The translations under genes and the position numbers were made by a program. Below, in pieces: positions 1 to 64,000 of a DNA stretch of 64,000 nucleotides. The stretch lies in NCBI GenBank assembly GCA_001662655.1, contig KV460207.1. One strand, 5' to 3'. The notes under the pieces were generated by a model, which worked only from the letters and a program-made list of their open reading frames with translations, was not told where the DNA came from and did no database searches. How positions within the stretch are numbered: position 1 is the first letter of the stretch; the number at the start of each line of letters is the position of its first letter. Origin of the DNA: Pseudogymnoascus verrucosus. Its lineage: Eukaryota.

Positions 1-571
1 TTAGTCTGCATCTGTATACCCCGCCGAATGCCGCGAAGGAGGGTTGCCATGTTTGGGACGAACGCCATGGAGGCAGGAGCCACGTGAAGCAGAATAATTA
101 TTTCTCGGTGATGGGGGTGAGGGGAGGTAGGGTGGAGGACCTGATGTGAGGGGGGTTTTGTGTGTTAATGTTTTATGAGTCTTTAGGGTTTCATGGGGGT
201 TTATGACTGGCTTTAAGGGTTTGGTTGAGGGTAGATGGGGTGCGGGAGCGGGATAAGTTGTATAATAGACAGCTGTTAATGACATCATCCACACGCGACA
301 GCTGTCTTTTGCTGCTTCAACCACAATCGTCAGTTTCTAGCTTGTAGGATTATAACATCAACTTCATTTAATGAAGGGTGCTGTGCAATTTCAAAGTGTT
401 CTTTCAATTCTGTAATTGACAGGCTGGACGTTAACTGTTGAGCTCTCAACTCCTTCTTATGACGTTCCGGATTCGACACAAGGTCTCACATCTGCATTTA
501 GCTATATGCCAACAAGACAAGCACTACCGCCACCGACAATAATATAATACACGCTCAAGAGCCACGTCAAA

Positions 572-3336
572 ATGTGGCCTTTATCCAAGAACCACTCCTC
601 CAGAACAAACGGATCCTCCAAAGCAAACGGCTCCTTCAAAAATTCCATCGCCCAGCCGTCCTCGAAACAAACTGCCCCCTCCCAGAACCCTATGCCACCA
701 TACCAACCATCTGCAAGACCAGGGTCCTCCTCAGGGATCCCAATCCCCCAAACAACCACAACTCCTACACAACTCACCCCCGGCAGCACACCCCCCCCAT
801 CAACGCCCCCCCACTTCTCGCAGCGCCACCAATACCCACCCCAACTACCACCTCTCCAACAGCAACAGCAAGACGAACAACTGCTCCTCCAACAACAACA
901 ACAACAACAGCAGCAGCAACAGCAACAGCTCCTCCTCCTCCAAAAGCAGCAGCAGCAGCAGCAGCAACAACAACAACAACTGCCAGCCCAGCCCCATACT
1001 CCCCCCAAAAAACGAAGCAGCGGCGGCGCCTCTACCCTCTCCAGGCGCACCTCCGGCGCCAAAACCCCCACCACTCCAGGAAGAGGACACTCCTACACTA
1101 GCAGCGTCGGCAGCGCAGGCAGCGCAGGCAGCACCGCCGGCTTCGGGCGATGGAGCCACCGTAGCTTACCCTCCCCGCCTGACTCGCTCGCTGGGAACGG
1201 CGAACCTAGCACTGTAACGCAGCTGGGAGAGCGCAGGAGCTGGGGTACAGCGGAGCCTAGGGAGCGCAGGAGCTGGGGCACAGCAGCGGAGCGGAAGAGC
1301 TGGGGCGCGGCGGGGACGGGGGGGTTGGGGGCGGCGGGTGATGCAGGGCAGCCGAGCGAGCAGAGAAGGAGTTGGGGGGCGGGGAATGGGGAGAGGGGGA
1401 TTGGGAGGGTGGCGGCGAAGATTAAAGCTGCTGTGCTTGGGAGGGAGGAGGAGGAGGGTGGGGGGAGGTGGAGTAAGGAGGGGAGTTTAGGGGGGAGTTT
1501 GGGGGGGAGTTTGGGGGGGAGTTTGGGGGCGAGCGCGTCGGGGAGTAAGGTCGCGAGTCAGGTGGGGAGTAAGGTCGGGAGTCAAGTTGGGAGTGTGAAT
1601 GGGGGCCTTGGGGGGGAGGTGGAGGGGAAGAGGAAGAGTGGTGTTAGTAGTGCGGCCGTGTCGCCAACGCGTTCGCCTAGCGATAGTGATGGTGAGGCCC
1701 CAGAGCCAAAGCGCGGGTGGGCCGACAGGGTGAAGGCGAGGAGGAAGAGGAGTTCAAGGTGGCGGGCGAAGAAGGTGGATGAGAATGTCATGCCTCCGGG
1801 GATGGTGCCGGGGACGGGGGGGTTGGCAAATAGGCCGTGGGGGCGGAGGGCGATCTGGGGGCGGCGGACGGGCGACAAGGGGGAGGAGGGGGAGGAGAAG
1901 AAGAAGAAGGTTGGGGGGTTCGTTACGATGCTGGATGCTAGTCCGGCGCCGATTAGGTTACCCGGTTATGAGAAGGTATCGAGGAAGTCGGATGAATTGG
2001 GGGAGGTGAAGGAGGAGGTGAAAGAGGAGGCGAAGGGGAAAGAGGTGGAGGAGGAGGAACTGGAGGAGGGTGAAGAGGAAGACGAGTGGGATGAGGAAAG
2101 CTTGGTGCAACTGTCCGACTGGTGGAGACAGATGCTTGGGAAGGGGAAGGATCCAACCTGGCAGGAACTGGACATGATATCCGCCTTCCTGACCGATTTG
2201 TACGACGAGGAGACACCCTCTTTAGAGATGATCCTAACAACGCGGCTACACAAGCTGCTCGAGGCGCTGATTAAGGCAGCCGGCGAGCAAGGGCTGCGCT
2301 ACGAGGGGAAGAGGTATCGCAAGATCGCGCGCAAGGCGACTGAGATAAGGGACAAGTGGATGGATGATATGGACGGCCATCTGTACGATATGCGAACCGA
2401 GCGGCGGAAGATGCTGAAAGGCGAGAAGGGGAGGCTTACCAGGGTGCATATGCGCCCAGTGGGCGAGCATAGCTCGCGGTGGGTGGTTGAAGGGCACCTC
2501 GTGGAGGAGGGAATAGAGTTCGAGCCTGGGATGTGAGTCTCAACCCAACCCTCCAACGATTAGACAACAGGAGCTAACGACAACATAGGTGGTGGCTTAA
2601 TGACGCGTGCGCCGAACGCGACGGTATGCTAACGGACACTCGTGGCAACGTATCCGTGTCGCCGCAATCGGTCCCTGTGGTGACGCTAGCATTCGGCGAG
2701 GAGATGCCGACGCAAAAGCCGACAATCACGCGGTTCACCCACAGCGGTCGTATCGAGACGATGATGCTGCCGCTACTGCGGGCGCTGGATAAGCGCGTGC
2801 AGGTGCTTCGGCGGTATACTCTCAAGTCTCGGCTGGCTCCTGAGGCGGGGCTGCGGTATGACGGGTTCTATGATATTGTGCTGTATAGTTTCCAGCGGTT
2901 ATCATGGGACGAGAGCGTCTTCAGGGTGGTGGTTGAGTTTGAGAGGTGTATGGGACAAAGGCCGATGGATACAGTATTGGCGGTGCCGACGCCTAGTATG
3001 CTGGATGATTGGGATATTTACCAGGAGATCAAGGATGATAGCGTGAGGCGGAGCGTGGGGGAGGCGTGGTATCGCGAGAGCTTGAGTAAGGAGAGGGAGG
3101 AGGAGAGAGATCGCGTGAGCTGGCATCAGGTGCGCGCTGATGAGGATAGGAGGAGGGCGGAGGAGGATGCGAGGAGGGAGAAGGAGGAGGAGAGGCGGGC
3201 GGAGGAGGATGCGAGGAGGGCGGTGGAGGACGGGAAGAGGGAGGCGCAGATGAAGAAGGCGGAGAGGGAGTTGCAGTATTTGGAGGAGCAGGAGAGGATA
3301 GAGGCTGAGGGGGGTGAGGAGGAGGAGAGTGAGTAG
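572..3336 (+). CDS. SRA-YDG domain protein with polyQ/low-complexity N-terminus; exons 572-2532, 2589-3336
   Basis: Intron GTGAGT(2533)..CTAAC..TAG(2588) joins two ORFs in frame (FEPGM-WWLNDACAERDG). SRA-type motif VQVLRRYTLKSRLAPEAGLRYDGFYDI; charged coiled-coil tail. Confidence 0.8.
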
Positions 3337-4016
3337 CGATAAGCGCCATGGGTGGAAAGAAGGTGGTTGCGGGGGATAGCAAAGCAACCTATAAATGTAA
3401 TATATACTGTACAAAAAGAAATCTGGAAACTGGACTCCTCATCGTCTGTGTCAACGACGTACATAAACCCAACTCAGATTTCACCATCCTTCAACTTGTC
3501 AGTGACTTCACACATTGGATCCGGATCTAAGTAAGAGTTTGCTTATTAATATTAAATTCGTAAGCATGCAGCCAGCCACCAACGTTCTGATTGTAGAAAT
3601 GCTGCTTCGGAGACAAAGTATTGCGGTAACAAATTATTCCGACAACAAGAGAGCCCGCGACAGGAATGTTCTAGCGACAGGGGTATTCTGATGACAGGAG
3701 TATTCCATCCATCGACGGGTGTAAAGTAAACAGGTGATGACACTACCCCGCCGATACCGCAGCAGGATAGGTTCCTCAAGGCTTTCCCCAACGGGTATTA
3801 TGCTCTTCTTAGTTGAAGTATTCTTGTATCGCAACTGGCTGCAAACAGGATTCCATTTTATTTTAATGATTCATTTCAGTTGTTGTTAGAGGACGAAGTG
3901 GTAAGTAAGGTCGCCGATCTCCCGTAGTGTTTACCCCACATTTCGGCTGCCGCAGAGAAAAATCATAAATCGGCGCTAGTACCAAACGGTGCTCCAACCA
4001 CCATCAAGCTGAGTCT

Positions 4017-7000
4017 ATGCGGCTCATCAGGGAAGCTCAATCACTCACGAACGCACCTTCCCGCACAGTCACTGGCATTCTTAACTTCTTAACTGGGACA
4101 CTGACACGTGGGGTAATTAGCCGACGCAAGATGGATCACGGGGCAGGCGCGGCTAATGGGGGAGGCGAAGAGCATGCGCGCAAACGGGTGAGGCGCGAGG
4201 AGGGAGTATCAACAACACCAACACCAACCATTGACTCTTCTGCGGCTTATCTGAACGGCAAAGAAGACATGGAGAAGAGCAAGATTGCGGAGTTGACTTC
4301 GAATGCTAGTCACAGCAGGGAGAGGGAGGTCGGTATTCTGCGATGGGTGAACGAGGAGAACGTCGGATTTGAGGGCGTGCTGAAGCAGAGGTATGTGGGG
4401 AAGTTTTCTTTGGGTTGATTCATGATTTGGAAGGGTTCGATTTCAACTTGGAGGGGTTTCTATTATTCTTTGGGTGATGCAACCATTTCAATCACGTGGG
4501 CCTGAGCTCAGATGTTCATGATCAGACGTTGATACCAGTGGCATCGTTATTCATGTTGATATATCTTTGTTGTTGCTCGTATCGATTGCCATTTCACCTA
4601 CTTACTATGAACAAGATACACCGATTTCCTTGTGAACGAGATCACACCTGACGGAAAGGTCATCCATCTCACCAACCTCTACCCTTCAAAGCCAAGCAAA
4701 CAGCAGCAAGCCAAACCTGCTCAGTCACCAGCACCACAAGAGCCAGTAAAGGCAGCTGAACCTGTGGAGTCTGTGCCAGCCCCAACTACAACTGTGGCTA
4801 CTGAAGTAGCTCAAGCCCCAGCACCTACAGCAGTTGAGCCGCCCAAGACGTCAACTGCTCCAGCAGCTCCCGGCGATGCAGCAGCTGCTGCGGAATCGTT
4901 TGCTCTGGCACCAGAAGACGAGGTGTCGCTTGATAATTACTTCGGCGCCGATATCAGGGAGCAAATTGTCAAGATGTACAAGAAAATTTTGGCAAAGCCG
5001 AACGAAAAGGCCGCCACATACGGATCAGTTACATCGGAGCCAATTTTGGACCGTGAACTACGCACAAAGCTACACCATGTACGTGACTACCTAGATAACT
5101 ATGGTTTATATATAGACTAATCGTGTTATAGGATATGAGACGCATTTTCGATTCGCGGCTCGAGACCAACACTGACAAGGATGGGTTCATCAGGATTTCC
5201 GCAGCACCAAAAGCCGGACCCAACAGAGGCCCACGTGGTGCTCCAAACCAGCAAACCCCACGCAATCAGCAGAAGGGCAAGCTCGGTTGGGCAGAACTCG
5301 GCGGCGAGCATCTTCATTTCTCCCTATTGAAGGAGAACAAGGACACCATGGAGGTCATCTCCTTCATATCTAGCCGCTTGGGTATGAAGCCGAGATCTTT
5401 CGCGTTTGCTGGCACCAAGGATAGGCGTGGAGTTACTGTTCAGCGAGTCAGCGTTTTCCGCAAGAATGCTGAACAAATCTGTCATTTGAACAGAGATATG
5501 TGGGGCTCCAAGATTGGCGACTTCACATACGAGAAGCACGCACTTGAGCTTGGCGATCTGACTGGAAATGAGTTCCATATTACCCTCAGGGACTGTCAGT
5601 TTCCAGGCGCTGATAACCTAGATGACGAGGGCAAGCTTGCCCTTGCCAACAAGGTTGTGGGTGGTGCTGTCCAATCTATCCAATCTCATGGGTTCCTTAA
5701 CTACTATGGGCTCCAGCGATTTGGTACATACCTCATTGGCACAGACGAAATCGGCAAACTCATCCTCAAGAATGATTATAAGGGAGCTGTTGATGCTATC
5801 CTGAGTTACAGCCCGGAGTGCCTCTCTGCTGGCCAGGATCCAGACTTTGTCACCTCAGATGGGAAGCCGCTGTCCAGAGACGACATTGCCAGAGCCAAGG
5901 CAATCGACATCTTTAAGGCTACTGGTCGCGCCAAGGAGGCTTTGGACAAGCTGCCAAGAAAATTCAGCGCCGAGTCGACGATTATTCGCCATCTCGAACG
6001 CGGAGACAGAAAGACCGACTACATGGGAGCGATTCTGCAGATTAACAGAAATCTCCGACTCATGTACGTCCACGCATATCAATCGCTGGTGTGGAACCAC
6101 GCGGTCAGCGAACGCTGGGCCCAATCTGGGGACAAGGTCGTCGAGGGTGATTTGGTCCTTGTGGAAGCCAATGCCGACAAGCCTGAAGTCGAGGAACTCG
6201 ACCAAAACGGTGAAGTCGTCGTTCTCCCAGCAGCGGATGACACGGCCGTAAGCACAGACGATATGTTCCAGCGCGCTCGTCCGCTGTCTGCCGAGGAAGC
6301 CGCTTCGGGGAAGTTCTCAATCTTCGATATCGTCTTGCCTACTCCTGGCTATGACATCGAGTATCCGTTGAACGCTATTGGTGACTTCTATAAGACTTTC
6401 ATGGGCTCGGAGCGTGGTGGTGGCCTTGACCCGGCGAACATGCGACGTGCGCAGAAGGATTTCTCGCTGAGTGGGAGTTACAGGAAGATCATGGGCACGG
6501 TTGGCAACGATGTCACATATGAAGTGAAGGCTTACACCGAGGATAATGAGCAGATGGTTGAGACAGATCTGGATCGCATCAATAAGAGTCGTGGACAGCC
6601 TAACCGCAACTCCGAGCCAAAGCATAGATACGCGGGCAAGGAAGTGTTTGGCAATGTGGATGCTGCGGCTGGACAGAATGCCTGGGCTGATTCAGCCAAG
6701 ACCATTACCGAGGGTGATAAAGCCCTTGAGGCAACCGCAGCTAGTGTCGATAAATCCAGCGTTCCTGCTGTGCGTGAGACGTTCATTCAGAAGGATGGTG
6801 GAAATGGCGAGCAAACTGGAGTCAAAGAAACCGTTTTACTGCCCGGGTCCGCGGCATCTGGCGAAGCTGCAACCACTATTCCAGAAGCCGCCACAGAGGA
6901 CAAAAAGCGTGCAGCTGATGATATAACTGGAGATGACGACGAGGCTGTGGAAAAGCGACGCAAGATTGCTGTTGTTGTCAAATTCCAGCTTGGATCGAGC

Positions 7001-7084
7001 CAGTATGCGACTATGGCGTTGAGGGAGCTCATGAAGGAGGGAGGCGTAGTGACATATAAGCCAGACTTCAGCAGCGGGCGTTAG
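4017..7084 (+). CDS. PUS7: Multisubstrate pseudouridine synthase 7 (TruD family); exons 4017-4390, 4616-5078, 5132-7084 (start could be ATG 4131)
   Basis: Spliced motifs GVLKQR-YTDFLVNEI, FAGTKDRRGVTVQ, GFLNYYGLQRFG, MYVHAYQS, GSYRK, FQLGSSQYATMALRELMK; canonical introns. Confidence 0.95.
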
Positions 7085-7279
7085 GGTTGGATGTACAATA
7101 CAAAAAGTCGAGATGTTACAGGGGATCAGTGGCTACCAATAGAGTAGGGCTAGGCATATACAAAATGAATCGAGGAATCTGACACAATTTTAATGATCTG
7201 AGCATTTAATAAACATATAAATCCGGGCGGAGATCAGTAACTATATTCAACTATCTGTATCTAAATCAAACGGGGAGAC

Positions 7280-7522
7280 TTACATGCAAAAGCACTGGGT
7301 GGTAGGTTTGACCCTGACCTTCTTTCTGAACTTCTGCTTCTGCTCTGCGGCGTATGTCCGGCATCTCTCGCACCTAGCAAACTCCTCGAGATTCCGCACG
7401 CCGCCTTTGCACCAGATGCTGTGTCCGGCCTCGAATGTCTGCTGCTTGGCAATGGCGCATTTCCGGCGATTAACTATGACACAATTGCACCCCTTATAGC
7501 GGATAGCTACCTGTTTGCACAT
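7280..7522 (-). CDS. Small (80 aa) Cys-rich protein with polybasic C-terminus and CaaX motif
   Basis: ATG in CACAATG context; TATATAA about 140 nt upstream; MCxxxxxxYxxCxC start, CxxC, ends KQKFRKKVRVKPTTQCFCM. Confidence 0.6.
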   Translation of the reverse strand: MCKQVAIRYKGCNCVIVNRRKCAIAKQQTFEAGHSIWCKGGVRNLEEFARCERCRTYAAEQKQKFRKKVRVKPTTQCFCM

Positions 7523-8958
7523 TGTGAGAGATTGGGGTGGGAATAGCCGGCTTGCGGATTGTGTATACTTACTGTGGGTGTGTTTTGTTGCGGTTGGTGC
7601 ATCAGATCGAGTTCTGCGTGTCTGGAGAAGATGAGATAATTGGGATAATGGCCCTCTTATATAGGCAAATCATGGATGATAAATGGTATTGTCTATGATA
7701 AAACAACAACAAAGGAGAGTACCGCTATGAATAGGACCATCCGAGGTAGATAATTCATTGTGCAGGGAGTAAAGCAACCAAGAAACCAGGGGATCCTGTT
7801 TTGGATCTCGCTTTCAAAGCGGGACAAAGACATGTAAGTTTGTTTTAAGAGAGTTCTCCAGGCGTTCAATCTACAAGGAGGGTATTTGTGAGGCATCCTT
7901 TGACTCGTGGCTTCTCGTCCACGTTCTCACTGCTCCTCCTTTCTTACCACCCCAGTTACAAAAGTAAATACTCACATAACATATCATAACAAGAGAATCC
8001 ACAACGCAATCAGCACCTACTTGCAGTTCCAGCCGCGTCGACTGTGTCTATAAACACCGAAACCAGTGGGGAAGGTCAAAATAAGGTTATGGCGCCTGCC
8101 AACCCTGCCAAGGTTTAGCAGCTCCATTATTCAGCCTCAGTTTAAATCACTACTACCATTCGAGTGAAAGAATATCATGGTCTCAGCTCTCCTACCCTTG
8201 TGGCTAGATTGGCCTTCGATCAGAACAATGGCGCCCTTCCCATTTCTGTAACCATGCAATTGTCGGCGCTAAGTATCGACAGGGCAGTGCGACTGTGTCT
8301 GGTCCCTGATTCGACGACTCGGGCCTTCTTTTCACAGCCCAAACCAACAAATGATTTCAAAAACTATTGGGTGTATGAAGTTAGAATGAGGCCGGGGTTC
8401 CAGTGATTGCCAACGATAACAGTATCGCCTGGTTCTCCGAAAGCTGGGGGCCAAGAAAAACAAATTCTGGCGATCGCGGAGCGTCACCTCCCGCGATAGA
8501 AACAGGCAAGAACACCCACAGGATGATTTTCGCACTATTCCATTGCAGCAACCATCACCGATCTTTGCCTCTCAAATGACCTTCGGATGGCAGGCATTCT
8601 TGCATAGCAGTTACAGGGAAGGGAGGTCTGACTGCGAATGCCGAGAGGCAACCCCGCATTGGACGATATTATGAGCATCTCCAACATGCACTCCAAGCTA
8701 CCCCGCATAGTTTTTTGGGGTGCCAGATGCGACCGTATAGCACTACCGGTATGGATAATAGGGATATTGCCTGTAGGTATGCTGTAAGTCCATGGATCAT
8801 CTTGCTAGAGCATCCTCCGGATGGTCGAATTTTCCTTCCAGTACCATGCCAATGCGGAGAACAAGTGCTCTTATAAGTGCTCCTCCCCATAGCCCTGAGG
8901 AAAAACACTTCGCGGGATCTTTCAGTCTATTCTATAACTGTGAGTATTTCGTTGCAGT

Positions 8959-10921
8959 ATGCCGTCTTCAATCTCACTCGTGGCGGTATCTGCTCTCTGT
9001 GCCAGCTTCGGCTTCGCACAAGGCGCAAAAGTACCAACGCCAACTACACCAGGCGCTTTGAAATTCCACGACCACCCAGGACAATCGACCAAGGTATACA
9101 ATGTTTCTGCAGCAAAGACAACTCTCTCATATAAGTACACCAATGAAGAGCTAGCTATGTTATGGAACCAAGTCGGCAAGATCGAAGTAGGCCCGATTAC
9201 AACGACAGTCTCGCCAACTCCAGAGCCTACCTCCTATGCCAGACCGGGACTGTTTCACCCACAGGTTTGTTTTGTGCCCAACTGCTCAGTTATGGGCTAA
9301 AATTGATAGGTCCCAACCTACGAACCAGCCCTCAATGGCTCTAAACTGCCGAACGATTTCATGTGGGGCGTATCGGCCAGCTCCTATCAAATCGAAGGCG
9401 CTGCACGAGATGAGGGTAAAGGACCTTCGATTTGGGATCTTATATCTCACCGCGCGTACGGCAGTGTCGCAGATAATACCACCGGGGATATTGTAGCACA
9501 GCATTACTACCTGTACAAGCAGGACTTGGCACGCATCGCCAATCTCGGAATCCCATACTTTTCACCATCGTTTTCATGGCCACGGTTTTTTCCATTCGGC
9601 GCAGCCGGGTCCCCTGTCAATCAGGAGGGCGTCGCTCATTACGACGATGTGATCGCGACCATGGTCGACTTGGGTATCACGCCTGCTGTCACGTTGTTTC
9701 ATTGGGATACTCCCCTGGCGCTTTTCAATGCCTACGGCGCCTGGACAAGCCCTGAGATTGTGGACGACTTCTTCAATTATGCCAAATTTGTGATTTCGCG
9801 CTATGACGATTATGTTCCGGTCTGGTTTACCTTTAATGAACGTCAGTACTATTTCCATTACCCGAGTAACTCAGTAACTGACAAATTGTATAGCCCAATA
9901 TTGTAACTGGCAATACGCGTCCTATCCCGCTGGAAACGAGAAGGGAAATTACCCTGCATACCATGGTATTGAAGGTGGTCTCAAGGCCCGTATCGCCTGC
10001 AGCCACTACACAATCCTCGCCCACGCCAAGGTTGCGAAGTGGTATCACGAAGAGTTCAAAGGCAAGGGACGCATCACCTTCAAGAACTCTGGAAACTATT
10101 ACGCACCGCTAGACGAAGCTTCGGAAGGTGATATTGACGCCGTAGCCAGGCAGTATGCCTTCAGCTTGGGTTGGTTTGGCGGCCCTTGGTCGGATGGCGA
10201 TTATCCGGATATGTTGAAGAAGACTCTTGGGTCCCTACTACCAACTTTCACAAAGAAAGAGAAGGATATGGTAAAAGGAAGTTGTGACTTCTATGCCATC
10301 GATGGATACACTGCATTCTTTGGTACGGAACTCAAGGGTGGCTCGGCTGCCTGCGCGGCAAATAACTCTGATCCGTCGTTCCCCGAATGCGCAGGCAGTA
10401 CACAATTGGACCCAAGCGGTTTTCCAATTGGGCCGATGGCAGATGCCGGCGTTAGCTGGTTAACTTCGACGCCAAAGGCCATGCGAGCCTTCCTGAATGT
10501 GCTGACCAAAGAACTATTCCCTAGCGCCCCTGACATTGTTGTCTCTGAGTTTGGCTTCGCAGAGCCTGACGAAGGATTGTCATCGAACCTCGGGTCTATA
10601 CTATGGGATTTGAGACGTGCAGATTATATGCAGTCTACGTTGGATAATATTCTGGCGGCTAAGGTTCAAGACGGTAAGATATTTCAGTAACTAGCCCATC
10701 CAGTCGTGGCAGAAACTGACTGTTCTATAGGAGTGAATGTGACAGGAGCCTTTGGGTGGTCCATTATTGACAACTATGAATGGTTTGCTGGGTCAAGTGT
10801 CAAGTTCGGTTTGCAGTATCTGAACTACGAGACTTTGGAGAGGGTCCCCAAGGCATCTGCATTCCAGTTTGTAGATTGGTTCAAGAAATATGGAGGAGCG
10901 AGGCTGCCAGATAAAGCGTAA
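8959..10921 (+). CDS. Glycoside hydrolase family 1 beta-glucosidase with predicted signal peptide; about 4 exons
   Basis: [23 protein letters not shown], spliced catalytic TFNE-P (intron 9842-9893), nucleophile [17 protein letters not shown]-terminal [20 protein letters not shown]. Confidence 0.93.
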
Positions 10922-11881
10922 ATGATATACACATGGCCAGAAGTGACAAGAAGTTGTGGCGGACAACCGTCGTTAATTGGGCTATGTATAGCACAGTGAA
11001 TAATGGACGATCATGAATATAGAAGCCGTTTATTCCAACAACGTACAGAGCTGTGGGTTGCCAACCCAACCGTTTGACATGCTGGTGCCTGGGGCCTGAT
11101 AGTTGGCCTGGGGCGAATCTCAACATAAGAAAGGGCTCCGGACCGGAAATGACTCGTAAGAGTTAGGCATTCCTCTGTGGAGAACATTCACGGCCTGAAC
11201 AAAAACCGCGAGACCCGGAATCATATTTTGAAGGTCGGGTATTGTTTAAAAAAGCATTTCTTATGTGAAAGCCCTGCTGTACCACCAATGATACGACAAA
11301 TGCGGCCATGGAAGCGTCGATGAGGTGAAATCTAACGGAACTGTGCATTTGGCGATCGGCATAGGGGCCCTGCACGGCGTTGGTGCCGGGGAAGATCATT
11401 TGTGTCCCGACACCCAAAGAACAGGGGTTCTTGGTCCGGGGAGCAGTTCCGGTCGCCCCGTAAACCCTTAGACCCCGGATGATCGTTGGCCCTGTATGCA
11501 GTCCTACCATCCCTACAGCCTCGAATTGTGACAGGAAGGCTCGAGACGGTGAAGGCTCCGGTCATATATCACCTTCGTTATTCTCCCTGTATTTTACAAC
11601 TGTAAAGATCTCCGATGCCGCGCAGAGTTCACTCATCTTTTCGGACGTCTAAACGGCACTGTACCAACGCGCGTCTCCGTGCTGCCATTTGACATAAAAG
11701 CCCTTTCAGAGCGCTTTAGGAATCCGCATTTGGAATCATATCCTGACTCTTCATGAACTTTTAAGGCTGGCACCAACAAAGATTATTTTATTCACATTAA
11801 CCCTTGCCATAATAATCCTAGCAAAGATTCGCCTTTATTCACTTCCTCGCACTCGATATATATTTAACCCTCTTCATTGCA

Positions 11882-12822
11882 ATGGCTGCCTCCTCACCAA
11901 AGTTCGATTCCGACGAAGAATTCCAAAACGCGATCATGGAAAGCGCAGGTATCAAAGGAACTTCAAGCTCCCCGGGCCCCGCCTCATCCAAGAATGACTG
12001 TCACATCGCCCTCATCAAGACCAGCGACAGCCCTGTGCCATGGTGCGACGAATTTGAGAATATGATATCAGGCATGGAGTATGTCGAGTCCCTCGCTCTG
12101 TACCCCGCGCACACAGCTGACGAGAACTAGTTTCGACGCCCGCAATGCCCCAGCAATGATGGAGCACAAATTCAGAATCATGCAACTCCTGCGCAAGTTC
12201 AACGATCCCGCGCGCCTCGACGAGCCCGGCATCAGTCTCGCGAAGCTCCGAAGCAACGGCGCTGAGATACTCAAGCAAGCACTTGGGAAAATCGGGGTAA
12301 ACTCTGTCGTCGAGACGCCCCTGTACGCCATCTTCGGCTGCAACACGTTCATCGGCTCAACCGTCTATGCAAACCATGGGTATGTTCCTTCCCGTCCCCC
12401 TCCTCAACACAAACCCCGGCCCGGCCTCTCGCGCGGCCACCACCAACAAGGCCGAGACATCCAACACGACAAAGCTAACACAGCCCAGCCTCGCCATCCA
12501 CGACTCAGCGCCCGTCACAATTGGTGACCGCTGCCACATCGCCCCCAACGTGACCATCATTACAGAAAGCCACGGCGTTGACGTCGCGCCACGGCGTGCG
12601 GGGCTCCTCTACGCGCGTCCCGTCTCTATTGGCGACGACTGTTGGATCGGCACCAACGTTGTCATCCTGCCTGGTGTAACGATTGGGAAGGGCTGCACGA
12701 TCGGGTCATGTGCTGTGGTGTCGAAGAATATCCCCGATTTCAGTGTTGCGGCTGGGGTGCCCGCGAGGGTCATCAAGAAGTTGGAGGATCCGGATGCGCT
12801 GGTGAATGGGTTCGAGGAGTAG
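11882..12822 (+). CDS. Maltose/galactoside O-acetyltransferase family (hexapeptide repeat); 3 exons
   Basis: VPWCDEFENMISGM, YARPVSIGDDCWIGTNVVILPGVTIGKGCTIGSCAVVSKNIPDFSVAAGVPARVIKKL; introns near 12079-12130 and 12380-12489. Confidence 0.9.
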
Positions 12823-13287
12823 GGGTGTGAGTAGATCCTGTGGCAAGGCTGGTGTTTATGTTGGATTTTTTTAAGACGTTTCTTTCGTGATTGAGGCGCT
12901 GTTGGACAGGTTGTGTGGATTTTCCACTTGGTTGGAGCAAGGGTGGGAGAACTGGAATGCGGGGTGGGAATATAGACAGTATCGCTCGGGCGGAATTTTG
13001 CAGTTAATTTAATATATCGATGATTTATTCAAATTGGGTGCACGTACACCACTTGTGTATGTCTATTCTCCAATACTATTCATCCCCTTCGCTGCGTATC
13101 ATTATATCATAGCTCCATCTCAGCCGCCTGCGCTGTGTCGTAATATTTCCCCATCTCTGATAATATATTTTATAGTAGTCACCTTGTGACATACAACCCT
13201 ATAGTTACCACTCTGTCTTTAAATCCTAGCGACAATTCCAGTGTCTCTTTCTTTCTTGCGTAATTCTTCCTCTACTCAGCCAACTCC

Positions 13288-14082
13288 TTACTGCTTCTTC
13301 TTCTCCACCTTCGTTGCCTGCGACTTGTACGTCCCGTGGAAGCGGTCCAACCACCCCACCGTTCCGAAGTTGACCAAAAACTTCTCGTGGTGCAGATCAT
13401 GCATCGAAGCCATATTTCCACCAAAGTCGTAACCGCTGTGCACCGTCACCGTCTCGAGAAGCACATACGCGATGAACAGCCACGCCGTGATGATATGCGC
13501 GTTGATTAGCTGCGGCGGCAGCGACACGGGCAGCATGTTAGACACAAGGTGCTCAAAAGGGTGAGCAAATTCGGCAGCCATTGCGACTGGCGCAACGAAG
13601 CGGTGGTGGAACTTGTGGATCGGCACGTAGAAGCGCGGCTGGTGCAGCAGACGGTGGGAGTAGTAAAACATGACCTCGCGAATGGCAATGCAGACGACGA
13701 GATCGCGGATGATTTCAATGACCCCTGGCAGCGAGGTGTCGATGCGATAGGACGAAGTCTCTCCGAGGTAGGAGACTCCGAAGAGCAGAGCGACGTGCAG
13801 GACTGTGGACATGACCTGGTTGCGCACGACGATATAGAAGCAGTACCATAGCTCTGGCGGGGTGGCCTTGGGGGCGGGTTGGATCTTATGACGGTGCGAG
13901 AAGGCGGGAAAGAAGAGATCGATGGATTGGTAGAAGGCGCAGGGGATCCAGAAAAAGGCGAGCTGGACGATGAGCGTGCCGCATATCTCGAGGAACTGCG
14001 GGGAGTAGGCTTCCACGGTGGCTTGCCACGCTGGCTGGATGTTGCTGGTGGGAAATTTAGGCATTGTCGTTGAATTCGACAT
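13288..14082 (-). CDS. Fatty acid hydroxylase/sterol desaturase family protein (ERG25-like)
   Basis: His boxes HRLLH, HKFHH, HSGY, HDLHH; hydrophobic segments; intronless 264 aa. Confidence 0.9.
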   Translation of the reverse strand: MSNSTTMPKFPTSNIQPAWQATVEAYSPQFLEICGTLIVQLAFFWIPCAFYQSIDLFFPAFSHRHKIQPAPKATPPELWYCFYIVVRNQVMSTVLHVALLFGVSYLGETSSYRIDTSLPGVIEIIRDLVVCIAIREVMFYYSHRLLHQPRFYVPIHKFHHRFVAPVAMAAEFAHPFEHLVSNMLPVSLPPQLINAHIITAWLFIAYVLLETVTVHSGYDFGGNMASMHDLHHEKFLVNFGTVGWLDRFHGTYKSQATKVEKKKQ

Positions 14083-15312
14083 GTTGGCCGGTAGTCGAGT
14101 TGAATGGTATCAAATACGTAGGAGCAATGAGCTTCAAAACGTAGGGTTACCTATTGCCGCCTTCCTCGTCCTGATATACCGTGATCGGAGCAATAAGTGA
14201 AATGGGGCTTTGGAGATACCCCAAGAAACTTAAATACTTAAGCTCCCCTTCCCCCGCGCTGCCGACCAACTGAACGCCGAAATCATTAGTGGCAATACCC
14301 CACCATCGGCGTCCCTTTCTTCATCTTCACATGCATTTCCGATCCATCACAAGCGAAAGCGAGTAACGCTACTTTCTAGCGCCACGCCACGCCGCCCCGG
14401 ATCCCAACAAAATGGGGAACGGGAGGAGACTTGGAGTATGAAGCTCGCTTGCAATTCTGATACATACTCGCCAGTTATTACTTTGTATTGTGTGCGCTTA
14501 GCTGAATGATTTTTTATGCCGAAGGCGTGAGACTGTGAATGGCTGTGACATTTCAACCGCGGGATCTGCTGCAGGGGTGTCAGCAGAGTATTAGCTAGAG
14601 TCCAAGACTTACAGGAAGTTCACACCGTGCGCAAGGCGCATGAGCATCAGAAACCCCGCACGCATCTCCAAAATCCCTAACAGAATAACAAATACAGCCC
14701 TAGTCGTTGTCCTGACACTGGGGTATGGCGATGCTGGCGCGCGGTTGGTTCGTTCGCTCTTGGATCTCCGATTTCCCCAAGTCCACATGCTGGTTCTAGG
14801 GCCCAAACAGAGATTGTCGTCACGAAATACCCCACAACCGAGGCATCGCAGTTAGTTTATTATCTAGTAGCTAGAATAGAGTGTATTGCTTCGGATCTTG
14901 GCATCAGCCTTGTCAAACAGGGGAGGTGAAGGTTCGTCTCCATCGTTGTCTCCCCTGAAGGTTGCCCCAAAAGCCGGTCGGTATTTCTTCAAATCATGTG
15001 ACTTCGCCGAGATGCAGGCGACGAACTCTGGTTGCCAACAAAGTAAAACCGACCAATGCTAGTTTACCAAGCTAGAGTTCCGGTATTATTATATCGAGTC
15101 TCTGTTATAATTTCTAGTGTAATCTAACTATGAACTAACCGTAAACTATGCTAATTGACCATTCATTCGTAACAATAGTGTCATGTCCTCCTCATCATAT
15201 AACTCCAGCACCCCCGATCTCTCTATGGTATACGACCCCGCCATTTCGCTAATAACATGATTCTTCTCGTCGTTAACTCTCTATAAAATCAAATCTCGCC
15301 CACTCACTGCTA

Positions 15313-17263
15313 TTAAAACACCAACGGGCTCCTCTTCTTCTTCGCAAGCTCCCAGACAGCTTCCGTCAATTTAGACTGTGCCAACCCTCCCATCGCGTCC
15401 GCACCTGGGAGTGGCTGGAAAGGGACAGTGTCTGGCTTGCAGATAGTCCCATTAACCGGTACGGCGCCTGTTTGGAAGTATTCCCTAATATGATTGGCAA
15501 TGCACGTCGAGGGCGTCGAGAGAGTGGTATGCTGCGAGGGGTGTGAGCACACGTCCTTGTTCACAGTTTGAGGGCATACTTACCCCGAATGAATCAGAAA
15601 CCAATACCGACGCATTTGTAAAGCCCTCTGCATCAAGGTAGGCGCTGCGAAGGGGTGTTGTATTATCGGCTATGTTGCCAATGAAGAGGATGGGATGACT
15701 GGTGTTCCCCTGGAAAGGGCCTGCGCAACTATGTCAGAGACCTATTTTGTACGTATCTTTGAATCTCGTACCAGCAAACCTCCATTTCGCTCGAACTCTC
15801 CAGCCAACGCAACTCATTCTCGTCACGACGTCGACGGGACCTGCTGCTTTGCTAATGTCCAGCAGTATTTTACTATAGGCTTCTACGGCTTCTATTGAAT
15901 CGTCTGTCTCGCCGCCATCCGCACACAGGACAGCTCCGAATGCATCAGGCGTGCTCTCTTTGAACACTGGGCTGACTATTGGGCTGCTCAGTGGGCAGTC
16001 ACAAGATAGCGGTTTCTGCGATGAGCTGTAATAATTAATGAACTCGGCGCCGTCGCCCTTGTCAAGGGACTCAAGGATGCGAGCCAGAGTCGGGAACATT
16101 AAGACAGGCTGGTATAATGAAGCAGATATGAGCTGTCTCACACTGGAGTAGTAGATTACTTCTGGCAGGTCCGCTATATGAAGCGTCAGAGGTGCAACAA
16201 TAGGCTGGCGTTTGAGGCGTTCTAGAAGTTCGTCTAGGCGATCTTCGATAGCTTCAGGTGTTGACCTATAAAAGGCGCATCCGCTTGGTCCGGCCAAATG
16301 GCAATATTTGTAAAAGCCAGCCATCACCTTGTCCGAGTCCCTGGAAAATGTCGTGCTGTTATTAGCCATCCACTCCTGATAGTTGACATTCCCATCATTC
16401 ACCATCCGTTCCACCTTGTCAGGCCACAGGGCGGCAAACATCCCACCGAGCATCGTGCCGTAGCTGAAGCCCCAGTACTTCAGCTTCTCCTCTCCCATTT
16501 GCGTCAGGATCTCCAGCATGTCTCTCGCAACAGATGTGGTGCCGACGTAGCTCAAGACCCCATGCTCTGCACCTGTTGGGTCAAGAGTCCCACCCATACT
16601 ACGCGCACAAGCGCCCGAACGCGCCGTAGCCCTCGCATAGGCATCATAGAGCACTCCAGGATGCGCGTCTACAGCACCAATGTCCAAGAGCTGCCACATC
16701 TTCGCGCTTTGCTCAGTCGGCCAGCACTGGATCTCTGGGGTTGAGACCCCGACTCCGCGCGGATCGAAGCTGATGAGATCGTGGTTCGTCCCGATAATCT
16801 CTTGGAGATGCTTTCCTCGATCCCTCATGGCGGCGACCCCAGAGCCGCCAGGTCCTCCGGGGTTGAAAAACACGGGGCCGCGGTAGTCATTGAGGCCTGT
16901 TGCTCTCAGGCGGATGACTGCTATAATAGCCCGAGTGCTTTCTGACGGGTCAAGCCAGTCAAGTGGTACATCGAGTTTGGCACAGTCGAAGTCGCCGAAG
17001 CATTTACGCCACGTGATGTTTCTGGAAGGAGGAATATCGTCCCAGTTATCATCCAGCCCCGTGGCCGATGGAAGGATTCGGCAGCCATTCAAGCTGAATT
17101 TCAACTCGGGGGTTTGCCTCTGGCCCAGAAATGGTGAAAAGCGTGAAAATGTAAATACACTAACTGCTACCAGCAGCAGCGCCCCGATTCTGGCCGAAGT
17201 CCATGGAGGTGGTAACGTTAGTTTCGCCCTTTCAAGAGTTTTTACTTCAGTCGTGGCCCCCAT
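15313..17263 (-). CDS. TAP-like alpha/beta-hydrolase peptidase (S33-like) with N-terminal membrane anchor; about 3 exons
   Basis: CAKLDVPLDW, NPGGPGGSG, SFDPRGVG, nucleophile YWGFSYGT, downstream exon HPILFIGNIADNNTPL and terminal HTTLSTPSTC. Confidence 0.88.
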
Positions 17264-18469
17264 ATTCCCAGTTTTGCCGCCAGTCTTGAATAGTCGTAGT
17301 CGTCGCCTATCGCAAAGTATACCCGAGCCTTCAGACAGAGCTGTATACCTGAGCTTCACACGATGAACTCGCAGGCAGCCCAGGTCGGTACCTGCATTTG
17401 TAGCAAATCCATAGAGTAGTTCTGAGCATCATATTGAAATGGAAGGCGACGACGTTTTGTTGACCCTGTTTACGCTGTTAACTCGGTTCGGATTGGGAAG
17501 GTATGAAGGGAGATCGGGGTGTTGTTCGAGTGTGGGGGTTCTGGTCTTAGACTGCTATGCGATTAAGTATTGATAGGCGCTCAAGGAATAAAATAGGCAA
17601 ATAAGAAGCAAGCGATTAGAGATCACGAGTGGGTTGAGGACTCTAGTGTCCAGCTGAGTGCAAGCACGACCATTGTTGTGATACCGACGCAGTCAGCATC
17701 GGCGCGGAAAGTGCAGTGGGTCAGAATAAATATGTGCTGTGCTATACTGTACAGTGCACTATTCGAACAGTGTAAATATTCAGAGAATTCTGGGAAGACA
17801 AACGGGCAGAAAATCATAAACAGCAAACCTTAGCATCATCTGTCTTTGCACTTACAGTACGCAGTGTCCATGAACAATCGCTATGTCGAGTGAGGTGAGG
17901 TGCTGGACCCCAACCTTCTAACGGCTGCTCTCGAGCCCGAAACTTTATCGCCCAAGTCACAGCATCACGAGACACAACTAAACCTGCAGTGTAATGTTGC
18001 ACATTACCAGTCATACGTCTCATTCCCAAACCCGACATTTTCAAAGTTTGCTTCAAAAATTTGCTCACCGCACAATACCACTCCGAGTGTCTCTGTTTGC
18101 TTTGACTTTGTCTGTGATTGTGAATATTTTATGTGTTTTTAGGGTCCAACCCACGCATGTTTCACAAGGGTCCCTATACCAGAATCTCCCGGGTGGGGTC
18201 ACTGGATCCCGTGCGGAATCTCGCCGCCGGGTCCCGCCAGGGCCCTCCATCTTTGGCGCAAGCCCCCCGCTTTCATCCCCATTATCGGGATTTGGGGCGA
18301 GATGTAGTGTTCGGCGTGTCGTGTGCCTGGCCCATGAGACTAGATTTCCTTCATCTTTAATTTTTGGAACGGATGGATGTAATTATAGGGGATCGGGCAT
18401 GATACTTTTCCATCGCAATTCTAACTGCAAATTTAACTAGATTGGGGCCCAATGTGAAAGAACGAGCCA

Positions 18470-18770
18470 ACATGCCAAGGGAAGGAGCGGCCGGCTTTCA
18501 CATAGGAAGGAAGGAGCGACTAACTTGCCAAAGGAAGGAACAATCGGCTTGCCCTCCTAAGAAAAGAGTGGCCGACTATAGTTACCAAGGGAAGGAGCGA
18601 CAGCCTGATGCTAAAGGAAGGAACGACTGACTTTCCGAATGAAGGAACGACTGACCCGCAAAAGGGAGGAATGACTGGCATCGGCTTGCATTCCTTAGGA
18701 AAGGGCGACCGAGCATAGTTACCAAAGGAAGGAGCGACAGACTGATATATTAAAGGAAGGAACGATCGAG
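18470..18770. repeat. Degenerate purine-rich minisatellite (core AAGGAAGGA[G/A]CGAC) with a higher-order duplication of about 137 bp
   Basis: About 10 core copies; TCGGCTTGC...ATAGTTACCAA.GGAAGGAGCGACAG.CTGAT occurs twice (from about 18544 and 18681). Confidence 0.7.
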
Positions 18771-20691
18771 TTTCTTTGGAATCGGCAATTTTAGTTGGAG
18801 TATACTACAAATACTATACTCTGCGTTGTGGTTGGGCCTCGACCAAATCTTACTTACAGCCAATACTACGTCAACTCCTTGGAGCCAGTATTCACACTTA
18901 GCTGCTATTTGACGGCCACGCATAAAGGGCTCAGTATGTTAAATATCAAATTCATTCAATTCTATTGTAATCTTCTTTCGCAGATGCGACTGTAGCTTAC
19001 TCTATCAACAGGCCCATGGCCTTCCCATCAACATAAAAAATCTGGGGAGATTTTATCACCACAACGAGCCTCCCGATCTTCCGTTGCCGAAAATGGGCTC
19101 CCGCCGCATTTTCCTCCATCATTATATCCGGAGGCGCTCCTGATCGGGTAAGAATCGTCGTTGTGCAATGCTCGCATGTGCTCTTGGAAATTCTTTATGA
19201 TTATGCTACCACATATCGATAGATGCAGCTATCAGTCAGTGTTAGACGGTTGACTGAGGGGTTTACGGAGAAATTAACTGTAATCGTCGGATTCGACTAT
19301 TCGCTCCACGGACGGTATGAGCAGTCTGGTCGGACGATTACATCCCGATGCGAAAACTATCATTTTGACGATGCAGCGGTTTCAGACACACAAACGGAAA
19401 CGGACGCGTGCATGCAGCAACAGGAAATAAATACTGTGTATGGATATAGCAAGAGGACGAACCATACCCAATTAATGGAAAACTATCTATTGGCCTGCGG
19501 AATATCATATAGCCTGGTGGCTGAGCTGAAGCTTTCAGCTTCAAGCCAAGAAGCGGGGTAAGCTAGGCAAATAAAGTCTGGCCTGTCATCCAAAACATGG
19601 GTAGGACAGCTCGGCCTATTTGCAACTATCATCAGCGGCGCCCAGCGCCAAGGTCTTTCCCCACCAAGTTCCCCGCTTATCTCAGGCGTTTTGGCTGTGC
19701 TGTATGACAAGCTCATTCCCGTTTTTAGCGGGTAAACCCTAAACTTATTTGCGTATTTTTCGAGTCTGGGTCTGTACTGCCATTAACTGCAGCTTTACTA
19801 CTATTGAGTAGCTATTCTCCACATGAACCAACACCAGCGTTTAACAGACAGCTGTATTCAACGCTCCCGCCCCCACGCTCGTTCCATTCAGATCTTGCCG
19901 ATTGAGTAACGCCGCAATCACACCGTTTGGTCTGTATGGCACCGCGGGTGTAACCCAAACATTTGTCTTGGTATATACGGGAGGCTTTGCCATTTCTTGG
20001 CGCGGTATAGATCCGCCCACTGAAATAGCAATGAAATATCCGTCTGTACGAGATCGGGCTAATATTTAGGGTGATTATGTTTCGTCGGTCCAACATTTCT
20101 ATTGATTACGCAGGAGCAAAACTTAGGCTATACGAGGCAATGCGCAGGATACTGCCTCTTTAAGCATAATTTGAGATAGCATTAGCCAGTGAAGGGTGAG
20201 TCGGCCTAATGTCTCTAGTGATTACGCAGGAGCTGGTGTTCGGATCTGCAAGACATAACAGGGTAGGGTGAGAATACAATATTATACATGCGGCCGATAT
20301 TAGCTAACATCAAAAGTGGCATGCCACTGGCTGCCGTGATAAGGACTGTTGAGGCTCGCCAATGCTTTCTTCGTATTCTCATAGTGACATGTATATTGAG
20401 GTTGCCATCAGTCCATGGATTTACGTAATTTATAAAGCAAAGTGATAATTTCACATACCACCAGGTAGCTTAAGAGTAAGAAAGCAAGAGTTGAATGCGG
20501 GGTTTAGGAAATCGACGGGTTGTTGCAGCAGCCCCTCGAGGATTCGCTCCGTTGTCAATGGGCAGTAGAATATAAATATGAGGTTGGAATCATCTCCAGA
20601 GCTTTGATTCCGAGAATTTCAGACGACCAAGACAAGTTCAACGCCCAAAAACAAAGCACTTTCGAACCTGATATTATATCTTCCATTGACA

Positions 20692-21127
20692 ATGAAGCTC
20701 ATCAATCTCGCCTTTTTCATCCTTCCATTCTTCACCGCAGTATCTGCTGTTGCGGTTGCGGAACCTGGTAAGTCCACCTCTTAATAATCCACCTATAACC
20801 CATCTTGCTAATAAGCATCCAGCTGCCCCTGCCTTCGAATTCAAAGTCAAGAAAGATGCAGATGTTGCCAGCACTGTAGAAGTCCGCCGCGAATTCGCGG
20901 AGGAAGGCAATCTCCAAAAGCGAGCTTGCACAAACAACGGCTGCACTTGCGCCAAGGGCTCTGCACAGGGGCAGTACTGCGGATACTGTAATGCCGTCAC
21001 CGGCAAGGGGAGTGCTTCCTTGTGGGGTGAGAACTCATTTGAGTGTAACTCTTCGGGGGGCTGCTGCTTCTATGGGTACACTGCGCACTGTGCTGGCAGC
21101 AGTTGGTCTACTTGGTGCCCAAGATAG
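20692..21127 (+). CDS. Small secreted cysteine-rich prepropeptide; exons 20692-20767, 20823-21127
   Basis: Signal peptide MKLINLAFFILPFFTAVSA, intron GTAAGT..CTAAT..CAG, propeptide ending LQKR, 67-aa mature part with 10 Cys; TATAAA near 20571. Confidence 0.88.
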
Positions 21128-22417
21128 GCAGATAGGAAGTCGCTGAGCAAATATTGAGGGGGCAGCACTTATGTTTTCTCATGTCAAGCAAGCACGCTCA
21201 CAGATCTTGACCAAGGTTCTCATATTTTGTATTTAAGCTTGCAGTCTTATTGCAAGGGCCACTCTTTTAAACAAAACCATTCTGCGGAAGTCTCTATTTT
21301 CTACTAACATTTTGCATATGTGAGAGTTTCGTGGTTAGTTAAGGGCAAGTGTTATGGCTCTCGGCTTGTGATTCGCCCGAGCAGGGATCTCGGTGTGTTA
21401 TAATTCGACTATTCCTCGTTGATGCTTCATAAGCGTGGCGGTCTGGTACCCCCTACCCCGCAATACACAGTGCACACGTTTCGTGTCATATATACTCAGA
21501 ATTCCCAGGATAAAGATTGCTCTATTCGAACTACTAAGACGGCATGTTTACAGTTTCAACGTAGGTATTTGATTCAAAGCTCGATCTCTGTATTTTTGGT
21601 ACATTCGTAAGTTTGGCTTCCCCAAAGTTGTCTTTTTGTTGATTGGAATAAACCAAGGCCTGTTAGGTACCAGAGTTCATACCTTTATTACTGGGTAAAA
21701 TTTCCAGCTACAGTTCTCACAGTAATCAAGTCGGAAGTGTAGCACCTCAAGATAATAATGCCCCTTGTTTCGAGTATGAGAGTGGTTGCTTGACTGACCA
21801 TGTTGAGATGCCGGTGTAGTCAAAACTGAGAGGCGGTTTACTCAACAATAAAGACTTTCCTAAACTGTAAATAATAGATATAGTCTTCGGATTACAGATA
21901 CATGCAATCCCTAATTGGGTCGGTTATTACGCTTGCGGTTTCATTGTTGCCTTTATGCTCCAGTTGGCCGATAGATAGTCAAGAATAAGGTTTGATAGCA
22001 TCACGTATGAAACGCAATTCCATTGTCAGTTTCTTTCCTGAACGCCACATACATTCCAAACGCAAATAAATATAATAATATCCCTTGTTCTTTTGAACAG
22101 TCGGCGTTGTTTAGGCTTTAAGCCAATGAGAAACTTTCCATGGTCGAATGAATGAACTACCATTGTCGAAACCAACAAGGAGACAACATGTGAAAGAAAC
22201 CAATGGACACTGGACATTTCGCTCCCCTCTGAAACGGATACAATGGGTTTATGTTCTCTTTATTACAAAGTTGCATATATAGTCCTGAAAAATCGAGGAC
22301 TTCTCTCAGAATAACAAGCAACACCTCCACCACACAAGAGCCAAATCACCTAACGCAAAAGCAAGCCGGACTTGCAACTAACACAACGAGCAAAAGTACT
22401 TTTGTTCTATCCCGAGA

Positions 22418-23557
22418 ATGACGACTCCACTAACTTTCGGCGTAGAGCTGGAGTTCGCAGTCGCCAGCACCCATCTTAACAACAACGACCCCCATCCCGA
22501 CCACCCAGGCCGCATCCACTTTGCCCGGTCGGATCAGTGCCGTCTCACTCCAGACTCGGAACAGCGTGCCAGAGTCCATGAAGCCATTTATGTCGCTTTG
22601 CACTCTGCCGGTCTTCCGATGGGACCCCAGCCAATCTGCGATTACATGTCCTGGTTCGTAACCGATGATCTTACCATCGATCCTCCACACAGAAATGCGC
22701 CGTGCAACAGCCCAGTCTACCGCTGGCACTCCGCTGAAGTTATCTTGCCGGCACTGTACTTTCGTCCCGAGTCACTGACCCAAATCCGCGTAGCCTGCGC
22801 AACTATCTCCACTGAGTTCCGTGTGGCAGCCACAAGAACTACAGGATTACATGTCCACGTCGGAGATGGCGCCGATGGATTCAGTCACAGTACGGTCCGA
22901 AACCTCATAACTCTACTCTGGGGGTTTGAGCCACAGCTGCAGACGCTATTTCCTCCTCACCGCCACAGCCAAACTTGGTGTATGCCCTTGCGTGTCGACT
23001 CGATGTACGCATGGCGTCATCCTGACTGGACCATTGCCACCTTTCTTGAGGACATGTTCAGTTCTAAGTTTGGGACCGTTGGAGCGCTCGTGCGCGCATT
23101 TGAAGTGTTCGGTGGAGATCGGTGTGCTGTTGAATTCTCTAACCTAGATGACCCTATGGTCGCCATCAAGCAGACGATCGAGTTCAGGGCTCATCCTGGG
23201 ACGCTAGATGGGGACGATGTGATCATGTGGGTGAAAACTGTGGTAGGGCTTGTACAGTGGGCTCGAGAAGCTGATTCGAGCCAGCTTATGTCCCTAATGG
23301 CGTACGCTGAGGCAGGAAATGGTGAGTTTAGTATTACAAGCTTGCTGAAGATGCTGGGTTTACCTGAGCAGGTGGAGTTTTACAAGGGAAAATTGCATCC
23401 GCTTATAGTGGCGGCAGAGAATGCTGGGAGAGAATACGAGATTCAAGATCTCGCAAGGCCAAGAACGGACGTCTTGGAAGAGTTTGGAATTGGTGCAGAT
23501 GGGGTAGCGACAAGGGATAATTGGACGGAGGATCTGATTTTCGATCCATACTGCTGA
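22418..23557 (+). CDS. Putative amidoligase (Amidoligase_2 / COOH-NH2 ligase-like), intronless
   Basis: LTFGVELEF, TTGLHVHVG, LWGFEPQL, TIEFRAHPGTLD motifs typical of this family. Confidence 0.85.
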   Translation: MTTPLTFGVELEFAVASTHLNNNDPHPDHPGRIHFARSDQCRLTPDSEQRARVHEAIYVALHSAGLPMGPQPICDYMSWFVTDDLTIDPPHRNAPCNSPVYRWHSAEVILPALYFRPESLTQIRVACATISTEFRVAATRTTGLHVHVGDGADGFSHSTVRNLITLLWGFEPQLQTLFPPHRHSQTWCMPLRVDSMYAWRHPDWTIATFLEDMFSSKFGTVGALVRAFEVFGGDRCAVEFSNLDDPMVAIKQTIEFRAHPGTLDGDDVIMWVKTVVGLVQWAREADSSQLMSLMAYAEAGNGEFSITSLLKMLGLPEQVEFYKGKLHPLIVAAENAGREYEIQDLARPRTDVLEEFGIGADGVATRDNWTEDLIFDPYC

Positions 23558-23956
23558 GGCCTTGTGGCTTGCAGGAGGTAAGTGGGCAGGCTAGAGATAG
23601 AGATATGTCAGCAGGTAAGTGAACAGGTAAGTGGACAAATAAGTGAGCAGGTAAGCTATGTTACAATTTTTTTTTTTTTTATAGGAAGTCCATTTTTCAC
23701 TCCAAAGCCATTGCCTATAAAGTGATACACGTCAAGATACTCACATTATCACATTATAACAACTACTACTACGCAATTTTTGGATGTAGTTTGGCATAAA
23801 CAATGATCAAATGCTTTATGGACGCATATTTCAAGCTATTTTTTTCACGAGTATCCTGCTGTACGTAGTTATAACTTCCCACCTATCTCCGTATCTTCCC
23901 TAGAGGAGCGTTGTTGAAAGTATGTCCTCTATTTCCTTCCAGAATGCGCCATTTCA

Positions 23957-24619
23957 TTAAAGATCCGCTGTCAACCCAAACTGACGCGATATAGCAGCAT
24001 TACTTACGATTTCTTTGCAACAGGTCCAATGGCCTTCGCTAATTTGTTTAGGATACTATAAATAAGTTAGAAATGATTGCACTCTATCCTAGAAAGGGGG
24101 CAGTACATATTCCTTTGGGCACTCTATCTCTACAGGCGAGAAAACCCTCGAACAAAATTCATCAAATATAGAAGAAGCAGACGTGCCTGAAGTTGCGTCG
24201 CTAATTTGGATCTTGACTTCGATTTCTTCTCCGTTGGTGGTAGACGATATAGACGGGGAGGAGGTATCTTTGCAGCAAGTCCAGCAGCTGCCAAGCTTCT
24301 TGGGATGCTATGGATAAGTTAGAAACAATTACACTCTGCGCTAGAAAAGGAGCAGTACCCATTTATCTAGGCATTTAAAGATAGCTTCAGAAAAGCAAAG
24401 TTTCCAACATTCATCTTCAAATAGAGAAGAAGACGCGGCTGAAGTTGTGTCGCTAATTTGGATCTTGATATCAATTTCTTTGTTGGGGGTAGAAGGTATG
24501 GACGGGGGGGTTGAAGCATCATCTGCCGTTGTACCACTAATTTTGATCTGGTGGTATTGAGGGGCAGCAATGGTTATGGCTGCTAAGGCAGAGAGGACTG
24601 CGAATATTTTGATCTTCAT
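23957..24619 (-). CDS. Small secreted protein with two tandem Cys-rich WTCCK modules; exons 24619-24359, 24307-24107, 24055-23957 (3' end uncertain)
   Basis: Signal peptide MKIKIFAVLSALAAITIA; two homologous 51-nt phase-0 introns (GTACTG..CTAACTTAT..ATAG); spliced frame is open. Confidence 0.8.
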
Positions 24620-27064
24620 CTTGAGAGATGGAAATGTTGAAATATAGTGTTTTGGCGGTTTGTTGGGCTTGTATCCTGCTTGTTTTAGAAGCTCAGATAG
24701 TAGATTGTGGGGGGGAAGATAGGTAATTATAGTTCTGAAAACCCAATATATGGGATAATCGGATGTTGATTACCGTAATCCCTCATCGGCTCCATTACAG
24801 ACCTCAATAATTGGGTGAAACCGGTTCAATGTGTATTGGTAGGATAGGATAGCAGGATAGGAGTTCCGTGCCAATAACAGACTGCGTCTTCGTGCAGCTG
24901 GAACAGCAATTGTCGAACTGAGTAGCTTCAGCTACTGATGAAAGGCGATCTTCCGCTGAACTGACTGCGAGGCAGACCTCTATGACCTAATGAGGGGGCT
25001 TGTTTCGTCCTGTTTGCCTTCTTGTTGGTCATTGTTTCTTGTGCATGTAACCACTCGTCCAACATTTACATGATATTTATCCTTGTTGGAGGCTATGGTT
25101 GCTGTTGCTCAAAACATGAGACGTAAAGCTACAGAGCACAGTGATAAACTGTAGGCCGTATTGGAGGGGTGAAGTGAAGGCTACCCTTTCCAGTGCCATA
25201 CCTGTGGCCTAGGTGAAACTGAATATGCATACCCATGAAAAGATCTCGGGATAAAACAGGCTTGTATCCAAACGAGTTGGTGTTATGGTGACGACTTTCA
25301 AACATGGCGCTTTGGACTAGGCCATGTATTACAACTATCTAAACCTACGAGAAATATCCGAGTCACAATGCTTGCGATACCTGAAGCTACGAGAAACTGC
25401 ACGCATAGCGCTAAGACCGAAAGACCGAATCATGGGGGGTCTTTCATTTTCGTGTTGCACGGGGATTCAAGCTATCGACGTAGTTGTCGCTAGCTCGAGA
25501 CTCGTTCTATCTTTCAGCACTCGTTATTCAGTGTGCTGCATATGCAGTCGTAGTTGTTCATCTCGAGGTCGGCACAAGTGTATCTTATATCGATTGAAGT
25601 CATGGTCAGGGTCTCGGGGTTGGCCATTTATGGCGTCGTTTGACGTTCAGGGTATTGGCACAGGGACAGACTTAGCTGGGACAGAACAGCCTCAAGGCAG
25701 CCGCAGGGTAAGATAGCGGGGAATGGATTGGTTCGGGATCCTCCTCTCGCACCTGAATGTCAGTCGCCCTGAGACAAAAATAAATCGACCAAGTAAAGTA
25801 CAGCTAGTAGAGACGCTTTTGTGGAGAAGCCAGGGCAGTATCGCCTTGCCACTGGTTCTTTCCACAGAGGAATATTGTTCTTGTTATATGTTTCAGTATT
25901 TTTAAGAGTTCACAATGTCCGATGACATAATTCATCAATTTAGTATCAATTCTTCGCTTTTTTACTTCTTTCCGGGCTTTCATGTGTACACGTTGCACAT
26001 TCCCGTTTCATGACTCAAGAGGTAAACGTTTTCGGATTCGTTGTCACATTCCTGCCATTTGCTTGTGTGGGTGCATCCACTGGTAGTGGTATCAGCAGTG
26101 CAATATATACAGATCTGATCAGATCGAATATTTCACGCAAACATCTGCCGCCAGCCAATGCAAGTTACTTTGGCATTATATTACTTCAGCACCAGCATAG
26201 ACTCCTCCCGTCGGGGTCATTGTCTCTATCTCGTGGATAGATTCTATATTCCATAGGCATTTCCTTCAACCGGTGGAGATGGTCCCTGATCTGCAACCTG
26301 TCTCAAACAGCAGGCAGCCTCCTCCACTCGCGCCGACTACAGATGGCTGGACGGGGGTGTCCATAAATCACTTGACTACTGTCTGAGCTCAGCTAGTGCG
26401 TTGGTGCGCAGGTGCATATTCGATCGCACAGGATCATGTACAACGGCCCGAATGTTGCACATACCCGCATCCGCAATCCCGCTTCCCAATCTCTGATACC
26501 AACCCCAATGTCGGCGGATAAACTGGGGTATCCTTTCGATGTTGTGACCTGTTCTGTATGCCGTGGAGCTTGGGGTTGCCGCACAGGCATAGTTAAGGAG
26601 CGATGGTTGGGCAAGATCGGCAAGTTCGAAGTGATGGGATAAGGATAAGGTCCAGTGAGGACAGAAGGCTTTTTCCGTATCGATTATGCAGCAACAGAAT
26701 TTAAAAAGATCTTCACGATGAGGCTTCGTGCATACTCCAGGAGACTTCTCTATTTGAAGCGAGAGTCGCTGATGTGTACAGAAAGCAACGAATAAAAAGC
26801 ATTCGTGCCAAGAGAAACGGTGTAAAACCAAGACAGTTGCGGACAAAATGGAACCAGTTATAGTGTATGGGTTTTTCAACTGGATCAAACTTACCGTAGT
26901 TCTCAAGCCATATCGCATCACATAGTCCACATGGTTTCGCATCATAACTGAAATTGTGAAGCCCTTTGCATTCATGAAAGTACACCTAAGCAATCCTTGA
27001 ATGCAATAATCTGATGCAGATCCACAACCAGACTTGCAAAAACACCATGCCCATACCCTCACAT

Positions 27065-27918
27065 TTATTTCTTAGACGCAGCAGCCTCGTCAGCCTTGTC
27101 CTTCGCCCGCTTCTCACGCGCACCGGCGTATCTTTGCTCGCTCCTCGAGTCTCTGAGCTTTCTGTAAGCACCACCCTCAACGGCAGCTGGGACGTCGCTC
27201 TTCTTGATCTCGGTAACGGCAACGGCGGCAGCGTGGGGGAATGCGGCCTTAGTGCTCTTGGTGTACTCCTTCTGGGCGGCGGAGACCTCCTCCTTGGAGG
27301 CGTCTCCGGCCTTGGCCTGGCCAGCCTTTCTTGGGAAAAGGATGAGGCGGGCCTTGTAAGCCTTGAGGCGCTCGACGTTCAGGGTGAGGGACTCGACGGA
27401 AAGGTTCTGGCGGCGGGTGTCGACGGAGATACCGATGGTGCGAGCAAGCTTGCGTGGGATGGCGGCCTCCTAAAAATACAAGTCAGATATCCGGTCTTCT
27501 TTCACCTCGCGGTTCCGCTGTAAATTACCTTCAGCTCCTCAAGGGAGAAACCACGTCCGGCACGGACACGGCGGTTGTACTTGACAGTTGGGCAGCGGAC
27601 AATTGGTCTCAGCTTGTCCACTGGGCGAGGGGCAACAGCGGCGGCCTTGGAGAGACGTGCATTGCGGCGTCTAAGCTTGCGACCTGGCTATTGTGGGTGT
27701 TAGAATTTTTCCTGATCTCGTCTTCCTTCCCCCGATCTTGTTTCGGGCATCGCAGAGGGTGTGAATGTACCTGGTCGAAGTGAACGCGAACCCGACGCTG
27801 CCAATCCTTGCGGAAATCTATCCATCAACAGTCAGTACCTGGGCCATTCGAAGCGCGCAATATTGCTGATGGTGTTCTTACGGTTGTGCGGGATCTGCTG
27901 GTTGTGCTTGATGGCCAT
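27065..27918 (-). CDS. RPL13: 60S ribosomal protein L13 (eL13), multi-exon
   Basis: [51 protein letters not shown], ends [18 protein letters not shown]. Confidence 0.96.
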
Positions 27919-29621
27919 TTTGGTATCAAGTCGTTGCCGTTGTCGTTGGTCGTTGTCTTCGTGGGAGTTCCAAGTCGGAGGAAGAGGGAGCCACAAATTC
28001 GTGAAATCTCGATTGTGTGCGCCCTAAGCGAGAAATTGCCCAAGCACAATTGGAATTATGTGGGTAGTGGGCAAGAATTCACGTGCTGCTTTTAGAGCAC
28101 GGGCCACCGAACTTTTTTTGAATTTATTATGGCAGATCACGTGCACAGCAATTGAAACGGTAGATTAGATAGATGGAACTGTTTGTTGGGTCCTCAGGCT
28201 GCAAAACATCAATTCACGCGCTAGCCAAAGTTTGCAGTGTTTGCACTTGTCACATTTCCCGATTCAGACTCGCTTAGTTCCTGCCAGTTCAGTATAAATA
28301 TCTCGCCTCCCCCCTTCGATAACCTCTTCTTTTCTTCTTCATACTTACCTTGTGATGGCCAGGATGCTCATGAATATCCTCGGCCCTAATGCGAGAGCTC
28401 CATTGCACATCGGGGACTCAAGCATCGGCCAATATCCTTCGGGGTCTTGGATCGCGGAATTTTTGATTGCACTCCCTTTGGGAACCCTTTTCATTGAGAT
28501 CATGGCCTGGTGCCTTGGCTTGAAGAAGAACATCACAATATTTTTCTGCGACGCGTAAATAAGAGAACTGAAACTACCTGTGCTTTTATTCTTGCAAAAT
28601 GTAGATATATGGCTTTGTAATATCAGGCTGGTGCGATTTGTATGATCATGATAAGCTGGATATGTGAGGCTGGCACGTACTCTCGAGTGAGGAATATACA
28701 ACGGTATTTATTGTTTTTAGTCAGCAACGGACTGCAACGCTCGTCGCTTTTGGGAACCCTTCCTTCCGAATCATATCCAGACATGTCAGGCTCTCTCAGC
28801 TGTATAAATTTGGGTTGTTCCTGGCCCAATAAACAAGGTTCCGTTGTCGTTGGATACGCGGCAAGGGCCAAGCGGCATCCGAAGTATCCTCGTTGGCAAA
28901 CCATGACGTTACCATGCTACCCCGCATCGCGATTCCCCTCTGGAGATCGCACGACCAGATGTCTAATTCCAAGTCCAAAGCCTTTGTAAACCTATTGTTG
29001 TTTTGTATACAGATTTAATATAATACCATCTATCAAGCAACTTCGGCTTTCTACATTTCGAGATTAAATTCGGGTATTATAGCTCAGTCTTTGACGTTTC
29101 GTGATCTCTGTTCTGCGAGGCTGAAAAGAGGGGTATTGCATACACAAACAACAGATCCCGATTACATGCTGTAGAAAGAAATACTACAGGGTACAGAATA
29201 TCATAGCTATTGTATATTCGTGCTCGAGGTAATAATGGATGAAGCTACGTTTAAGTAATCTAGAATTCTCTCTTCTGGAATATAAAATATATACATAAAA
29301 AATTAATATTATTTGTAGGAATTTAAACCTCGTTTTTTTCGGACGTAAACCCCACCGCAAGATTCACTTAATTGTAGGTGCCAAACCACTCGAGTATGAA
29401 TAGATACATAATCAGAAACAAATAAAGCCCATAATTCAGGCTGTAACTAGTGCTATTGAATGGGTGCAAGCTCCGAATATGAAGCCCCATGCGTTGTCAT
29501 GATTCCCCACACGTGATGGGATATATATCGTCACCCCGCACACCGCCGCACTTAACACAACCCCTCCATATCCCAACATCAAACACCCTCAGACCCAAAT
29601 AGCTCCTGGATTACCGCAAAA

Positions 29622-30570
29622 ATGCCCGTCGGAATCAAGACCGTGAGTTCCGCTGTCCCTGCTGCACATGTGGACACTGCCTAACTGTTTCCAGCCGTCG
29701 AACCAAATCAAACTGACAAACGTTTCGTTGGTGCGACTCAAGAAGGGCAAGAAGCGCTTCGAAATCGCCTGCTACAAGAACAAAGTGCTCGAATGGCGCA
29801 ACGGCATCGAGAAGAACCTCGATGAGGTCCTACAAATCCCCAACGTCTTCGTGAACGTGTCGAAGGGCGAGACGGCGAAGAAGGAAGACCTGGCAAAGGC
29901 GTTCGGGAAAGACGTGAAGCAGGATGACATTATCTTGGAGATTCTGAACAAGGGCGAGCTGCAGGTTGGCGAGAAGGAGCGTGCGGCGCAGCTGGAGCGT
30001 GTACACAACGAGATTGTTGATATTGTGGCGGGGAAGCTGGTCGACCCGAAGACAAAGAAGGTGTATACTACTGGGATGATCGAGAAGGCACTGGATATGG
30101 TCAGCGCTGCTGGATCGCAGGAGAGGCAAGAGAAGAATGCTGCCGGAGCAGAGGCCCCTGCTGAGGGAGAGGAGAAGAAGCACCTGCCGACGTGGACTGG
30201 AGTCAATGCTACGAAGAGCGCAAAGAGTCAGGCCCTGGAGGCTATTAAGGCACTGGTGGCGAGGCAGCCCATACCTGTTGAGAGGGCCAGGATGAGCCTA
30301 CGGATTACATGCCCGATGAAGGAGCTTAAGAATACGTTGAAGGGCCAGAAGGTTGGTGGAGAGGACGGAGAGAGGAAGATGACCGTTAAGGATAAGATTC
30401 TGGAACTGGTCGAGCAGATCGAGAGACAAGAAGTCACCGGGAGTGAGTGGGAGCTTGTCGGTTTCGTAGAGCCAGGAGCATACAAGCTCCTGGGTGATCT
30501 CATTGGAAGCGAGACGAAGGGTGCTGGCAGGATCGAGGTTTTGGATATGGCAGTTAAACATGAAGATTGA
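29622..30570 (+). CDS. SDO1: Ribosome maturation factor Sdo1/SBDS; exons 29622-29642, 29695-30570
   Basis: PSNQIKLTNVSLVRLKKGKKRFEIACYKNKV, KGELQV, KSAKSQALEAIK, IPVERARM. Confidence 0.95.
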
Positions 30571-31526
30571 AGTGCTGCTGGAGCGAGTAGTCGAGAGGAA
30601 GGTGCGGGATACGGTTCAACCGTCCCATGGCTTCGATGCGATGTATTCACGGAGGCTGAGCGACTGTCGTATTCTGAAAGTGGCCACGGATGGGAGACCC
30701 AGGCAGGAGAGTCTGGGCAAGCCCCAGGAATCCCTCCCGAAACAACTCGTATGGAGGGAGAGGTCTATATAGTTAAGCGGAAGACAGAATCCGAACAAGA
30801 TATCCCCCGTACTGTATTTCGTTCGCATGGCTGCAAACATCATTGTCCTCATGCCCGCTAACAAGTCTGAGGAGCGACTAGGGGTGACATCAGTGATTAC
30901 AGCAACTGTAGTTAAAATAAAGGCTTGCAATTACTTAGGGCTATGATTATCATATTAGTTACTCAGAGATACAGACAAAGAGATAGATACTATCAGCTTA
31001 AATTGCTGGCATCGATCCTCAGCAATGTACTGTACATACAGGACTCCCTCCGAGATGTCCGTATATAGGCACGTGACATACTTCCTAGGCACACAGACAG
31101 CTTACGTCATTTCCCGGATAAGGCCTCTGAGGTGGTGCAACCTGGCGGATCCGAGTGAACAGTCCCCGGATATAACCTGCAGCAACTGTAATGGAAATAA
31201 ATGGAAATAAAGACTTTTAATTACTGTCTATAATTGATATATCAGTTCCTTAAATAATAGAGCACAAAAGACATATCCTATTAACTCAAATTGGTGGTAT
31301 TAATACTTCGCTACATAGATACGGTTCAATCGGTACCAGACCTGGCAGGGCCACCAAGGTGTTAGCGTAGCGATAGCAACGACGCTAGCCGTCACACAGT
31401 CATTCAGGCACCGCCCACCGCCTACCGCCCACTTGTCCGACCATCGTCGCCACTACCGACCTTCCGCATCATCTCCCCTCACCATTCCCAACAACATCAA
31501 TCGTCAACCAAATATTGATACAGACG

Positions 31527-33222
31527 ATGAAATTCCTTGCCACTACCGCCCTCATCGGCGCTGCGACCGCTGCTGTTGCTCCTCAACAGCATGTCTTCAA
31601 GAACCCGTTCCACCAAGAGCCGATCGTTGGTGACTCCAAGGCATCGCCTTCCTGGAGCTCATTGCTCGGTCCGCTGGCGGAGAGCATGAATAACATGGGC
31701 GCTGAGGCGAAGGCCGTCTGGGACGAGGTGACGATGATGTTCCCCGAGCAGATGAGCAAGGCAAACTTCCTGTCGTCTCCGAAGCCAAGCAAGAAGAGAC
31801 CGGATAGCACATGGGACTACATCGTGAAGGGTGCTGATGTACAAGGTATTAAGATTATGAATGAGAATGGCGAGGAAGAGAGGGCTATTGATGGCCACCT
31901 TGACTCGTACAATCTGAGAGCTAAGCACGTTGACCCAAAGAAACTGGGCGTTGATACTGTGAAACAGTACAGCGGCTATTTGGATGACGAGGAGAACGAT
32001 AAGCATCTCTTCTACTGTAAGCACCTGACAACCCAAAGTACACGAATCTTGACTAACATTATTAGGGTTCTTTGAGTCTCGCAATGATCCGGTCAACGAT
32101 CCCGTCGTTCTCTGGCTCAACGGCGGCCCAGGCTGCTCATCCCTCACTGGTCTCTTCCTTGAGCTTGGCCCATCATCCATCGATAAGGACCTTAAGCTTC
32201 ACAACAACCCATACTCTTGGAATGCCAATGCATCTGTCATCTTCCTCGACCAGCCCGTCAACGTCGGTTATTCCTACAGCGGTGGCTCTGTCAGCAACAC
32301 CGTTGCTGCAGGAAAGGACGTATATGCACTCCTCACCCTCTTCTTCCAGCAATTCCCCCAGTATGCGAAGCAGGACTTCCACATTGCTGGAGAGTCATAT
32401 GCCGGCCACTACATCCCAGTTTTCACCTCCGAGATTCTCTCGCACAAGAAGCGCAACATCAACTTGAAGTCGATTCTCATCGGCAATGGCTTGACTGATG
32501 GTTTGACTCAGTACGAGTACTACAGGCCTATGGCCTGCGGTGATGGTGGCTGGCCAGCTGTTCTCGGGGAAAGCGACTGCAAAGCTATGGACAACTCCCT
32601 TGCACGCTGCCAGTCTCTGATTGAAAGCTGCTACCAAAGTGAGAGCGTCTGGTCCTGCGTCCCTGCCAGCATCTACTGTAACAACGCCATGATGGGCCCA
32701 TACCAGCGCACTGGACAGAACGTGTACGACGTGCGCAGCAAGTGCGAAGACAGCTCTAATTTGTGCTACTCTGCGCTCGGCTGGATCTCTGAGTTCCTCA
32801 ACAAGAAGGAGGTACAGGCCGAGCTTGGTGTCGAGGTCTCTTCGTACGATTCGTGCAACTTTGACATCAACCGCAACTTCCTGTTCCAGGGTGACTGGAT
32901 GAAGCCCTTCCACCGCCTGGTCCCAAGCATCCTTGAGCAGATCCCAGTGCTTATATACGCTGGTGACACCGACTTCATCTGCAACTGGCTCGGTAACCGT
33001 GCCTGGACTGATAAGCTCGAGTGGAACGGACGCAAGGACTACAAGTCTGCCGAGACAAAGGATCTTACGATGGGCGAGGAGAAGACCGGCACTGTCAAGT
33101 CGAGCGGGAACCTCACATTCATGAGGATCTTCGCCGCTGGACATATGGTGCCAATGAACCAACCCGAGCCCAGCTTGGATTTCTTCAACAGGTGGATCGG
33201 TGGCGAGTGGTTCAACAACTAA
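31527..33222 (+). CDS. PRC1: Carboxypeptidase Y (S10 serine carboxypeptidase) preproprotein; one intron near 32017-32065
   Basis: Signal and propeptide, [45 protein letters not shown]. Confidence 0.95.
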
Positions 33223-33978
33223 ATTGTTGTGGACCATATATAGTCGATTTATTTGGTTTTGGAAGGTGTTGGTGATTTAGGGTACTTTGAACATAACATG
33301 ATTTGCATTATTTTTTAAATTACATCGTCTGCTGCCATTATTTGAGTATAGTTGAACTTTATCGTGACTGGTACCTTCGTCAATATTTAGCCCTTGTAGA
33401 CATATAACCACGTGATACACAATATACTGTCAAAAATATTTATAGCATACTATAATACCATAGTATAAACACTGTAGTTAATCTGGATATCGATTTTAAG
33501 TAGACTTTTGGTTTCTTACCTCACCAGAACTGGTCTGCTTGTCATCCCCAATGTCATCTCGTCAAGATATTGCCAATAGTCGGCGCTTACCTCTCCTCGG
33601 TGGCAAATACTGATCCTTTTTCATAGTGTTAGAAGAATAGAGAATGCAAGAAAAGGTACTACGAGCGATTGAAGGTGCAGAAAGCGTTACGGAAGAAACT
33701 GAGCGGTGTTGCACACACGACGACAGGTCAGCTAATCTAGCGGAGTTTTTACCATTGATTCGAAGCCCACAAACTCCGTCTGGCAAACAGAACCACAATC
33801 ACATAGAACACAAGGGAACCAGTTGTTTTTGAATTGTTTTCAGATTGACACAGCGAGGTAGAGGACACCCATATCCCAGCGTCTGCTGAGGAGCGATACA
33901 CCAGCATAAAAACGCGTGCAAGCCCTTGCAATGCTATACTCCGCCCTCCCAATCCATCCCAAACCCAGAACGATGCGC

Positions 33979-34537
33979 TTAACCTCCCTTCTTCTTGGAG
34001 ACACCGACGGTGCGGCCCCTGCGTCCGGTGGTCTTGGAGTGCTGTCCGCGGACACGCAGGCCCCAGTAGTGACGGAGACCACGGTGAGCGCGGATCTTCT
34101 TCAGGCGCTCGAGATCGTCACGGAGCTTGGAGTCGACGTTGTTGGCCAGGACCTGGTAGTCCTTGCCATCCACGATATCGCGTTGTCTGTTGAGGAACCA
34201 GGCGGGGATCTTGTATTGCGTGGGGTTCTGGATGATGGTGACGATGCGCTCGAGCTCTTCCGAGGTGAGTTCTCCGGCACTGTTGATTCAATTAGTTTCT
34301 GTGTGTTGTTTGATCGGTCTAGTCCATTGCGCTCTTCAGGCAGTGGACTGCATTGGGGAATGCATACCGCTTGTTGAGGTCAACATCAGCCTTCTTGCAG
34401 ACCAAGTTGGAGTAACGGCGTCCGACACCCTTGATCTTGGTCAAGGCGTACATGACCTTTTGCTTTCCCTCGACATTGGTGTTTAGAAGTCGCAGGATGA
34501 ACTGGAAGTTCGACTTCTCGGCCGATACGAGAGACAT
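33979..34537 (-). CDS. RPS18: 40S ribosomal protein S18 (uS13); intron 34280-34367
   Basis: [59 protein letters not shown]. Confidence 0.97.
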
Positions 34538-36116
34538 GATGGCGACTGTTGTGGTGAAGTCGCTGTCGCTATCGAATCTTGCCAGAGGAAATGTCGTAAA
34601 AGCTCTCGACGCGAAGAAGTGTGCGGACTAACCCTTAGCGTGGAATTTACAAGCGAGGTCATGTGACCACCACCTCGAGATATTCAATCATCACCGAGGC
34701 GGATCGCCAAGTGGGAGAACATCGACGACCAGGCATCAAGATCACGATTTAAAATAATAAAATATTTCCGGGCTTATCCGGTTCTTGGCTTTTGGTTTGA
34801 TTCGATTCGTGCCACGAAGATTATATGACCAATTTTTGGTCCTGATACACCCGGACCTGCCTGTTATATCCACGGGTATCAACCCTGCCAGCCTTTCATC
34901 TGGAGTCTGGAACGACGTTTTGGGTTCTTGCTTCCGGATCCGAATGAATCCAGCATGAGTTACTATGGCGATTGCCATATACCGGATCGCATCATTGGCC
35001 TATGGGCTTACCTTGGTGGTGCCATTGACGTGACCAGCCGGAACAGTGTCCATTGACATGACCAACCGCAACAGCCGTCGCGCTGCGCCCCAAACGGTGT
35101 AAATCAGGGGAGCATTGTTCTGGCTTCGGATCAAAGAACATCGTGTTGATAGTATGTAATATTTCATTTTTTCACGGGGTTGCATTGCAGTTTCAAGGGC
35201 AATCATACCTTTACCGTCGCGGATTTGCCGTGAGGCTCATCCAAACAGCTCCTGTCGCAAACACGGTCTCAGGCTGGGTCCAGGGTGTTTGCTTGAAAAC
35301 TGTCAAAGTTCCACCCACATAATTCAGGATTACTGCCATTATGGCCTTGAATGATTTGAGTTTTTGCCAATCATGTCTGTTTTTTGGGCAGACGTCAACT
35401 GGGTCAAGCTTTTTGGCGCCAAGGCATCGCGATGGCCACCGCATCGACCACGATGATGACCCTCTCTTTTTAAGCCTGCAATTCATTTTTTATTATCGTA
35501 CCAGCAGGCAATTGCTTTGCGAGCAGACAAGTGAATGCCCCAAAGGAATTATATTTAAATCAATTTATTAAAATCGTCTACAATGAGAAATGTCAGCGTG
35601 AGAAACAGAACGAAAATTCTGTGAGGTGTTAAATCGGTATGATCGACCCCACCTACACCAACGGGCGCTTAGACGTCACCAACACCATGCCATCCGACCC
35701 CTTGACTGTCATATTCCCCTTGATATTTTCTTCATTATGAACACCTTACTAAATCCCCAACCCCACGCAATAAGCTTAATCACAATACTAGAAAATCTTG
35801 GCGCGTGCTTCATAATCCTTGCAAGGAGATGGCGTCTGCCGTTGTCAGGCTGGGACGGAAGACAACCCATCCGTCTAGGCATCGTCGATTCCGAGGGCGT
35901 TCCGGGAAAATATCATATATGAAGTCAGAGCCTGCCTCGACTTTTAGAAATGCCACAGCAGGACCTCAATCTTTGACAGAAGCCTACTTCCTGCACGCAC
36001 ACACTCCTTCCATTTTTCAGCGCGCTGGTAGCCATCTTATAATTTTACTTAATTGGTCATTCTCATTCTATTCCGGTCGCTATAATACTTTAGTGTCTTT
36101 GCCGCCATCCATCAAT

Positions 36117-37057
36117 ATGCTTTTCAACTCCGCCGCAGCTTTGTTGAGCCTCGCTGCTCTTGTTTCCGGTGGTAAGGCTCACCCACTGTACAAAGCTGGG
36201 TCCATGTTAACTAACACCTTGCAGCACCCCGTCCTGAGTCTGGACTCAGCGCGCGTAGCCCTGGACAGCACTTACACTCGCGCCACGTTCAGTCGCTTGA
36301 TGCCCGAGCTGTGGTCGTGGTTGCTGGCAACGGCAATAACAACAACAACAACGGCAATGGCAGGAATAATGATAACAACCGGAACAACCAGAACAACCGC
36401 AACAACAACGACATCAACAACGTCATAATCTCCACGACCGTCATCCAGCTCTCGGACACCCAGCGCCAACAAGAGGTTGCCCTCATCGTAGTCGTCCAAG
36501 ACCAAGTGCGTCAGCGCAGTGGCAGGGACTTTGAGCTCCGCCAGCAGAAGGATCGCATCCGCCAGAACCACTACAGGAACAAGAACCGCAATGCCGTGAG
36601 TCCTACCTATCCTCCCCCAATGCCACCCCGCGCGAGACAGTAGCTAACAACAAACCAGAACACCGTCATCGTCATCGTCACCGAAGTCGTCGACAGCCGC
36701 ACCGCCAACCGCCAATCCCGCTTCATGTCCCGCCAGATCCGCGCCAACAACAACCAACCCAGCGACGTAACCGTCATCGTCGCCGACTCCGCCATCACTC
36801 TTCTCCCCGTCGGCGTCAACCAGAACCAAGCCCAAGGCGGCGCGCGCCCCACTGCCGTGCTGGAAGGCCAGGCAGCGGCATCGGCAGCGGCGCTGGCGGC
36901 TATCCAGACCGTTGACCCGAATGCTCCGTTCTTGCAGACGAACCGCACGGTGATGGCGCCGGCTGGGCAGGCGTTCCCGAGTTTTGCGGGGGTGGAGCTC
37001 GATCCGGCGAGGATTGTGGAGGAGGGCGCTCAAGGGGTGGCGGTTAGTGTTGTTTAG
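36117..37057 (+). CDS. Secreted Asn-rich protein of unknown function; 3 exons
   Basis: Signal MLFNSAAALLSLAALVSG; introns near 36172-36224 and 36596-36658 join frames; Asn tract followed by Val/Ile-rich strands. Confidence 0.75.
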
Positions 37058-40000
37058 GGCCGGTGCTCTGCGAGTATTGGTTTCTCTCGCCTTGGAAGCA
37101 CGGCGCTTTCCTTACCCTGCGCTGGTTTGCAGTGCCGCGTGGTGGGGAGCTGGGTTGTGTGCGGGGGCGGAGATTAGAGGGAAATGAGGAGATTGGGGGC
37201 GGCGTCGGCGTTGGATTGGGTTGGATGTGCAATGTGTGCTTGGTTACCGCTTTTGGTAGATTTAGGTCGGGGGGAGGCAATGGCCATGGTGGTTGATCCA
37301 TCTGGTCTAGATGCCGGGTGGGATAGGAAGCTCATCTAGAATGTCATCTGCATATCTCACTCATCTCATAAACCCAACCCATCGCAATTCCCCCTTGCTT
37401 GCGCCATGAATTCATTATTGCTCCTCGTCCTACCTCCCCCCCATGCATGCCGCTCTCCCCTTCTAGCGTCTCACCTCTCACAAATAACCTCTCATATCTC
37501 ACATACCCCATACTACCCTCCTCACATACTCGTCTGCCCCCTCCCCCGCACCCCCGTCCCGGAACCACAGCGACCCGGCGCGCCGCTCCGCGCGACATGG
37601 CACACACTACCCACTCCTACACTACTGCACTGTTGTAGCCGGCATGATGGGATGGACGACGCAGCTCGTATGGGCGTTCATGCGATGCAACGCTGTGTTT
37701 GGCATCTGGTGTGGGATCAGACGGGGGACCGTGCGGTGGGGGCGTGCGCCGCGCGGGGAAGGGAGGTGGTCATGTGATTGGGGTGGTCTGGGGTTTGAGG
37801 GAGGAGGGAGGGTAGAGCTGGGGACTGGGGATCAATACCGGCTAGTTGGGGTGGTGGGGATTATCGATTTAGTTGGGTTTGTTGGTGGCGGTTTGCTAGT
37901 TGGAGGTGTGAGTTATTAAACGCCTCTAGTTGGGGGTGAGTGATTGAGCGTCTCCGGTCGAGGTAATAGGTGCTGTGATTACTGTTGTTTGGGATAGCTC
38001 CTGTTCCGAGTTCTAGGCGGTACAGGTGCTGGGGAAGGTAGGGTCGTATTAGGGGGTCTGTGCAGTGATGGGATGTGTGGTCGGTCTGGATTATACTGTA
38101 GATATATCAGAATAGCGGCAGCAGCTCTTTGTTACAGTATGGATTTGGGCTGTGGGTAGGGGAGCATTTTACGCTATATTAGAGATCTGAGAGCGAGCTC
38201 CGTTGACGGCCTCATCAAGCCTATTCAACGTCCACGCCGCAGTGTCATTATCGGACATAGCGTCGCATCACATTAGGTGGGATTGGAGAGTATGTATGAT
38301 ATCTTCGTCCTCCTAGGAGCTTCGCGCTTCGTCTCTGTAGGATAATATATTTTACGGCCGTATATTTTATTCCCACGTTTTTATTATTATCAGGACCTCT
38401 TTCTGTTAATTAGTGGGAAGGAGAGCTGGGAATTTGGGATAGGGCAGGGTAGGGTATATGATTCAGTCGCCCGTGCCGCTCTCGAGGCCATTTTCATTCA
38501 AGATCGCCATCGCCAGCATCATCACCATTGATATCACAGCCACCACCACAATCACGACCACCCTCCACCCCGTCGATCCTCCCTCCCGTCTCCACTTAAC
38601 CCTCAACCCGCCGCCCGCCGTCACCGTATTAATCACGTGATCACAATACCTCTCTCCTCGCAACTCCCACGTTCACCATCCACCAAGATCTCCTCTCCCT
38701 CTCAGCTGCTCCTCCTCACCCATCCTCCAGGGTCCATTCAGCTCATCCCATCCACCCCATCCACCCCATCCCATCCCTCCCCAGTGGCTCGCCCGTACCT
38801 GCGCTCAGGCCGTCCCGTCTCTCCTCTCTCCCCAGCACCACGCATCCGCCACCAACACATCCACCAACACACATACACCCACGGGCAACACCGGGTAAAT
38901 ATCCAGAGCGGGGTCATGTGACCAGGATCAGGGATAGGTGGCGTGTGGTGGTGTGTTTTAGAAGTTGGGAAGGTGTACAGTATAGCACTAGTACGGTACA
39001 GTGCAGTATGGTACGTATGTCCTCCCATGTACCTGTGGAAAGGGGAGATGTGCTCCGGGGATAGGACCAATTAGATGGGGAAGGTGCGACGGGGGGTGGG
39101 GGGTGATTGGGTAAGGAGCGGCGGGGGGGCTTCTGGAATGGAAGGTTTTTGGGGAGTTCTGGAAGGTACCGGGGGGGGGTACGGGTGGTAAGGGTGGTAC
39201 TTTTGGGGATGGGGGGTACTTGGGGGAGGGATGGTGGTGGTGGTGAGGTGTTCTGGGTTTAGGGATTAGGAGGCTGTGAGTGGTTGGGTTAAGGGGATGG
39301 GTGAGTACACGTGTGTGGTGATGCTGGCCGGCCGGTGTTTTTCCATATTGCGGCGAGGATGGTAAGGGATGGTAAGCTGGCGATTTGACACGCGAGGGAG
39401 GCGTGGTGAGGGGGTATTCGGGAGAGGGATTGGATATTGGGAGGGTATATAGATTGCTGGTGCGTCGTGGTTGTTTGTTGGGTGAGGTTGTGGATGGAAT
39501 AATGTCTGGATAATAGGTGGAATTGGGATGGTTGGCGGTGGTGGTGTTGTGAGAACGCTACTGTTCTGTATAGTACTGTACCTGCGGTGCGACGTGCTTA
39601 CTTACTTTACTGTGTGGGTATATATCGATATCGTGCATTTATTGTTCTGTTCTGCTCCTTCCATTGTTCCCTTCTAGAGTATTGATATTGTCCCTTGCAG
39701 CAACTGTGGCGCTGGATAACAGCAGCTGAGCATGCTAGGATGGTATGAGTGAAGTGAGTCGTCTCTTGTCAGCCTTTTCTTTTCGTCTCGTCTCGTCTCG
39801 TGTCTTCTCTTCTTTTTCTGCCCTCTCCTGTCAGCTCCCTCTCTCAGCTCGTCAGGGCCAATTTCGGCAGTTGATGGTGATCTCGGGTTCTGGTTTCAGC
39901 GTGCGTGCGTGGGTTGGGTGTGGTAGTGGTAGTGGTAGTGGTGTTCGCTTTCTTTTTCTCAGCGCTGATCGCGGGAGTGTGGGATTTGGTTAGGGGGGAC

Positions 40001-41972
40001 AAGCTGACGACGGGGGGGTGATAATGATGCTAGGAGGAACACGTTTTGAGGTGGTATTGGTAGTGGGAATGTGGTAGTGTGAGCGTGCTGTAGTGGTTGA
40101 TCATCGTCGTCGTTCGCAGATGGGAGCTTGGTAGGAGTGCTAGGAGTGCTAGGACTGCTGGGACTGCTGGGAGTGATGCTAGGAGTGATGCTAGCAGTGA
40201 TGTTAGGACATGAGCATGCATCCAAGGGTACTTCTACCAACCACACCAATACCATACTATACTCTATGTACCCCCCATGCAGGCGACATGTACCTTCCAA
40301 TGCGGAGACACACCCTCCTGCTTTCTTTCCCTATACCACGCCGTATTTGCAATAGCGTCTTCTCTCCTATTGGCTGAAATCGTGGCTTGCATCGGTCACA
40401 GAGGACAAGACAAGAAGGAAACAAAAAGGACAAAGGAAAAAAAAAGGGTCAGACCATCCTAATGAAGTCTAGTATATGCTGTTTCTAGTCTAGTGTCTCT
40501 CATTCTTCCATTCTTCCCTTATTCATCCACCCCCTACTAGTTCTTCCTTCCCCCTCTATTCTTCCCCTGTCCCTGCTCATTTCTTCCACTTCTTCCACTT
40601 CTTCCATTTCTTCTCCTCCTTCAAATCACTTTATATCACTTTCTTTCGTTAATTAAATCCAGTTAGTCCGTTATTAGTTTATTAGCCTCGCTATTAGTCG
40701 CTTCTTAGTGGTTGGTTAGTTTGGTTAGTTCGTTCTTCCGTCCTTCTTGTCCTTCTTAGCCCTCTTCCTCCCTAGCCCTCTGTCATCCACTATCCATCCC
40801 CTCTAACCCCCTCTAACCCTCCTACTCTCTAACCCCCCTTCCTTCCCTCGTCCTTCCTCGTCCCTTAGTTCCCCATTTCTATCGTAAATCTAACAAGGAT
40901 GATGCTGTTACTTCCACTTCGAAGGGCTGCTAGTCTGCTAGTCTGCTACTTCAAATACTTCTCTACTTGTCTCTACTTATCACTGTCTTAAACATCTTGT
41001 ACCACCTACTGCATCATTCGTACTGTAATATACCCCGAACGCCTGTTAAACTCTCTCTGATTCCCGTACCACCTCTGTACCACTCTATTACACCCCGGTA
41101 TACTCTGACCTACTCTAGACTCGGTACTGTGGCCCGCACACGGTTGCGGGTGCGCTGCTATGTTTCGTTTTGTAACCCCCAATTCGCAAATTCGCCATTC
41201 ACAGGAGGGAGAAGACAGACTAGAACAGTACTACACGGACTAGAAACTGCGGTACGGCGGATACAGTAGTAGAAACAGAGAAACAGAGAAATAGACATCT
41301 CACTCTGACCTCTCTACCAAACTCTCTCTACCTAACCTCTTGCTCACCCAAGCCAGAGTGGGAAGGAACGAATCGTCCGCCCTCGCCGCCGCCTTCCCGC
41401 CCTTCCTGCCGCGCGCACTTTCCTACTTTGTTCCACACTCCCACCCTCGCACTTGCCGCCTGTATCACTCTTTCCCTCTCTCTTCCCAATCTCCCGGCTT
41501 GCGGTCCTGCTGTCTTCCTGTCTGTCTGTCTTGCCGTCACCCATTACGCAACTTTCTACCAACTTCCCTCCACATACACACCCTTACTCTACCCACCATC
41601 ACATCTCTTCTCGCGCCCATTGACAGACCAGACGTTGAAGAAGACACACTGAGGGATTGTCACGCACTCCAAACACTATCAACCACCCACTACACCTCTC
41701 TCCCCGCGCGGAATCCTCACCAATCCCACCGCGCGCGCCCAACCCACCGACAGGCTCATCGCCACTCACCCTCCGAGACACAATCACCACCACTCCTCCA
41801 CAACCCCACGCCCTCCCGAACAATCCCCACAGCGCATCAACGCACCCTCACCCACCCGCCACGTCGGCCAGCACCACCACCCCCCGGCGCGGCCCTCTCT
41901 GCGACCCGCGCGCGCGCGCGAGACTGAGGATCGAGGAGCCGAGCCGCCACGGCGACGGACGGGACGGCTGAG

Positions 41973-44900
41973 ATGGCCCCCTTGGACGCCGCGTGCAATG
42001 TGGTGTATATGGATCGGTCTGCGCGACGGGAGCGGATGGTGAGGAGGGGCGAGGCGATCGCGGAGGAAGCGAGGACGGGGGATGATGAGGAGGCGAATGA
42101 GGGCGCGAGGAGGCTGCAGGTTAATGTGCAGACGCTGTTGGAGACGTTTAGTACAGGTATGTGGGTGCTGGGAGATGTGGAGAGGCCCCTGGTTCTGTGT
42201 GATTCGTGATGTGTGATGAGATAGAGTTGTTGGCTGACTTTTGGGGGCGTGTAGTTTATGTGTGTCCGACTGGATTGAGTTGTTTGGCGCGCATCGCGAG
42301 ACTGAATAATGTGCCGACGGCGGGATTGGTGCCTACGGTGGTGCTGATTGATATACCTGAAGACGATGACGAGAACGAGCTGAGGATGTCACTGCCACAA
42401 CACGATGCTGGTATACTTCCGGAGGCTGATGGTCCTCCGAACATATATGGTTCGCAGCTACTACGGCAAATAGTTGCGGACGTGACGGAGATAGGGGTGG
42501 CCAGCATGGTGCTCCCAGTTGCTCTGATACGGAGGCGCATAGAAGCACCCACCAGTACGCCCAGGCCCATCACACCTATACGAACTATAGAAAATACACA
42601 AGCAAGCCATCCTCAGCCGCTTTCGGAGGATGTTGCATTGATGGAACTACAGCGAGATCAAGTATCCTACATGAAGTACATCGACCTTGGGGCTGTAGAT
42701 GTTCTGGAAAACCCGATTCGCCGGGAGACACTTCCCAGCCTCGCCATCCACATCTACCGCGTGCACAAGGAGTTCCTACAGCGTGGGGAGCATCTCACGG
42801 CTCCTACCCAAAAGCACCAGAGCCCTTGGCCTGGCGTCGCGACACCAGAGCCATTCGCCTACATGCGCGAGGTGATGGTTTGTGATCTCGCGGGTCAGAT
42901 CTGTGGCACGATTGTGGATCATCCCATCGATCCGGTGAAAATTGAAATTAGCAATTCGCGGAAACAAGCTATAGTCAAAGCTATATCGGAATGGGGTTTC
43001 TCAGCCCACGACCTTACAGAGGATGAATTGCTGCTAGCCACCGTGACGATGCTGGAACATGCGTTGTCGATAGACGGAATGGAGGAGTTGCGGTTACCCA
43101 AAGGTATGTTTAGATGCTTCGCCTCGGCTGAGGCGGCCTCCGGGCCGATGATGCTCCCTCCCGTGCAACCCGCATGCTGACTGACATTCGTTTGTAGATA
43201 AGCTGCTCAGGTTCGTCATCGCCAGCCGTAACGGATACAATGACTTTGTGCCATATCATAACTTCAAGCATGTTGTCGATGTTCTCCAGGCCGTCTTCCA
43301 TTTTCTTGTGCGCATCGGTACTTTGCCGCCCTTCCCCCAGGGGACGAGGGTAGAGACGGAGCCCACGACGAGGTTGGTAGGTATGCTAAGGCCGTTTGAG
43401 GCGCTAACGCTCCTAATTGCTGCAATTGGCCACGATATTGGGCATCCAGGCGTGAACAATATGTTCCTTACCCGGATCAACTCCCCTCTCGCGCGTTTGT
43501 ACAATGACAAATCGATCCTTGAATCATACCATGCGGCGTTTTACTGCAACATGCTGTCGAAGCTCTGGCCGGCTGTTGTCGAAAATGAGGAAATGAGGGA
43601 GTTGCTTACCAGCTGCATCCTGTCAACGGATATGGGGATCCATAAGGAGTATATGGAGAAGTTGACGTTTCTGAAAAAGACAATGGACGAGCTGCCCGAT
43701 AATAAGGAAGTGGGCGAGATGGAACTCAAAACATACCGCGAAATAGCGTGTAATATGCTGATCAAATGTGCTGACATCTCGAATGTGGTAAGTCATAATC
43801 TGCCTACCGTCTCTTTACAGCGACTGACAAGCATAGGCCCGACCCTACGCCTGCGCTGCCGTGTGGACCGACATCCTGACCAGCGAGTTCTCGCGCCAAT
43901 CCGACATGGAGACCCATCTCAATATCCCCTCGGCCCTCTTCTCCCCGCCTGCCCGTGACATGGTGGCCCTCGCCAAAAGTCAGACCGGCTTCATGTCATT
44001 CTTTGCGCTCCCGCTCTTCAGGGGCGTCGAGGAGCTCATGCCCACGCTGGACTTTTGCGCCTTGGAGATAGACCGCAACTTCGCGCACTGGACAGCGAAG
44101 TCGGAGGCGGCGAGGCATGAGCTTGCCCGAGCGTCGTTGGGAGCTAGGGACAGGCAGAGTGGGAACGATAGACCCGACAGCAGGAGCCCACCGGCCGCAG
44201 AGAGCAGCGCTGCGGGGGAGGCGAGGCGTCCGCGTCGTTGGGGTGGCCTACGGGGAGGTAGTGGAGCTGCCTTGGGTGATCTGTCGACGGGGAGCAGCGC
44301 GAGTACCGACCCTAGCGACGTAGACGGCATCGATATGCCGCCGCCGCTATCTCGAGGCCAGCAACCACAATCCAACAACAGCAGACCCAACTCGCGCCCC
44401 GTGACCTGGGACGAAGCCAGCGCCAGCTCGCGCCCGGCGACGAGCTCGAGCGCGCCCCGCGCCACCGCCCTCGGGATGCCCGACGCTGCGGGCGGGCAGG
44501 TGATGACGCACCGCCGCAGCGAGACGACGGACGGGAGCGCCGCCAGCGTGCCGGATAGTGGGGGGTGGGAGGGCAGCGCGCGGACGGCCGATAGCGGGAA
44601 GTCGGAGGAGAAGGCGGAGTGTATGAGCACGGCGCGGACGAGCGTTGAGAGTTCCTCTGGGATGAGGGGGGTTAATGGGGTGGTGAATGGCGGCGGCGCG
44701 AAGAGGAAGAGCCTCGTGGGGAGCGTGTCGACGCCGGATTTGCGCTCGGACTCGAAGGGAAGGATGAGGCGTGGCGATGAGGCGGGGAGGAGGGAGCGCG
44801 ATCAGCAACAGCGCAGGAAGGGGGAGAAGAGCGGCGGTGATAACAATAACGGCGTGTTTGCGTCTATGCGCGAGCTGACGAGGCGGCCGAGTCTGGGGAA

Positions 44901-45036
44901 GTTTAAGTTCTGGAAGAAGAGGGAGGCGGGTGGGGGTGGTGGGTTTGGGGGTGGGGGGATGCACCAGGTGCAGCCGCCGCCGATGCCGAATGTTATGGGG
45001 AGGAGGGGCAGGGAGGGGGGTGTGTCGGTTGGTTGA
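41973..45036 (+). CDS. PDE2: High-affinity class I 3',5'-cyclic nucleotide phosphodiesterase (PdeH/Pde2-like); 4 exons
   Basis: PYHNFKHVVDVLQA, AIGHDIGHPGVNN, LESYH, ILSTDM, LIKCADISN, EFSRQ; introns near 42158-42254, 43104-43197, 43788-43836. Confidence 0.92.
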
Positions 45037-46294
45037 TGACTTTGAGGTGGATGTCCAAATGGTGGGGGGGTTGTTTATATGGTGTGTGGTCCGGAGTGAC
45101 TGTAATATGTCTGGATGCCGGGCGTTTTCATGGCGCGCGAAGAACACACAGACGGCGTTTTTATTTTTTTGAACGTTGTGTTTGTGTTTGTTGAGCCCAC
45201 AACCACGACGACGAACTCCCCCCGCCTGCCGACTTCGACATTATTCTTTTATACCTTTTTTGTTTTTTTGGGGTGGGGGGAGAAAGAGATGGGAGATGGG
45301 CGGACAAAAGGAGAAATGAGCGAAAAGGGTGGGAAGGGTATATATGGTTAACGGACGGACGGATGTGGATATGGCTTTTATGGCGAAAAACCCCGAACTC
45401 TTACTTACTCGATTGATGATGATGGGGACGGTTTTTTTTATACACAAAACACAACGAGATGAGGGGGTTTTACAAAGGGAATGGTGTGGATTATGGTATA
45501 GGACATGACCTGACCGGAAGGGGGGGAAGGGGAAATCGACAGTTGGCGGCTATAAGGGGGGGAGAGGGTTGTACATAGGTTTTTTTCTACGCCCTGCCTG
45601 CTGTGGTTTTTCTCCTTCCCTCGACGTTCTGTTGTATTCCGGGTCGGGTGGCTTTAACTTCTAGTTTTTCTTTTTGTTTTTTTCTTCTGTCGATATTCTT
45701 TTTTAGAGGGGGGCTGGGGGGATAGGATGGGGGAACGGTATTCATAATTGCTGTTATGGATTTTGGGTTGGGGTTTGAAGGATTGGGAGGGGGCCATGGA
45801 TTAGGGGGGTTGGGGGAGTAGGGATCGGGGAAGGGGATAAAGGATAAGAGGGGGTAGGGGCGGAAGGGGTATTGATACCAGACAGACTATGAATGAATAG
45901 CAATTACATTACATCACATCAAGTTGATAGGCGTGCGTGCGTGCGTGTGTTGTGTTGTGAAGATACGAGACCACCTAACCTTCGCAGAATAGCAACGGCC
46001 GTCTTGGTCCTAGGATGATGCCTGTCTATCTATGTTCCATACACACACACATACCTCCTTCCTGAAGACGTTAATGGCATACGCACGGGTTTCGGTGTTG
46101 ATGCGCGACATATCTCTCGCTCTCATCCCTGTGATGGGAGGGAGTTGCGCAGGGGGGATCCGTTCGTGGATGTCGGGGTCGCCGGCTTTTTTTTTCGAGA
46201 AGGCGGGGGGATGTGTATGCGGATGCGGATGCAGGGTGGCGGGTTATTGGGGGGGTTAATTTCCTGTGCCTGGGTTTTTGGGATGGAGGTTTGT

Positions 46295-46452
46295 GGGGGG
46301 GGGGGCGCGGGGGTGGGGGGGGGGGGGGGGGGGGGGGGGGAGACGTGGGGGGGGGGTGGGGGGGGGGGGGGGGGGGGGGGTGGGGGGGGGGAGGGGGGGG
46401 GGGGGGGTGGTGGGGGGGGGGGGGTTGGGGAATTTTGGGGGGGGGGGGGGGG
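46295..46452. repeat. Very long poly-G low-complexity tract
   Basis: Interrupted G runs over about 160 bp, some longer than 20 nt; may be partly a sequencing artefact. Confidence 0.85.
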
Positions 46453-49260
46453 TATTTGGGGTGGCGGTGGTGGTGTGTGTGAAGGTAGTGTTTGTGTGGT
46501 GTGGTGTTTTCAGATGTGGTGATGTTGCTCCCCGATGGCTTTGGGGTGGGTGAGGACGGATCTATCGACATAGTAGGTGGTTTCTTCGTGGTGTCCTCAT
46601 CTGTGGTGATGTGTCTGTGGTGATGTGGCTCTTTGATGTTTGTCTTTTCTTCTTCTTCTTCTTCTTCTTCGTCTTCAAATTGTAAGAACGGGTCAAACGG
46701 CATTGATCAAACGGCACTGATTCACCTTTCTACGTGTCTCTTTCTGTCCCTATGTGTCTGTAACGACACAGGCAGCTCACACCGAGTATCGGGATCGTCG
46801 AAGGGGGGGGGGGGGGGTTTAGGGCATGCTGTGGGGTATGGTGAGGGATATGAAAGTTTTCCATTTGTTCTAGCGCGCACGTAGATGTTGATCTCTGCTC
46901 GGAGTGTGGCCGAGCGGATTGGGTCCGAGCACGGCGGTGCGGGTGTGGAGGGTGATGTTGCCACTGGGGACGAGGTTGTGGATGGGGGGTTGGAGTGGTG
47001 CGTGGGATTTGAAGATTGCTTTGGATTTAATAGTCACGCGGGCTTTGGTTATTCTGGTATGAGGACTCATACTTCATACTGGAACAGTGGAATAGTGCGG
47101 TCTGAGACGAATATATGGTGGTGGTGGGACAGCGCGAATACTCTGTTCTCATATGTTGCACAAAGCTGCAACCTTCACCATTCCACGAGACCACACCGAC
47201 AGACGCGGCCAGAGAAGTGACTCGGAACCTTCCGTCAAACTATCGATGTATGGGGAAGGTGATTGGGAAGGTGACGAGGAGGCGGCGGTAGTGGCGCCGA
47301 TGGCGGCGAGATATGATAATGCTAGCCGCTTGGACCTGTCCGAAATGGCTGTAGTTGATCCCTCGCTCGTTTTCTACCCCGGATTTTTGTTAGTAACGCT
47401 GCAGTCTTGCTTGTCTTTGATGGTTACTTGGTTTTAGTTGGAAAACGTGATCATTTTTGTCGGCTGGGATGGTGTGTGCTGTAGCTAGACGCGCGTTGCC
47501 CCTCTTATCCCCAATGTCATCCATCTTGCAACACGTTAGCCCAGTTTGTTTTAAATTACTTATTCGTAAGTTGAGAAACATTTTCATTTTTGTTGCTGGG
47601 ATTCTGCTGCTGCTAGCTCGTTCGCGGTGGAGGCTATCTACATAGCAAGTAAACATCATGTCGTAACGTAGCTGAAGGCATATGTTTGAAAGACCTCCTA
47701 AAATAAACCTGGGAGTGAGTGAGGCTTTGCGGCCCCCATCTCGAAGGATTCATATCCTACAATTATCACCAAGTTTTTGCTCGCGAATGGGGTAAACCAG
47801 CACCGAGACGTCATAAGAACAAGGTTGTTTATCCTGGTATTTAAGCTTTACCAAAGGAAAGTCTGGCGGAACCCGCTACTGTTGCACGTGTTGGAATAAA
47901 TGGAGGCAGCAACGCATGGATGATGTTCCAGCATTGGGATTGAGTTTATGTAATTGCTTATGGCTGTGAATGGTAATCGCATGACAATATCTAAATCCTA
48001 CGCTACCTACGAGCGGGCATGATCCCCATTACCAAGAGCAGCGTATCTCTTCTTTGATGCTTGTCATGTCAAGCCCCCTGATCCCAAAGGTCTTGGCTTG
48101 ATTCTTGCCATGGAAATGTTGCGTGTAGTGCCAATAGTTCCTCCTTTCTGGCCCTAGAATCCCTGCAACTCAATTGGGCCGCTGCATGCCATCGAATCCT
48201 CAACGGCACCATCCACCATCCCGCGCCTTAACGCTAAATCCTATGCCCACTAAACGCCTTGACACTAGAGTAGCATACCGCTGAATCAATCTCCACCGTT
48301 CCTCCTTCCTTGTTCCTGCTGCTGAATTGTCCTCAGCCCCGTACTAAGACAGGGCCCTTCGCTCTCCACACCCTCACTCACCCTCTCCCCGCACAAGGCT
48401 ATTAGGATCGTCCACGCTGACAACCTTGCATGGCCCAAACGGGTATTCTCAGAGGCATCTCATGCGAGCAAGCCTGACCCTTGCGACTTGCTGAAGTCCA
48501 AACAAAAGGACAGGGTGGCGCCTACAAGCTCTCTCACTGGCGCTACTTAGGTAACAATACGACGCCCCAGTTGGCAAGGGGGCGTGAATCAACCAATCGC
48601 ATAAAGTTCTCGTTTCTGATTCGGTTAAATTCAATGCTAGGCGCGATAGCGTGTTGCCAATCTATTCTTAATTTAGCCTCGCGGGACTCGCGGCTTACGA
48701 TCTGCAAGCCCGCTAAATGCTCCTGAATCCTTCGAGATCCTATTTCATGCGAAAGCTGGCAATAACAGCACCACTATGGCACGTCACTAATGGCTGTTTC
48801 CGTTGCTGGTCGCCCTCATTTCAGCCACTTACTGCATTTTTATTTTGGTCATTCCACTGCCATTATGCTTAAGCGTTAGGGTCCCTTGTTATTCGGGCTA
48901 CTGCTCCACCCACGAACCTTATAACTAACATCCTATAAGGAATGGATTTGCACACCACTGAAACTTGAGGATACAGGCTTCATATCGTCATGACGTTTTG
49001 GCTCACTTTGTGTTGTCTGTCATCCTGGCCGTCTCCCTGGCCGTCGCCTATCACCTGAGAATAGCTAATTTCGACAGCTCAACGACACTAGACGGGAATG
49101 GTAGGAGCAGCAATGGAGAATGCGAAGACAGAAGGAAGGGAAATGGGAGAGCAATATTCAGCTACGACTGGAGCATAAATAGAACCCTCATCGCCCGAAT
49201 TATTCTCATTATCCATCAGCCAATTCACCTTTCAAAACTCCAACGCCTCTACTTGCAATC

Positions 49261-50407
49261 ATGAAATCTTTTGTGGCTATCGCCGCCTTCGCGGCATCCA
49301 TGCCAGCTGTCCTGGCTGCTCCATCTGGCCAGGACCTCAAGGAAGTCAACGTCGTTATCCAGCGCCTCAAGGGGACCGCTGAGACTGACGTGGCTATTGT
49401 CGACAAAGAATCGTCTGAGGTTCTCGGATACGCCTGCTCCGACAAGCTCGACTCTGGTGCCTTTGCCAAGTTCCCAGTCTCTGCGGATATCAACGAATAC
49501 GGAGCTGGTACTATCACTCTCGGCACTACAAAGTACACAGTGCATGAAGACCCCAACGTCTCCGGTGGTGTGAGCTGCATGAAGATGTACGATGAACAGG
49601 AGATCTTTGTGACCTGCGCGGCCACTATCCCTGCCTCTCTCCAGTTGGCTCCATTGAGCGCCAGGGATAAGACGGACTGCTTTGCTAGCGGTAGTTCACC
49701 CATTTTGCAGAGCCTAGCGAACTCCATGTCTGCTCAAATCGCGACACCGAGCACCAAGCCGCGCTCTGTCGAGGATGCCCCACGCTCCCTCGAAGAACGC
49801 CAGGGAGCTTGCGGCACTTGGTCCAGCTACACTGCACTTGAAGGAGACGGAGACCCTCACCAGAACTACTACTTGAACCAACTCAGTGTGAGTCTTGATA
49901 TAAGTAGTGCTTCTCGATGCAAAGGTTAACAATGAATTAGGAAAACATTGAGTGCGGATCATCACCTAGCTGTGCTGTCGGGCACGAGGAGAGCAAGAGC
50001 TACACTATCGGATTCTCCGTTTCTGGAAGCATCGACTCGTGGATCGGCGGCGGTTTCGATGTTAGCGAGTCCTGGACAACCGGCAACGAGTACACCTGTT
50101 ACGGTGCTGCAGGCGATACCGTCTGTGTCTGGTACAAGACCGCGCTCACGGCTTACACAGTCAGAAACTACGACTATAACCAGTGCACGGGTGCATCCCC
50201 AAGAGGCACGGCAGTAATCAAGGTATGCCATCCCTCCCCGACCAACCCCCCCCCCAACTCCCCCCTTCACACGACAGCCTCACTGACCCTTCGAAGTCGC
50301 CAAACAATAATAATAAAGGTGGAAACTACTACTGTGTTATGGGATCTGCGTGCCGAAGCCAGGGAGAGGGATACTTCGACCTGAACGGCCGGGCTGGTGG
50401 CCCATGA
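49261..50407 (+). CDS. Secreted Cys-containing protein of unknown function; exons 49261-49887, 49941-50222, 50297-50407
   Basis: Signal MKSFVAIAAFAASMPAVLA; two phase-0 canonical introns give an open frame ending GEGYFDLNGRAGGP*. Confidence 0.88.
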
Positions 50408-50949
50408 TTGACTCAAATTATGAGAGGTTTCTTGTAGGATGTTTACTATAGATATATTTGTTAGCTTATTGCTTAGTTATGTGCTCAGAGAATATCACTT
50501 GAAATTATATTTGTATGCCTTAGATTGTCTGCATCATGTGCTCTTATCCTGTAATCCCACAAAATGTCCATCCTAATTACCCCTAAGCAGTGCACAGTCG
50601 ATGGACTAACAAAAATCTTTCTGTGTCCAAGGGTCCATTACCGGATGTATTGAAAGGATTAGCTACTTTATCGATACATGAAGAATAATCATAGGCGCAG
50701 TATTTATTTTCTAGGGGAAACCGTGAGGCGCAAGATCACGTAAAAATCGATTATAGGTAGCAGAGTTGCTCCACAGAGATCTTAAGAAGCCCCATAACTG
50801 CGTAACTGCGGGGGTTTGATCCCTTGCCAGGTCACTGATTGCACATCGAAGATGGGACAGCCCCATTGCCCGGGCCCTGCCGTGGCGGCCTTTCCCCCAA
50901 TCGACTTCGTTACATAGTGATATACGATAATGTAAGAATACTATGCAAG

Positions 50950-52660
50950 TGGATAGTGAGAAATGAAAAGATGGCAAGAATGAGAAGGGACAGCGAGAAA
51001 GAAACGCGGAGGGTGAGAAAGGGGGGATGTTGAGACAGGGGGGGTGGTGAGAATAGTAAGGGGCGGTGAGAAGGGGGCACTGAGAAAGGGAAGGGGAGCT
51101 CAGAAATGGGTAATCGGCTGAAGATGATATAACATATAGTAGCCTAGGAATTAGATGGCAGTGTAAGTTTTACCTAGACCCATTCCGTCTACAAGCATAC
51201 CGCCTCCGGCTGTCAACTTCACAAGCGTCGAAGTAGCCTCTTTTATATCGTCCAAAACATCATCTAGAAGAATAATGCAAATAAAAATCCCAATTTCCGA
51301 GCTTTGTTGTACTTTCTGACAAAGATGTGCTTGCTAGGTATGTACACCTATTATAGTAAGAATTGTAAAGGAGGGGGATTCCCATACATTACGTTTTATA
51401 TAATGCGAACAAGTCTCAATAGTGATGGGGCAAAGGATATGTCACTGTGAATATATTGGGCGCAGCGGCCTAGCAATCTATGAAAATGTTTTGCCGTTCT
51501 CGTCCACACACAAACGCTCGCATAGGCCCTAGCGACTAAAGATCTTTGCATACCTCAACTCATCTCAATAGACTTGACGTTGCCCTTGGGGAAGGTTGGT
51601 ATAACCGGCCATGCAATGGATATGAGGAGGCTATGGGAAAGTGGCTTCAATGCCTTTGATTTTGCGGACCTAGTCTGTCACGATGGGAACCCCGGGTATT
51701 TCGCCACTAACCAGCCGTGCTTGGAATTCTTATTGTACGGTTTGCCAAAGGTTAAGTACAGTGGTGAGAAAAGGAATTGAGAAAGTAGTGAGAAAATTGG
51801 GTGGGGGGTGAGAACAGAAAAGGGCGGTGAGAAAGAAGCGGGGTGGTGAGAGAAGGGTAGTGAGAACGGAAGTACGCGCAACGAAAAAGGGGTAAAGTTC
51901 GCAGCAATCCGTGTTGCGAGCAGGGAACTGGGTTTGCAAACACACGCCTGTGACCTTCATCGAGAATTGCTACTTTGGAGAAACCCTAGCACGAAGACGT
52001 GCATACCTCTTCGTGAATTTTTATAGGATGAGCACAACAAGATTCCCCGCAGCTGTAAAACTATGGGGCCTTGGCCCTATATTAGATGCTCTCATTAACC
52101 AAAGGTGATGGGACAGCCCAGCCATCGAGACAGTGGCACGTTGCCATTGGATGGGACTGCGGACAAGAAAGGAGTCGATGGATGGATTATGCTATAAAGG
52201 AAACGATCAATGAACTACTGTATGGAGGCCTTCTAAAAATTTCAAAAATTCAAGATCGAATTTATGGCTATAAATTCTTCTTTGCCAACCTGGGCTCTGA
52301 AGAACGGCCGAACATGGATCACGGGGAGGTTCTATCCGAGGCGTTCTTTGATGGTATTATATATCATGCTGTAGGTTTGTGCAGCAACAGTGAGAAAGAG
52401 GACGACAAAGGAGGTCGTGGGTATGTAGTAAAGAATAACATGTAGCATGAGTAGTGGTGAGAAAGGAGAGGGGTGGNNNNNNNNNNNNNNNNNNNNNNNN
52501 NNNNNNNNNNNNNNNNNNNNNNNNNGGAGAGGGGTGGTGAGAAAGGAGGGGGGTGGCGAGAAAGGTGCGGGGTGGTGAGAAAGGAGAAAGATGGTGAGAA
52601 AGGAGAGGGGTGGTGGAAAAGGCAGGGGGTGGTGAGAATGGGGAATGGCAAGAGGGAGGG
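50950..52660. repeat. Three dispersed arrays of a GGTGGTGAGAAAGG-type minisatellite (about 50950-51100, 51760-51865, 52450-52660); the last contains an N gap at 52477-52525
   Basis: Recurrent [GA]GTGAGAA core with about 19-bp spacing. Confidence 0.8.
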
Positions 52661-52945
52661 CCGATGATGCATGGTTTACTAGGAGCGATCTATTACTACG
52701 TACTGCCAGTATGCCGACCCTGTAAGTGTCTTCATGAGCATGAATATTGCTCCAGTTAATTGTGACTCGAGGAACTCAATTTTTCATCTGAAAACTGAGC
52801 TGAGGGGGGATTATATTTACTGTGCTCGGCACAGTGAATGCATGAGATTAGTCAGAGTTATGGGTAGAGAAACTTTGAACTGCAGAGATTATGTTTTGTT
52901 ATGTTTTGTAATTATATTGGGCGTATATGTCATCTATCATCCAAC

Positions 52946-53284
52946 CTAAGCATTCCTCGTCTGTCCAGCAACGCCCTGGGCAGCCTGCTGCCCCTGTCCC
53001 ACTGCACCTTGAGCAGCCTGTCCCCCCTGTCCCGCTGCGCCCTGGGCTGCCTGGCCGCCCTGTCCGGTTGCTCCTCCTACAAGCCCACCAACTGTGTTCG
53101 TTGCTCCACCAGCGATGTTCCCAACACCCCTCGTGGTCTGTCCGACGGCCTGTCCTGCGCCATCGACTGTCTGCCCAACGGCGCCTGTTACACTGCCGAG
53201 AAGTCCACCCTTTCCTTGTGCCTCGTCACCACCGGTAAGGGTGTTGTCAAGCGAGTTGGTAAGGTTTCCTAGGAGTCCAGCCAT
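52946..53284 (-). CDS. Small Gly/Gln/Ala-rich LEA-like protein (112 aa)
   Basis: ATG in CTCAAAATGG context after an AC-rich leader; repeats GQTVDGAGQAVGQTT and GQGGQAAQGA x3; TTAAAT upstream. Confidence 0.8.
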   Translation of the reverse strand: MAGLLGNLTNSLDNTLTGGDEAQGKGGLLGSVTGAVGQTVDGAGQAVGQTTRGVGNIAGGATNTVGGLVGGATGQGGQAAQGAAGQGGQAAQGAVGQGQQAAQGVAGQTRNA

Positions 53285-54805
53285 TTTGAGTAGTGTTTTG
53301 AGTTTTGAGGTGTTGGTTTGTGGATTGGTTTCGTTTGGTTTGGTTTGTTGTGAGGAAGTGATAGGTATGTTGCGAGTGTTTGTGAGTGATAGTGACTGTT
53401 CTCGTTGATGGAAGGGAGGGGATTTAAGTACCCATTCGGATATTCTATTCCTCCAAGGCGAACCTGGCCGAGCTGAGGGAATGACGAGATATCCAGAATC
53501 TGTCGTCATAACCTCTTCCCATCCCTTCAATATCGAAGTATCTCCATGCTTCTCTACATCATTGTCCAAGCTTCACATCCCAGGAAGTACCCTCACCAGC
53601 CACACCTGGCCATAACCTGACTTGCGTTCGCCCCGCATGTCTCGGCAACACGGCAGCACGAAAGGCGGGATGGCAACCTGCTAATGCGCCGTATGTCCCG
53701 CGTCGACCTTCCCTGGCGGCGAGTCAATGTTGGATATTAGTTGACGATCGGAATGTCAGAGGCGGGGTTTGCGCAGCCACAGAAGGCCTCGCCAACGTTG
53801 TTATACTCTACGGCACAGTGTATGTATGATGTCAAAGTGGAGGGCAGCTGCCTGGCCATGGTTGAAAGGCAGGGAAGGGCGCATATGGTGACACTTGTTG
53901 TTGGCGATCTCCCCATATATCCTCCACATTGTGTGCCTGTCGTGGTTGCACAGCTTGCGTGGCTAACTGACTAGTTGCTTCCGCAGAGTCCTTCTTCAGA
54001 GTCTGGACAAGAAGACATTGCGTCGATCGCGGCACATATCTACGTTCCTCTTTCCGCCCCTTGTAAGTGACTCGTAAACAATATACTTACAGTGTGTAAT
54101 GTATTACTACCTACACCCCCTCATACTAGTATGACGATGCTCAACCAGGGCGAGAGCGATATGTGGGGATTGTTGAAACGCCTCTGTGGGGCAAGCCACA
54201 CAGTTGTGGGGCACCACATGGCAGCGAAGCGAATTACAAGCGTGGTCGTGAAATTAAGGTTCTTAGCGCTTCGGTGCTATTTTGGTTAGCGAACCACTAA
54301 TCAATACTGGGTTTTAGTGGGGCACAGAGTATGTAATAATACAAGAAACCGGTTTCTAGATAGCTAGCAATACGTGGCATCGGGCCAACATTGAGTTATT
54401 GACCCGGATGATTAAGATATTAGATATTTTGTGTGAATATTATGGCGGTACGGTTAACGGGTTGCGCTTTGGTGGGAGAACGCAGAGAGGAAGTTGTTAG
54501 CGATTTGTACTATATTTCAGAGTAGCGAAAATAAAATAAATTTACATGGTAAATTGAATTAATATTTTGTAGTGAGAAATCCCATTACTTTTTTTGCGGA
54601 AGAGGTGAAATATTACTTTGTGAAATTAGGGTATTATTTATTCTTAATCCTCCACAGTAGGAAACAATATATATCGCCGTTACTTGGGATATTTAAATAA
54701 GACATAACTCGGTGCCCATGAGCTCATCCTAATGCCCAGAAAATGCCAATACGATTACAGATGTGCGTAAACTACAGTGCGCCGTTGAAACTCCAGATAT
54801 TATTC

Positions 54806-55772
54806 TCATTCCCTTCGCCGAATTAGCAAATTCATCAGGTCTAGGTCGGCATACAAGAGAAACTCACAAGAAGGTAATCGTCACGTCCCCCTTTATAGCG
54901 GCTTTAAAGAAGACTTCAATCTCAAGATTGATGTCTAACCGTATAGATATCGGCTTCGGCTTTTCTGTCTTCTCCCCTTCTCCGCCCCCTTTCTCGTCCG
55001 CATTCTTTTTCTTGGCCCCCTCCGCCTCTTCTCCCCGATCAATCGATATCCCAATCGGCGGCCCCTCACCCCGTAGCCTTCTGATATTAAACGCACGAAG
55101 ACCTGTATCAGGCGCCTTTCCCTTATTTTCTTGCGTCGAATTATGGTCCTCCGCTACTGCCTTGCCTTTATCGCTCTTCTCAGGCGGTGGGCTTTGACGG
55201 TGTGGTGCCTCTCGTTGCGGCGACGCTGCTTTTCCTTCCGGAGGACCAGCCATCTCCTCTCCCAATCTTCCCACCCTCTCAGACCACGGAACTTGCGCCT
55301 TGGCCACGGCCGCCATACCTCCCTTCTTCTTCTTCCGCCGTTCTCTCTTATAACTGCGCGGTCGCGACGACGACGCGACAGACGCGTTATCCGACATCTC
55401 GCCCGGTTTTGACATCTCCTTCTTTTCTTTCTGCCCATTTACTTGTCCTGCAGGTAAATCTTCGAGCCCGCTCATCCCCTCATCTAGTCTCTCTGACCAC
55501 GGCAAACGCGCCTCTTGCGCCGGCGCCATGCGACTGTTCTTCTTACGACCACCACGACGGTGTCGGCGCGAGGATCCGATGGACGCATCGTCCGAGACTT
55601 CGCCTACGCGTGTCGTTGGCGGGATCGCTTGGTTCTGGGCAGGAAGGGCTGGTTCGTTGATTTTGAGGTTTCGTAGTGCCTGGTCGGGGGTGCCATCGTT
55701 GGCCATACTGGGCGAGTTTCGTGGGCGCCCGGTATTGGATCGTCGGGTTTGAATGGGAGATTGGGAGCTCAT
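54806..55772 (-). CDS. Disordered basic protein with C-terminal amphipathic beta motif (ISIRLDINLEIEVFFKAAIKGDVTITFLE)
   Basis: Long ORF; probable terminal intron 54867-54813 (GTGAGT..CTAAT..AAG) adds E*; internal duplicated SDxASxxSS...PWSER unit; start could be further upstream. Confidence 0.78.
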
Positions 55773-55950
55773 TTGCAGGGGGGTTGTTTGTTGAGTTGGG
55801 AGCGCCAGGCAAGATGGCGTCGTGGGATAGAAAGTTCCGAGGCCAGAATCGATTTTGCGTTTGCGTGATCGACGTGGATCATGGGAGGGCCTTTTTCGCG
55901 TTCTATTCAAGTAGGGGCGTTGTTCCTTGCGGGATGTGGGTCTACGAGCG

Positions 55951-56075
55951 GGTACCTGGTATTTTGCCTCCCTAGATAGCTATGTACATGTTACATGTTA
56001 CATAGCTATCTAGGGAGGCAAAATATACATGTTACATGTTACATAGCTATCTAGGGAGGCAAAATACCAGGTACC
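55951..56075. repeat. Perfect 36-bp inverted repeat with an internal 41-bp tandem duplication
   Basis: 55951-55986 is the reverse complement of 56040-56075; 55985-56025 equals 56026-56066. Confidence 0.92.
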
Positions 56076-56409
56076 ATGGGAGAGAAGAGAGTCTGCATAA
56101 GTCGGCTGCAGTGCGGAAGGCCAGGACAGTAACTCTCGACACATTTTCCATTAACATCTAACTATTGTGATGTCTAGTCCTCGTACATATATGGTTTCGT
56201 GGTGACATCACAATATGCAGCTAGTTTACCCGGGCTCGGCAGAGTGAAACACCGGTACTTTAGCACGATTTGCTTGTAACTATGTAACTAAAAATACAGG
56301 CCCTGATTCCCACCCCCCTCATCGTTGTTGCAATTATTCTCTCCATGAACACCAAACCCAAACCTAAAAATCCCACATCATATATCCTTTCTTCCCCTGT
56401 GATATCATG

Positions 56410-56538
56410 GCCGCGTAACTCTATTACTAAATACCCACAACGCAGGACCGGCAGCTCTCACAGAAGGCCAATCGCCGCGTAGCTCTATTACTTAACACCC
56501 ACAACACAGGACCAGCAGCTCTCACAGAAGGCCAATCG
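56410..56538. repeat. 64-bp tandem duplication covering the end and 3' UTR of the distal terminal exon
   Basis: GCCGCGTA.CTCTATTACT.AA.ACCCACAAC.CAGGACC.GCAGCTCTCACAGAAGGCCAATC occurs twice with a few mismatches. Confidence 0.85.
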
Positions 56539-56586
56539 TCACGTCTCCCTTCACTCTAGCGTAGAGGTCAACCTGAGGCAAAGTTA

Positions 56587-57121
56587 CTACATTAATCCAA
56601 TGGTAACATCTCCCTTCACGCGAGCGTATAAATCTACCTGTGGTGGGAATTAGCCATTGAATTTGAATTCAATGGTAACTAGGGGTTCCTGGGGGTTGGG
56701 GATAGACCTACCTCAACTTCGAGATCCAGCTCGATCTTGATCTTCAAGCTGCTGTCCCGCGTTTCCTTTGACACTGGGCGGTCCTTGATGCGTGACTCTC
56801 GGATTGCGCCTGTTGGCCCGCCCATATTGCCCGTTAGACGCTGCTGATCGTTTGCCGGTATCATCTGTTGGTTTTGGTATTGAGGAGCTGGGGGCTCGTT
56901 CTGGCTGCGGTTTTGGCGCGCTCGTTGCATGGTGCGTTGGCCTTTGGGTTGCGCCGGGACAGGCTGCTGTTGCTGTTGTTGTTGTTGTTGTTGTGGCTCT
57001 TCTTCAGTCTCTGAGTGGACATCGTCACTGGCATAATCGGCGTTTTGCTTTTCGCTTGGGGAGAGACGGTCAGCACAGGTGCGCTGGTGAGAACGAGAGA
57101 ACTTGCTTACTTTTCAGACAT
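56587..57121 (-). CDS. PolyQ disordered protein with C-terminal beta motif SSLKIKIELDLEVE-VDLYARVKGDVTIGLM; alternative terminal exon at 56572-56522
   Basis: Exons 57121-57111, about 57054-56712, 56637-56587 with canonical splice signals; tail paralogous to the neighbouring gene. Confidence 0.85.
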
Positions 57122-57904
57122 TGTGAAGGTTGTGTGGTGATGAGCGAACTAGTATTGAAAAGATATGAATATATGCAAGTTGGTTCGTAAAATCAGATGC
57201 GTATTTTCTATAATGAAGAGAGAGTATTCGAGGGCTTAAAGGAATCCGATTATATATAATAATGTGATACCGCATCTGCCATGGAATTCCCCACGTATAA
57301 CTACTTGCATGAGTAATGACGCTGGTGGTGCGTCGTCAGGGCCTGTGGATCATCAAGATCCCTGCAGCCGTATCCGCCGTTGGCTTGCGAAATCAGGTTC
57401 TCTGCACAAGTCAGGTATTGTGGCTCTGTGGCTGAAGTTTCGGACCTGGTCCGGAGTAACAGACGGGACAGCAACCCACTAGCATATGGGCCACTAAGTG
57501 GTGGAACACGAAATTGCGGAGAGTAGGAGGCTGGACACATATGACGTCGTATTTGCATACTCCGTACAAGGTTCCACTATGTATCTCCATGAAGACCCCG
57601 CGTGAGTCTAGATTGTGAACCGGGATACATGGGAAATACGAATTATCTATTGGCCTTTCCATAATACAAACTCCCATAAGACGCAAGGTTGCATCGTGGT
57701 GATGTCAGAAGGGTGGCCTGTAGAAACAGTGTCAACCTAAAAAAAGATCGTTGCGGCTCAGATTGCAGACTGATCAAGTCTGCGCTCCCACGAATGTAGC
57801 GCGCTACAAGATATACTGAAAATCTGATCGTAACTCACTACTAGCGTTAGTGAGAGCTTAATACTATTACGCACACCTTCTTGTCGCAAAAACGAAAGAG
57901 CGTT

Positions 57905-58760
57905 ATGGTTCTCGGAATTATCACCTCAATAGCTGCGTGTCCCGCCATAATTGGCACGACAGAAGCTATCCGGCAAGGCCAGCGCCAGAATGCGCGTGAG
58001 CAGCATCGCGGGCGAAAATCCAATCTCCTTGTATCCTGCTCCGATCCTTCACGGAAAGCAAGGGATATCAACGGAGGAACCATTGTGCTACGGAACAACA
58101 AAGTAAGGAACCCCATCGCAAGTCTGCAGAAAACCTCAAACGAAGACTGACGAAGGCGCGCTTGGTTAGCTCTATGTCACCACCGTGAGCCCCCGTGGCA
58201 GGGCCGCAAAAGAAAGGAGAGAATACGAAAACGAGAAGGATCCAGGCCGATTAAATGAGCGCGGCCATCTTTTTGCTGGCTATTTCTTTGGATATCCAGA
58301 CACAAAATGGGGCCGCCGAGGGGATGGTCTTGTGTCTACAATCTCCGATGACCCCCCTCAGCTGAACTGGATATATGTGGACAAAGACACATACGAAGTG
58401 AAATATGGCCTACGCGTTCAGGCAGAGGGAAACCTTGTTGGGCCGTGGAACTGCACGCCAATTGATAAACGGTTAACACTGGAAGGGTGGGAAGGGTTTA
58501 CGGTTGTAGAAGAGGAGGAGGATGTATGGGCACTGTATTTTGACAAGGATGATGATGGGCTAGAGGAGAAGGTAGAGCCGAATAGGAGGATTATGGAGAT
58601 TGAGTTGATAAGGAAAGAGATGAGGATAGGGAAGGAGGAAGTGGATATGGCGGAGCAAGAAGAGAAGTTACGGAATGGAAACGAGGTGAAGAACAAAAGG
58701 AAAGGTGGGGAGAACGAAGAGAAGAATGAGAAAGATAAGAACAGTACTCGTGCGGCATAG
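57905..58760 (+). CDS. Hypothetical protein with globular aromatic-rich domain; exons 57905-58102, 58170-58760
   Basis: MVLGIITSIAACPAIIGTTEAIRQGQ..., GHLFAGYFFGYP, GLVSTISDDPPQLNWIYVDKDTYEVKYG, GPWNCT, EGWEGF, WALYFDKDDDGL; phase-0 intron. Confidence 0.85.
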
Positions 58761-58939
58761 AAATCTTAGTAGATACATATTCAAGAATTATGAAGTTTAC
58801 GATTACAACTTGATAGACATCATGAGCTCAGCAACGATGATAAATTAGCAAGATAATAAAAATCACCAACAATAAGAAACTTGCCAGACAACACAAACCG
58901 ACAGACGGTGAGAAACTCGCGATAAAACGGACTACCAAG

Positions 58940-59587
58940 TTCAGAGATTATTAACCTTTGCTATTTCCATAGAGATTGGAAGCCGATGACCTCATATAGG
59001 CGCTGTACATGATACTATTTGCAGGACTGAGCTGAACATGGTTCGAAGCACTGCTTTGCCCTCAGAACGATTATCGACCTGATACTATCTAACCACCCCC
59101 ACACGCCCCCTTACCTAAGAAAACAAGTCTACTTTACCATTATGACATCGGCCCCTTGATCCATGTCTCAGACCCTGCAGAGCCGGATCAACGCCGAAAT
59201 CTTGATTCTGACTCTTAGCTCCCCTATAATTAGGGTATTAACAACAGTGTTACAAGTGTGCAACTCTGTTTACTGAGCTGCGCTCAGTAAATCCAGATAC
59301 GGCACTAGGAAGGTAATATTCATGCATGTCACTATATACCCTGCTATACTGCTATAGTATGTGGCATCCCCGCCACCCCCGCCTCCCACACTTATCTCCA
59401 CACCTCCTTACCCACGCATCCCTGGCGCCGAAATCAAGGAAAACGCCACTTATCTATAGTTCTGAGGGCAAAGCAGTGCTTCGAACCATGTTTAGCTCAG
59501 TGCTGCAAATAGTATCATGTACAGCGCCTATATGAGGTCATCGGCTTCCAATCTCTATGGAAATAGCAAAGGTTAATAATCTCTGAA
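58940..59587. repeat. 129-bp inverted repeat pair flanking a 390-bp spacer (foldback/MITE-like)
   Basis: 58940-59068 is the reverse complement of 59459-59587 with 2 mismatches; no obvious target-site duplication. Confidence 0.9.
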
Positions 59588-59643
59588 GTCGAACACGGGA
59601 GCCATTAGACACTATCAAATACGCGGACAGATATACACACATC

Positions 59644-59982
59644 ATGGACTGGGCAAGGCAGAAGTGTTCCTCTTACTACGATTCCAGCTGGCGCTGGATC
59701 GAAGACACCTATCTCGCCTACTTTGGAGAGAACAGGACGTCGTACGGCATAAAAGGTGAGAACTCCCCAAAGATTTTTGCTTTTGGATTGCTTGGGATGA
59801 AAGAGAGAGTACTAATGAAATTTGTAGAGTCACTGAAGAAGACAGAGGTCACAGGTGATGAAAATATAGATGGGATTCAGCGCGGGGTTGGGGGAGCTGT
59901 GGGAGATGTATTTTCGAGTAAAGGGCCTGCAGGCGTGGTAGGAGATGGTATCGATAAAGGCCTTCTGAGAGGCAACGTCTGA
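59644..59982 (+). CDS. Small (about 88 aa) protein with W/Y-rich N-terminus and Gly-rich LEA-like C-terminus; intron 59756-59827
   Basis: MDWARQKCSSYYDSSWRWIEDTYLAYFGENRTSYGIK-ESLKKTEVTG...GVGGAVGDVF; intron GTGAGA..CTAAT..TAG. Confidence 0.8.
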   Translation: MDWARQKCSSYYDSSWRWIEDTYLAYFGENRTSYGIKGENSPKIFAFGLLGMKERVLMKFVESLKKTEVTGDENIDGIQRGVGGAVGDVFSSKGPAGVVGDGIDKGLLRGNV

Positions 59983-60127
59983 GGGAGCCTGTACATGCAA
60001 GTTGGATATGATAGTAGATTGATAGTTCACCATTTGCTTCGAATTTTCAAATTCATCGTTATTTAATAAGTTACCTACCTTATATCTAGCATGAGGCTAT
60101 AAGAATGAAATACCACCTTATCTCCTC

Positions 60128-61429
60128 CTACTGCTGCGACGCCCCCGGAATCTTGATCGTTACAGTTGTTCCTTCCTTCGTCGTCTGCACATTGATCTCT
60201 ATCCCATTCGCAGTAATCCCAATACCTCCACCCCCGCCGCTCTGAAGCACAGTAGAATTTCCCGCTACACGACTCGAACCCGCTCCCTTCGTATCTCCAT
60301 CGCCATTACGAACATCCACCTGAGAAACATCGAGCGTATCCGTATCGTCTCCAAAGACCGCATCAGGCTTCGCAACGAGATCCTCGAGGAGACCCGGGAC
60401 CTTTTCTCCTGTTGTGCCGCCAGCTACAGGTGTAATCTTCTGTTCCTTGTGTTTACTGCCCTTGGTTGGCTTTGACGCGTTGTTTGTGGAGATAGGAGCA
60501 GGGTTGTTTGCTTCGTCGTTCGTACTTCCTAACGGTGCTGAAAAGCTATCGCTATGCTCATTTTGCATATCCTGTTCCCCATCTGTGACATAACCATGTC
60601 CCCCTTCGCTATGCCCTTCGTAGTCTTCATCTATATCGTCATCGTGGGGTTCGTGTTCCCCATCCCAATCGCTACCTGCTTCATTATGGCCCTCTTCCTC
60701 GCTATATCCAAGCTCGGGCTCTTCTTCATTGCCTGATTCTTCGTGGTAGTTATTTTTGTTTTCTTCGTCTTCATTATCTTTATGTTCCACTTCATCATGA
60801 TCAGATACAGCCTCATATTCGCGCTCCGGTTCTTGTTCTAGTTCGGGAGGTGGAGGCGCGGGCTTCTTCCTCTTCACCGACTTTGGTGTTTCTCCAAAGT
60901 CGAGATCCAGTGCCTTGAACTTTGGCGTCCGCTTTTCAACATCGTTTTGAAAATGGTTTGGTTCTTGCAGAGGTTGTGGCGCCTGTTTCTTAACCCTTTT
61001 CACTTCACTTTGAGTTCCATCAACGTGGTCCCGCTTTGCAGTCTCAACATCTACCGGCGGCGAAGTTTTTTTCACTTTCTTAACAGCTGTTTTTGCTGCG
61101 TCCCCCTGACCAGAAGTGGCAGCTTTAAATTTGGGAGGCGGTGCGTCAGTTGTAGGCTGGCGTTTTGAGCTTCGGTCAGGGGTTGGAGTCTGAGGGAGCT
61201 GGTCTTCCAATGACTTGGGCGGCTTTGGCCGTGGTGTCTGCGGAGAAACTGCATTATTTGGCGTCGTAGTGTCTGCTTTTACCTTTTGAGATGGAACACG
61301 CCTTTTTACTACATTTCCTGCATCGGGTTGTGTCGAGGTCATCTTCTTTATTGAGTCTGGAGATTTAGGAGTTCCGTTGGCCTTATCGGTAGGCTTGAGC
61401 GGCGTCCGGGGTGCTTTGGGGCTGGACAT
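60128..61429 (-). CDS. Large disordered Pro/Lys-rich then acidic protein with C-terminal beta-hairpin-like tail (GIEINVQTTKEGTTVTIKIP); may extend to 61702
   Basis: Open frame of more than 430 codons with a biased but protein-like composition; start ambiguous (61429 vs 61702). Confidence 0.7.
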   Translation of the reverse strand: MSSPKAPRTPLKPTDKANGTPKSPDSIKKMTSTQPDAGNVVKRRVPSQKVKADTTTPNNAVSPQTPRPKPPKSLEDQLPQTPTPDRSSKRQPTTDAPPPKFKAATSGQGDAAKTAVKKVKKTSPPVDVETAKRDHVDGTQSEVKRVKKQAPQPLQEPNHFQNDVEKRTPKFKALDLDFGETPKSVKRKKPAPPPPELEQEPEREYEAVSDHDEVEHKDNEDEENKNNYHEESGNEEEPELGYSEEEGHNEAGSDWDGEHEPHDDDIDEDYEGHSEGGHGYVTDGEQDMQNEHSDSFSAPLGSTNDEANNPAPISTNNASKPTKGSKHKEQKITPVAGGTTGEKVPGLLEDLVAKPDAVFGDDTDTLDVSQVDVRNGDGDTKGAGSSRVAGNSTVLQSGGGGGIGITANGIEINVQTTKEGTTVTIKIPGASQQ

Positions 61430-62979
61430 CGTGAATAGATCTTTAATACATAGTGTAGTGATAGCTAGAACTGCTAATATCCCAATGGTAATTTGAATAG
61501 TTGTTGGAGATGTTAAAAGATACCACAAGACAATCGTAGATATATAGAGGACGAGACTGATCACACTATCACTATCACGGGCCGCTAAGAAGGAGAACTG
61601 AGGTGATATCTTTCGTGTGATGAGGCTGCTACTCATCGCCATGAGAAGACTAGGTAAGAGCCGTAGAATTGTGGATAGAAGTTGACTTACAGGTTGGGAC
61701 ATACGATTTACTCATCATGTCCACTACTATTTCGTCACTTCACAGCGGTAAACTAGCCACTCGGAAGCACTGCAGGGGTTGCAGGAATACCTGCATGGTT
61801 CTAATGCCGCAGGTCTCGAGAACCGGTTTCCGAACAAAACCATGTTCACATCTCCAAGGTCAGGACGAATACTACGGTCCATATTAACAAACTAAAATCG
61901 AATGCTTAAAGTGATGTACCAGTACCACTGTATCCTCCCTACCACTCGTCATAACAGGTTCTTTAAGGCCGCCATACCGCCGTTCTTGATCGTCACGGAA
62001 TTGCTAAAACATGGCATATCCACCAGGGGGTAACCAGGGAAAGTCTTGCCGTTACCACGTTGTTTGTCGTGGATCTATTCATAGGGTGTGGCGATAAGCA
62101 AGTGGTGCGCCACATTTTTTGGCGATCAGTGCGGGGGTCTGCGCTAGGAGGTTGTCGTGGAGACGAAAGTTAAGTAATTGCTCCACATAAGCATCTGGCT
62201 AGAATACTTGCAATCGCAGGTACTAAATATCCTTATCAGGCCCCAGCCGTAGGAGATGAGCAGTTCCACTATAAGGGTGAGTCTAGACTAGTAACCAAAA
62301 GTCGAGGCAACCAAGGTCTAGGGGATTACGGGCTCGAGACTGAATCGTGACTAGGAACAAAATGGGCACTGAAACAGCAAGAATGATCTCAATGTGTAGG
62401 ATAAAGGCGGCATTGTCTATGTGGCTGGAAACCCCGCACTAGCTACGGGCTATGCAAGCCACAAGGTTTGTAGCTACATTAAATGCAGATACATATTAAT
62501 AGGGCCCAAAAATCATGATCTACTCCCTGCATGTGGGCTATCATGATGTGGATCTATCAAGGTTGCACTGTGGGTGTGGCACCCTCTTCTCTCTATCATG
62601 GATTCTAGCACATTGCACGCGTCTAAAGAAGCTCTGGTCGCTTCTTTTATGACGTCTCTGACGCCATTACAGGGCAAATATAGGGTAGAACAGGGATTTA
62701 ACAAGCATCTAGATCAATTGATGTGATGTCACTCAACCAGATTCTTAGAACTTGAAAGCCTCGTGGCGAAAAGGAAAGGCTAGTTGTTATCATCGAGGCG
62801 GACTTCATAAGAAGGCGTGGGCTCATCACCTAACACACTTATCATAAAACTTCAACCAAACGCACACAGCTACGAAACAACTACTGTACGAACCTATTAT
62901 ACCATATACACGCCACATTACTCATAGCTACAACATAACTTATACTTTGAGCTCTACATTTATAAAACAAGTGGCAAAC

Positions 62980-64000
62980 ATGACGGACGTTAAGCAGCAC
63001 TCGTTCAACCCTTCGCAGAAGTCTGGATTCGACGGCTCTGTAAAGAACATACAAAAGAAGACATCAGAGACTCAAGAGCAAGCACCTAGCGAAGTCGACG
63101 ATGTAGAGAGCCGTGCGGGCACAGAGTCTGTGGGAGGCGAGTCGCAGGCCATACAAGCAGGAAGCGTCGATAACGAAGGACATGTTATTGACGCCGATGG
63201 TCACATCATCGGGAACGTCACAGGGGAGAATGCATCACAGCTTGAGGGGTCTATCGTAGATCAACAGGGTGATGTGATAGATACCGAAGGAAATGTCATT
63301 GGAAGTGCGGAGCCACAGGAAGCCGGTGAAGCAGAAACCCCCGAGAAAGATCTTCCGGACGTATCAATCCTTGAGGGAAAGAAGGTAAACAAGGGAGGAA
63401 ACGTCGTTGACGACAGCGGCAAACTATATGGACGTATCGTCGACGGGGATATTTCTAAGTTGGTTGGAAAGAAGGTGGATTCCAGAGGAAAAATCTGGAA
63501 CGATTCAGGAAAAGTCATTGGAAGCGCGGAAGTGATACCCATCGATGAACGAGATGAGTCCTCTGGTGCACCCTTCGAAGATTTTCCCAATGCCGTCGTC
63601 AACAAGGACGGAACCGTCGCCTCGGATGGCCAGGTAGTTGGGAAGCTCGTTGACGGCGACGCTAAGAAACTCTCTGGCAAGAAGGTCGACAAGGATGGCG
63701 AGGTCATTGATAACGTCGGGAACGTTGTAGGAAAGGCTGAGCGATGGGAAGAAGAAGATGCCCCTGAGCCAGAAGCGGCCGATTTATCTTCTTTAGCTGG
63801 CAAGCGAGTGAATAAGCTAGGTAACGTGGTGGATGGCACAGGTGCCATCTATGGAAGACTCGTTGAAGGCGATCCCAAGAAGCTCGCAGGGAGGATGTGC
63901 GATAAGAACGGAGATGTTAGAGGCGAAGGTGGCGATGTTGTCGGCCGCGCTGAATTGGTTCCCGAGAGCGAGCGTGAAGGCATGAAGCAGGGACCATTTG
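62980..64000 (+). CDS. DUF3659-repeat ('LEA domain') protein, truncated by the window end
   Basis: Open frame from ATG 62980 with no stop, so absent from the ORF track; repeated LxGKxVNKxGNVVDxxGxxYGRxVxGDxxKLxGxxxDxxGxIxxxxGxVIGxAE units. Confidence 0.88.
   Translation, partial: MTDVKQHSFNPSQKSGFDGSVKNIQKKTSETQEQAPSEVDDVESRAGTESVGGESQAIQAGSVDNEGHVIDADGHIIGNVTGENASQLEGSIVDQQGDVIDTEGNVIGSAEPQEAGEAETPEKDLPDVSILEGKKVNKGGNVVDDSGKLYGRIVDGDISKLVGKKVDSRGKIWNDSGKVIGSAEVIPIDERDESSGAPFEDFPNAVVNKDGTVASDGQVVGKLVDGDAKKLSGKKVDKDGEVIDNVGNVVGKAERWEEEDAPEPEAADLSSLAGKRVNKLGNVVDGTGAIYGRLVEGDPKKLAGRMCDKNGDVRGEGGDVVGRAELVPESEREGMKQGPF

Follow-up and report, generated by a model that had tools for sequence, protein, structure and literature searches.

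Several described systems resemble parts of the locus analyzed here. Fungal amyloid-signalling pairs, such as NWD2/HET-S, are encoded by adjoining genes and carry a short, highly conserved terminal motif with beta character. An 11-residue periodicity is typical of group-3 LEA proteins and is also found in perilipins and apolipoproteins. The hydrophilins and LEA-like proteins known from fungal spores (the dehydrins DprA/B, the group-3 LEA homologue An02g07350/Afu3g11550, Hsp12, and Con-6/Con-10) are, like products of the genes considered below, small or repetitive, Gly-rich, hydrophilic, and predicted to be disordered, and dormant Aspergillus conidia accumulate their transcripts (PMC3563291; PMC4869263, Table 3). 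The available portion of PMC6730492 describes no conserved cluster of known fungal hydrophilins, and the word "cluster" has 0 occurrences in the paper. DUF3659, which the preliminary description of this DNA took to have no known function, is not wholly uncharacterized: LdrD of A. oryzae is reported to localize to lipid droplets, unlike its paralogues (bioRxiv 10.1101/2022.11.24.517872, available portion). Described beta-trefoils include the PF28325 family, for which our literature search returned no described function, as well as fungal lectins, mycocypins, MoErs1, and hisactophilin.

The locus compared with these systems comprises seven genes in the window, by which we mean the whole 64,000-nucleotide stretch of DNA that was analyzed, from the cold-loving soil-dwelling fungus Pseudogymnoascus verrucosus:

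g1, 52946-53284, minus strand: open reading frame of 112 aa, Gly/Ala/Gln-rich, with 11-residue repeats and the conserved N-terminus MAGLLGNLTNSLDNTLTGGD
g2, 54864-55772, minus strand: 302 aa, basic and disordered, C-terminus KGDVTITFL, with the tail motif ...SIRLDINLEIEVFFKAAIKGDVTITFL in the last 30 residues
g3, 56522-57121, minus strand: exons 57111-57121, 56712-57054, and 56587-56637; ~130-134 aa, ending KGDVTIGLM (...SSLKIKIELDLEVE/VDLYARVKGDVTIGLM)
g3, alternative duplicated last exon, 56522-56572, minus strand: encodes VDLYARVKGDVTIGLL
g4, 57905-58760, plus strand: exons 57905-58102 and 58170-58760; 262 aa, PF28325 (Beta_trefoil_fun)
g5, 59644-59982, plus strand: exons 59644-59755 and 59828-59982; 88 aa with a Gly-rich C-half
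g6, 60128-61429, minus strand: 433 aa from MSSPK, acidic and disordered, C-terminus GIEINVQTTKEGTTVTIKIPGASQQ
g7, 62980 to beyond 64000, plus strand: DUF3659 multi-repeat protein extending over the window end

All seven genes are real and transcribed. Each of those first proposed at 52946-64000 is present, with coordinates refined here, and all are covered by contigs from four public runs. Contig cover was found in 4/4 runs for both g1 and g7; g2 was partly covered by contigs of runs X1 and X3 and g6 by contigs of runs X1 and X5. Introns predicted from the sequence of g3, g4, and g5 were recovered as spliced joints in the run contigs: 57054/57111 (runs X4 and X5) and both 56633/56708 and 56570/56710 (runs X3 and X4) for g3; 58102/58170, GT..AG, for g4 (run X3); and 59753/59826 (cut +2), GT..AG, for g5 (runs X3, X4, and X5). 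Pfam searches of all seven genes identified no catalytic, transporter, or secretion family, which bears out what the sequence alone had suggested, and they matched no LEA, dehydrin, or Con family. By composition, five of the seven encode low-complexity hydrophilic proteins. The g2 (GRAVY -1.12, Gly 9.9%) and g6 (GRAVY -1.25, Gly 8.5%) proteins have the composition that defines hydrophilins, whereas g1 (GRAVY -0.13) and g3 (Gly 5.2%) do not.

The g4 protein, identical (100%) to VE01_00777 of P. verrucosus, had been labeled an aromatic-rich globular unknown; it is in fact a member of PF28325, the family found on 120/120 of its relatives among the matches listed. The protein opens with a hydrophobic, uncharged segment (residues 1-19) and a K/R-rich flank; the beta-trefoil takes up residues ~36-219, and a charged helix lies at the C-terminus. 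All 50 VIA matches listed for the AF2 model (pLDDT 69.7) were beta-trefoils with Z scores of 6.2-8.3, the best being 4tlv_A (Z 8.3, rmsd 3.6, 129 aligned); a search of the g4 sequence against solved structures gave 0 matches at E up to 1, and Foldseek with the model gave nothing at E up to 0.001. Among the matches inspected, none of the beta-trefoils combined the conserved hydrophobic N-terminus of g4 with its charged C-terminal helix. The N-terminus had a median Kyte-Doolittle value of 2.14 over 17 residues and was followed, at residues 20-40, by a median of 6 K+R versus 2 D+E (48 sequences); in P0001, residues 1-19 are without charge. This segment could equally be a signal peptide.

The two disordered proteins noted earlier as sharing a KGDVTI tail do so and are paralogues: g2 and g3 end in KGDVTITFL and KGDVTIGLM, respectively. 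The g3 protein is acidic, Gln-rich, disordered, and hydrophilic, and no Pfam family was found on any of 120 relatives among the matches listed. In its family alignment (A3), almost all of the 30 invariant columns fall within the last 53 residues, and the tail is almost unchanged from Leotiomycetes to Coccidioides. The last ~27 residues are predicted to form an almost invariant amphipathic beta-hairpin. Hydrophobic and charged residues alternate across 16-18 positions in both tails. The beta hydrophobic moment is 1.06 for the g3 tail (reached by 0/1,000 shuffles) and 0.84 for the g2 tail strand (2/1,000). In 108/113 listed representatives that reach the end of the profile, the tail is the protein C-terminus.

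Genes of this tail family accompany g4 far beyond the window. The loci compared were metagenome contigs, assigned to taxa only by likeness to the best named g4 relative; adjacency was counted where the upstream flank was at least 1.5 kb, and lineages were treated as distinct at 95% nucleotide identity. A tail-family gene lay no more than 3 kb upstream of g4 in 45/45 loci, or 27/27 lineages (23 divergent, 4 tandem), which resembled Leotio-, Sordario-, Dothideo-, Lecanoro-, and Eurotiomycetes. The 752 kb of loci held 64 tail-family genes, 56 of them within 3 kb of g4; the remaining 8 were g2 orthologues of Leotiomycete-like loci, which lay 3.0-3.8 kb away. As an internal control, the downstream neighbor g5 was retained in 8/27 lineages. 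Neighboring locus tags were also found in the named genomes of Chlorociboria (g7834/g7835), Scytalidium (g4897/g4896), and four Pseudogymnoascus strains, and the window differs from locus L006 in that only g3 is inverted, still beside g4. In Coccidioides immitis, among the matches listed, the homologues of g3 (CIMG_07153, on a 5.26-Mb contig) and g4 (CIMG_08489, on a 4.32-Mb contig) lie apart, so the pair is separable unless an adjoining paralogue went unlisted. This gene-order conservation suggests that g3 and g4 form a previously undescribed two-protein partnership, and a literature search found no publication on the pair. It resembles the amyloid-signalling pairs in its adjoining genes and short, conserved, beta-like terminal motif but differs from them in that no NLR gene is present, that Pfam found neither HeLo nor another execution domain in these genes, and that the motif is common to the paralogues g2 and g3 rather than to g3 and g4.

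Of the pairwise structure predictions proposed at the outset, g4 with the g3 tail alone was run. The co-fold of g4 (residues 1-225) with this tail scored 0.48, against 0.25 for the best of 3 controls, a score that by the calibration of the tool is wrong more often than right unless the guess is already likely: the mark was reached by 51/78 solved complexes and 2/108 mismatched pairs, but the solved complexes that reached it at 0.60 or under numbered just 5/78, whereas all 4 passing mismatches (of 180) fell in that range. Contact agreement between runs was at least 27% and partner pLDDT at least 40. The model lends weak support to a contact between g4 and the g3 tail.

Leotiomycete-like metagenome loci repeat the block g1-g2-g3-g4-g5(-g6)-g7 around this pair, with g5 in 8 distinct lineages. 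The block outlasts its left flank, because nothing upstream of g1 in these loci matches the window; indeed, they have no match to the window outside the block. In loci that are not Leotiomycete-like, g1, g2, g5, g6, and g7 were not found within 10 kb of g4. Linkage across Pezizomycotina, suggested in the preliminary description for the families as a whole, holds for the g3-g4 pair in lineages resembling five classes; the seven-gene unit is specific to one class.

In g1 (G 29.5%, A 17%, Q 13%), which has orthologues at 7 loci, identity at lag 11 was 0.42 versus a shuffle mean of 0.152 (n = 500; SD, 0.033; maximum, 0.257), a periodicity like that of group-3 LEA proteins. No Pfam family passed for g1; the chlorosome envelope protein CsmC, whose cut-off is 26.3 bits, scored 10.8 bits for the window protein and 19.8 bits for its L007 counterpart. 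The N-half of g5 is W/Y-rich (YYD..WRWIEDTYLxYFGENRTSYG; alignments A5 and A6), its orthologues occur in 13 loci, every one Leotiomycete-like, and a Pfam search gave no family. A clear DUF3659 protein is encoded by g7 (PF12396, E 4.1e-81, 267 bits versus a cut-off of 24.8, in 4 stretches), with orthologues in L007/L040, L021, L024, and L041. The domain is common to g7 and to orthologues of g6, which carry one repeat each in L007 (64.2 bits) and L041 (52.7 bits; same cut-off), whereas the g6 of the window had no Pfam match at E up to 1 and no detectable repeat.

We tentatively favor, as a possibility somewhat short of an even chance, a system in which an anchored beta-trefoil has hydrophilic partners tagged by the tail, and which was enlarged in Leotiomycetes by hydrophilin-like genes. 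The core would be an ancient two-gene module, g3-g4, around which class-specific hydrophilin-like genes have been retained. The N-terminus of g4 may hold the protein at a membrane or lipid surface with the trefoil toward the cytosol, and the tails of g3 and its paralogue g2 may dock on g4 or co-assemble with it, thereby displaying long hydrophilic disordered chains on that surface. In Leotiomycetes, g1 with its 11-mer repeats, g5, and g6 and g7 with DUF3659 would add hydrophilin- or LEA-like components, and the outer genes would stay close so as to be regulated together, with stress or dormancy as the most plausible setting. A rival account, which we consider somewhat less likely, limits the functional link to g3 and g4 and regards the other five as unrelated orphans held together by inherited gene order in Leotiomycetes, with no seven-gene system at all. 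The confinement of g1, g5, g6, and g7 to the neighborhood of g4 in one class and the patchy retention of g5 fit this account, as do the flipped orientation of g2 in several loci and an unrelated extra gene, without a Pfam family, that separates g5 from g6 in 7 representative loci of Helotiales-like type and is missing in the window; a promoter motif shared among the block genes was looked for, and none was found. The extra gene, the flips of g2, the restriction of the outer genes to one class, and the lack of a common promoter motif also weigh against the reading that we favor, as do the separate homologues of C. immitis, the composition of g1 and g3, and the negative Pfam result for LEA families. 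It is harder to reconcile with a block that outlasts its left flank and with the likeness of its members, namely, the paralogy of g2 and g3, the DUF3659 of g6 orthologues and g7, and the prevalence of low-complexity hydrophilic proteins.

The remaining explanations turn on where these proteins act. They could form a lipid-droplet surface set, with the hydrophobic N-terminus of g4 as its anchor, amphipathic repeats binding g1 and the DUF3659 proteins to the monolayer, and the g2/g3 tails serving as amphipathic beta-strands on neutral lipid. The periodicity of g1, the strong beta moment of the tail, and the droplet localization of LdrD point that way, as do matches of the L007 orthologues of g6 (Apolipoprotein, 20.7 bits; cut-off, 90) and g1 (CsmC, above); both matches are below cut-off, however, and may reflect composition alone, the glycine content of g1 is poor for helices, and the localization of LdrD is not transferable, because the LdrD paralogues are reported not to share it (bioRxiv 10.1101/2022.11.24.517872, available portion). 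We regard this explanation as improbable. There is a slimmer chance that the N-terminus of g4 is a signal peptide, that this beta-trefoil is secreted as a lectin or protease inhibitor, and that the pair acts extracellularly or in the wall. The structural neighbors of g4 include the secreted effector MoErs1 (Z 7.6, rmsd 3.7, 131 aligned), Kunitz-type inhibitors, macrocypin, and many lectins, and its N-terminus is hydrophobic, but a common fold is no proof of function. Signal peptides usually drift in sequence, whereas 15 of the first 45 g4 residues are invariant in an alignment of 15 sequences from five classes; moreover, g4 has 3 Cys only, is highly charged (GRAVY -0.96), and ends in a long K/E-rich helix, and by inspection neither g3 nor the other partners have a hydrophobic leader. 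Least probable, in our judgment, is the original proposal that all seven proteins assemble inside the cell into a single shell, filament, or condensate that helps spores survive or desiccation be withstood. The alternation of hydrophobic and charged residues in the g2/g3 tails is also seen in self-assembling beta-sheet peptides, most members are disordered and hydrophilic, and the block is kept in Leotiomycete-like loci. Against this stand the absence of homology to shell or filament proteins (when profiles were searched against solved structures, g3 and g4 gave 0 matches each and g7 gave 1, which was nonsignificant), the weak support from the single co-folded pair, and the separation of the seven genes outside one class.

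Two minor observations concern g6. Its tail was considered as a relative of the g2/g3 tail and rejected (hhalign probability, 0.5%). The g6 frame is open as far as 61702, and the L007 orthologue begins at the Met equivalent to the MSSPK start.

Seven neighboring genes, g1 to g7, lie at positions 52946-64000 of the window, and they had been described from the sequence as genes of unknown function with no enzymatic character. All seven were found, and contigs from four public sequencing runs (X1, X3, X4, and X5) that align to the window cover each of them. The run contigs contain spliced joints at predicted introns, connecting 57054 to 57111 in g3, 58102 to 58170 in g4 (GT..AG), and 59753 to 59826 in g5 (cut +2); bins without contig cover, which were given no weight as evidence, include 54124-54885, 57172-57552, 58696-59457, and 61744-62886. 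Pfam scans of the seven proteins returned no catalytic, transport, or secretory family, which agrees with the non-enzymatic character, and among these proteins there was neither a core enzyme (PKS, NRPS, or terpene synthase) nor a tailoring enzyme of a secondary-metabolite or other enzymatic cluster. An Rfam search of window positions 52000-64000 matched no family. The models of g1, g2, and g6 had no exact match in the protein collection, and the deposited annotation therefore probably differs from them or omits them.

Genes of the block and features upstream of it
32053-33222: serine carboxypeptidase (PF00450), upstream of g1
43185-45036: class-I cyclic-nucleotide phosphodiesterase, upstream of g1, interrupted by an intron or a shift of frame
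49258-49929: small protein with an N-terminal hydrophobic signal-like leader, upstream of g1, secreted by inspection
52946-53284, minus strand: g1, 112 aa
54864-55772, minus strand: g2, 302 aa
57111-57121, 56712-57054, 56587-56637, minus strand: g3, ~134 aa
57905-58102, 58170-58760, plus strand: g4, 262 aa
59644-59755, 59828-59982, plus strand: g5, 88 aa
60128-61429, minus strand: g6, 433 aa
62980 to beyond 64000, plus strand: g7, length open

The three upstream genes place g1 at the left edge of the unknown-gene run, and the enzymes nearest the block are the phosphodiesterase at 43-45 kb and the carboxypeptidase at 32-33 kb. A Pro-rich open reading frame at 46071-46706 (minus strand) may be non-coding.

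Conservation of the neighborhood was assessed in 80 metagenome loci (handles beginning with L) fetched with a g4 profile and extending up to 10 kb per side, with the taxon of each locus judged by the closest named g4 relatives and the block genes located by tblastn and locus-derived HMMs. The arrangement g1-g2-g3-g4-g5(-g6)-g7 was found in the Leotiomycete-like loci L005, L006, L007 (=L040), L021, L024, L032, L033 (=L034), and L041. These loci matched the window nowhere outside the block, and no window open reading frame upstream of g1 matched any locus. The arrangement varies: several loci have g2 in the opposite orientation, and seven representative Helotiales-like loci carry a conserved gene of ~420 aa between g5 and g6 (L007 12187-13449, minus strand, with counterparts at that position in L005, L021, L024, L032, L034, and L041) that had no Pfam family and no match anywhere in the window.

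The deeper unit is the pair formed by g3 and g4. All 45 loci with at least 1.5 kb of upstream flank have a gene of the tail family, the g2- and g3-type proteins, no more than 3 kb upstream of g4, corresponding to 27/27 lineages distinct at 95% nucleotide identity (23 divergent, 4 tandem); as a control, the downstream neighbor g5 was retained in only 8 of the 27. Pair loci beyond the Leotiomycete-like ones resemble Sordario-, Dothideo-, Lecanoro-, and Eurotiomycetes. Across 752 kb of loci there are 64 tail-family genes, 56 of them no more than 3 kb from g4, and the remaining 8 are g2 orthologs, one gene further away. Locus tags of named genomes (Chlorociboria, Scytalidium, and four Pseudogymnoascus strains) are consistent with the pairing. 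There is, however, a counter-case among the listed homologs: in Coccidioides immitis the g3 homolog CIMG_07153 (P0210) and the g4 homolog CIMG_08489 (P0263) are on different contigs, the single case seen with the two genes apart. A search with a Monascus g4 homolog gave no Aspergillus protein among the 120 matches listed, which is not evidence of absence. The preliminary description had viewed all seven genes as one module building an intracellular protein assembly, possibly for spore or desiccation tolerance, with families co-occurring in other Pezizomycotina. The locus comparison supports this view in part: a conserved non-enzymatic neighborhood stands, but what is deeply conserved is the g3-g4 pair, and the seven-gene block is class specific.

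Adjacency also persisted through rearrangement. The window (56315-57257) and the closely related, Pseudogymnoascus-like locus L006 (5815-6620) differ by the inversion of a ~0.95-kb segment that contains g3 alone, with collinear flanks and with g3 still beside g4. Possible scars beside the inverted segment are a 36-nt perfect palindrome pair (55951-56075) and tandem duplications of 41 nt (55982-56063) and 64 nt (56407-56534). A divergent g4 clade (L066 12170-13006, L067 11894-12853, L070, L071, and L077) has its own common downstream neighbor, which lacks a Pfam family, and the tail proteins of this clade end in …GDITIGLY.

Both g2 and g3 encode disordered, hydrophilic proteins (GRAVY of -1.12 and -1.35, respectively) that have a common C-terminal motif (...IRLDINLEIEVFFKAAIKGDVTITFL in g2 and ...KIKIELDLEVEVDLYARVKGDVTIGLM in g3). 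Hydrophobic and charged residues alternate in the strand preceding the KGD turn of these tails, with a beta hydrophobic moment of 1.06 in g3, which was reached by 0 of 1,000 shuffles, and of 0.84 in g2, which was reached by 2 of 1,000. When 25 g3 relatives, ranging from Leotiomycetes to Coccidioides, were aligned, nearly all of the 30 invariant columns fell within the last 53 residues, and the N-terminal half varied freely. The tail is near-invariant and terminal. A profile searched against 1.84 billion representatives matched 249 proteins at an E value of ≤0.001; the 150 listed of these have a median length of 105.5 aa (longest, 279 aa), and the end of the profile was reached in 113 of the 150, coinciding in 108 of the 113 with the protein's own C terminus. 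The g3 profile had no match among solved structures. In the window, the last exon of g3 is duplicated in tandem (56522-56637, minus strand), and the two copies encode the same tail except for the final residue (…IGLM and …IGLL). Both forms are spliced in X3 and X4 contigs, with joints between 56633 and 56708 and between 56570 and 56710; in all other loci, no intron intervenes and the preceding exon runs on into the tail.

The g4 protein is a beta-trefoil with a hydrophobic N terminus. It is 100% identical to the hypothetical protein VE01_00777 of Pseudogymnoascus verrucosus (P0001), and PF28325.1, for which the name Beta_trefoil_fun was taken from Atlas, is precomputed on P0001 and on all 120 listed relatives. 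An AF2 model of g4 had a pLDDT of 69.7, and all 50 listed VIA matches were beta-trefoils, from 4tlv_A (Z of 8.3, rmsd of 3.6, 129 aligned residues) to rank 50 (Z of 6.2), so that the fold and the Pfam match both place g4 in PF28325. A Foldseek search of the model against the PDB gave no match at an E value of ≤0.001, and the g4 profile had none among solved structures. A 15-sequence alignment spanning five classes contained 59 invariant columns, 15 of them in the first 45 residues. The N-terminal 17-residue window had a median Kyte-Doolittle value of 2.14 across 48 sequences, and residues 1 to 19 of P0001 are charge-free, followed by a K/R-rich flank.

These features suggest a model in which g4 would be tethered to a membrane or lipid surface and the g3 and g2 tails would dock onto g4 or assemble together with it, so that disordered hydrophilic chains are displayed. 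Co-folding of g4 residues 1 to 225 with the C-terminal 66 residues of a Pseudogymnoascus g3 scored 0.48, versus 0.25 for the best of three controls. The mark was reached by 51/78 solved complexes versus 2/108 mismatched pairs, but with scores of ≤0.60 by only 5 of the same 78 complexes and by all 4 passing mismatches (of 180); runs agreed in at least 27% of contacts, with a partner pLDDT of at least 40. The predicted complex weakly suggests that g4 may bind the g3 tail. Such an arrangement recalls amyloid-signaling NLR/effector pairs, but by inspection of the alignments the g4 N terminus is unlike the g3 tail, whereas such pairs have a common terminal motif, and Pfam scans of the seven proteins gave no NACHT or NB-ARC match. 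A role at lipid droplets is possible by the precedent of LdrD, a DUF3659 protein found at lipid droplets in Aspergillus oryzae; the LdrD paralogs are not at droplets, which counts against it (bioRxiv 10.1101/2022.11.24.517872).

Whether the proteins resemble known protectants was considered by composition. Hydrophilins are proteins induced by water deficit and are reportedly delimited, following Garay-Arroyo et al. 2000, by more than 6% Gly and a mean hydropathy below -1. This composition is reached by g2 (-1.12, 9.9% Gly) and g6 (-1.25, 8.5% Gly), and g3 (5.2% Gly), g1 (GRAVY of -0.13), g4, g5, and the g7 fragment fall outside it. A later hydrophilin screen used a GRAVY of < -1 with a glycine-content filter and cited 8% as a cutoff (PMC6730492). 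No LEA family, including group 3 (Pfam LEA_4), was matched when the seven proteins were scanned against Pfam at E values of ≤0.1 to 1, and the 11-residue periodicity of g1 is the sole resemblance to LEA group 3. LEA-like and dehydrin transcripts accumulate in dormant Aspergillus conidia (PMC3563291; PMC4869263, Table 3). Two neighboring genes enriched in conidia, Afu1g13530/Afu1g13550 (PMC4869263, Table 3), were considered as a possible g3-g4 counterpart and set aside: Afu1g13550 is reported to have 143 aa, with K116 and K140 (PMC7426169), and its length and lysine positions, compared by these reports only, do not fit the g3 tail. A link to stress or dormancy might be drawn from likeness only, namely, g2 and g6 composition, g1 periodicity, and the published conidial transcripts.

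A further-reaching version of this model, an as yet undescribed, Pezizomycotina-wide tail-and-receptor system with a membrane-anchored g4, strikes us as rather improbable. In it, the C-terminal amphipathic beta-hairpin of ~27 residues in the g3 family would be a targeting or assembly tag, the PF28325 trefoil encoded next door would read it, and the disordered hydrophilic chains would form an organelle or membrane coat in stressed or dormant cells; Leotiomycetes would have added g2 and the repeat proteins.

Characterized fungal gene clusters are mostly metabolic, and to our knowledge, conserved neighborhoods of structural or protective genes have seldom been described. Here a gene pair without an assigned function stays adjacent across lineages resembling five classes of filamentous ascomycetes, and in our experience few short tails are as conserved as that of g3, a disordered protein that elsewhere evolves freely. 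Together g3 and g4 offer a testable handle on proteins found across filamentous ascomycetes, some of them related to plant and animal pathogens. Should the hydrophilin-like reading hold, it would bear on cell-surface protection in spores and cold-adapted fungi; if the pair is unrelated to stress, its adjacency still needs explaining. In the literature searched, which included few subscription journals and excluded supplements, we found neither the pair nor the block described, no mention of PF28325, Beta_trefoil_fun, VE01_00777, CIMG_07153, or MBM_08639, and nothing on DUF3659/PF12396 beyond the LdrD preprint.

Among the remaining genes, g1 encodes a protein of 29.5% Gly with 11-residue repeats. 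Its lag-11 identity is 0.42, compared with a shuffle mean of 0.152 (standard deviation, 0.033; maximum of 500, 0.257), and that of the L007 ortholog is 0.40. The W/Y-rich half of g5 is conserved; in L006 (9046-9156), exon 1 of the g5 ortholog has an in-frame stop at a conserved Trp position, which points to a pseudogene or to an error of assembly. The g7 product is a DUF3659 (PF12396) member (267.2 bits over four stretches, versus a gathering cutoff of 24.8). Its profile had one match among solved structures, non-significant at an E value of 0.92. The window g6 had no Pfam match at an E value of ≤1 and is therefore not itself a DUF3659 member, but two of its orthologs carry the repeat above the cutoff (L007, 64.2 bits; L041, 52.7 bits), which ties g6 to g7. 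The g6 protein is acidic and disordered, with a hairpin-like tail of a different type from that of g2 and g3; a relationship between the two was rejected (hhalign probability of 0.5%), and by the beta moment, a crude measure, the whole g6 hairpin (0.03) lacks amphipathic character.

The k-mers common to 24 g3-g4 intergenic regions showed no excess over control regions (top 7-mer, 14/24 versus 12/24), and the top 8-mer, ATGTCTGA, was discarded as a promoter motif because it is merely the g3 start. The 5,754 non-coding bases in the block showed no enrichment of STRE, CRE, BrlA, or AbaA sites over resampled sequence. The interval from g4 to g5 holds a MITE-like element (58940-59587), with 132-nt terminal inverted repeats that are 98% complementary and 384 nt apart, and its arm had no further copy within the window. 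To the left of g1, an N run at 52478-52525 falls inside a 19-nt G-rich minisatellite, with five overlapping 57-nt copies at 52526-52658, and is probably an assembly gap in the repeat.

Follow-up and report, generated by a model that had tools for sequence, protein, structure and literature searches.

On the minus strand of the window (the whole stretch of DNA analysed here, 64 kb of a Pseudogymnoascus-like fungus) lie two adjacent genes, A and B, whose products end in a similar tail. The features referred to in the text are as follows.

54864..55772, minus strand: gene A (A-type), a continuous open reading frame encoding a 302-aa disordered protein that ends in TFL
54867..54950, minus strand: gene A tail, 28 codons, ISIRLDINLEIEVFFKAAIKGDVTITFL (from sequence and BLASTP)
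54866..54864, minus strand: stop codon TGA of gene A (from sequence)
54867..54813, minus strand: predicted terminal intron of gene A, 55 nt, GTGAGT...AAG (from sequence; conserved in related loci)
54806..54867, minus strand: terminal region of gene A including the predicted intron, then G-GAA-TGA ending at 54806
57111..57121, minus strand: gene B exon 1, ATGTCTGAAAA (MSE plus 2 nt; RNA join)
57110..57055, minus strand: gene B intron 1, 56 nt (RNA run X5 joins 57054 to 57111, side 27)
56712..57054, minus strand: gene B exon 2, ending in SSLKIKIELDLEVE (sequence and RNA contigs)
56711..56638, minus strand: gene B intron to copy 1, 74 nt (RNA contigs of three runs)
56587..56637, minus strand: gene B proximal last exon (copy 1), VDLYARVKGDVTIGLM plus TAG, with the coding part at 56637..56590 and the stop at 56589..56587 (RNA joins)
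56711..56573, minus strand: gene B intron to copy 2, 139 nt, from the same donor as for copy 1
56522..56572, minus strand: gene B distal last exon (copy 2), VDLYARVKGDVTIGLL plus TGA, after CCTCAG (RNA joins)
56407..56534, minus strand: tandem duplication of 64 nt, two units 91% alike, in the 3' UTR of gene B

Both tail peptides are present in the DNA as they were first written, the final E of gene A requiring removal of the 55-nt terminal intron. A BLASTP comparison of the two proteins aligned the tails over 28 residues without a gap (12/28 identities, 21/28 positives, E 2e-7), just as the original prediction had it, and found no significant match outside the tail, the next best segment having an E of 4.2. 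The bodies had been described as otherwise unrelated. This stands as far as BLAST is concerned, since only the tail aligns, but both families share a short basic motif upstream of it (TGIRAFNxKRA in A and GAIRESRIKDRP in B). The near-strict alternation of hydrophobic and charged residues that had been claimed is also there: over positions 1-20 of the gene B tail it is strict, with ten aliphatic residues at the odd and ten polar residues at the even positions (by arithmetic, a chance of 2/184756 if residues of this composition were placed in random order), and in gene A it is near-strict, two even positions being taken by F and A. A 9-residue alternating pattern occurs six times in all six frames of the 64-kb window, and three of these occurrences belong to the tails, namely A, B and the antisense strand of one of the two.

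Transcription and splicing of gene B are seen from spliced contigs in three RNA runs and from the intron 1 join in a fourth (X5, a soil RNA library). At intron 1, an X3 contig joins 57053 to 57111 with one extra letter and an X1 contig, loose from 57054 on, continues with exon 1 sequence. The gene reads LKIKIELDLEVE up to 56712, just before the intron; given the end of exon 2, the first 12 residues of the tail are therefore located at 56747..56712, and the boundary with the alternative exons falls between tail residues 12 and 13. The join to copy 1, from 56633 to 56708, was found in X1 (side 55) and in X2 and X3 (side 32), its placement being ambiguous by 6 letters with identical mRNA. The join that skips 139 nt was present in X2 and X3 (one contig per run, side 26, both from a single study). 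Both copies encode nearly the same 16 residues, ending in GLM or GLL, and in the window 73% of their nucleotides are alike while the sole residue change is M to L.

These two alternative last exons are conserved in 34 of 51 B-type loci. Comparison of the second with the first copy gave a pS of 0.76 and a pN of 0.06 (22 distinct pairs), and pN/pS was 0.078 among 20 distinct second copies, with values of about 0.05-0.08, i.e., the exon copies that encode the tail are under strong purifying selection. Further downstream, the 64-nt duplication re-copies the last 13 nt of copy 2 plus the stop; contigs of X2 and X3 skip 64 nt and lack one unit, so the copy number of this unit varies between strains. 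Directly 3' of copy 2 there is a GT[AG]AG in 25 of 29 distinct copies. The extra residues predicted from an intron at this place are not conserved (R, D, E or none), and in the window an X1 contig continues through it unspliced.

The arrangement in gene A, for which contigs of X2 and X3 span 54903..55901 in pieces and without gaps, short of the terminal intron, is of a different kind. This gene has an alternative start at MANDG that matches the orthologue P0004, and at its other end the predicted donor GTGAGT shares letters with the last Leu codon and the stop codon TGA, followed by a branch-like GCTAAT and the acceptor AAG. The unspliced product ends in TFL and the predicted spliced product in TFLE, the terminal E of the latter being present in the database protein P0003. 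A GT is found at the stop-overlapping place in all 14 of 14 distinct A-type loci (11 as GT[AG]AGT), and in 10 of the 14 an intron of 53-61 nt is followed by LE and a stop. Isoforms with an additional C-terminal E, D or Q are predicted at A-type loci.

The genes thus guard the tail, by two near-equivalent last exons in B and by a donor that overlaps the stop in A, so that spliced and unspliced mRNAs both end in a (predicted) working tail. Gene B is comparable to alternative 3'-terminal exons derived from exon duplication: the last exons are homologous and in tandem, with alternative acceptors and one donor, and both copies are under purifying selection, as in other duplicated-exon systems. Unlike in those systems, the exons encode almost the same peptide, the constant difference being the last residue (M or L), and the proximal copy, in the majority of species, forms no exon of its own but sits inside the optional intron, so that intron retention and splicing yield equivalent proteins. 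We know of no described case of alternative last exons that encode near-identical peptides.

In order to establish how widespread the tail is, the profile search that the original prediction had called for was run with a 35-column tail profile (HMMER). It gave 856 cluster representatives at E<=1e-3 and 163 at E<=1e-10, with E-values down to 9e-17. The match ends at the last or second-last residue in 140 of the best 150 of the 856 representatives. Among the matches listed, the tail is borne by at least four unrelated types of disordered body, from Leotiomycetes, Eurotiomycetes and Dothideomycetes. Within the best 150 of the 856 matches all the tail-bearing bodies examined look low-complexity or disordered, the longest protein having 435 aa; further down the list there may be tails on folded proteins. 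A word-index search with the gene A tail recovered close orthologues and one Cudoniella protein, fewer than the full HMMER scan, and among shorter proteins one partial protein. Gene B belongs to a widespread family of small proteins (about 110-140 aa) and gene A to a longer family whose named members are all from Leotiomycetes. The A and B tails are about 2-2.5 kb apart in 8 of 13 A-type metagenome loci, the remaining 5 of 13 contigs being too short to show a B neighbour, and the gene A family probably arose from gene B by local duplication. Locus tags such as V498_04441, V498_04445 and V498_10567 suggest that single Pseudogymnoascus strains have at least three tail genes.

The consensus of the tail is [LVI]-x-I-[KR]-[IL]-[ED]-L-[DN]-L-E-[VLI]-E-[VI]-x-L-x-A-[RK]-[VI]-K-G-D-[VI]-T-I-[GT]-[LF]-[LM]. 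Among 139 distinct tails, conservation extends to both faces: within the first 20 positions the entropy averages 0.87 for the odd and 1.21 for the even ones, there is almost no variation at E12, A17, G21 and D22, and variation is greatest at positions 14 and 16, beside the proposed loop (see below). The differences between A and B at paired positions (D8-R18 versus N8-K18) amount to a single lineage split, and the positions of the tail vary so little that covariation has nothing to go on. What emerges is a C-terminal module that is ancient in filamentous ascomycetes, under strong constraint and fused to several unrelated disordered bodies.

No Pfam domain exceeded the curated cut-off in gene A, gene B exon 2 or 100 relatives (102 proteins), and a profile search of the PDB gave 0 sequences related to the tail at E<=10, so that neither database places a known globular domain or targeting signal behind it. 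In the ESM Atlas there was no named match, only unnamed clusters of hypothetical proteins. Strings of the tail motif, searched in open full texts, led to no relevant paper and to one unrelated bacterial match; the locus tags of four named orthologues led to no paper, and among the first 15 of 27 papers matching the concept of such a tail there was nothing relevant. Two weak partial matches to prokaryotes in a genome scan were both antisense to dnaJ and are attributed to chance; alternating patterns also arise antisense to other alternating patterns.

A functionless tail, that is, a chance or low-complexity resemblance or an annotation artefact, is refuted by these data. The bodies are indeed of low complexity and alternating patterns can come from an antisense strand, as the dnaJ matches illustrate, but such a reading is incompatible with the pairwise E of 2e-7, the profile E-values to 9e-17, a pN/pS of about 0.05-0.08, the spliced transcripts in RNA contigs and the conserved splice signals around the tail exons.

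A way to approach the conformation of the tail is through structure prediction and the pattern of its charges. In AlphaFold2 monomers both bodies are disordered and the tail has no secondary structure, with a pLDDT of about 70 in B and 47-61 in A; gene A modelled with 47 relatives had a mean pLDDT of 49.5 and no strands. Together with the profile search and the variety of bodies (at least four types), these models bear out the proposal of a C-terminal module displayed on different disordered proteins. A complex prediction for four copies of residues 84-133 of a gene B orthologue, run without alignment and without controls, scored 0.01 against a mark of 0.32, which counts neither way as regards binding. 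We also scored strand registers of the two sequences with a toy count of charges and hydrophobic pairs. The best of the antiparallel registers tried was the same for B-B, A-A and A-B pairs (i+j=26, with residue 13 at its centre); it allows 6, 6 and 5 salt bridges, respectively, and 11 hydrophobic pairs each, and i+j=26 was also the best hairpin register of both tails. In-register parallel pairing of A with A gave 0 salt bridges and 7 like-charge contacts in the same count. The charge pattern would thus fit an antiparallel hairpin or dimer, and it argues against in-register parallel stacking. By this toy count, in which the best register has its centre at residue 13, the invariant KGD would more probably be part of the second strand than form the turn. 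Two other hairpins were discarded: a 2-residue G-D turn sets hydrophobic opposite polar residues, and a 3-residue K-G-D loop (i+j=42), though it preserves the faces, leaves only about 6 residues paired and is outside the four best registers. Likenesses to the alpha-crystallin-domain strands and to the "cylindrin" peptide were dropped because Pfam showed no HSP20 match at E<=10.

The layers stacked in register, as in an amyloid arch, that had first been envisaged have this charge pattern against them (no salt bridge and seven like-charge contacts for A-A). The same count bears on the reading of the tail as a prion-like motif for amyloid signalling, similar to HET-s, sigma or PP, in which a parallel in-register cross-beta fold would be templated to the product of the adjacent gene. 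PMC5485727 describes the defining organization of the amyloid motifs associated with NLRs, an NLR (NACHT or NB-ARC) with an N-terminal motif adjoining an effector with a C-terminal copy. As with these motifs (HET-s/HRAM, sigma, PP), we have here a short terminal motif shared by two adjacent genes of filamentous ascomycetes, with conserved adjacency and with beta-sheet association as the proposed mode of action. The length is also in range, about 28 aa, the PP and HET-s rungs having about 20 or 21 residues according to PMC5485727. However, the architecture is missing. The motif-bearing neighbour is not an NLR but another disordered protein, and both copies are C-terminal. Among the best 150 of the 856 matches there were 0 NLR-sized proteins with an N-terminal copy, and no NACHT, NB-ARC or HeLo domain was found in the seven open reading frames of at least 150 aa between 46 and 64 kb of the window (an ORF-based search that spliced genes could escape). 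No HeLo, HeLo-like or lipase domain of an effector appeared upstream of the tail above the Pfam threshold in gene A, gene B exon 2 and 100 relatives, and the Pfam amyloid-motif family matched none of the two window proteins and 100 relatives. The known NLR-associated amyloid motifs are G/N/Q-rich, whereas the present tail is strongly charged and strictly alternating, with a charge pattern that disfavours in-register parallel stacking. The statement that it does not resemble HET-s repeats was therefore correct, and prion-like signalling, largely refuted on architecture, appears very improbable.

We favour the tail being an amphipathic beta tag for assembly or anchoring, with a probability of roughly 0.4. 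The isolated tail would have no fold of its own and would become an amphipathic beta element, most likely as an antiparallel hairpin, or an antiparallel dimer of the same register, in which residues 1-11 would run against 15-25 and residues 12-14 would form the loop, where the exon boundary of gene B also falls. Of its two faces one would be wholly aliphatic (L I I L L V / L A V G V I) and the other charged, with the pairs K4-D22, E6-K20 and D8-R18. The aliphatic face would need burial, either on the like face of other tails or on some hydrophobic surface. If tails pack on tails, proteins of the A, B and other types might self- and co-assemble into small oligomers, tapes or a gel-like brush, with the disordered bodies, highly charged or Q-rich, facing outward, and the tail would thus be a shared tag that gathers different disordered proteins into one structure. 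Five acidic residues on a single face are, however, not what one usually sees in an element that packs only on itself.

Long strict alternation of polar and non-polar residues is rare in natural proteins and generally held to be avoided because it leads to aggregation. Ionic self-complementary peptides of the EAK16 type self-assemble as beta-sheet, and alternating designed peptides reportedly drive beta-sheet self-assembly in the binary-pattern work of Hecht and colleagues. By its strict alternation and complementary charge blocks the tail has the sequence hallmark of ionic self-complementary beta peptides. What it has in common with EAK16/RADA16 and de novo alternating amyloids is the alternation, the positive and negative blocks that can pair antiparallel and the aliphatic opposite face. 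Unlike EAK16/RADA16, it is natural, ancient, highly conserved and C-terminal on long disordered proteins, and it has invariant small residues (A17, G21) and a G-D pair.

The aliphatic face might instead be buried in an interface or a membrane, either as an amphipathic beta anchor (on a membrane, a lipid droplet or the boundary between air and water) or in an oligomeric transmembrane beta-barrel, made up of several hairpins, whose charged face would line the pore; the earlier idea of a one-face-hydrophobic shell falls under this reading. Hairpins of two strands of about 11 residues have the length of a membrane-spanning beta hairpin. The best hairpin of the tail has two such strands, and the alternation is perfect over at least 20 residues with an all-aliphatic face. 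In its size of about 2 x 11 residues and its fully hydrophobic face the tail resembles the hairpins that build the shells of the gas-vesicle protein GvpA and the stems of beta pore-forming toxins. It differs from these in having no flanking helices or scaffold domain and no sequence similarity to them (0 in the PDB profile search at E<=10), and the protein appears intracellular. The hydrophobic face of B-type tails has no aromatics, the polar face is net acidic (five D/E), which is poor for anionic membranes, and the proteins have neither the scaffold domain of pore formers nor a hydrophobic N-terminus and therefore do not look secreted. We consider an interface or membrane element improbable.

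A docking or address tag is a somewhat stronger competitor, if still an unlikely one. Here the tail would bind one conserved receptor or structure by beta-strand addition, for example the sheet edge of a folded protein or a cytoskeletal, septal or organelle surface, and would thus bring different disordered proteins to the same place with no need for self-association. Exact residues are kept on both faces across three fungal classes, which is typical of a specific interface. The end position in 140 of the best 150 matches, the use of one tail by several unrelated bodies and the absence of a fold of its own in the AlphaFold2 monomer all point in the same direction. Nevertheless, one would expect to meet a general address tag on enzymes as well, and the bodies examined look low-complexity or disordered, without a Pfam domain; the predicted isoforms with an additional C-terminal E, D or Q speak against recognition of a free carboxylate. 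We know of no candidate receptor. As regards the assembly or anchoring tag that we favour, the exact-residue conservation on both faces would suit a specific conserved binding partner equally.

A bolder version of the assembly tag, which we regard as rather doubtful, would be a class-spanning "beta-zipper tag", a self-complementary antiparallel hairpin that co-assembles the A, B, C, D and further disordered types, with splicing at the duplicated last exon and at the stop-overlapping donor tuning the composition through the M/L and +/-E isoforms. If true, hyphae or spores would contain one supramolecular material built in this way, a beta assembly or gel that is functional and not a prion.

The paired last exons, the stop-overlapping donor and the A/B adjacency of this unnamed and widespread tail module are new. 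Nearly every letter of an alternating stretch has been preserved in at least three ascomycete classes, at the end of disordered proteins. That it is so conserved, and made with or without removal of the last intron, points to a used and controlled device for beta-association that has no name in any database. With its paired last exons gene B offers a clear natural example of a gene designed to be robust to splicing, the tail may provide a natural self-assembling tag for protein engineering, and the 28-residue peptide is a concrete handle on how fungi organise their disordered proteins.

The window is fungal, its nearest named proteins being those of Pseudogymnoascus species, and it carries two genes (A and B) arranged head-to-tail on the minus strand. 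Their products end in a common tail, a constrained, terminal, amphipathic and beta-prone module of disordered proteins that is transcribed and spliced.

Gene A, gene B and the alternative last exons of gene B in the window
55772..54867, TGA at 54866..54864, minus strand: gene A, continuous ORF of 302 residues, C-terminus ISIRLDINLEIEVFFKAAIKGDVTITFL
57121..57111, minus strand: gene B exon 1, first of three exons
57054..56712, minus strand: gene B exon 2, 3' end encoding ...LKIKIELDLEVE
56637..56590, minus strand: gene B last exon, proximal alternative (copy 1), product VDLYARVKGDVTIGLM, then TAG stop
56572..56525 + TGA, minus strand: gene B last exon, distal alternative (copy 2), preceded by CCTCAG, encoding VDLYARVKGDVTIGLL

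The two tails align without gaps over 28 residues (BLASTP, 12/28 identical, 21/28 similar, E 2e-7), bearing out the original prediction of a shared motif, and no further BLASTP alignment was found between the proteins outside the tails. Among public RNA-type runs with contigs matching the window, the join across the 74-nt intron of gene B appears in X1 (side 55), X2 and X3 (side 32), and that across the 56-nt intron in an X5 contig. A contig of X1 has a loose end reading into exon 1.

Comparison of 139 distinct 28-mers showed aliphatic residues at odd positions (L/V, I, I/L, L, L, V, V/I, L, A, V/I, then G21, V, I, L/F) and polar or charged ones at even positions (K/S, K/R, E/D, D/N, E, E, x, x, R/K, K, D22, T, G/T, L/M). 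Conservation extends to both faces (mean entropy over positions 1-20 of 0.87 for odd vs 1.21 for even positions); E12, A17, G21 and D22 are near-invariant and positions 14 and 16 the most variable. Such a tail could also be a docking tag binding one conserved partner, which we consider rather unlikely, or an interface or membrane element, which seems more doubtful still. AlphaFold2 finds no fold in either whole protein, with no strands in the gene A protein (47 sequences, mean pLDDT 49.5) or in a gene B orthologue (96 sequences, mean pLDDT 57.5, about 70 in the tail); the bodies are thus modelled as disordered, as had been proposed from the sequence, and the tail as not folding alone.

All pairing registers were scored by counting charge pairs and hydrophobic pairs across the strands, a simple heuristic and not a structure. 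By this count the top antiparallel register was i+j=26 for B-B, A-A and A-B pairs (6, 6 and 5 salt bridges, with 11 hydrophobic pairs each). In both tails this register also gave the top intramolecular hairpin, its loop (residues 12-14) adjoining the variable positions and lying at the gene B exon boundary. In-register parallel A-A pairing gave no salt bridge and 7 contacts between like charges. The tail would then be an antiparallel hairpin or dimer with an aliphatic face that needs burial, most simply against other tails, and could serve several disordered proteins as a common assembly tag, a reading to which we assign a probability of about 0.4. An amyloid signalling motif of the NLR type is very improbable, since the architecture that defines these motifs in PMC5485727 is not found here.

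A word-index search with gene A retrieved 22 proteins, mostly close orthologues; those with names are all from Pseudogymnoascus save one from Cudoniella. With gene B exon 2, 326 of 357 candidates scored E<=1, and the named members of this set belong to Leotiomycetes and Onygenales. A 35-column profile built from eight tails, run with HMMER against 1.84 billion cluster representatives, matched 856 proteins at E<=1e-3 (163 at E<=1e-10). Tail position and body type were judged on the best 150 of these 856. The match reached the last or second-last residue in 140 of the 150, and most of the other 10 seem to come from gene models that read through or retain an intron. At least four body types carry the tail among these best 150 matches, and metagenome loci added further variants, such as ...VRLDMDLDVEVELKAKIQGDITLSIL.

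Body types carrying the tail (taxonomic ranges are those of the few named proteins, many representatives being nameless)
A-type: 115-435 aa, C-terminus ...IRLDLNLELEIFLRAKIKGDVTITFL(E), Leotiomycetes only
B-type: about 110-140 aa, C-terminus ...RESRIKDRP...SSLKIKIELDLEVEVDLYARVKGDVTIGLM, Leotiomycetes, Onygenales and Exophiala (Chaetothyriales)
C-type: C-terminus ...EVEVHLTARIKGDITIGLL, two Dothideomycetes
D-type: C-terminus ...EVEVELWARVKGDVTIGLL

Neither the two window proteins nor 100 relatives scored above the cut-off of any Pfam family, the PDB held no sequence relative of the tail at E<=10, the ESM Atlas gave only nameless clusters, and the tail motif strings and orthologue locus tags were absent from the searchable literature. 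Two weak prokaryote matches from a pattern scan of 185,579 genomes were both antisense to dnaJ genes and were dismissed as chance. In these bacterial loci (L062:1001-1066 and L063:1001-1072) the antisense of the region encoding ...GDLYLEIKV... reads RLDLDLEVEV, an alternating frame that arises because the coding strand itself alternates hydrophobic and charged residues; antisense of alternating coding sequence is thus a source of false matches to the motif.

Each alternative last exon of gene B supplies the second half of the tail. Fourteen bases separate the first stop codon from copy 2; in the window the copies share 73% of their nucleotides and differ in a single residue, M to L. X2 and X3 each have one contig in which exon 2 runs straight into copy 2, and the 139 nt left out have GT..AG ends in the gene's orientation; the shorter side of this join is 26 nt, both runs come from a single study of a related strain, and it is possible that these contigs derive from a paralogue. 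The comparative evidence for copy 2 usage is stronger. Both copies are present in 34 of 51 B-type loci (50 metagenome loci and the window), GLM always ending copy 1, GLL always ending copy 2, and TAG or CAG always preceding the latter. The valine codon is GTA (GAG|GTAGA) in the 30 two-copy loci whose would-be donor is E12|V13 vs 1 of 17 single-copy ones, loci that are not phylogenetically independent. In three B-type loci the intron position is displaced by two codons, and both acceptors complete the same Leu codon. In a metagenome relative (L007:1400-1800) copy 2 is split after ...VDLYAR by its own GTATGT...CAG intron, which places it in a spliced coding region. Selection figures are in line with the locus comparison (pS 0.76 and pN 0.06 between copies in 22 distinct pairs; pN/pS 0.078 among 20 distinct copy-2 sequences), and from these data copy 2 is a coding sequence. 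An optional intron of 56-78 nt encloses copy 1 and its stop codon in most species, so that the unspliced mRNA ends in ...GLM and the spliced one in ...GLL.

In B-type loci the last codons of copy 1 (CTG/TTG ATG TAG/TAA/TGA) contain a YTGAT that precedes the copy-2 acceptor by 5-27 nt plus the stop codon, in the zone expected for a branch point; the terminal Met codon may therefore double as branch-site sequence. The gene B 3' UTR has a 64-nt tandem duplication (56407-56534) repeating the end of copy 2, which is polymorphic, as the X2 and X3 contigs are one unit short.

In gene A, a predicted 5' splice site overlaps the last Leu codon and stop in 14/14 distinct loci, as TT|GT[AG]AGT in 11. The predicted intron that follows is 53-61 nt long and contains a branch-like CT[AG]A[CT]; E-stop comes after it in 10/14 A-type loci. 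Predicted forms would end in ...TFL and ...TFLE, and the final E originally assigned to gene A holds, though it requires this small terminal intron.

Of 13 A-type metagenome loci, 8 have an A and a B tail separated by about 2-2.5 kb, in tandem or convergent, the other five contigs being too short to show linkage. B-type loci of other lineages had no A tail within 6-kb flanks, and in the Leotiomycete Venustampulla echinocandica the A and B locus tags are widely separated. The 3' ends of gene A and of gene B copy 2 are 81% identical over 31 nt, stop included. Together with the linkage and the naming of A-type members in Leotiomycetes only, this suggests an origin of A through local duplication of the 3' end of B. 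Short linear motifs are conserved within the disordered regions of both A-type (DYSD..S...RR.QRGGRK, (L)PWSER.GRL and TGIRAFN.KRA..SGGRP.G) and B-type bodies (GQRTMQRA and GAIRESRIKDRP), and their IR...IK cores may be related.

The spacer between the genes contains a perfect 36-nt inverted repeat (arms 55951-55986 and 56040-56075) overlapping a 41-nt tandem duplication (55982-56063), possibly an insert able to form a hairpin or the scar of a small mobile element. A 524-aa ORF (60128-61702, minus strand), with no Pfam match, has N-terminal hydrophobic segments, a long acidic or basic low-complexity body and a different beta-hairpin-like C-terminus, ...GIEINVQTTKEGTTVTIKIPGASQQ, giving the window a second type of protein that combines a disordered body with a terminal beta element. 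Low-complexity or repeat proteins seem frequent in this neighbourhood, with four DUF3659 repeats (PF12396, E 5.5e-81) in an ORF continuing past the window end (62947-63999, plus strand) and two ORFs without Pfam match, one Gly/Ala/Gln-rich (52946-53569, minus strand) and one at 58185-58760 (plus strand).

Self-complementary amphipathic beta peptides are among the closest known things to the tail by function, and fungal amyloid signalling motifs are also close; by membership, however, it falls outside both and outside every Pfam family. We rate the tail among the beta-association motifs, and the gene architecture, in which last exons are paired and a donor overlaps the stop, may itself be new.

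What the first reader, a model, noticed from the sequence alone, without database searches (positions are those of the whole stretch)
56522..56711. Duplicated terminal exon with mostly synonymous divergence: two alternative endings for the beta motif
Seen on the minus strand: one donor (GAG|GTAGGT, 56711) is followed by two tandem 51-nt exons, each preceded by CAG. Exon 56637-56587 encodes VDLYARVKGDVTIGLM* and exon 56572-56522 encodes VDLYARVKGDVTIGLL*. Nine codons differ synonymously, one differs non-synonymously (M/L), and the stops differ. Inference: both copies have been under purifying selection, implying alternative 3' exon use with different 3' UTRs, or capture of the end of a diverged homologue. 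Tandem alternative terminal exons are uncommon in fungi.
Basis: partly seen in the sequence, partly recalled or inferred. Interest (0 to 1): 0.72.

Follow-up and report, generated by a model that had tools for sequence, protein, structure and literature searches.

The report
Gene ending duplicated inside its own intron
A small, highly conserved fungal gene keeps two tandem copies of its last 16 codons, and the first copy looks like an optional intron, so spliced and unspliced messages encode the same protein apart from its final residue.

Summary
On the minus strand, two 51-nt units (56637-56587 and 56572-56522) encode VDLYARVKGDVTIGLM* and VDLYARVKGDVTIGLL*. They differ by 9 synonymous codons, 1 non-synonymous codon and the stop.

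The gene is a 134-aa uncharacterised protein, identical to Pseudogymnoascus verrucosus VE01_00776.

- **Conservation:** the pair is old, not an accident or a recent capture. It occurs in 38 of 60 distinct loci, counting this window. The order is always M first, L second, and pN/pS is below 0.1 in both copies.
- **Splice signals:** copy 1 starts with GTA in 28 of 29 loci, against 6 of 134 other Val codons. Copy 2 follows YAG in 29 of 30. Copy 1 plus spacer is 56-80 nt in 28 of 29.
- **Likely origin:** copy 1 is best read as an optional intron made by tandem duplication at an AG|GT site.
- **RNA evidence:** contigs from a near-identical organism join exon 2 to copy A and run on through B. A poly(A)-tailed contig and one RNA contig from relatives join exon 2 directly to the B-type copy.
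- **This lineage:** a 74-nt intron that resembles a decayed third copy, and a 64-nt 3'UTR duplication, have been added.
- **Still open:** use of B in this species, and the reason for keeping two endings, are inferred rather than shown.

The parts
57111..57121 (-). Exon 1 (ATG plus 8 nt)
   Evidence: sequence; exon 1 + exon 2 + exon A translate exactly to P0125.
57055..57110 (-). Intron 1 (56 nt, GTAAGC...CCCAAG)
   Evidence: joint 57054/57111 skips 56 in RNA runs X6 and X18. Also present in the genomic relatives L001 and L002.
56712..57054 (-). Exon 2, ending ...SSLKIKIELDLEVE; Gln-rich variable N-terminal part
56638..56711 (-). Intron 2 (74 nt, GTAGGT...CCACAG). It resembles exon A plus spacer and is read as a decayed 'copy 0'. 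It is absent from L001 and L002.
   Evidence: spliced out in X3 (1 contig with 1 mismatch, plus 1 from a relative) and X4 (2 contigs); global alignment z 4.9, 0 of 2000 shuffles; local z 4.6, 5 of 2000; control intron 1 z -1.25; missing exactly at the E|V junction in L001 and L002.
56587..56637 (-). Copy 1 / exon A: VDLYARVKGDVTIGLM*. Begins GTAGAT (donor-like). Its TTA-ATG codons form the only yTrAy branch-like motif before acceptor B.
56573..56586 (-). Spacer, 14 nt, pyrimidine-rich, ending CAG (acceptor for copy 2)
56522..56572 (-). Copy 2 / exon B: VDLYARVKGDVTIGLL*
   Evidence: B-type junctions in relatives.
56407..56534 (-). 64-nt tandem duplication (2 copies, 91-92%) in the 3' UTR. It starts inside exon B, so the last codons TIGLL* appear a third time. 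No AG precedes this partial copy.
   Evidence: Absent from L001 and L002. Present in RNA contig X3 record 7.
56335..56406 (-). Rest of the 3' UTR, covered by RNA contigs
   Evidence: X6 record 21 covers 56335-56536 with 2 mismatches.

Best explanation
The two 51-nt units are an ancient tandem duplication of the last 16 codons plus stop of a small, uncharacterised ascomycete protein with a very conserved C-terminus. The duplication happened at an AG|GT site, the Glu|Val junction. As a result, copy 1 plus a short spacer has the anatomy of a short fungal intron: it begins GTA, it carries a yTrAy branch-like motif formed by its own Leu-Met codons, and it ends YAG directly before copy 2. If this segment stays in the message, translation ends in copy 1 (...GLM). 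If it is spliced out, translation ends in copy 2 (...GLL). Either way the protein is the same except for its last residue, so both copies stay under protein-level selection. In the window's lineage (Pseudogymnoascus verrucosus or a near-identical strain) one more copy was added in front and has decayed into an ordinary 74-nt intron with a strong donor (GTAGGT). Here exon 2 can therefore splice to acceptor A, which is observed. It could also reach acceptor B, either directly or by a second splice from the GAG|GTAGAT site that the first splice recreates; this is inferred. Shown: the duplication, its age, selection on both copies, splice-like signals written into codon choice, the exon 2 to A junction in this organism's near-twin, and exon 2 to B-type junctions in relatives. 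Inferred: use of B in this species, and the benefit. The proposed benefit is that the same protein is made whether or not this last intron is removed, with a fixed Met/Leu difference that may separate two forms of the protein.
For: 1. Conservation. Of 60 distinct loci (59 metagenomic plus the window; 80 fetched, duplicates merged), 37 carry both copies by motif scan. L019 carries copy 2 split by its own 121-nt GTACGT...GCTAAT...TAG intron, which keeps the frame. Copy 1 always ends Met (ATG in 23 of 23 distinct sequences). Copy 2 always ends Leu (CTG 16, TTG 5, CTC 2, TTA 1 of 24).
2. Selection. Copy 1 has pS 0.698 and pN 0.028; copy 2 has pS 0.735 and pN 0.063. Copy 1 to copy 2 identity is 0.757 within loci and 0.733 between loci, so gene conversion is not maintaining the similarity.
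3. Splice signals in codons. The first Val codon of copy 1 is GTA in 28 of 29 loci, against 6 of 134 other Val codons in the same loci (Fisher 1.5e-24, not corrected for shared ancestry). It is GTA in 0 of 30 for copy 2 and in 3 of 23 loci scored one-copy. The next codon in copy 1 is GAT in 20 of 23 distinct sequences, whereas copy 2 has GAC 9, GAT 8, GAG 6 and GAA 1. The three bases before copy 2 are TAG 25, CAG 4 and TAC 1. The putative intron is 56-80 nt in 28 of 29 loci. The Leu-Met codons give the only yTrAy motif 10-34 nt from the 3' end in 28 of 29.
4. The conserved part of copy 2 follows the splice position. In L062 the donor is GTATGC at Leu|Tyr and copy 2 starts at Tyr after TAG. In the L024-L034 group the intron sits at the same place and both copies start there.
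5. RNA. X3 record 7 (1 mismatch in 267 nt) joins exon 2 to A and continues through B. One X4 contig joins exon 2 directly to a B-type copy. L003 is a poly(A)-tailed contig without intron 1, in which exon 2 joins a copy whose Val codon, final Leu and 3' UTR match copy 2 of L013, L015 and L018. Nine of 121 family proteins end in a contiguous ...GLL. One is the Pseudogymnoascus gene model V496_04128, whose exon 2 is identical to that of V498_04441, which ends ...GLM.
6. Decay in both directions. In L018/L027, two contigs, copy 1 is frameshifted and copy 2 is intact. In L039, copy 2 has lost YAG and carries 4 replacements.
7. Genomic relatives L001 and L002 keep intron 1 but have copy 1 contiguous with exon 2.
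Against: Contigs drop rare forms, so this is not proof of absence. GTAGAT lacks the G usually found at position +5 of fungal donors (recalled consensus), so splicing may be inefficient, or absent in some lineages. L003 and the X4 contig could come from genomes that hold only the B-type copy, or where copy 1 has become a plain 58-nt intron. The 84 letters in the matching X18 contig were not shown. In that case they prove that B-type copies are coding exons, but not that one gene makes both forms. The codon counts are not corrected for shared ancestry. No benefit of having two near-identical endings has been demonstrated. About a third of loci (19 of 60) have a single ...GLM copy.
Confidence: 0.72

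Rival explanations
1. In this species only acceptor A is used. Exon B is an untranslated relic in the 3' UTR that still looks intact because it was functional until recently, or still is in other lineages.
For: Only exon 2 to A junctions were assembled from near-identical RNA, and the A-form message carries B as UTR. The annotated protein is the A form. The strong new donor GTAGGT and its acceptor A make a complete ordinary intron.
Against: Exon B has no replacement other than the family-wide Leu. It keeps CAG and the upstream TTAAT branch-like motif. Another Pseudogymnoascus gene model uses B. An RNA contig from a relative at 86% likeness or more joins exon 2 to a B-type copy. Where copies really decay, frameshifts or replacements are visible (L018, L039).
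Confidence: 0.17
2. Exon B was recently captured from a diverged paralogue or another species, or the two copies are kept alike by gene conversion. On this view the synonymous pattern only reflects the extreme conservation of the peptide in its source.
For: The peptide is nearly invariant across the family, so any homologous copy would differ mainly at synonymous sites. Pseudogymnoascus has paralogues ending ...GLLE (L036).
Against: The pair is at the same position and in the same order in 38 of 60 distinct loci, including Hyaloscypha-, Drepanopeziza- and Lachnellula-like contigs. The 3' UTR after B is homologous in L001 and L002. Within-locus identity is about the same as between-locus identity. 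Paralogues end LLE, not LL.
Confidence: 0.03
3. Copy 2 is conserved as an RNA element in the 3' UTR, for example a protein or RNA binding site, and not as coding sequence.
For: It lies in the 3' UTR of the only isoform seen in the near-identical organism.
Against: Variation is concentrated at synonymous positions in this one frame (pS 0.735, pN 0.063; the per-codon table shows several codons per conserved residue). Copy 2 of L019 is interrupted by a frame-preserving intron. No Rfam family matches 55500-58000.
Confidence: 0.05
4. Assembly artefact: a collapsed or chimeric join of two alleles or strains.
For: Short tandem repeats are a classic site of assembly errors, and the region holds three repeat events.
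Against: All sampled words are held by X1, though X1 may be the source sample, and 84% by X2. An RNA contig from another sample spans A, the spacer, B and the 64-nt repeat with 1 mismatch. The same layout appears in dozens of independent contigs.
Confidence: 0.01

Closest known systems
[quoted passage not shown] The model is recalled as Rogers 1989. Papers seen: Hellsten et al. 2011, PMC3265369 (abstract and outline); Ma et al. 2016, PMC4974935 (abstract); Lehmann et al. 2010, PMC2891723 (abstract).
   Same: The intron-like segment is a copy of the exon that follows it. Its ends fall on AG|GT, and removing it restores the unduplicated reading frame. Later decay of one copy into a plain intron is also seen here, in the window's intron 2 and in L018.
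   Different: The duplicated piece contains the stop codon, so the unspliced message is also a complete, correct gene. Both copies have stayed under protein-level selection across many lineages instead of one decaying quickly. A coding Leu-Met pair doubles as the branch-like motif. I found no fungal example in the searches.
Tandemly duplicated alternative (mutually exclusive) exons of animals
   Same: Homologous exons in tandem, each with its own acceptor in the window's layout, and only one can end the protein.
   Different: The two products differ by a single C-terminal residue rather than by a functionally distinct segment. These are terminal exons carrying stops. In most relatives the first 'exon' is contiguous with the upstream exon. 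Both junctions have not been seen in one organism.
Retained coding introns ('exitrons'); definition recalled
   Same: An intron lies inside annotated coding sequence, and retaining it still yields a protein.
   Different: Exitrons as I recall them have no stop, and retention adds residues. Here the retained segment ends translation, and splicing swaps in an equivalent ending.
Recursive splice sites (acceptor directly followed by a donor; recalled from Drosophila and vertebrate long introns)
   Same: In the window, CAG|GTAGAT at the start of exon A is an acceptor juxtaposed to a donor-like site. Splicing exon 2 to A recreates GAG|GTAGAT, the very site that relatives appear to use as donor.
   Different: The introns here are 65-74 nt, not tens of kilobases. 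No RNA evidence for a two-step pathway was obtained.

Membership tests
Intron created by tandem duplication at an AG|GT proto-splice site | The intron sequence is a recognisable copy of the adjacent exon | tested here: met
   Copy 1 against copy 2: 15 of 16 residues and 79% of bases in the window. The same holds in 37 other distinct loci.
Intron created by tandem duplication at an AG|GT proto-splice site | Both boundaries fall on AG|GT | tested here: met
   The 5' boundary is GAG|GTA in 28 of 29 loci. The 3' boundary is YAG|GTN in 29 of 30.
Intron created by tandem duplication at an AG|GT proto-splice site | Splicing occurs and restores the single-copy reading frame | tested here: inconclusive
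   A poly(A)-tailed contig, L003, and one X4 RNA contig join exon 2 to the B-type copy in relatives. The genomes behind these transcripts were not seen, and no such junction was found for the window's own near-twin.
Intron created by tandem duplication at an AG|GT proto-splice site | Outgroups have the unduplicated gene | tested here: inconclusive
   19 of 60 distinct loci have a single ...GLM copy. Many of these belong to longer proteins, and their orthology and branching order were not established.
Alternative terminal exons from tandem exon duplication | Two homologous terminal exons, each with its own acceptor, behind one donor | tested here: met
   Window: donor GTAGGT at 56711, acceptors CCACAG and CCTCAG. 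The same layout is found in L065 and in L024-L034.
Alternative terminal exons from tandem exon duplication | Both junctions observed in RNA of one organism | tested here: not met
   near-identical contigs show only exon 2 to A. The B-type junction comes from a relative. Contigs can miss rare forms.
Named protein family (Pfam or similar) | Match above a curated threshold | tested here: not met
   No Pfam match below E 0.01 for 5 family members. ESM Atlas clusters are labelled 'hypothetical protein'. The structure model has mean pLDDT 54 and no secondary structure. No named longer relatives were found.
Recursive splice site | Stepwise removal through a regenerated donor | not tested
   Only the sequence motif CAG|GTAGAT is seen. 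Testing needs lariat or intermediate reads.

The most novel reading that the evidence does not exclude
This is a 'splice-proof' gene ending. A short intron, born by tandem duplication, has for a very long time encoded the same peptide as the exon it is spliced to, so the cell makes the same protein whether or not the intron is removed. The splice signals are written into synonymous codon choices (GTA-GAT as donor, Leu-Met as branch site). The splice decision switches only the C-terminal residue, Met or Leu, giving two forms of the protein that may behave differently, for example in resistance to oxidation, or in output under cold or stress when splicing is impaired. The family also shows every stage in the life of such an intron: both copies coding, copy 1 decayed to a plain intron, copy 2 decayed, and re-duplication.
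Probability: 0.45. Interest if true: 0.85.

Novelty: new variant of a known kind. Interest (0 to 1): 0.74.

Why it matters
Clear, datable examples of how spliceosomal introns arise are scarce. The tandem-duplication model has only a handful of cases (abstracts seen), and none from fungi turned up in my searches.

This family offers a natural series of stages of that process in one small gene:
- a duplicated coding end used as an optional intron;
- its decay into an ordinary intron, in the window's intron 2 and in L018;
- loss of the second copy, in L039;
- renewed duplication.

It also shows an unusual form of double coding, in which the donor and the branch-like motif are built from Val-Asp and Leu-Met codons.

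It has a practical consequence for annotation. Gene models in near-identical genomes already disagree on the ending: V496_04128 ends GLL and V498_04441 ends GLM.

If the Met/Leu switch is regulated, it would be a very small and easily assayed case of alternative splicing in filamentous fungi. The genus includes cold-adapted species and the bat pathogen P. destructans.

Tried and rejected
- **Whole-genome search:** no genome is held for this window, so paralogues in the same genome could not be compared at DNA level.
- **Protein family and function:** Pfam gave nothing below E 0.01. ESM Atlas gave only 'hypothetical protein' clusters with scores of 0.88 or less. A search for longer relatives found 17 unnamed or merely fused-looking proteins. 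The AlphaFold2 model had mean pLDDT 54 and no secondary structure. Function stays unknown.
- **Rfam:** no match in 55500-58000.
- **Overlapping ORFs:** no ORF of 70 aa or more on the plus strand overlaps 56400-56750.
- **Both isoforms of one gene in protein clusters:** among 10 clusters read, members of 6 fetched, only the Pseudogymnoascus gene-model cluster (P0005/P0128) held both endings. B-form proteins had no A-form partner above about 85% identity in the hit list.
- **Upstream introns as decayed copies:** only the window's intron resembles its exon. L065 gave z 1.6, L024 z -0.6 and L029 z -0.5.
- **Branch site from Leu codon choice alone:** YTR occurs in 37 of 37 copy 1 sequences and 23 of 37 copy 2 sequences, but also in 22 of 23 loci scored one-copy. 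This does not discriminate.
- **Read laying:** no cover of 56644-56680, consistent with a spliced-out intron. No B junction at 99% likeness. Neither counts as proof of absence.
- **X18 record 1:** it has 84 unseen letters between exon 2 and the UTR. It fits either copy 1 plus a 7-nt spacer or a plain 58-nt intron, and this could not be resolved.
- **Earlier findings of this scan:** nothing for this place or sequence. The word search returned only mitochondrial cox1 cases and an amoeba gene pair, none relevant.
- **Literature:** the six locus tags were found in 0 papers. 'Pseudogymnoascus' plus 'alternative splicing' returned 22 papers; the 10 listed were not on this gene. 'Tandem exon duplication' plus 'fungi' plus 'mutually exclusive' returned 8 papers, none on fungal terminal exons. 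'Alternative last exon' plus 'exon duplication' plus 'fungal' returned 0 papers.
Full report
**1. The observation**

The minus strand of 56300-58200 holds a small three-exon gene.
- ATG at 57121; exon 1 is 57121-57111.
- Intron 1 is 57110-57055 (GTAAGC...CCCAAG).
- Exon 2 is 57054-56712 and ends ...SSLKIKIELDLEVE.
- Intron 2 is 56711-56638 (GTAGGT...CCACAG).
- Exon A is 56637-56587 and reads VDLYARVKGDVTIGLM*.
- After a 14-nt spacer ending CAG comes exon B, 56572-56522, which reads VDLYARVKGDVTIGLL*.

The repeat finder lists the pair at 79% identity over 47 nt with 65-nt spacing. The sequence beyond the stops does not align.

Exons 1 + 2 + A translate letter for letter to the 134-aa protein VE01_00776 of Pseudogymnoascus verrucosus. 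The B version differs only at residue 134.

**2. The gene family**

The protein has no Pfam family, no informative ESM Atlas cluster, no named longer relatives and no confident fold (mean pLDDT 54).

A word-indexed search found 248 relatives with E <= 0.01. Named ones come from Pseudogymnoascus, Hyaloscypha, Halenospora, Chlorociboria, Scytalidium, Lachnellula, Drepanopeziza, Venustampulla (Leotiomycetes) and from Coccidioides, Myotisia and Emydomyces (Onygenales).

The N-terminal half is variable and Gln-rich. The last 50 or so residues are almost invariant: 34 invariant columns among 19 sequences. Because the peptide is so constrained, a mostly synonymous difference between two copies does not by itself prove that both are used. 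That needed a comparison with relatives.

**3. The pair is ancient and both copies are under selection**

A scan of metagenome contigs with the family alignment returned 80 loci (146 confirmed relatives among 594 pattern matches, best 80 kept). After merging identical segments there are 60 distinct loci, counting the window.
- 37 carry both copies by a motif scan.
- L019 carries a second copy split by its own 121-nt intron (GTACGT...GCTAAT...TAG) that preserves VDLYARVK|GDVTIGLL*. That makes 38 of 60.
- Of the rest, 19 have one ...GLM copy and one has a ...GLLE ending (L036).
- L003 is a B-form transcript-like contig, and L041 is an odd contig.

By their exon 2 peptides, the two-copy loci include contigs close to Pseudogymnoascus (L001, 91%), Hyaloscypha (L005-L007, 93-99%), Drepanopeziza-like (73%) and Lachnellula-like (78%) fungi. 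More distant ones are at 45% or less to any named protein.

The order never varies. Copy 1 ends Met (ATG in 23 of 23 distinct sequences). Copy 2 ends Leu, using four codons (CTG 16, TTG 5, CTC 2, TTA 1 of 24).

Nei-Gojobori proportions over all pairs are pS 0.698 and pN 0.028 for copy 1, and pS 0.735 and pN 0.063 for copy 2. Copy 1 and copy 2 of the same locus are no more alike (0.757) than copies from different loci (0.733). The similarity is therefore not maintained by gene conversion, and the duplication predates the divergence of these lineages. This rejects recent capture from a homologue.

**4. Copy 1 has the anatomy of an intron**

In 27 of 29 loci where both copies begin with Val, copy 1 is directly contiguous with exon 2. 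This includes contigs of 38.7 kb to 1.1 Mb, which must be genomic. L001 and L002 keep intron 1, which shows that they are DNA and not cDNA.

In these loci the only way to translate copy 2 is to splice from the Glu|Val junction to the base before copy 2. The codons fit that reading.
- The first Val codon of copy 1 is GTA in 28 of 29 loci, against 6 of 134 other Val codons in the same loci (Fisher 1.5e-24, uncorrected for shared ancestry). It is never GTA in copy 2 (0 of 30), and it is GTA in 3 of 23 loci scored one-copy.
- The next codon is GAT in 20 of 23 distinct copy 1 sequences. In copy 2 it is GAC 9, GAT 8, GAG 6 and GAA 1.
- The three bases before copy 2 are TAG in 25, CAG in 4 and TAC in 1 of 30. 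The exception is L039, whose copy 2 also carries four replacements.
- From GTA to YAG is 56-80 nt in 28 of 29 loci.
- The only yTrAy motif 5-40 nt from the 3' end is formed by the Leu-Met codons YTR-ATG of copy 1, in 28 of 29 loci, lying 10-34 nt from the YAG.

That these values match short fungal introns (GTRNGT donor, CTRAY-like branch site, YAG acceptor, about 50-80 nt) rests on my recall of the general consensus, not on a call. GTAGAT departs from that consensus at +5, which suggests a weak, optional donor.

**5. The conserved part of copy 2 follows the splice position**

- In L062 the donor-like site is GTATGC at the Leu|Tyr boundary inside copy 1. Copy 2 is conserved only from Tyr onward, directly after TAG.
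- In the L024-L034 group an ordinary intron (GTAAGT) sits at that same position. Both copies begin there, each behind an AG.
- In the window and L065 an ordinary intron sits at Glu|Val, and both copies begin with Val behind CAG or TAG.

Selection therefore acts on exactly the part of copy 2 that splicing would place in frame.

**6. RNA evidence (all runs are Logan contigs)**

- *A form.* X3 record 7 (267 nt, 1 mismatch) shows intron 2 removed (joint 56633/56708, skips 74, CT..AC, 6 ambiguous letters). It then runs without a break through exon A, the spacer, exon B and on to 56422. In a near-identical organism, acceptor A is therefore used and B lies in the 3' UTR of that message. X4 has two more contigs with this joint (summed depth 58.4).
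- *These libraries contain spliced RNA.* Intron 1 is spliced out in X6 and X18.
- *B-type junction.* One X4 contig (depth 2.83) joins exon 2 to the region after exon B with 32 letters between. Read on the minus strand, these are the first part of a B-type copy (Val codon GTT, Arg AGG) joined directly to exon 2.
- *A possible unspliced partner.* That X4 contig shares a 4-nt insertion at 56418 and 56438 C>G with X18 record 1, which has 58 more letters at the same place. This fits the same gene with copy 1 plus a 7-nt spacer retained, or with a plain 58-nt intron. The letters were not shown, so this stays open.
- *Tandem pair in relatives.* Loose ends of X3 record 8 and X18 records 2 and 3 show relatives in which a ...GLM stop is followed within about 10-15 nt by another VDL... 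copy.

Among the metagenome loci, L003 ends in 19 A's and lacks intron 1. It joins exon 2 to a copy whose Val codon (GTC), final Leu and following 3' UTR match copy 2 of L013, L015 and L018 (85-89% over 56-68 nt). It is best read as a polyadenylated B-form mRNA.

Of 121 family proteins held, 9 end in a contiguous ...GLL. One is the gene model V496_04128 of a Pseudogymnoascus strain. Its exon 2 is identical to that of V498_04441, whose model ends ...AKVRGDVTIGLM, so annotators have already chosen different acceptors for the same gene.

I found no exon 2 to B junction from an organism near-identical to the window.

**7. What is special in the window's lineage**

L001 (84% DNA identity) and L002 (75%) lack the 74-nt intron 2 exactly at the Glu|Val junction. 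They also lack the second copy of the 64-nt repeat.

Intron 2 aligns to exon A plus spacer better than any of 2000 shuffles (global z 4.9; local z 4.6 with 5 of 2000). Its start GTAGGTCTAT matches GTAGATTTAT, and a 14-nt stretch matches the ...VTIG... codons at 13 of 14 positions. Intron 1 as a control gives z -1.25.

I read intron 2 as a third, older-looking copy ('copy 0') that lost its coding role and gained a consensus donor. If retained, it would read VGLSPTPRNP*. A Logan protein in the same 90% cluster reads through a similar intron (P0126), so other Pseudogymnoascus share it.

The upstream introns of L065, L024 and L029 show no such similarity.

The 64-nt tandem duplication (56407-56534, 91-92%) starts inside exon B and repeats its last codons. 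It has no AG in front and is present in the RNA contig. This small region has therefore been tandemly duplicated at least three times.

**8. Mechanism, with what is shown and what is inferred**

*Shown:* duplication at an AG|GT site; long-term protein-level selection on both copies; donor-, branch- and acceptor-like constraints on codon choice; A-form mRNA in this organism's near-twin; B-type junctions in relatives; and lineages where one copy has decayed. In L018/L027 copy 1 has a 2-nt deletion, seen in two contigs. In L039 copy 2 has decayed.

*Inferred:* the same pre-mRNA yields both forms. In the window, B is reached either directly from the exon 2 donor or by a second splice from the GAG|GTAGAT that the first splice recreates. 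The arrangement is kept because the protein is produced correctly whether or not this last intron is removed, while splicing itself, or the Met/Leu difference, carries some benefit.

The fixed Met in copy 1 may be held by its role as the branch adenosine. However, single-copy genes also end in Met, so Met is probably ancestral, and the fixed Leu in copy 2 remains unexplained.

**9. Comparison with what is known**

The closest concept is intron gain by tandem duplication of an AGGT-containing exon segment.
- Hellsten et al. 2011 showed that a segmental duplication can create a working intron in one step (abstract).
- Ma et al. 2016 described a potato case and restated the AGGT model (abstract).
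- Lehmann et al. [quoted passage not shown]

The present case differs in four ways. The duplicated piece carries the stop. Both copies have remained coding for a long time. The splice signals are embedded in codons. It is in fungi.

It also resembles the tandemly duplicated alternative exons of animals, but the two products differ by one residue only.

Six searches found no paper on this gene family or on such a fungal arrangement. Subscription journals are not covered, and I read no supplements.

**10. Verdict**

'Different 3' UTRs' and 'capture from a homologue' are not supported.

This is a new variant of a known kind of event. Use of B in P. verrucosus, and the biological purpose of the two endings, are the open points.

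Noticed in passing
window 56407-56534: A 64-nt tandem duplication (91-92%) in the 3' UTR begins inside exon B and repeats its last codons and stop. It is absent from relatives L001 and L002 but present in an RNA contig from another sample.
   Followed up: partly
window 56654-56675 (minus strand, inside intron 2): A perfect 9-bp inverted repeat with a 4-nt loop (CCATTGAAT / ATTCAATGG) lies inside the decayed 'copy 0'. It may explain the extra 9 nt of the intron relative to the exon A unit.
   Followed up: no
window 55982-56063: A 41-nt tandem repeat (2 copies, 98-100%), itself containing TACATGT heptamer repeats, lies about 350 nt downstream of the gene's transcript end.
   Followed up: no
window 55000-58500 compared with L002: The flanks of the gene align to L002 in the opposite orientation to the gene itself. 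This implies an inversion of about 1.1 kb, containing just this small gene, between the two lineages.
   Followed up: no
window 56963-56998: The CAA/CAG (poly-Gln) run in exon 2 varies in length among close relatives: 12-15 nt shorter in L001 and L002, and 9-10 Gln in the Pseudogymnoascus proteins.
   Followed up: no
protein P0022 (Pseudogymnoascus V491_00142): This paralogue's gene model reads out of frame through two identical copies of the whole LKIKIELDLEVEVDLYARVKGDVTIG region. That suggests an independent, recent and larger tandem duplication at the 3' end of the paralogue.
   Followed up: no
L018 and L027 (about 1491-1610 in L018): Copy 1 carries a 2-nt deletion in two independent contigs, so only the spliced form could give the conserved ending. 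The frameshifted reading stops exactly at the TAG before copy 2.
   Followed up: partly
L019 2702-2873: Copy 2 is itself interrupted by a canonical 121-nt intron between ...ARVK and GDVT....
   Followed up: yes
run X4 on window 56570-56760: A very deep homologue (word depth 2000-4000) has an A-like ending followed by an unrelated 3' UTR. The family can evidently be very highly expressed in some organism in that run.
   Followed up: no
L041: The contig carries the gene end on both strands at the same coordinate, with one copy on plus and two on minus. It is probably a palindromic mis-assembly.
   Followed up: no
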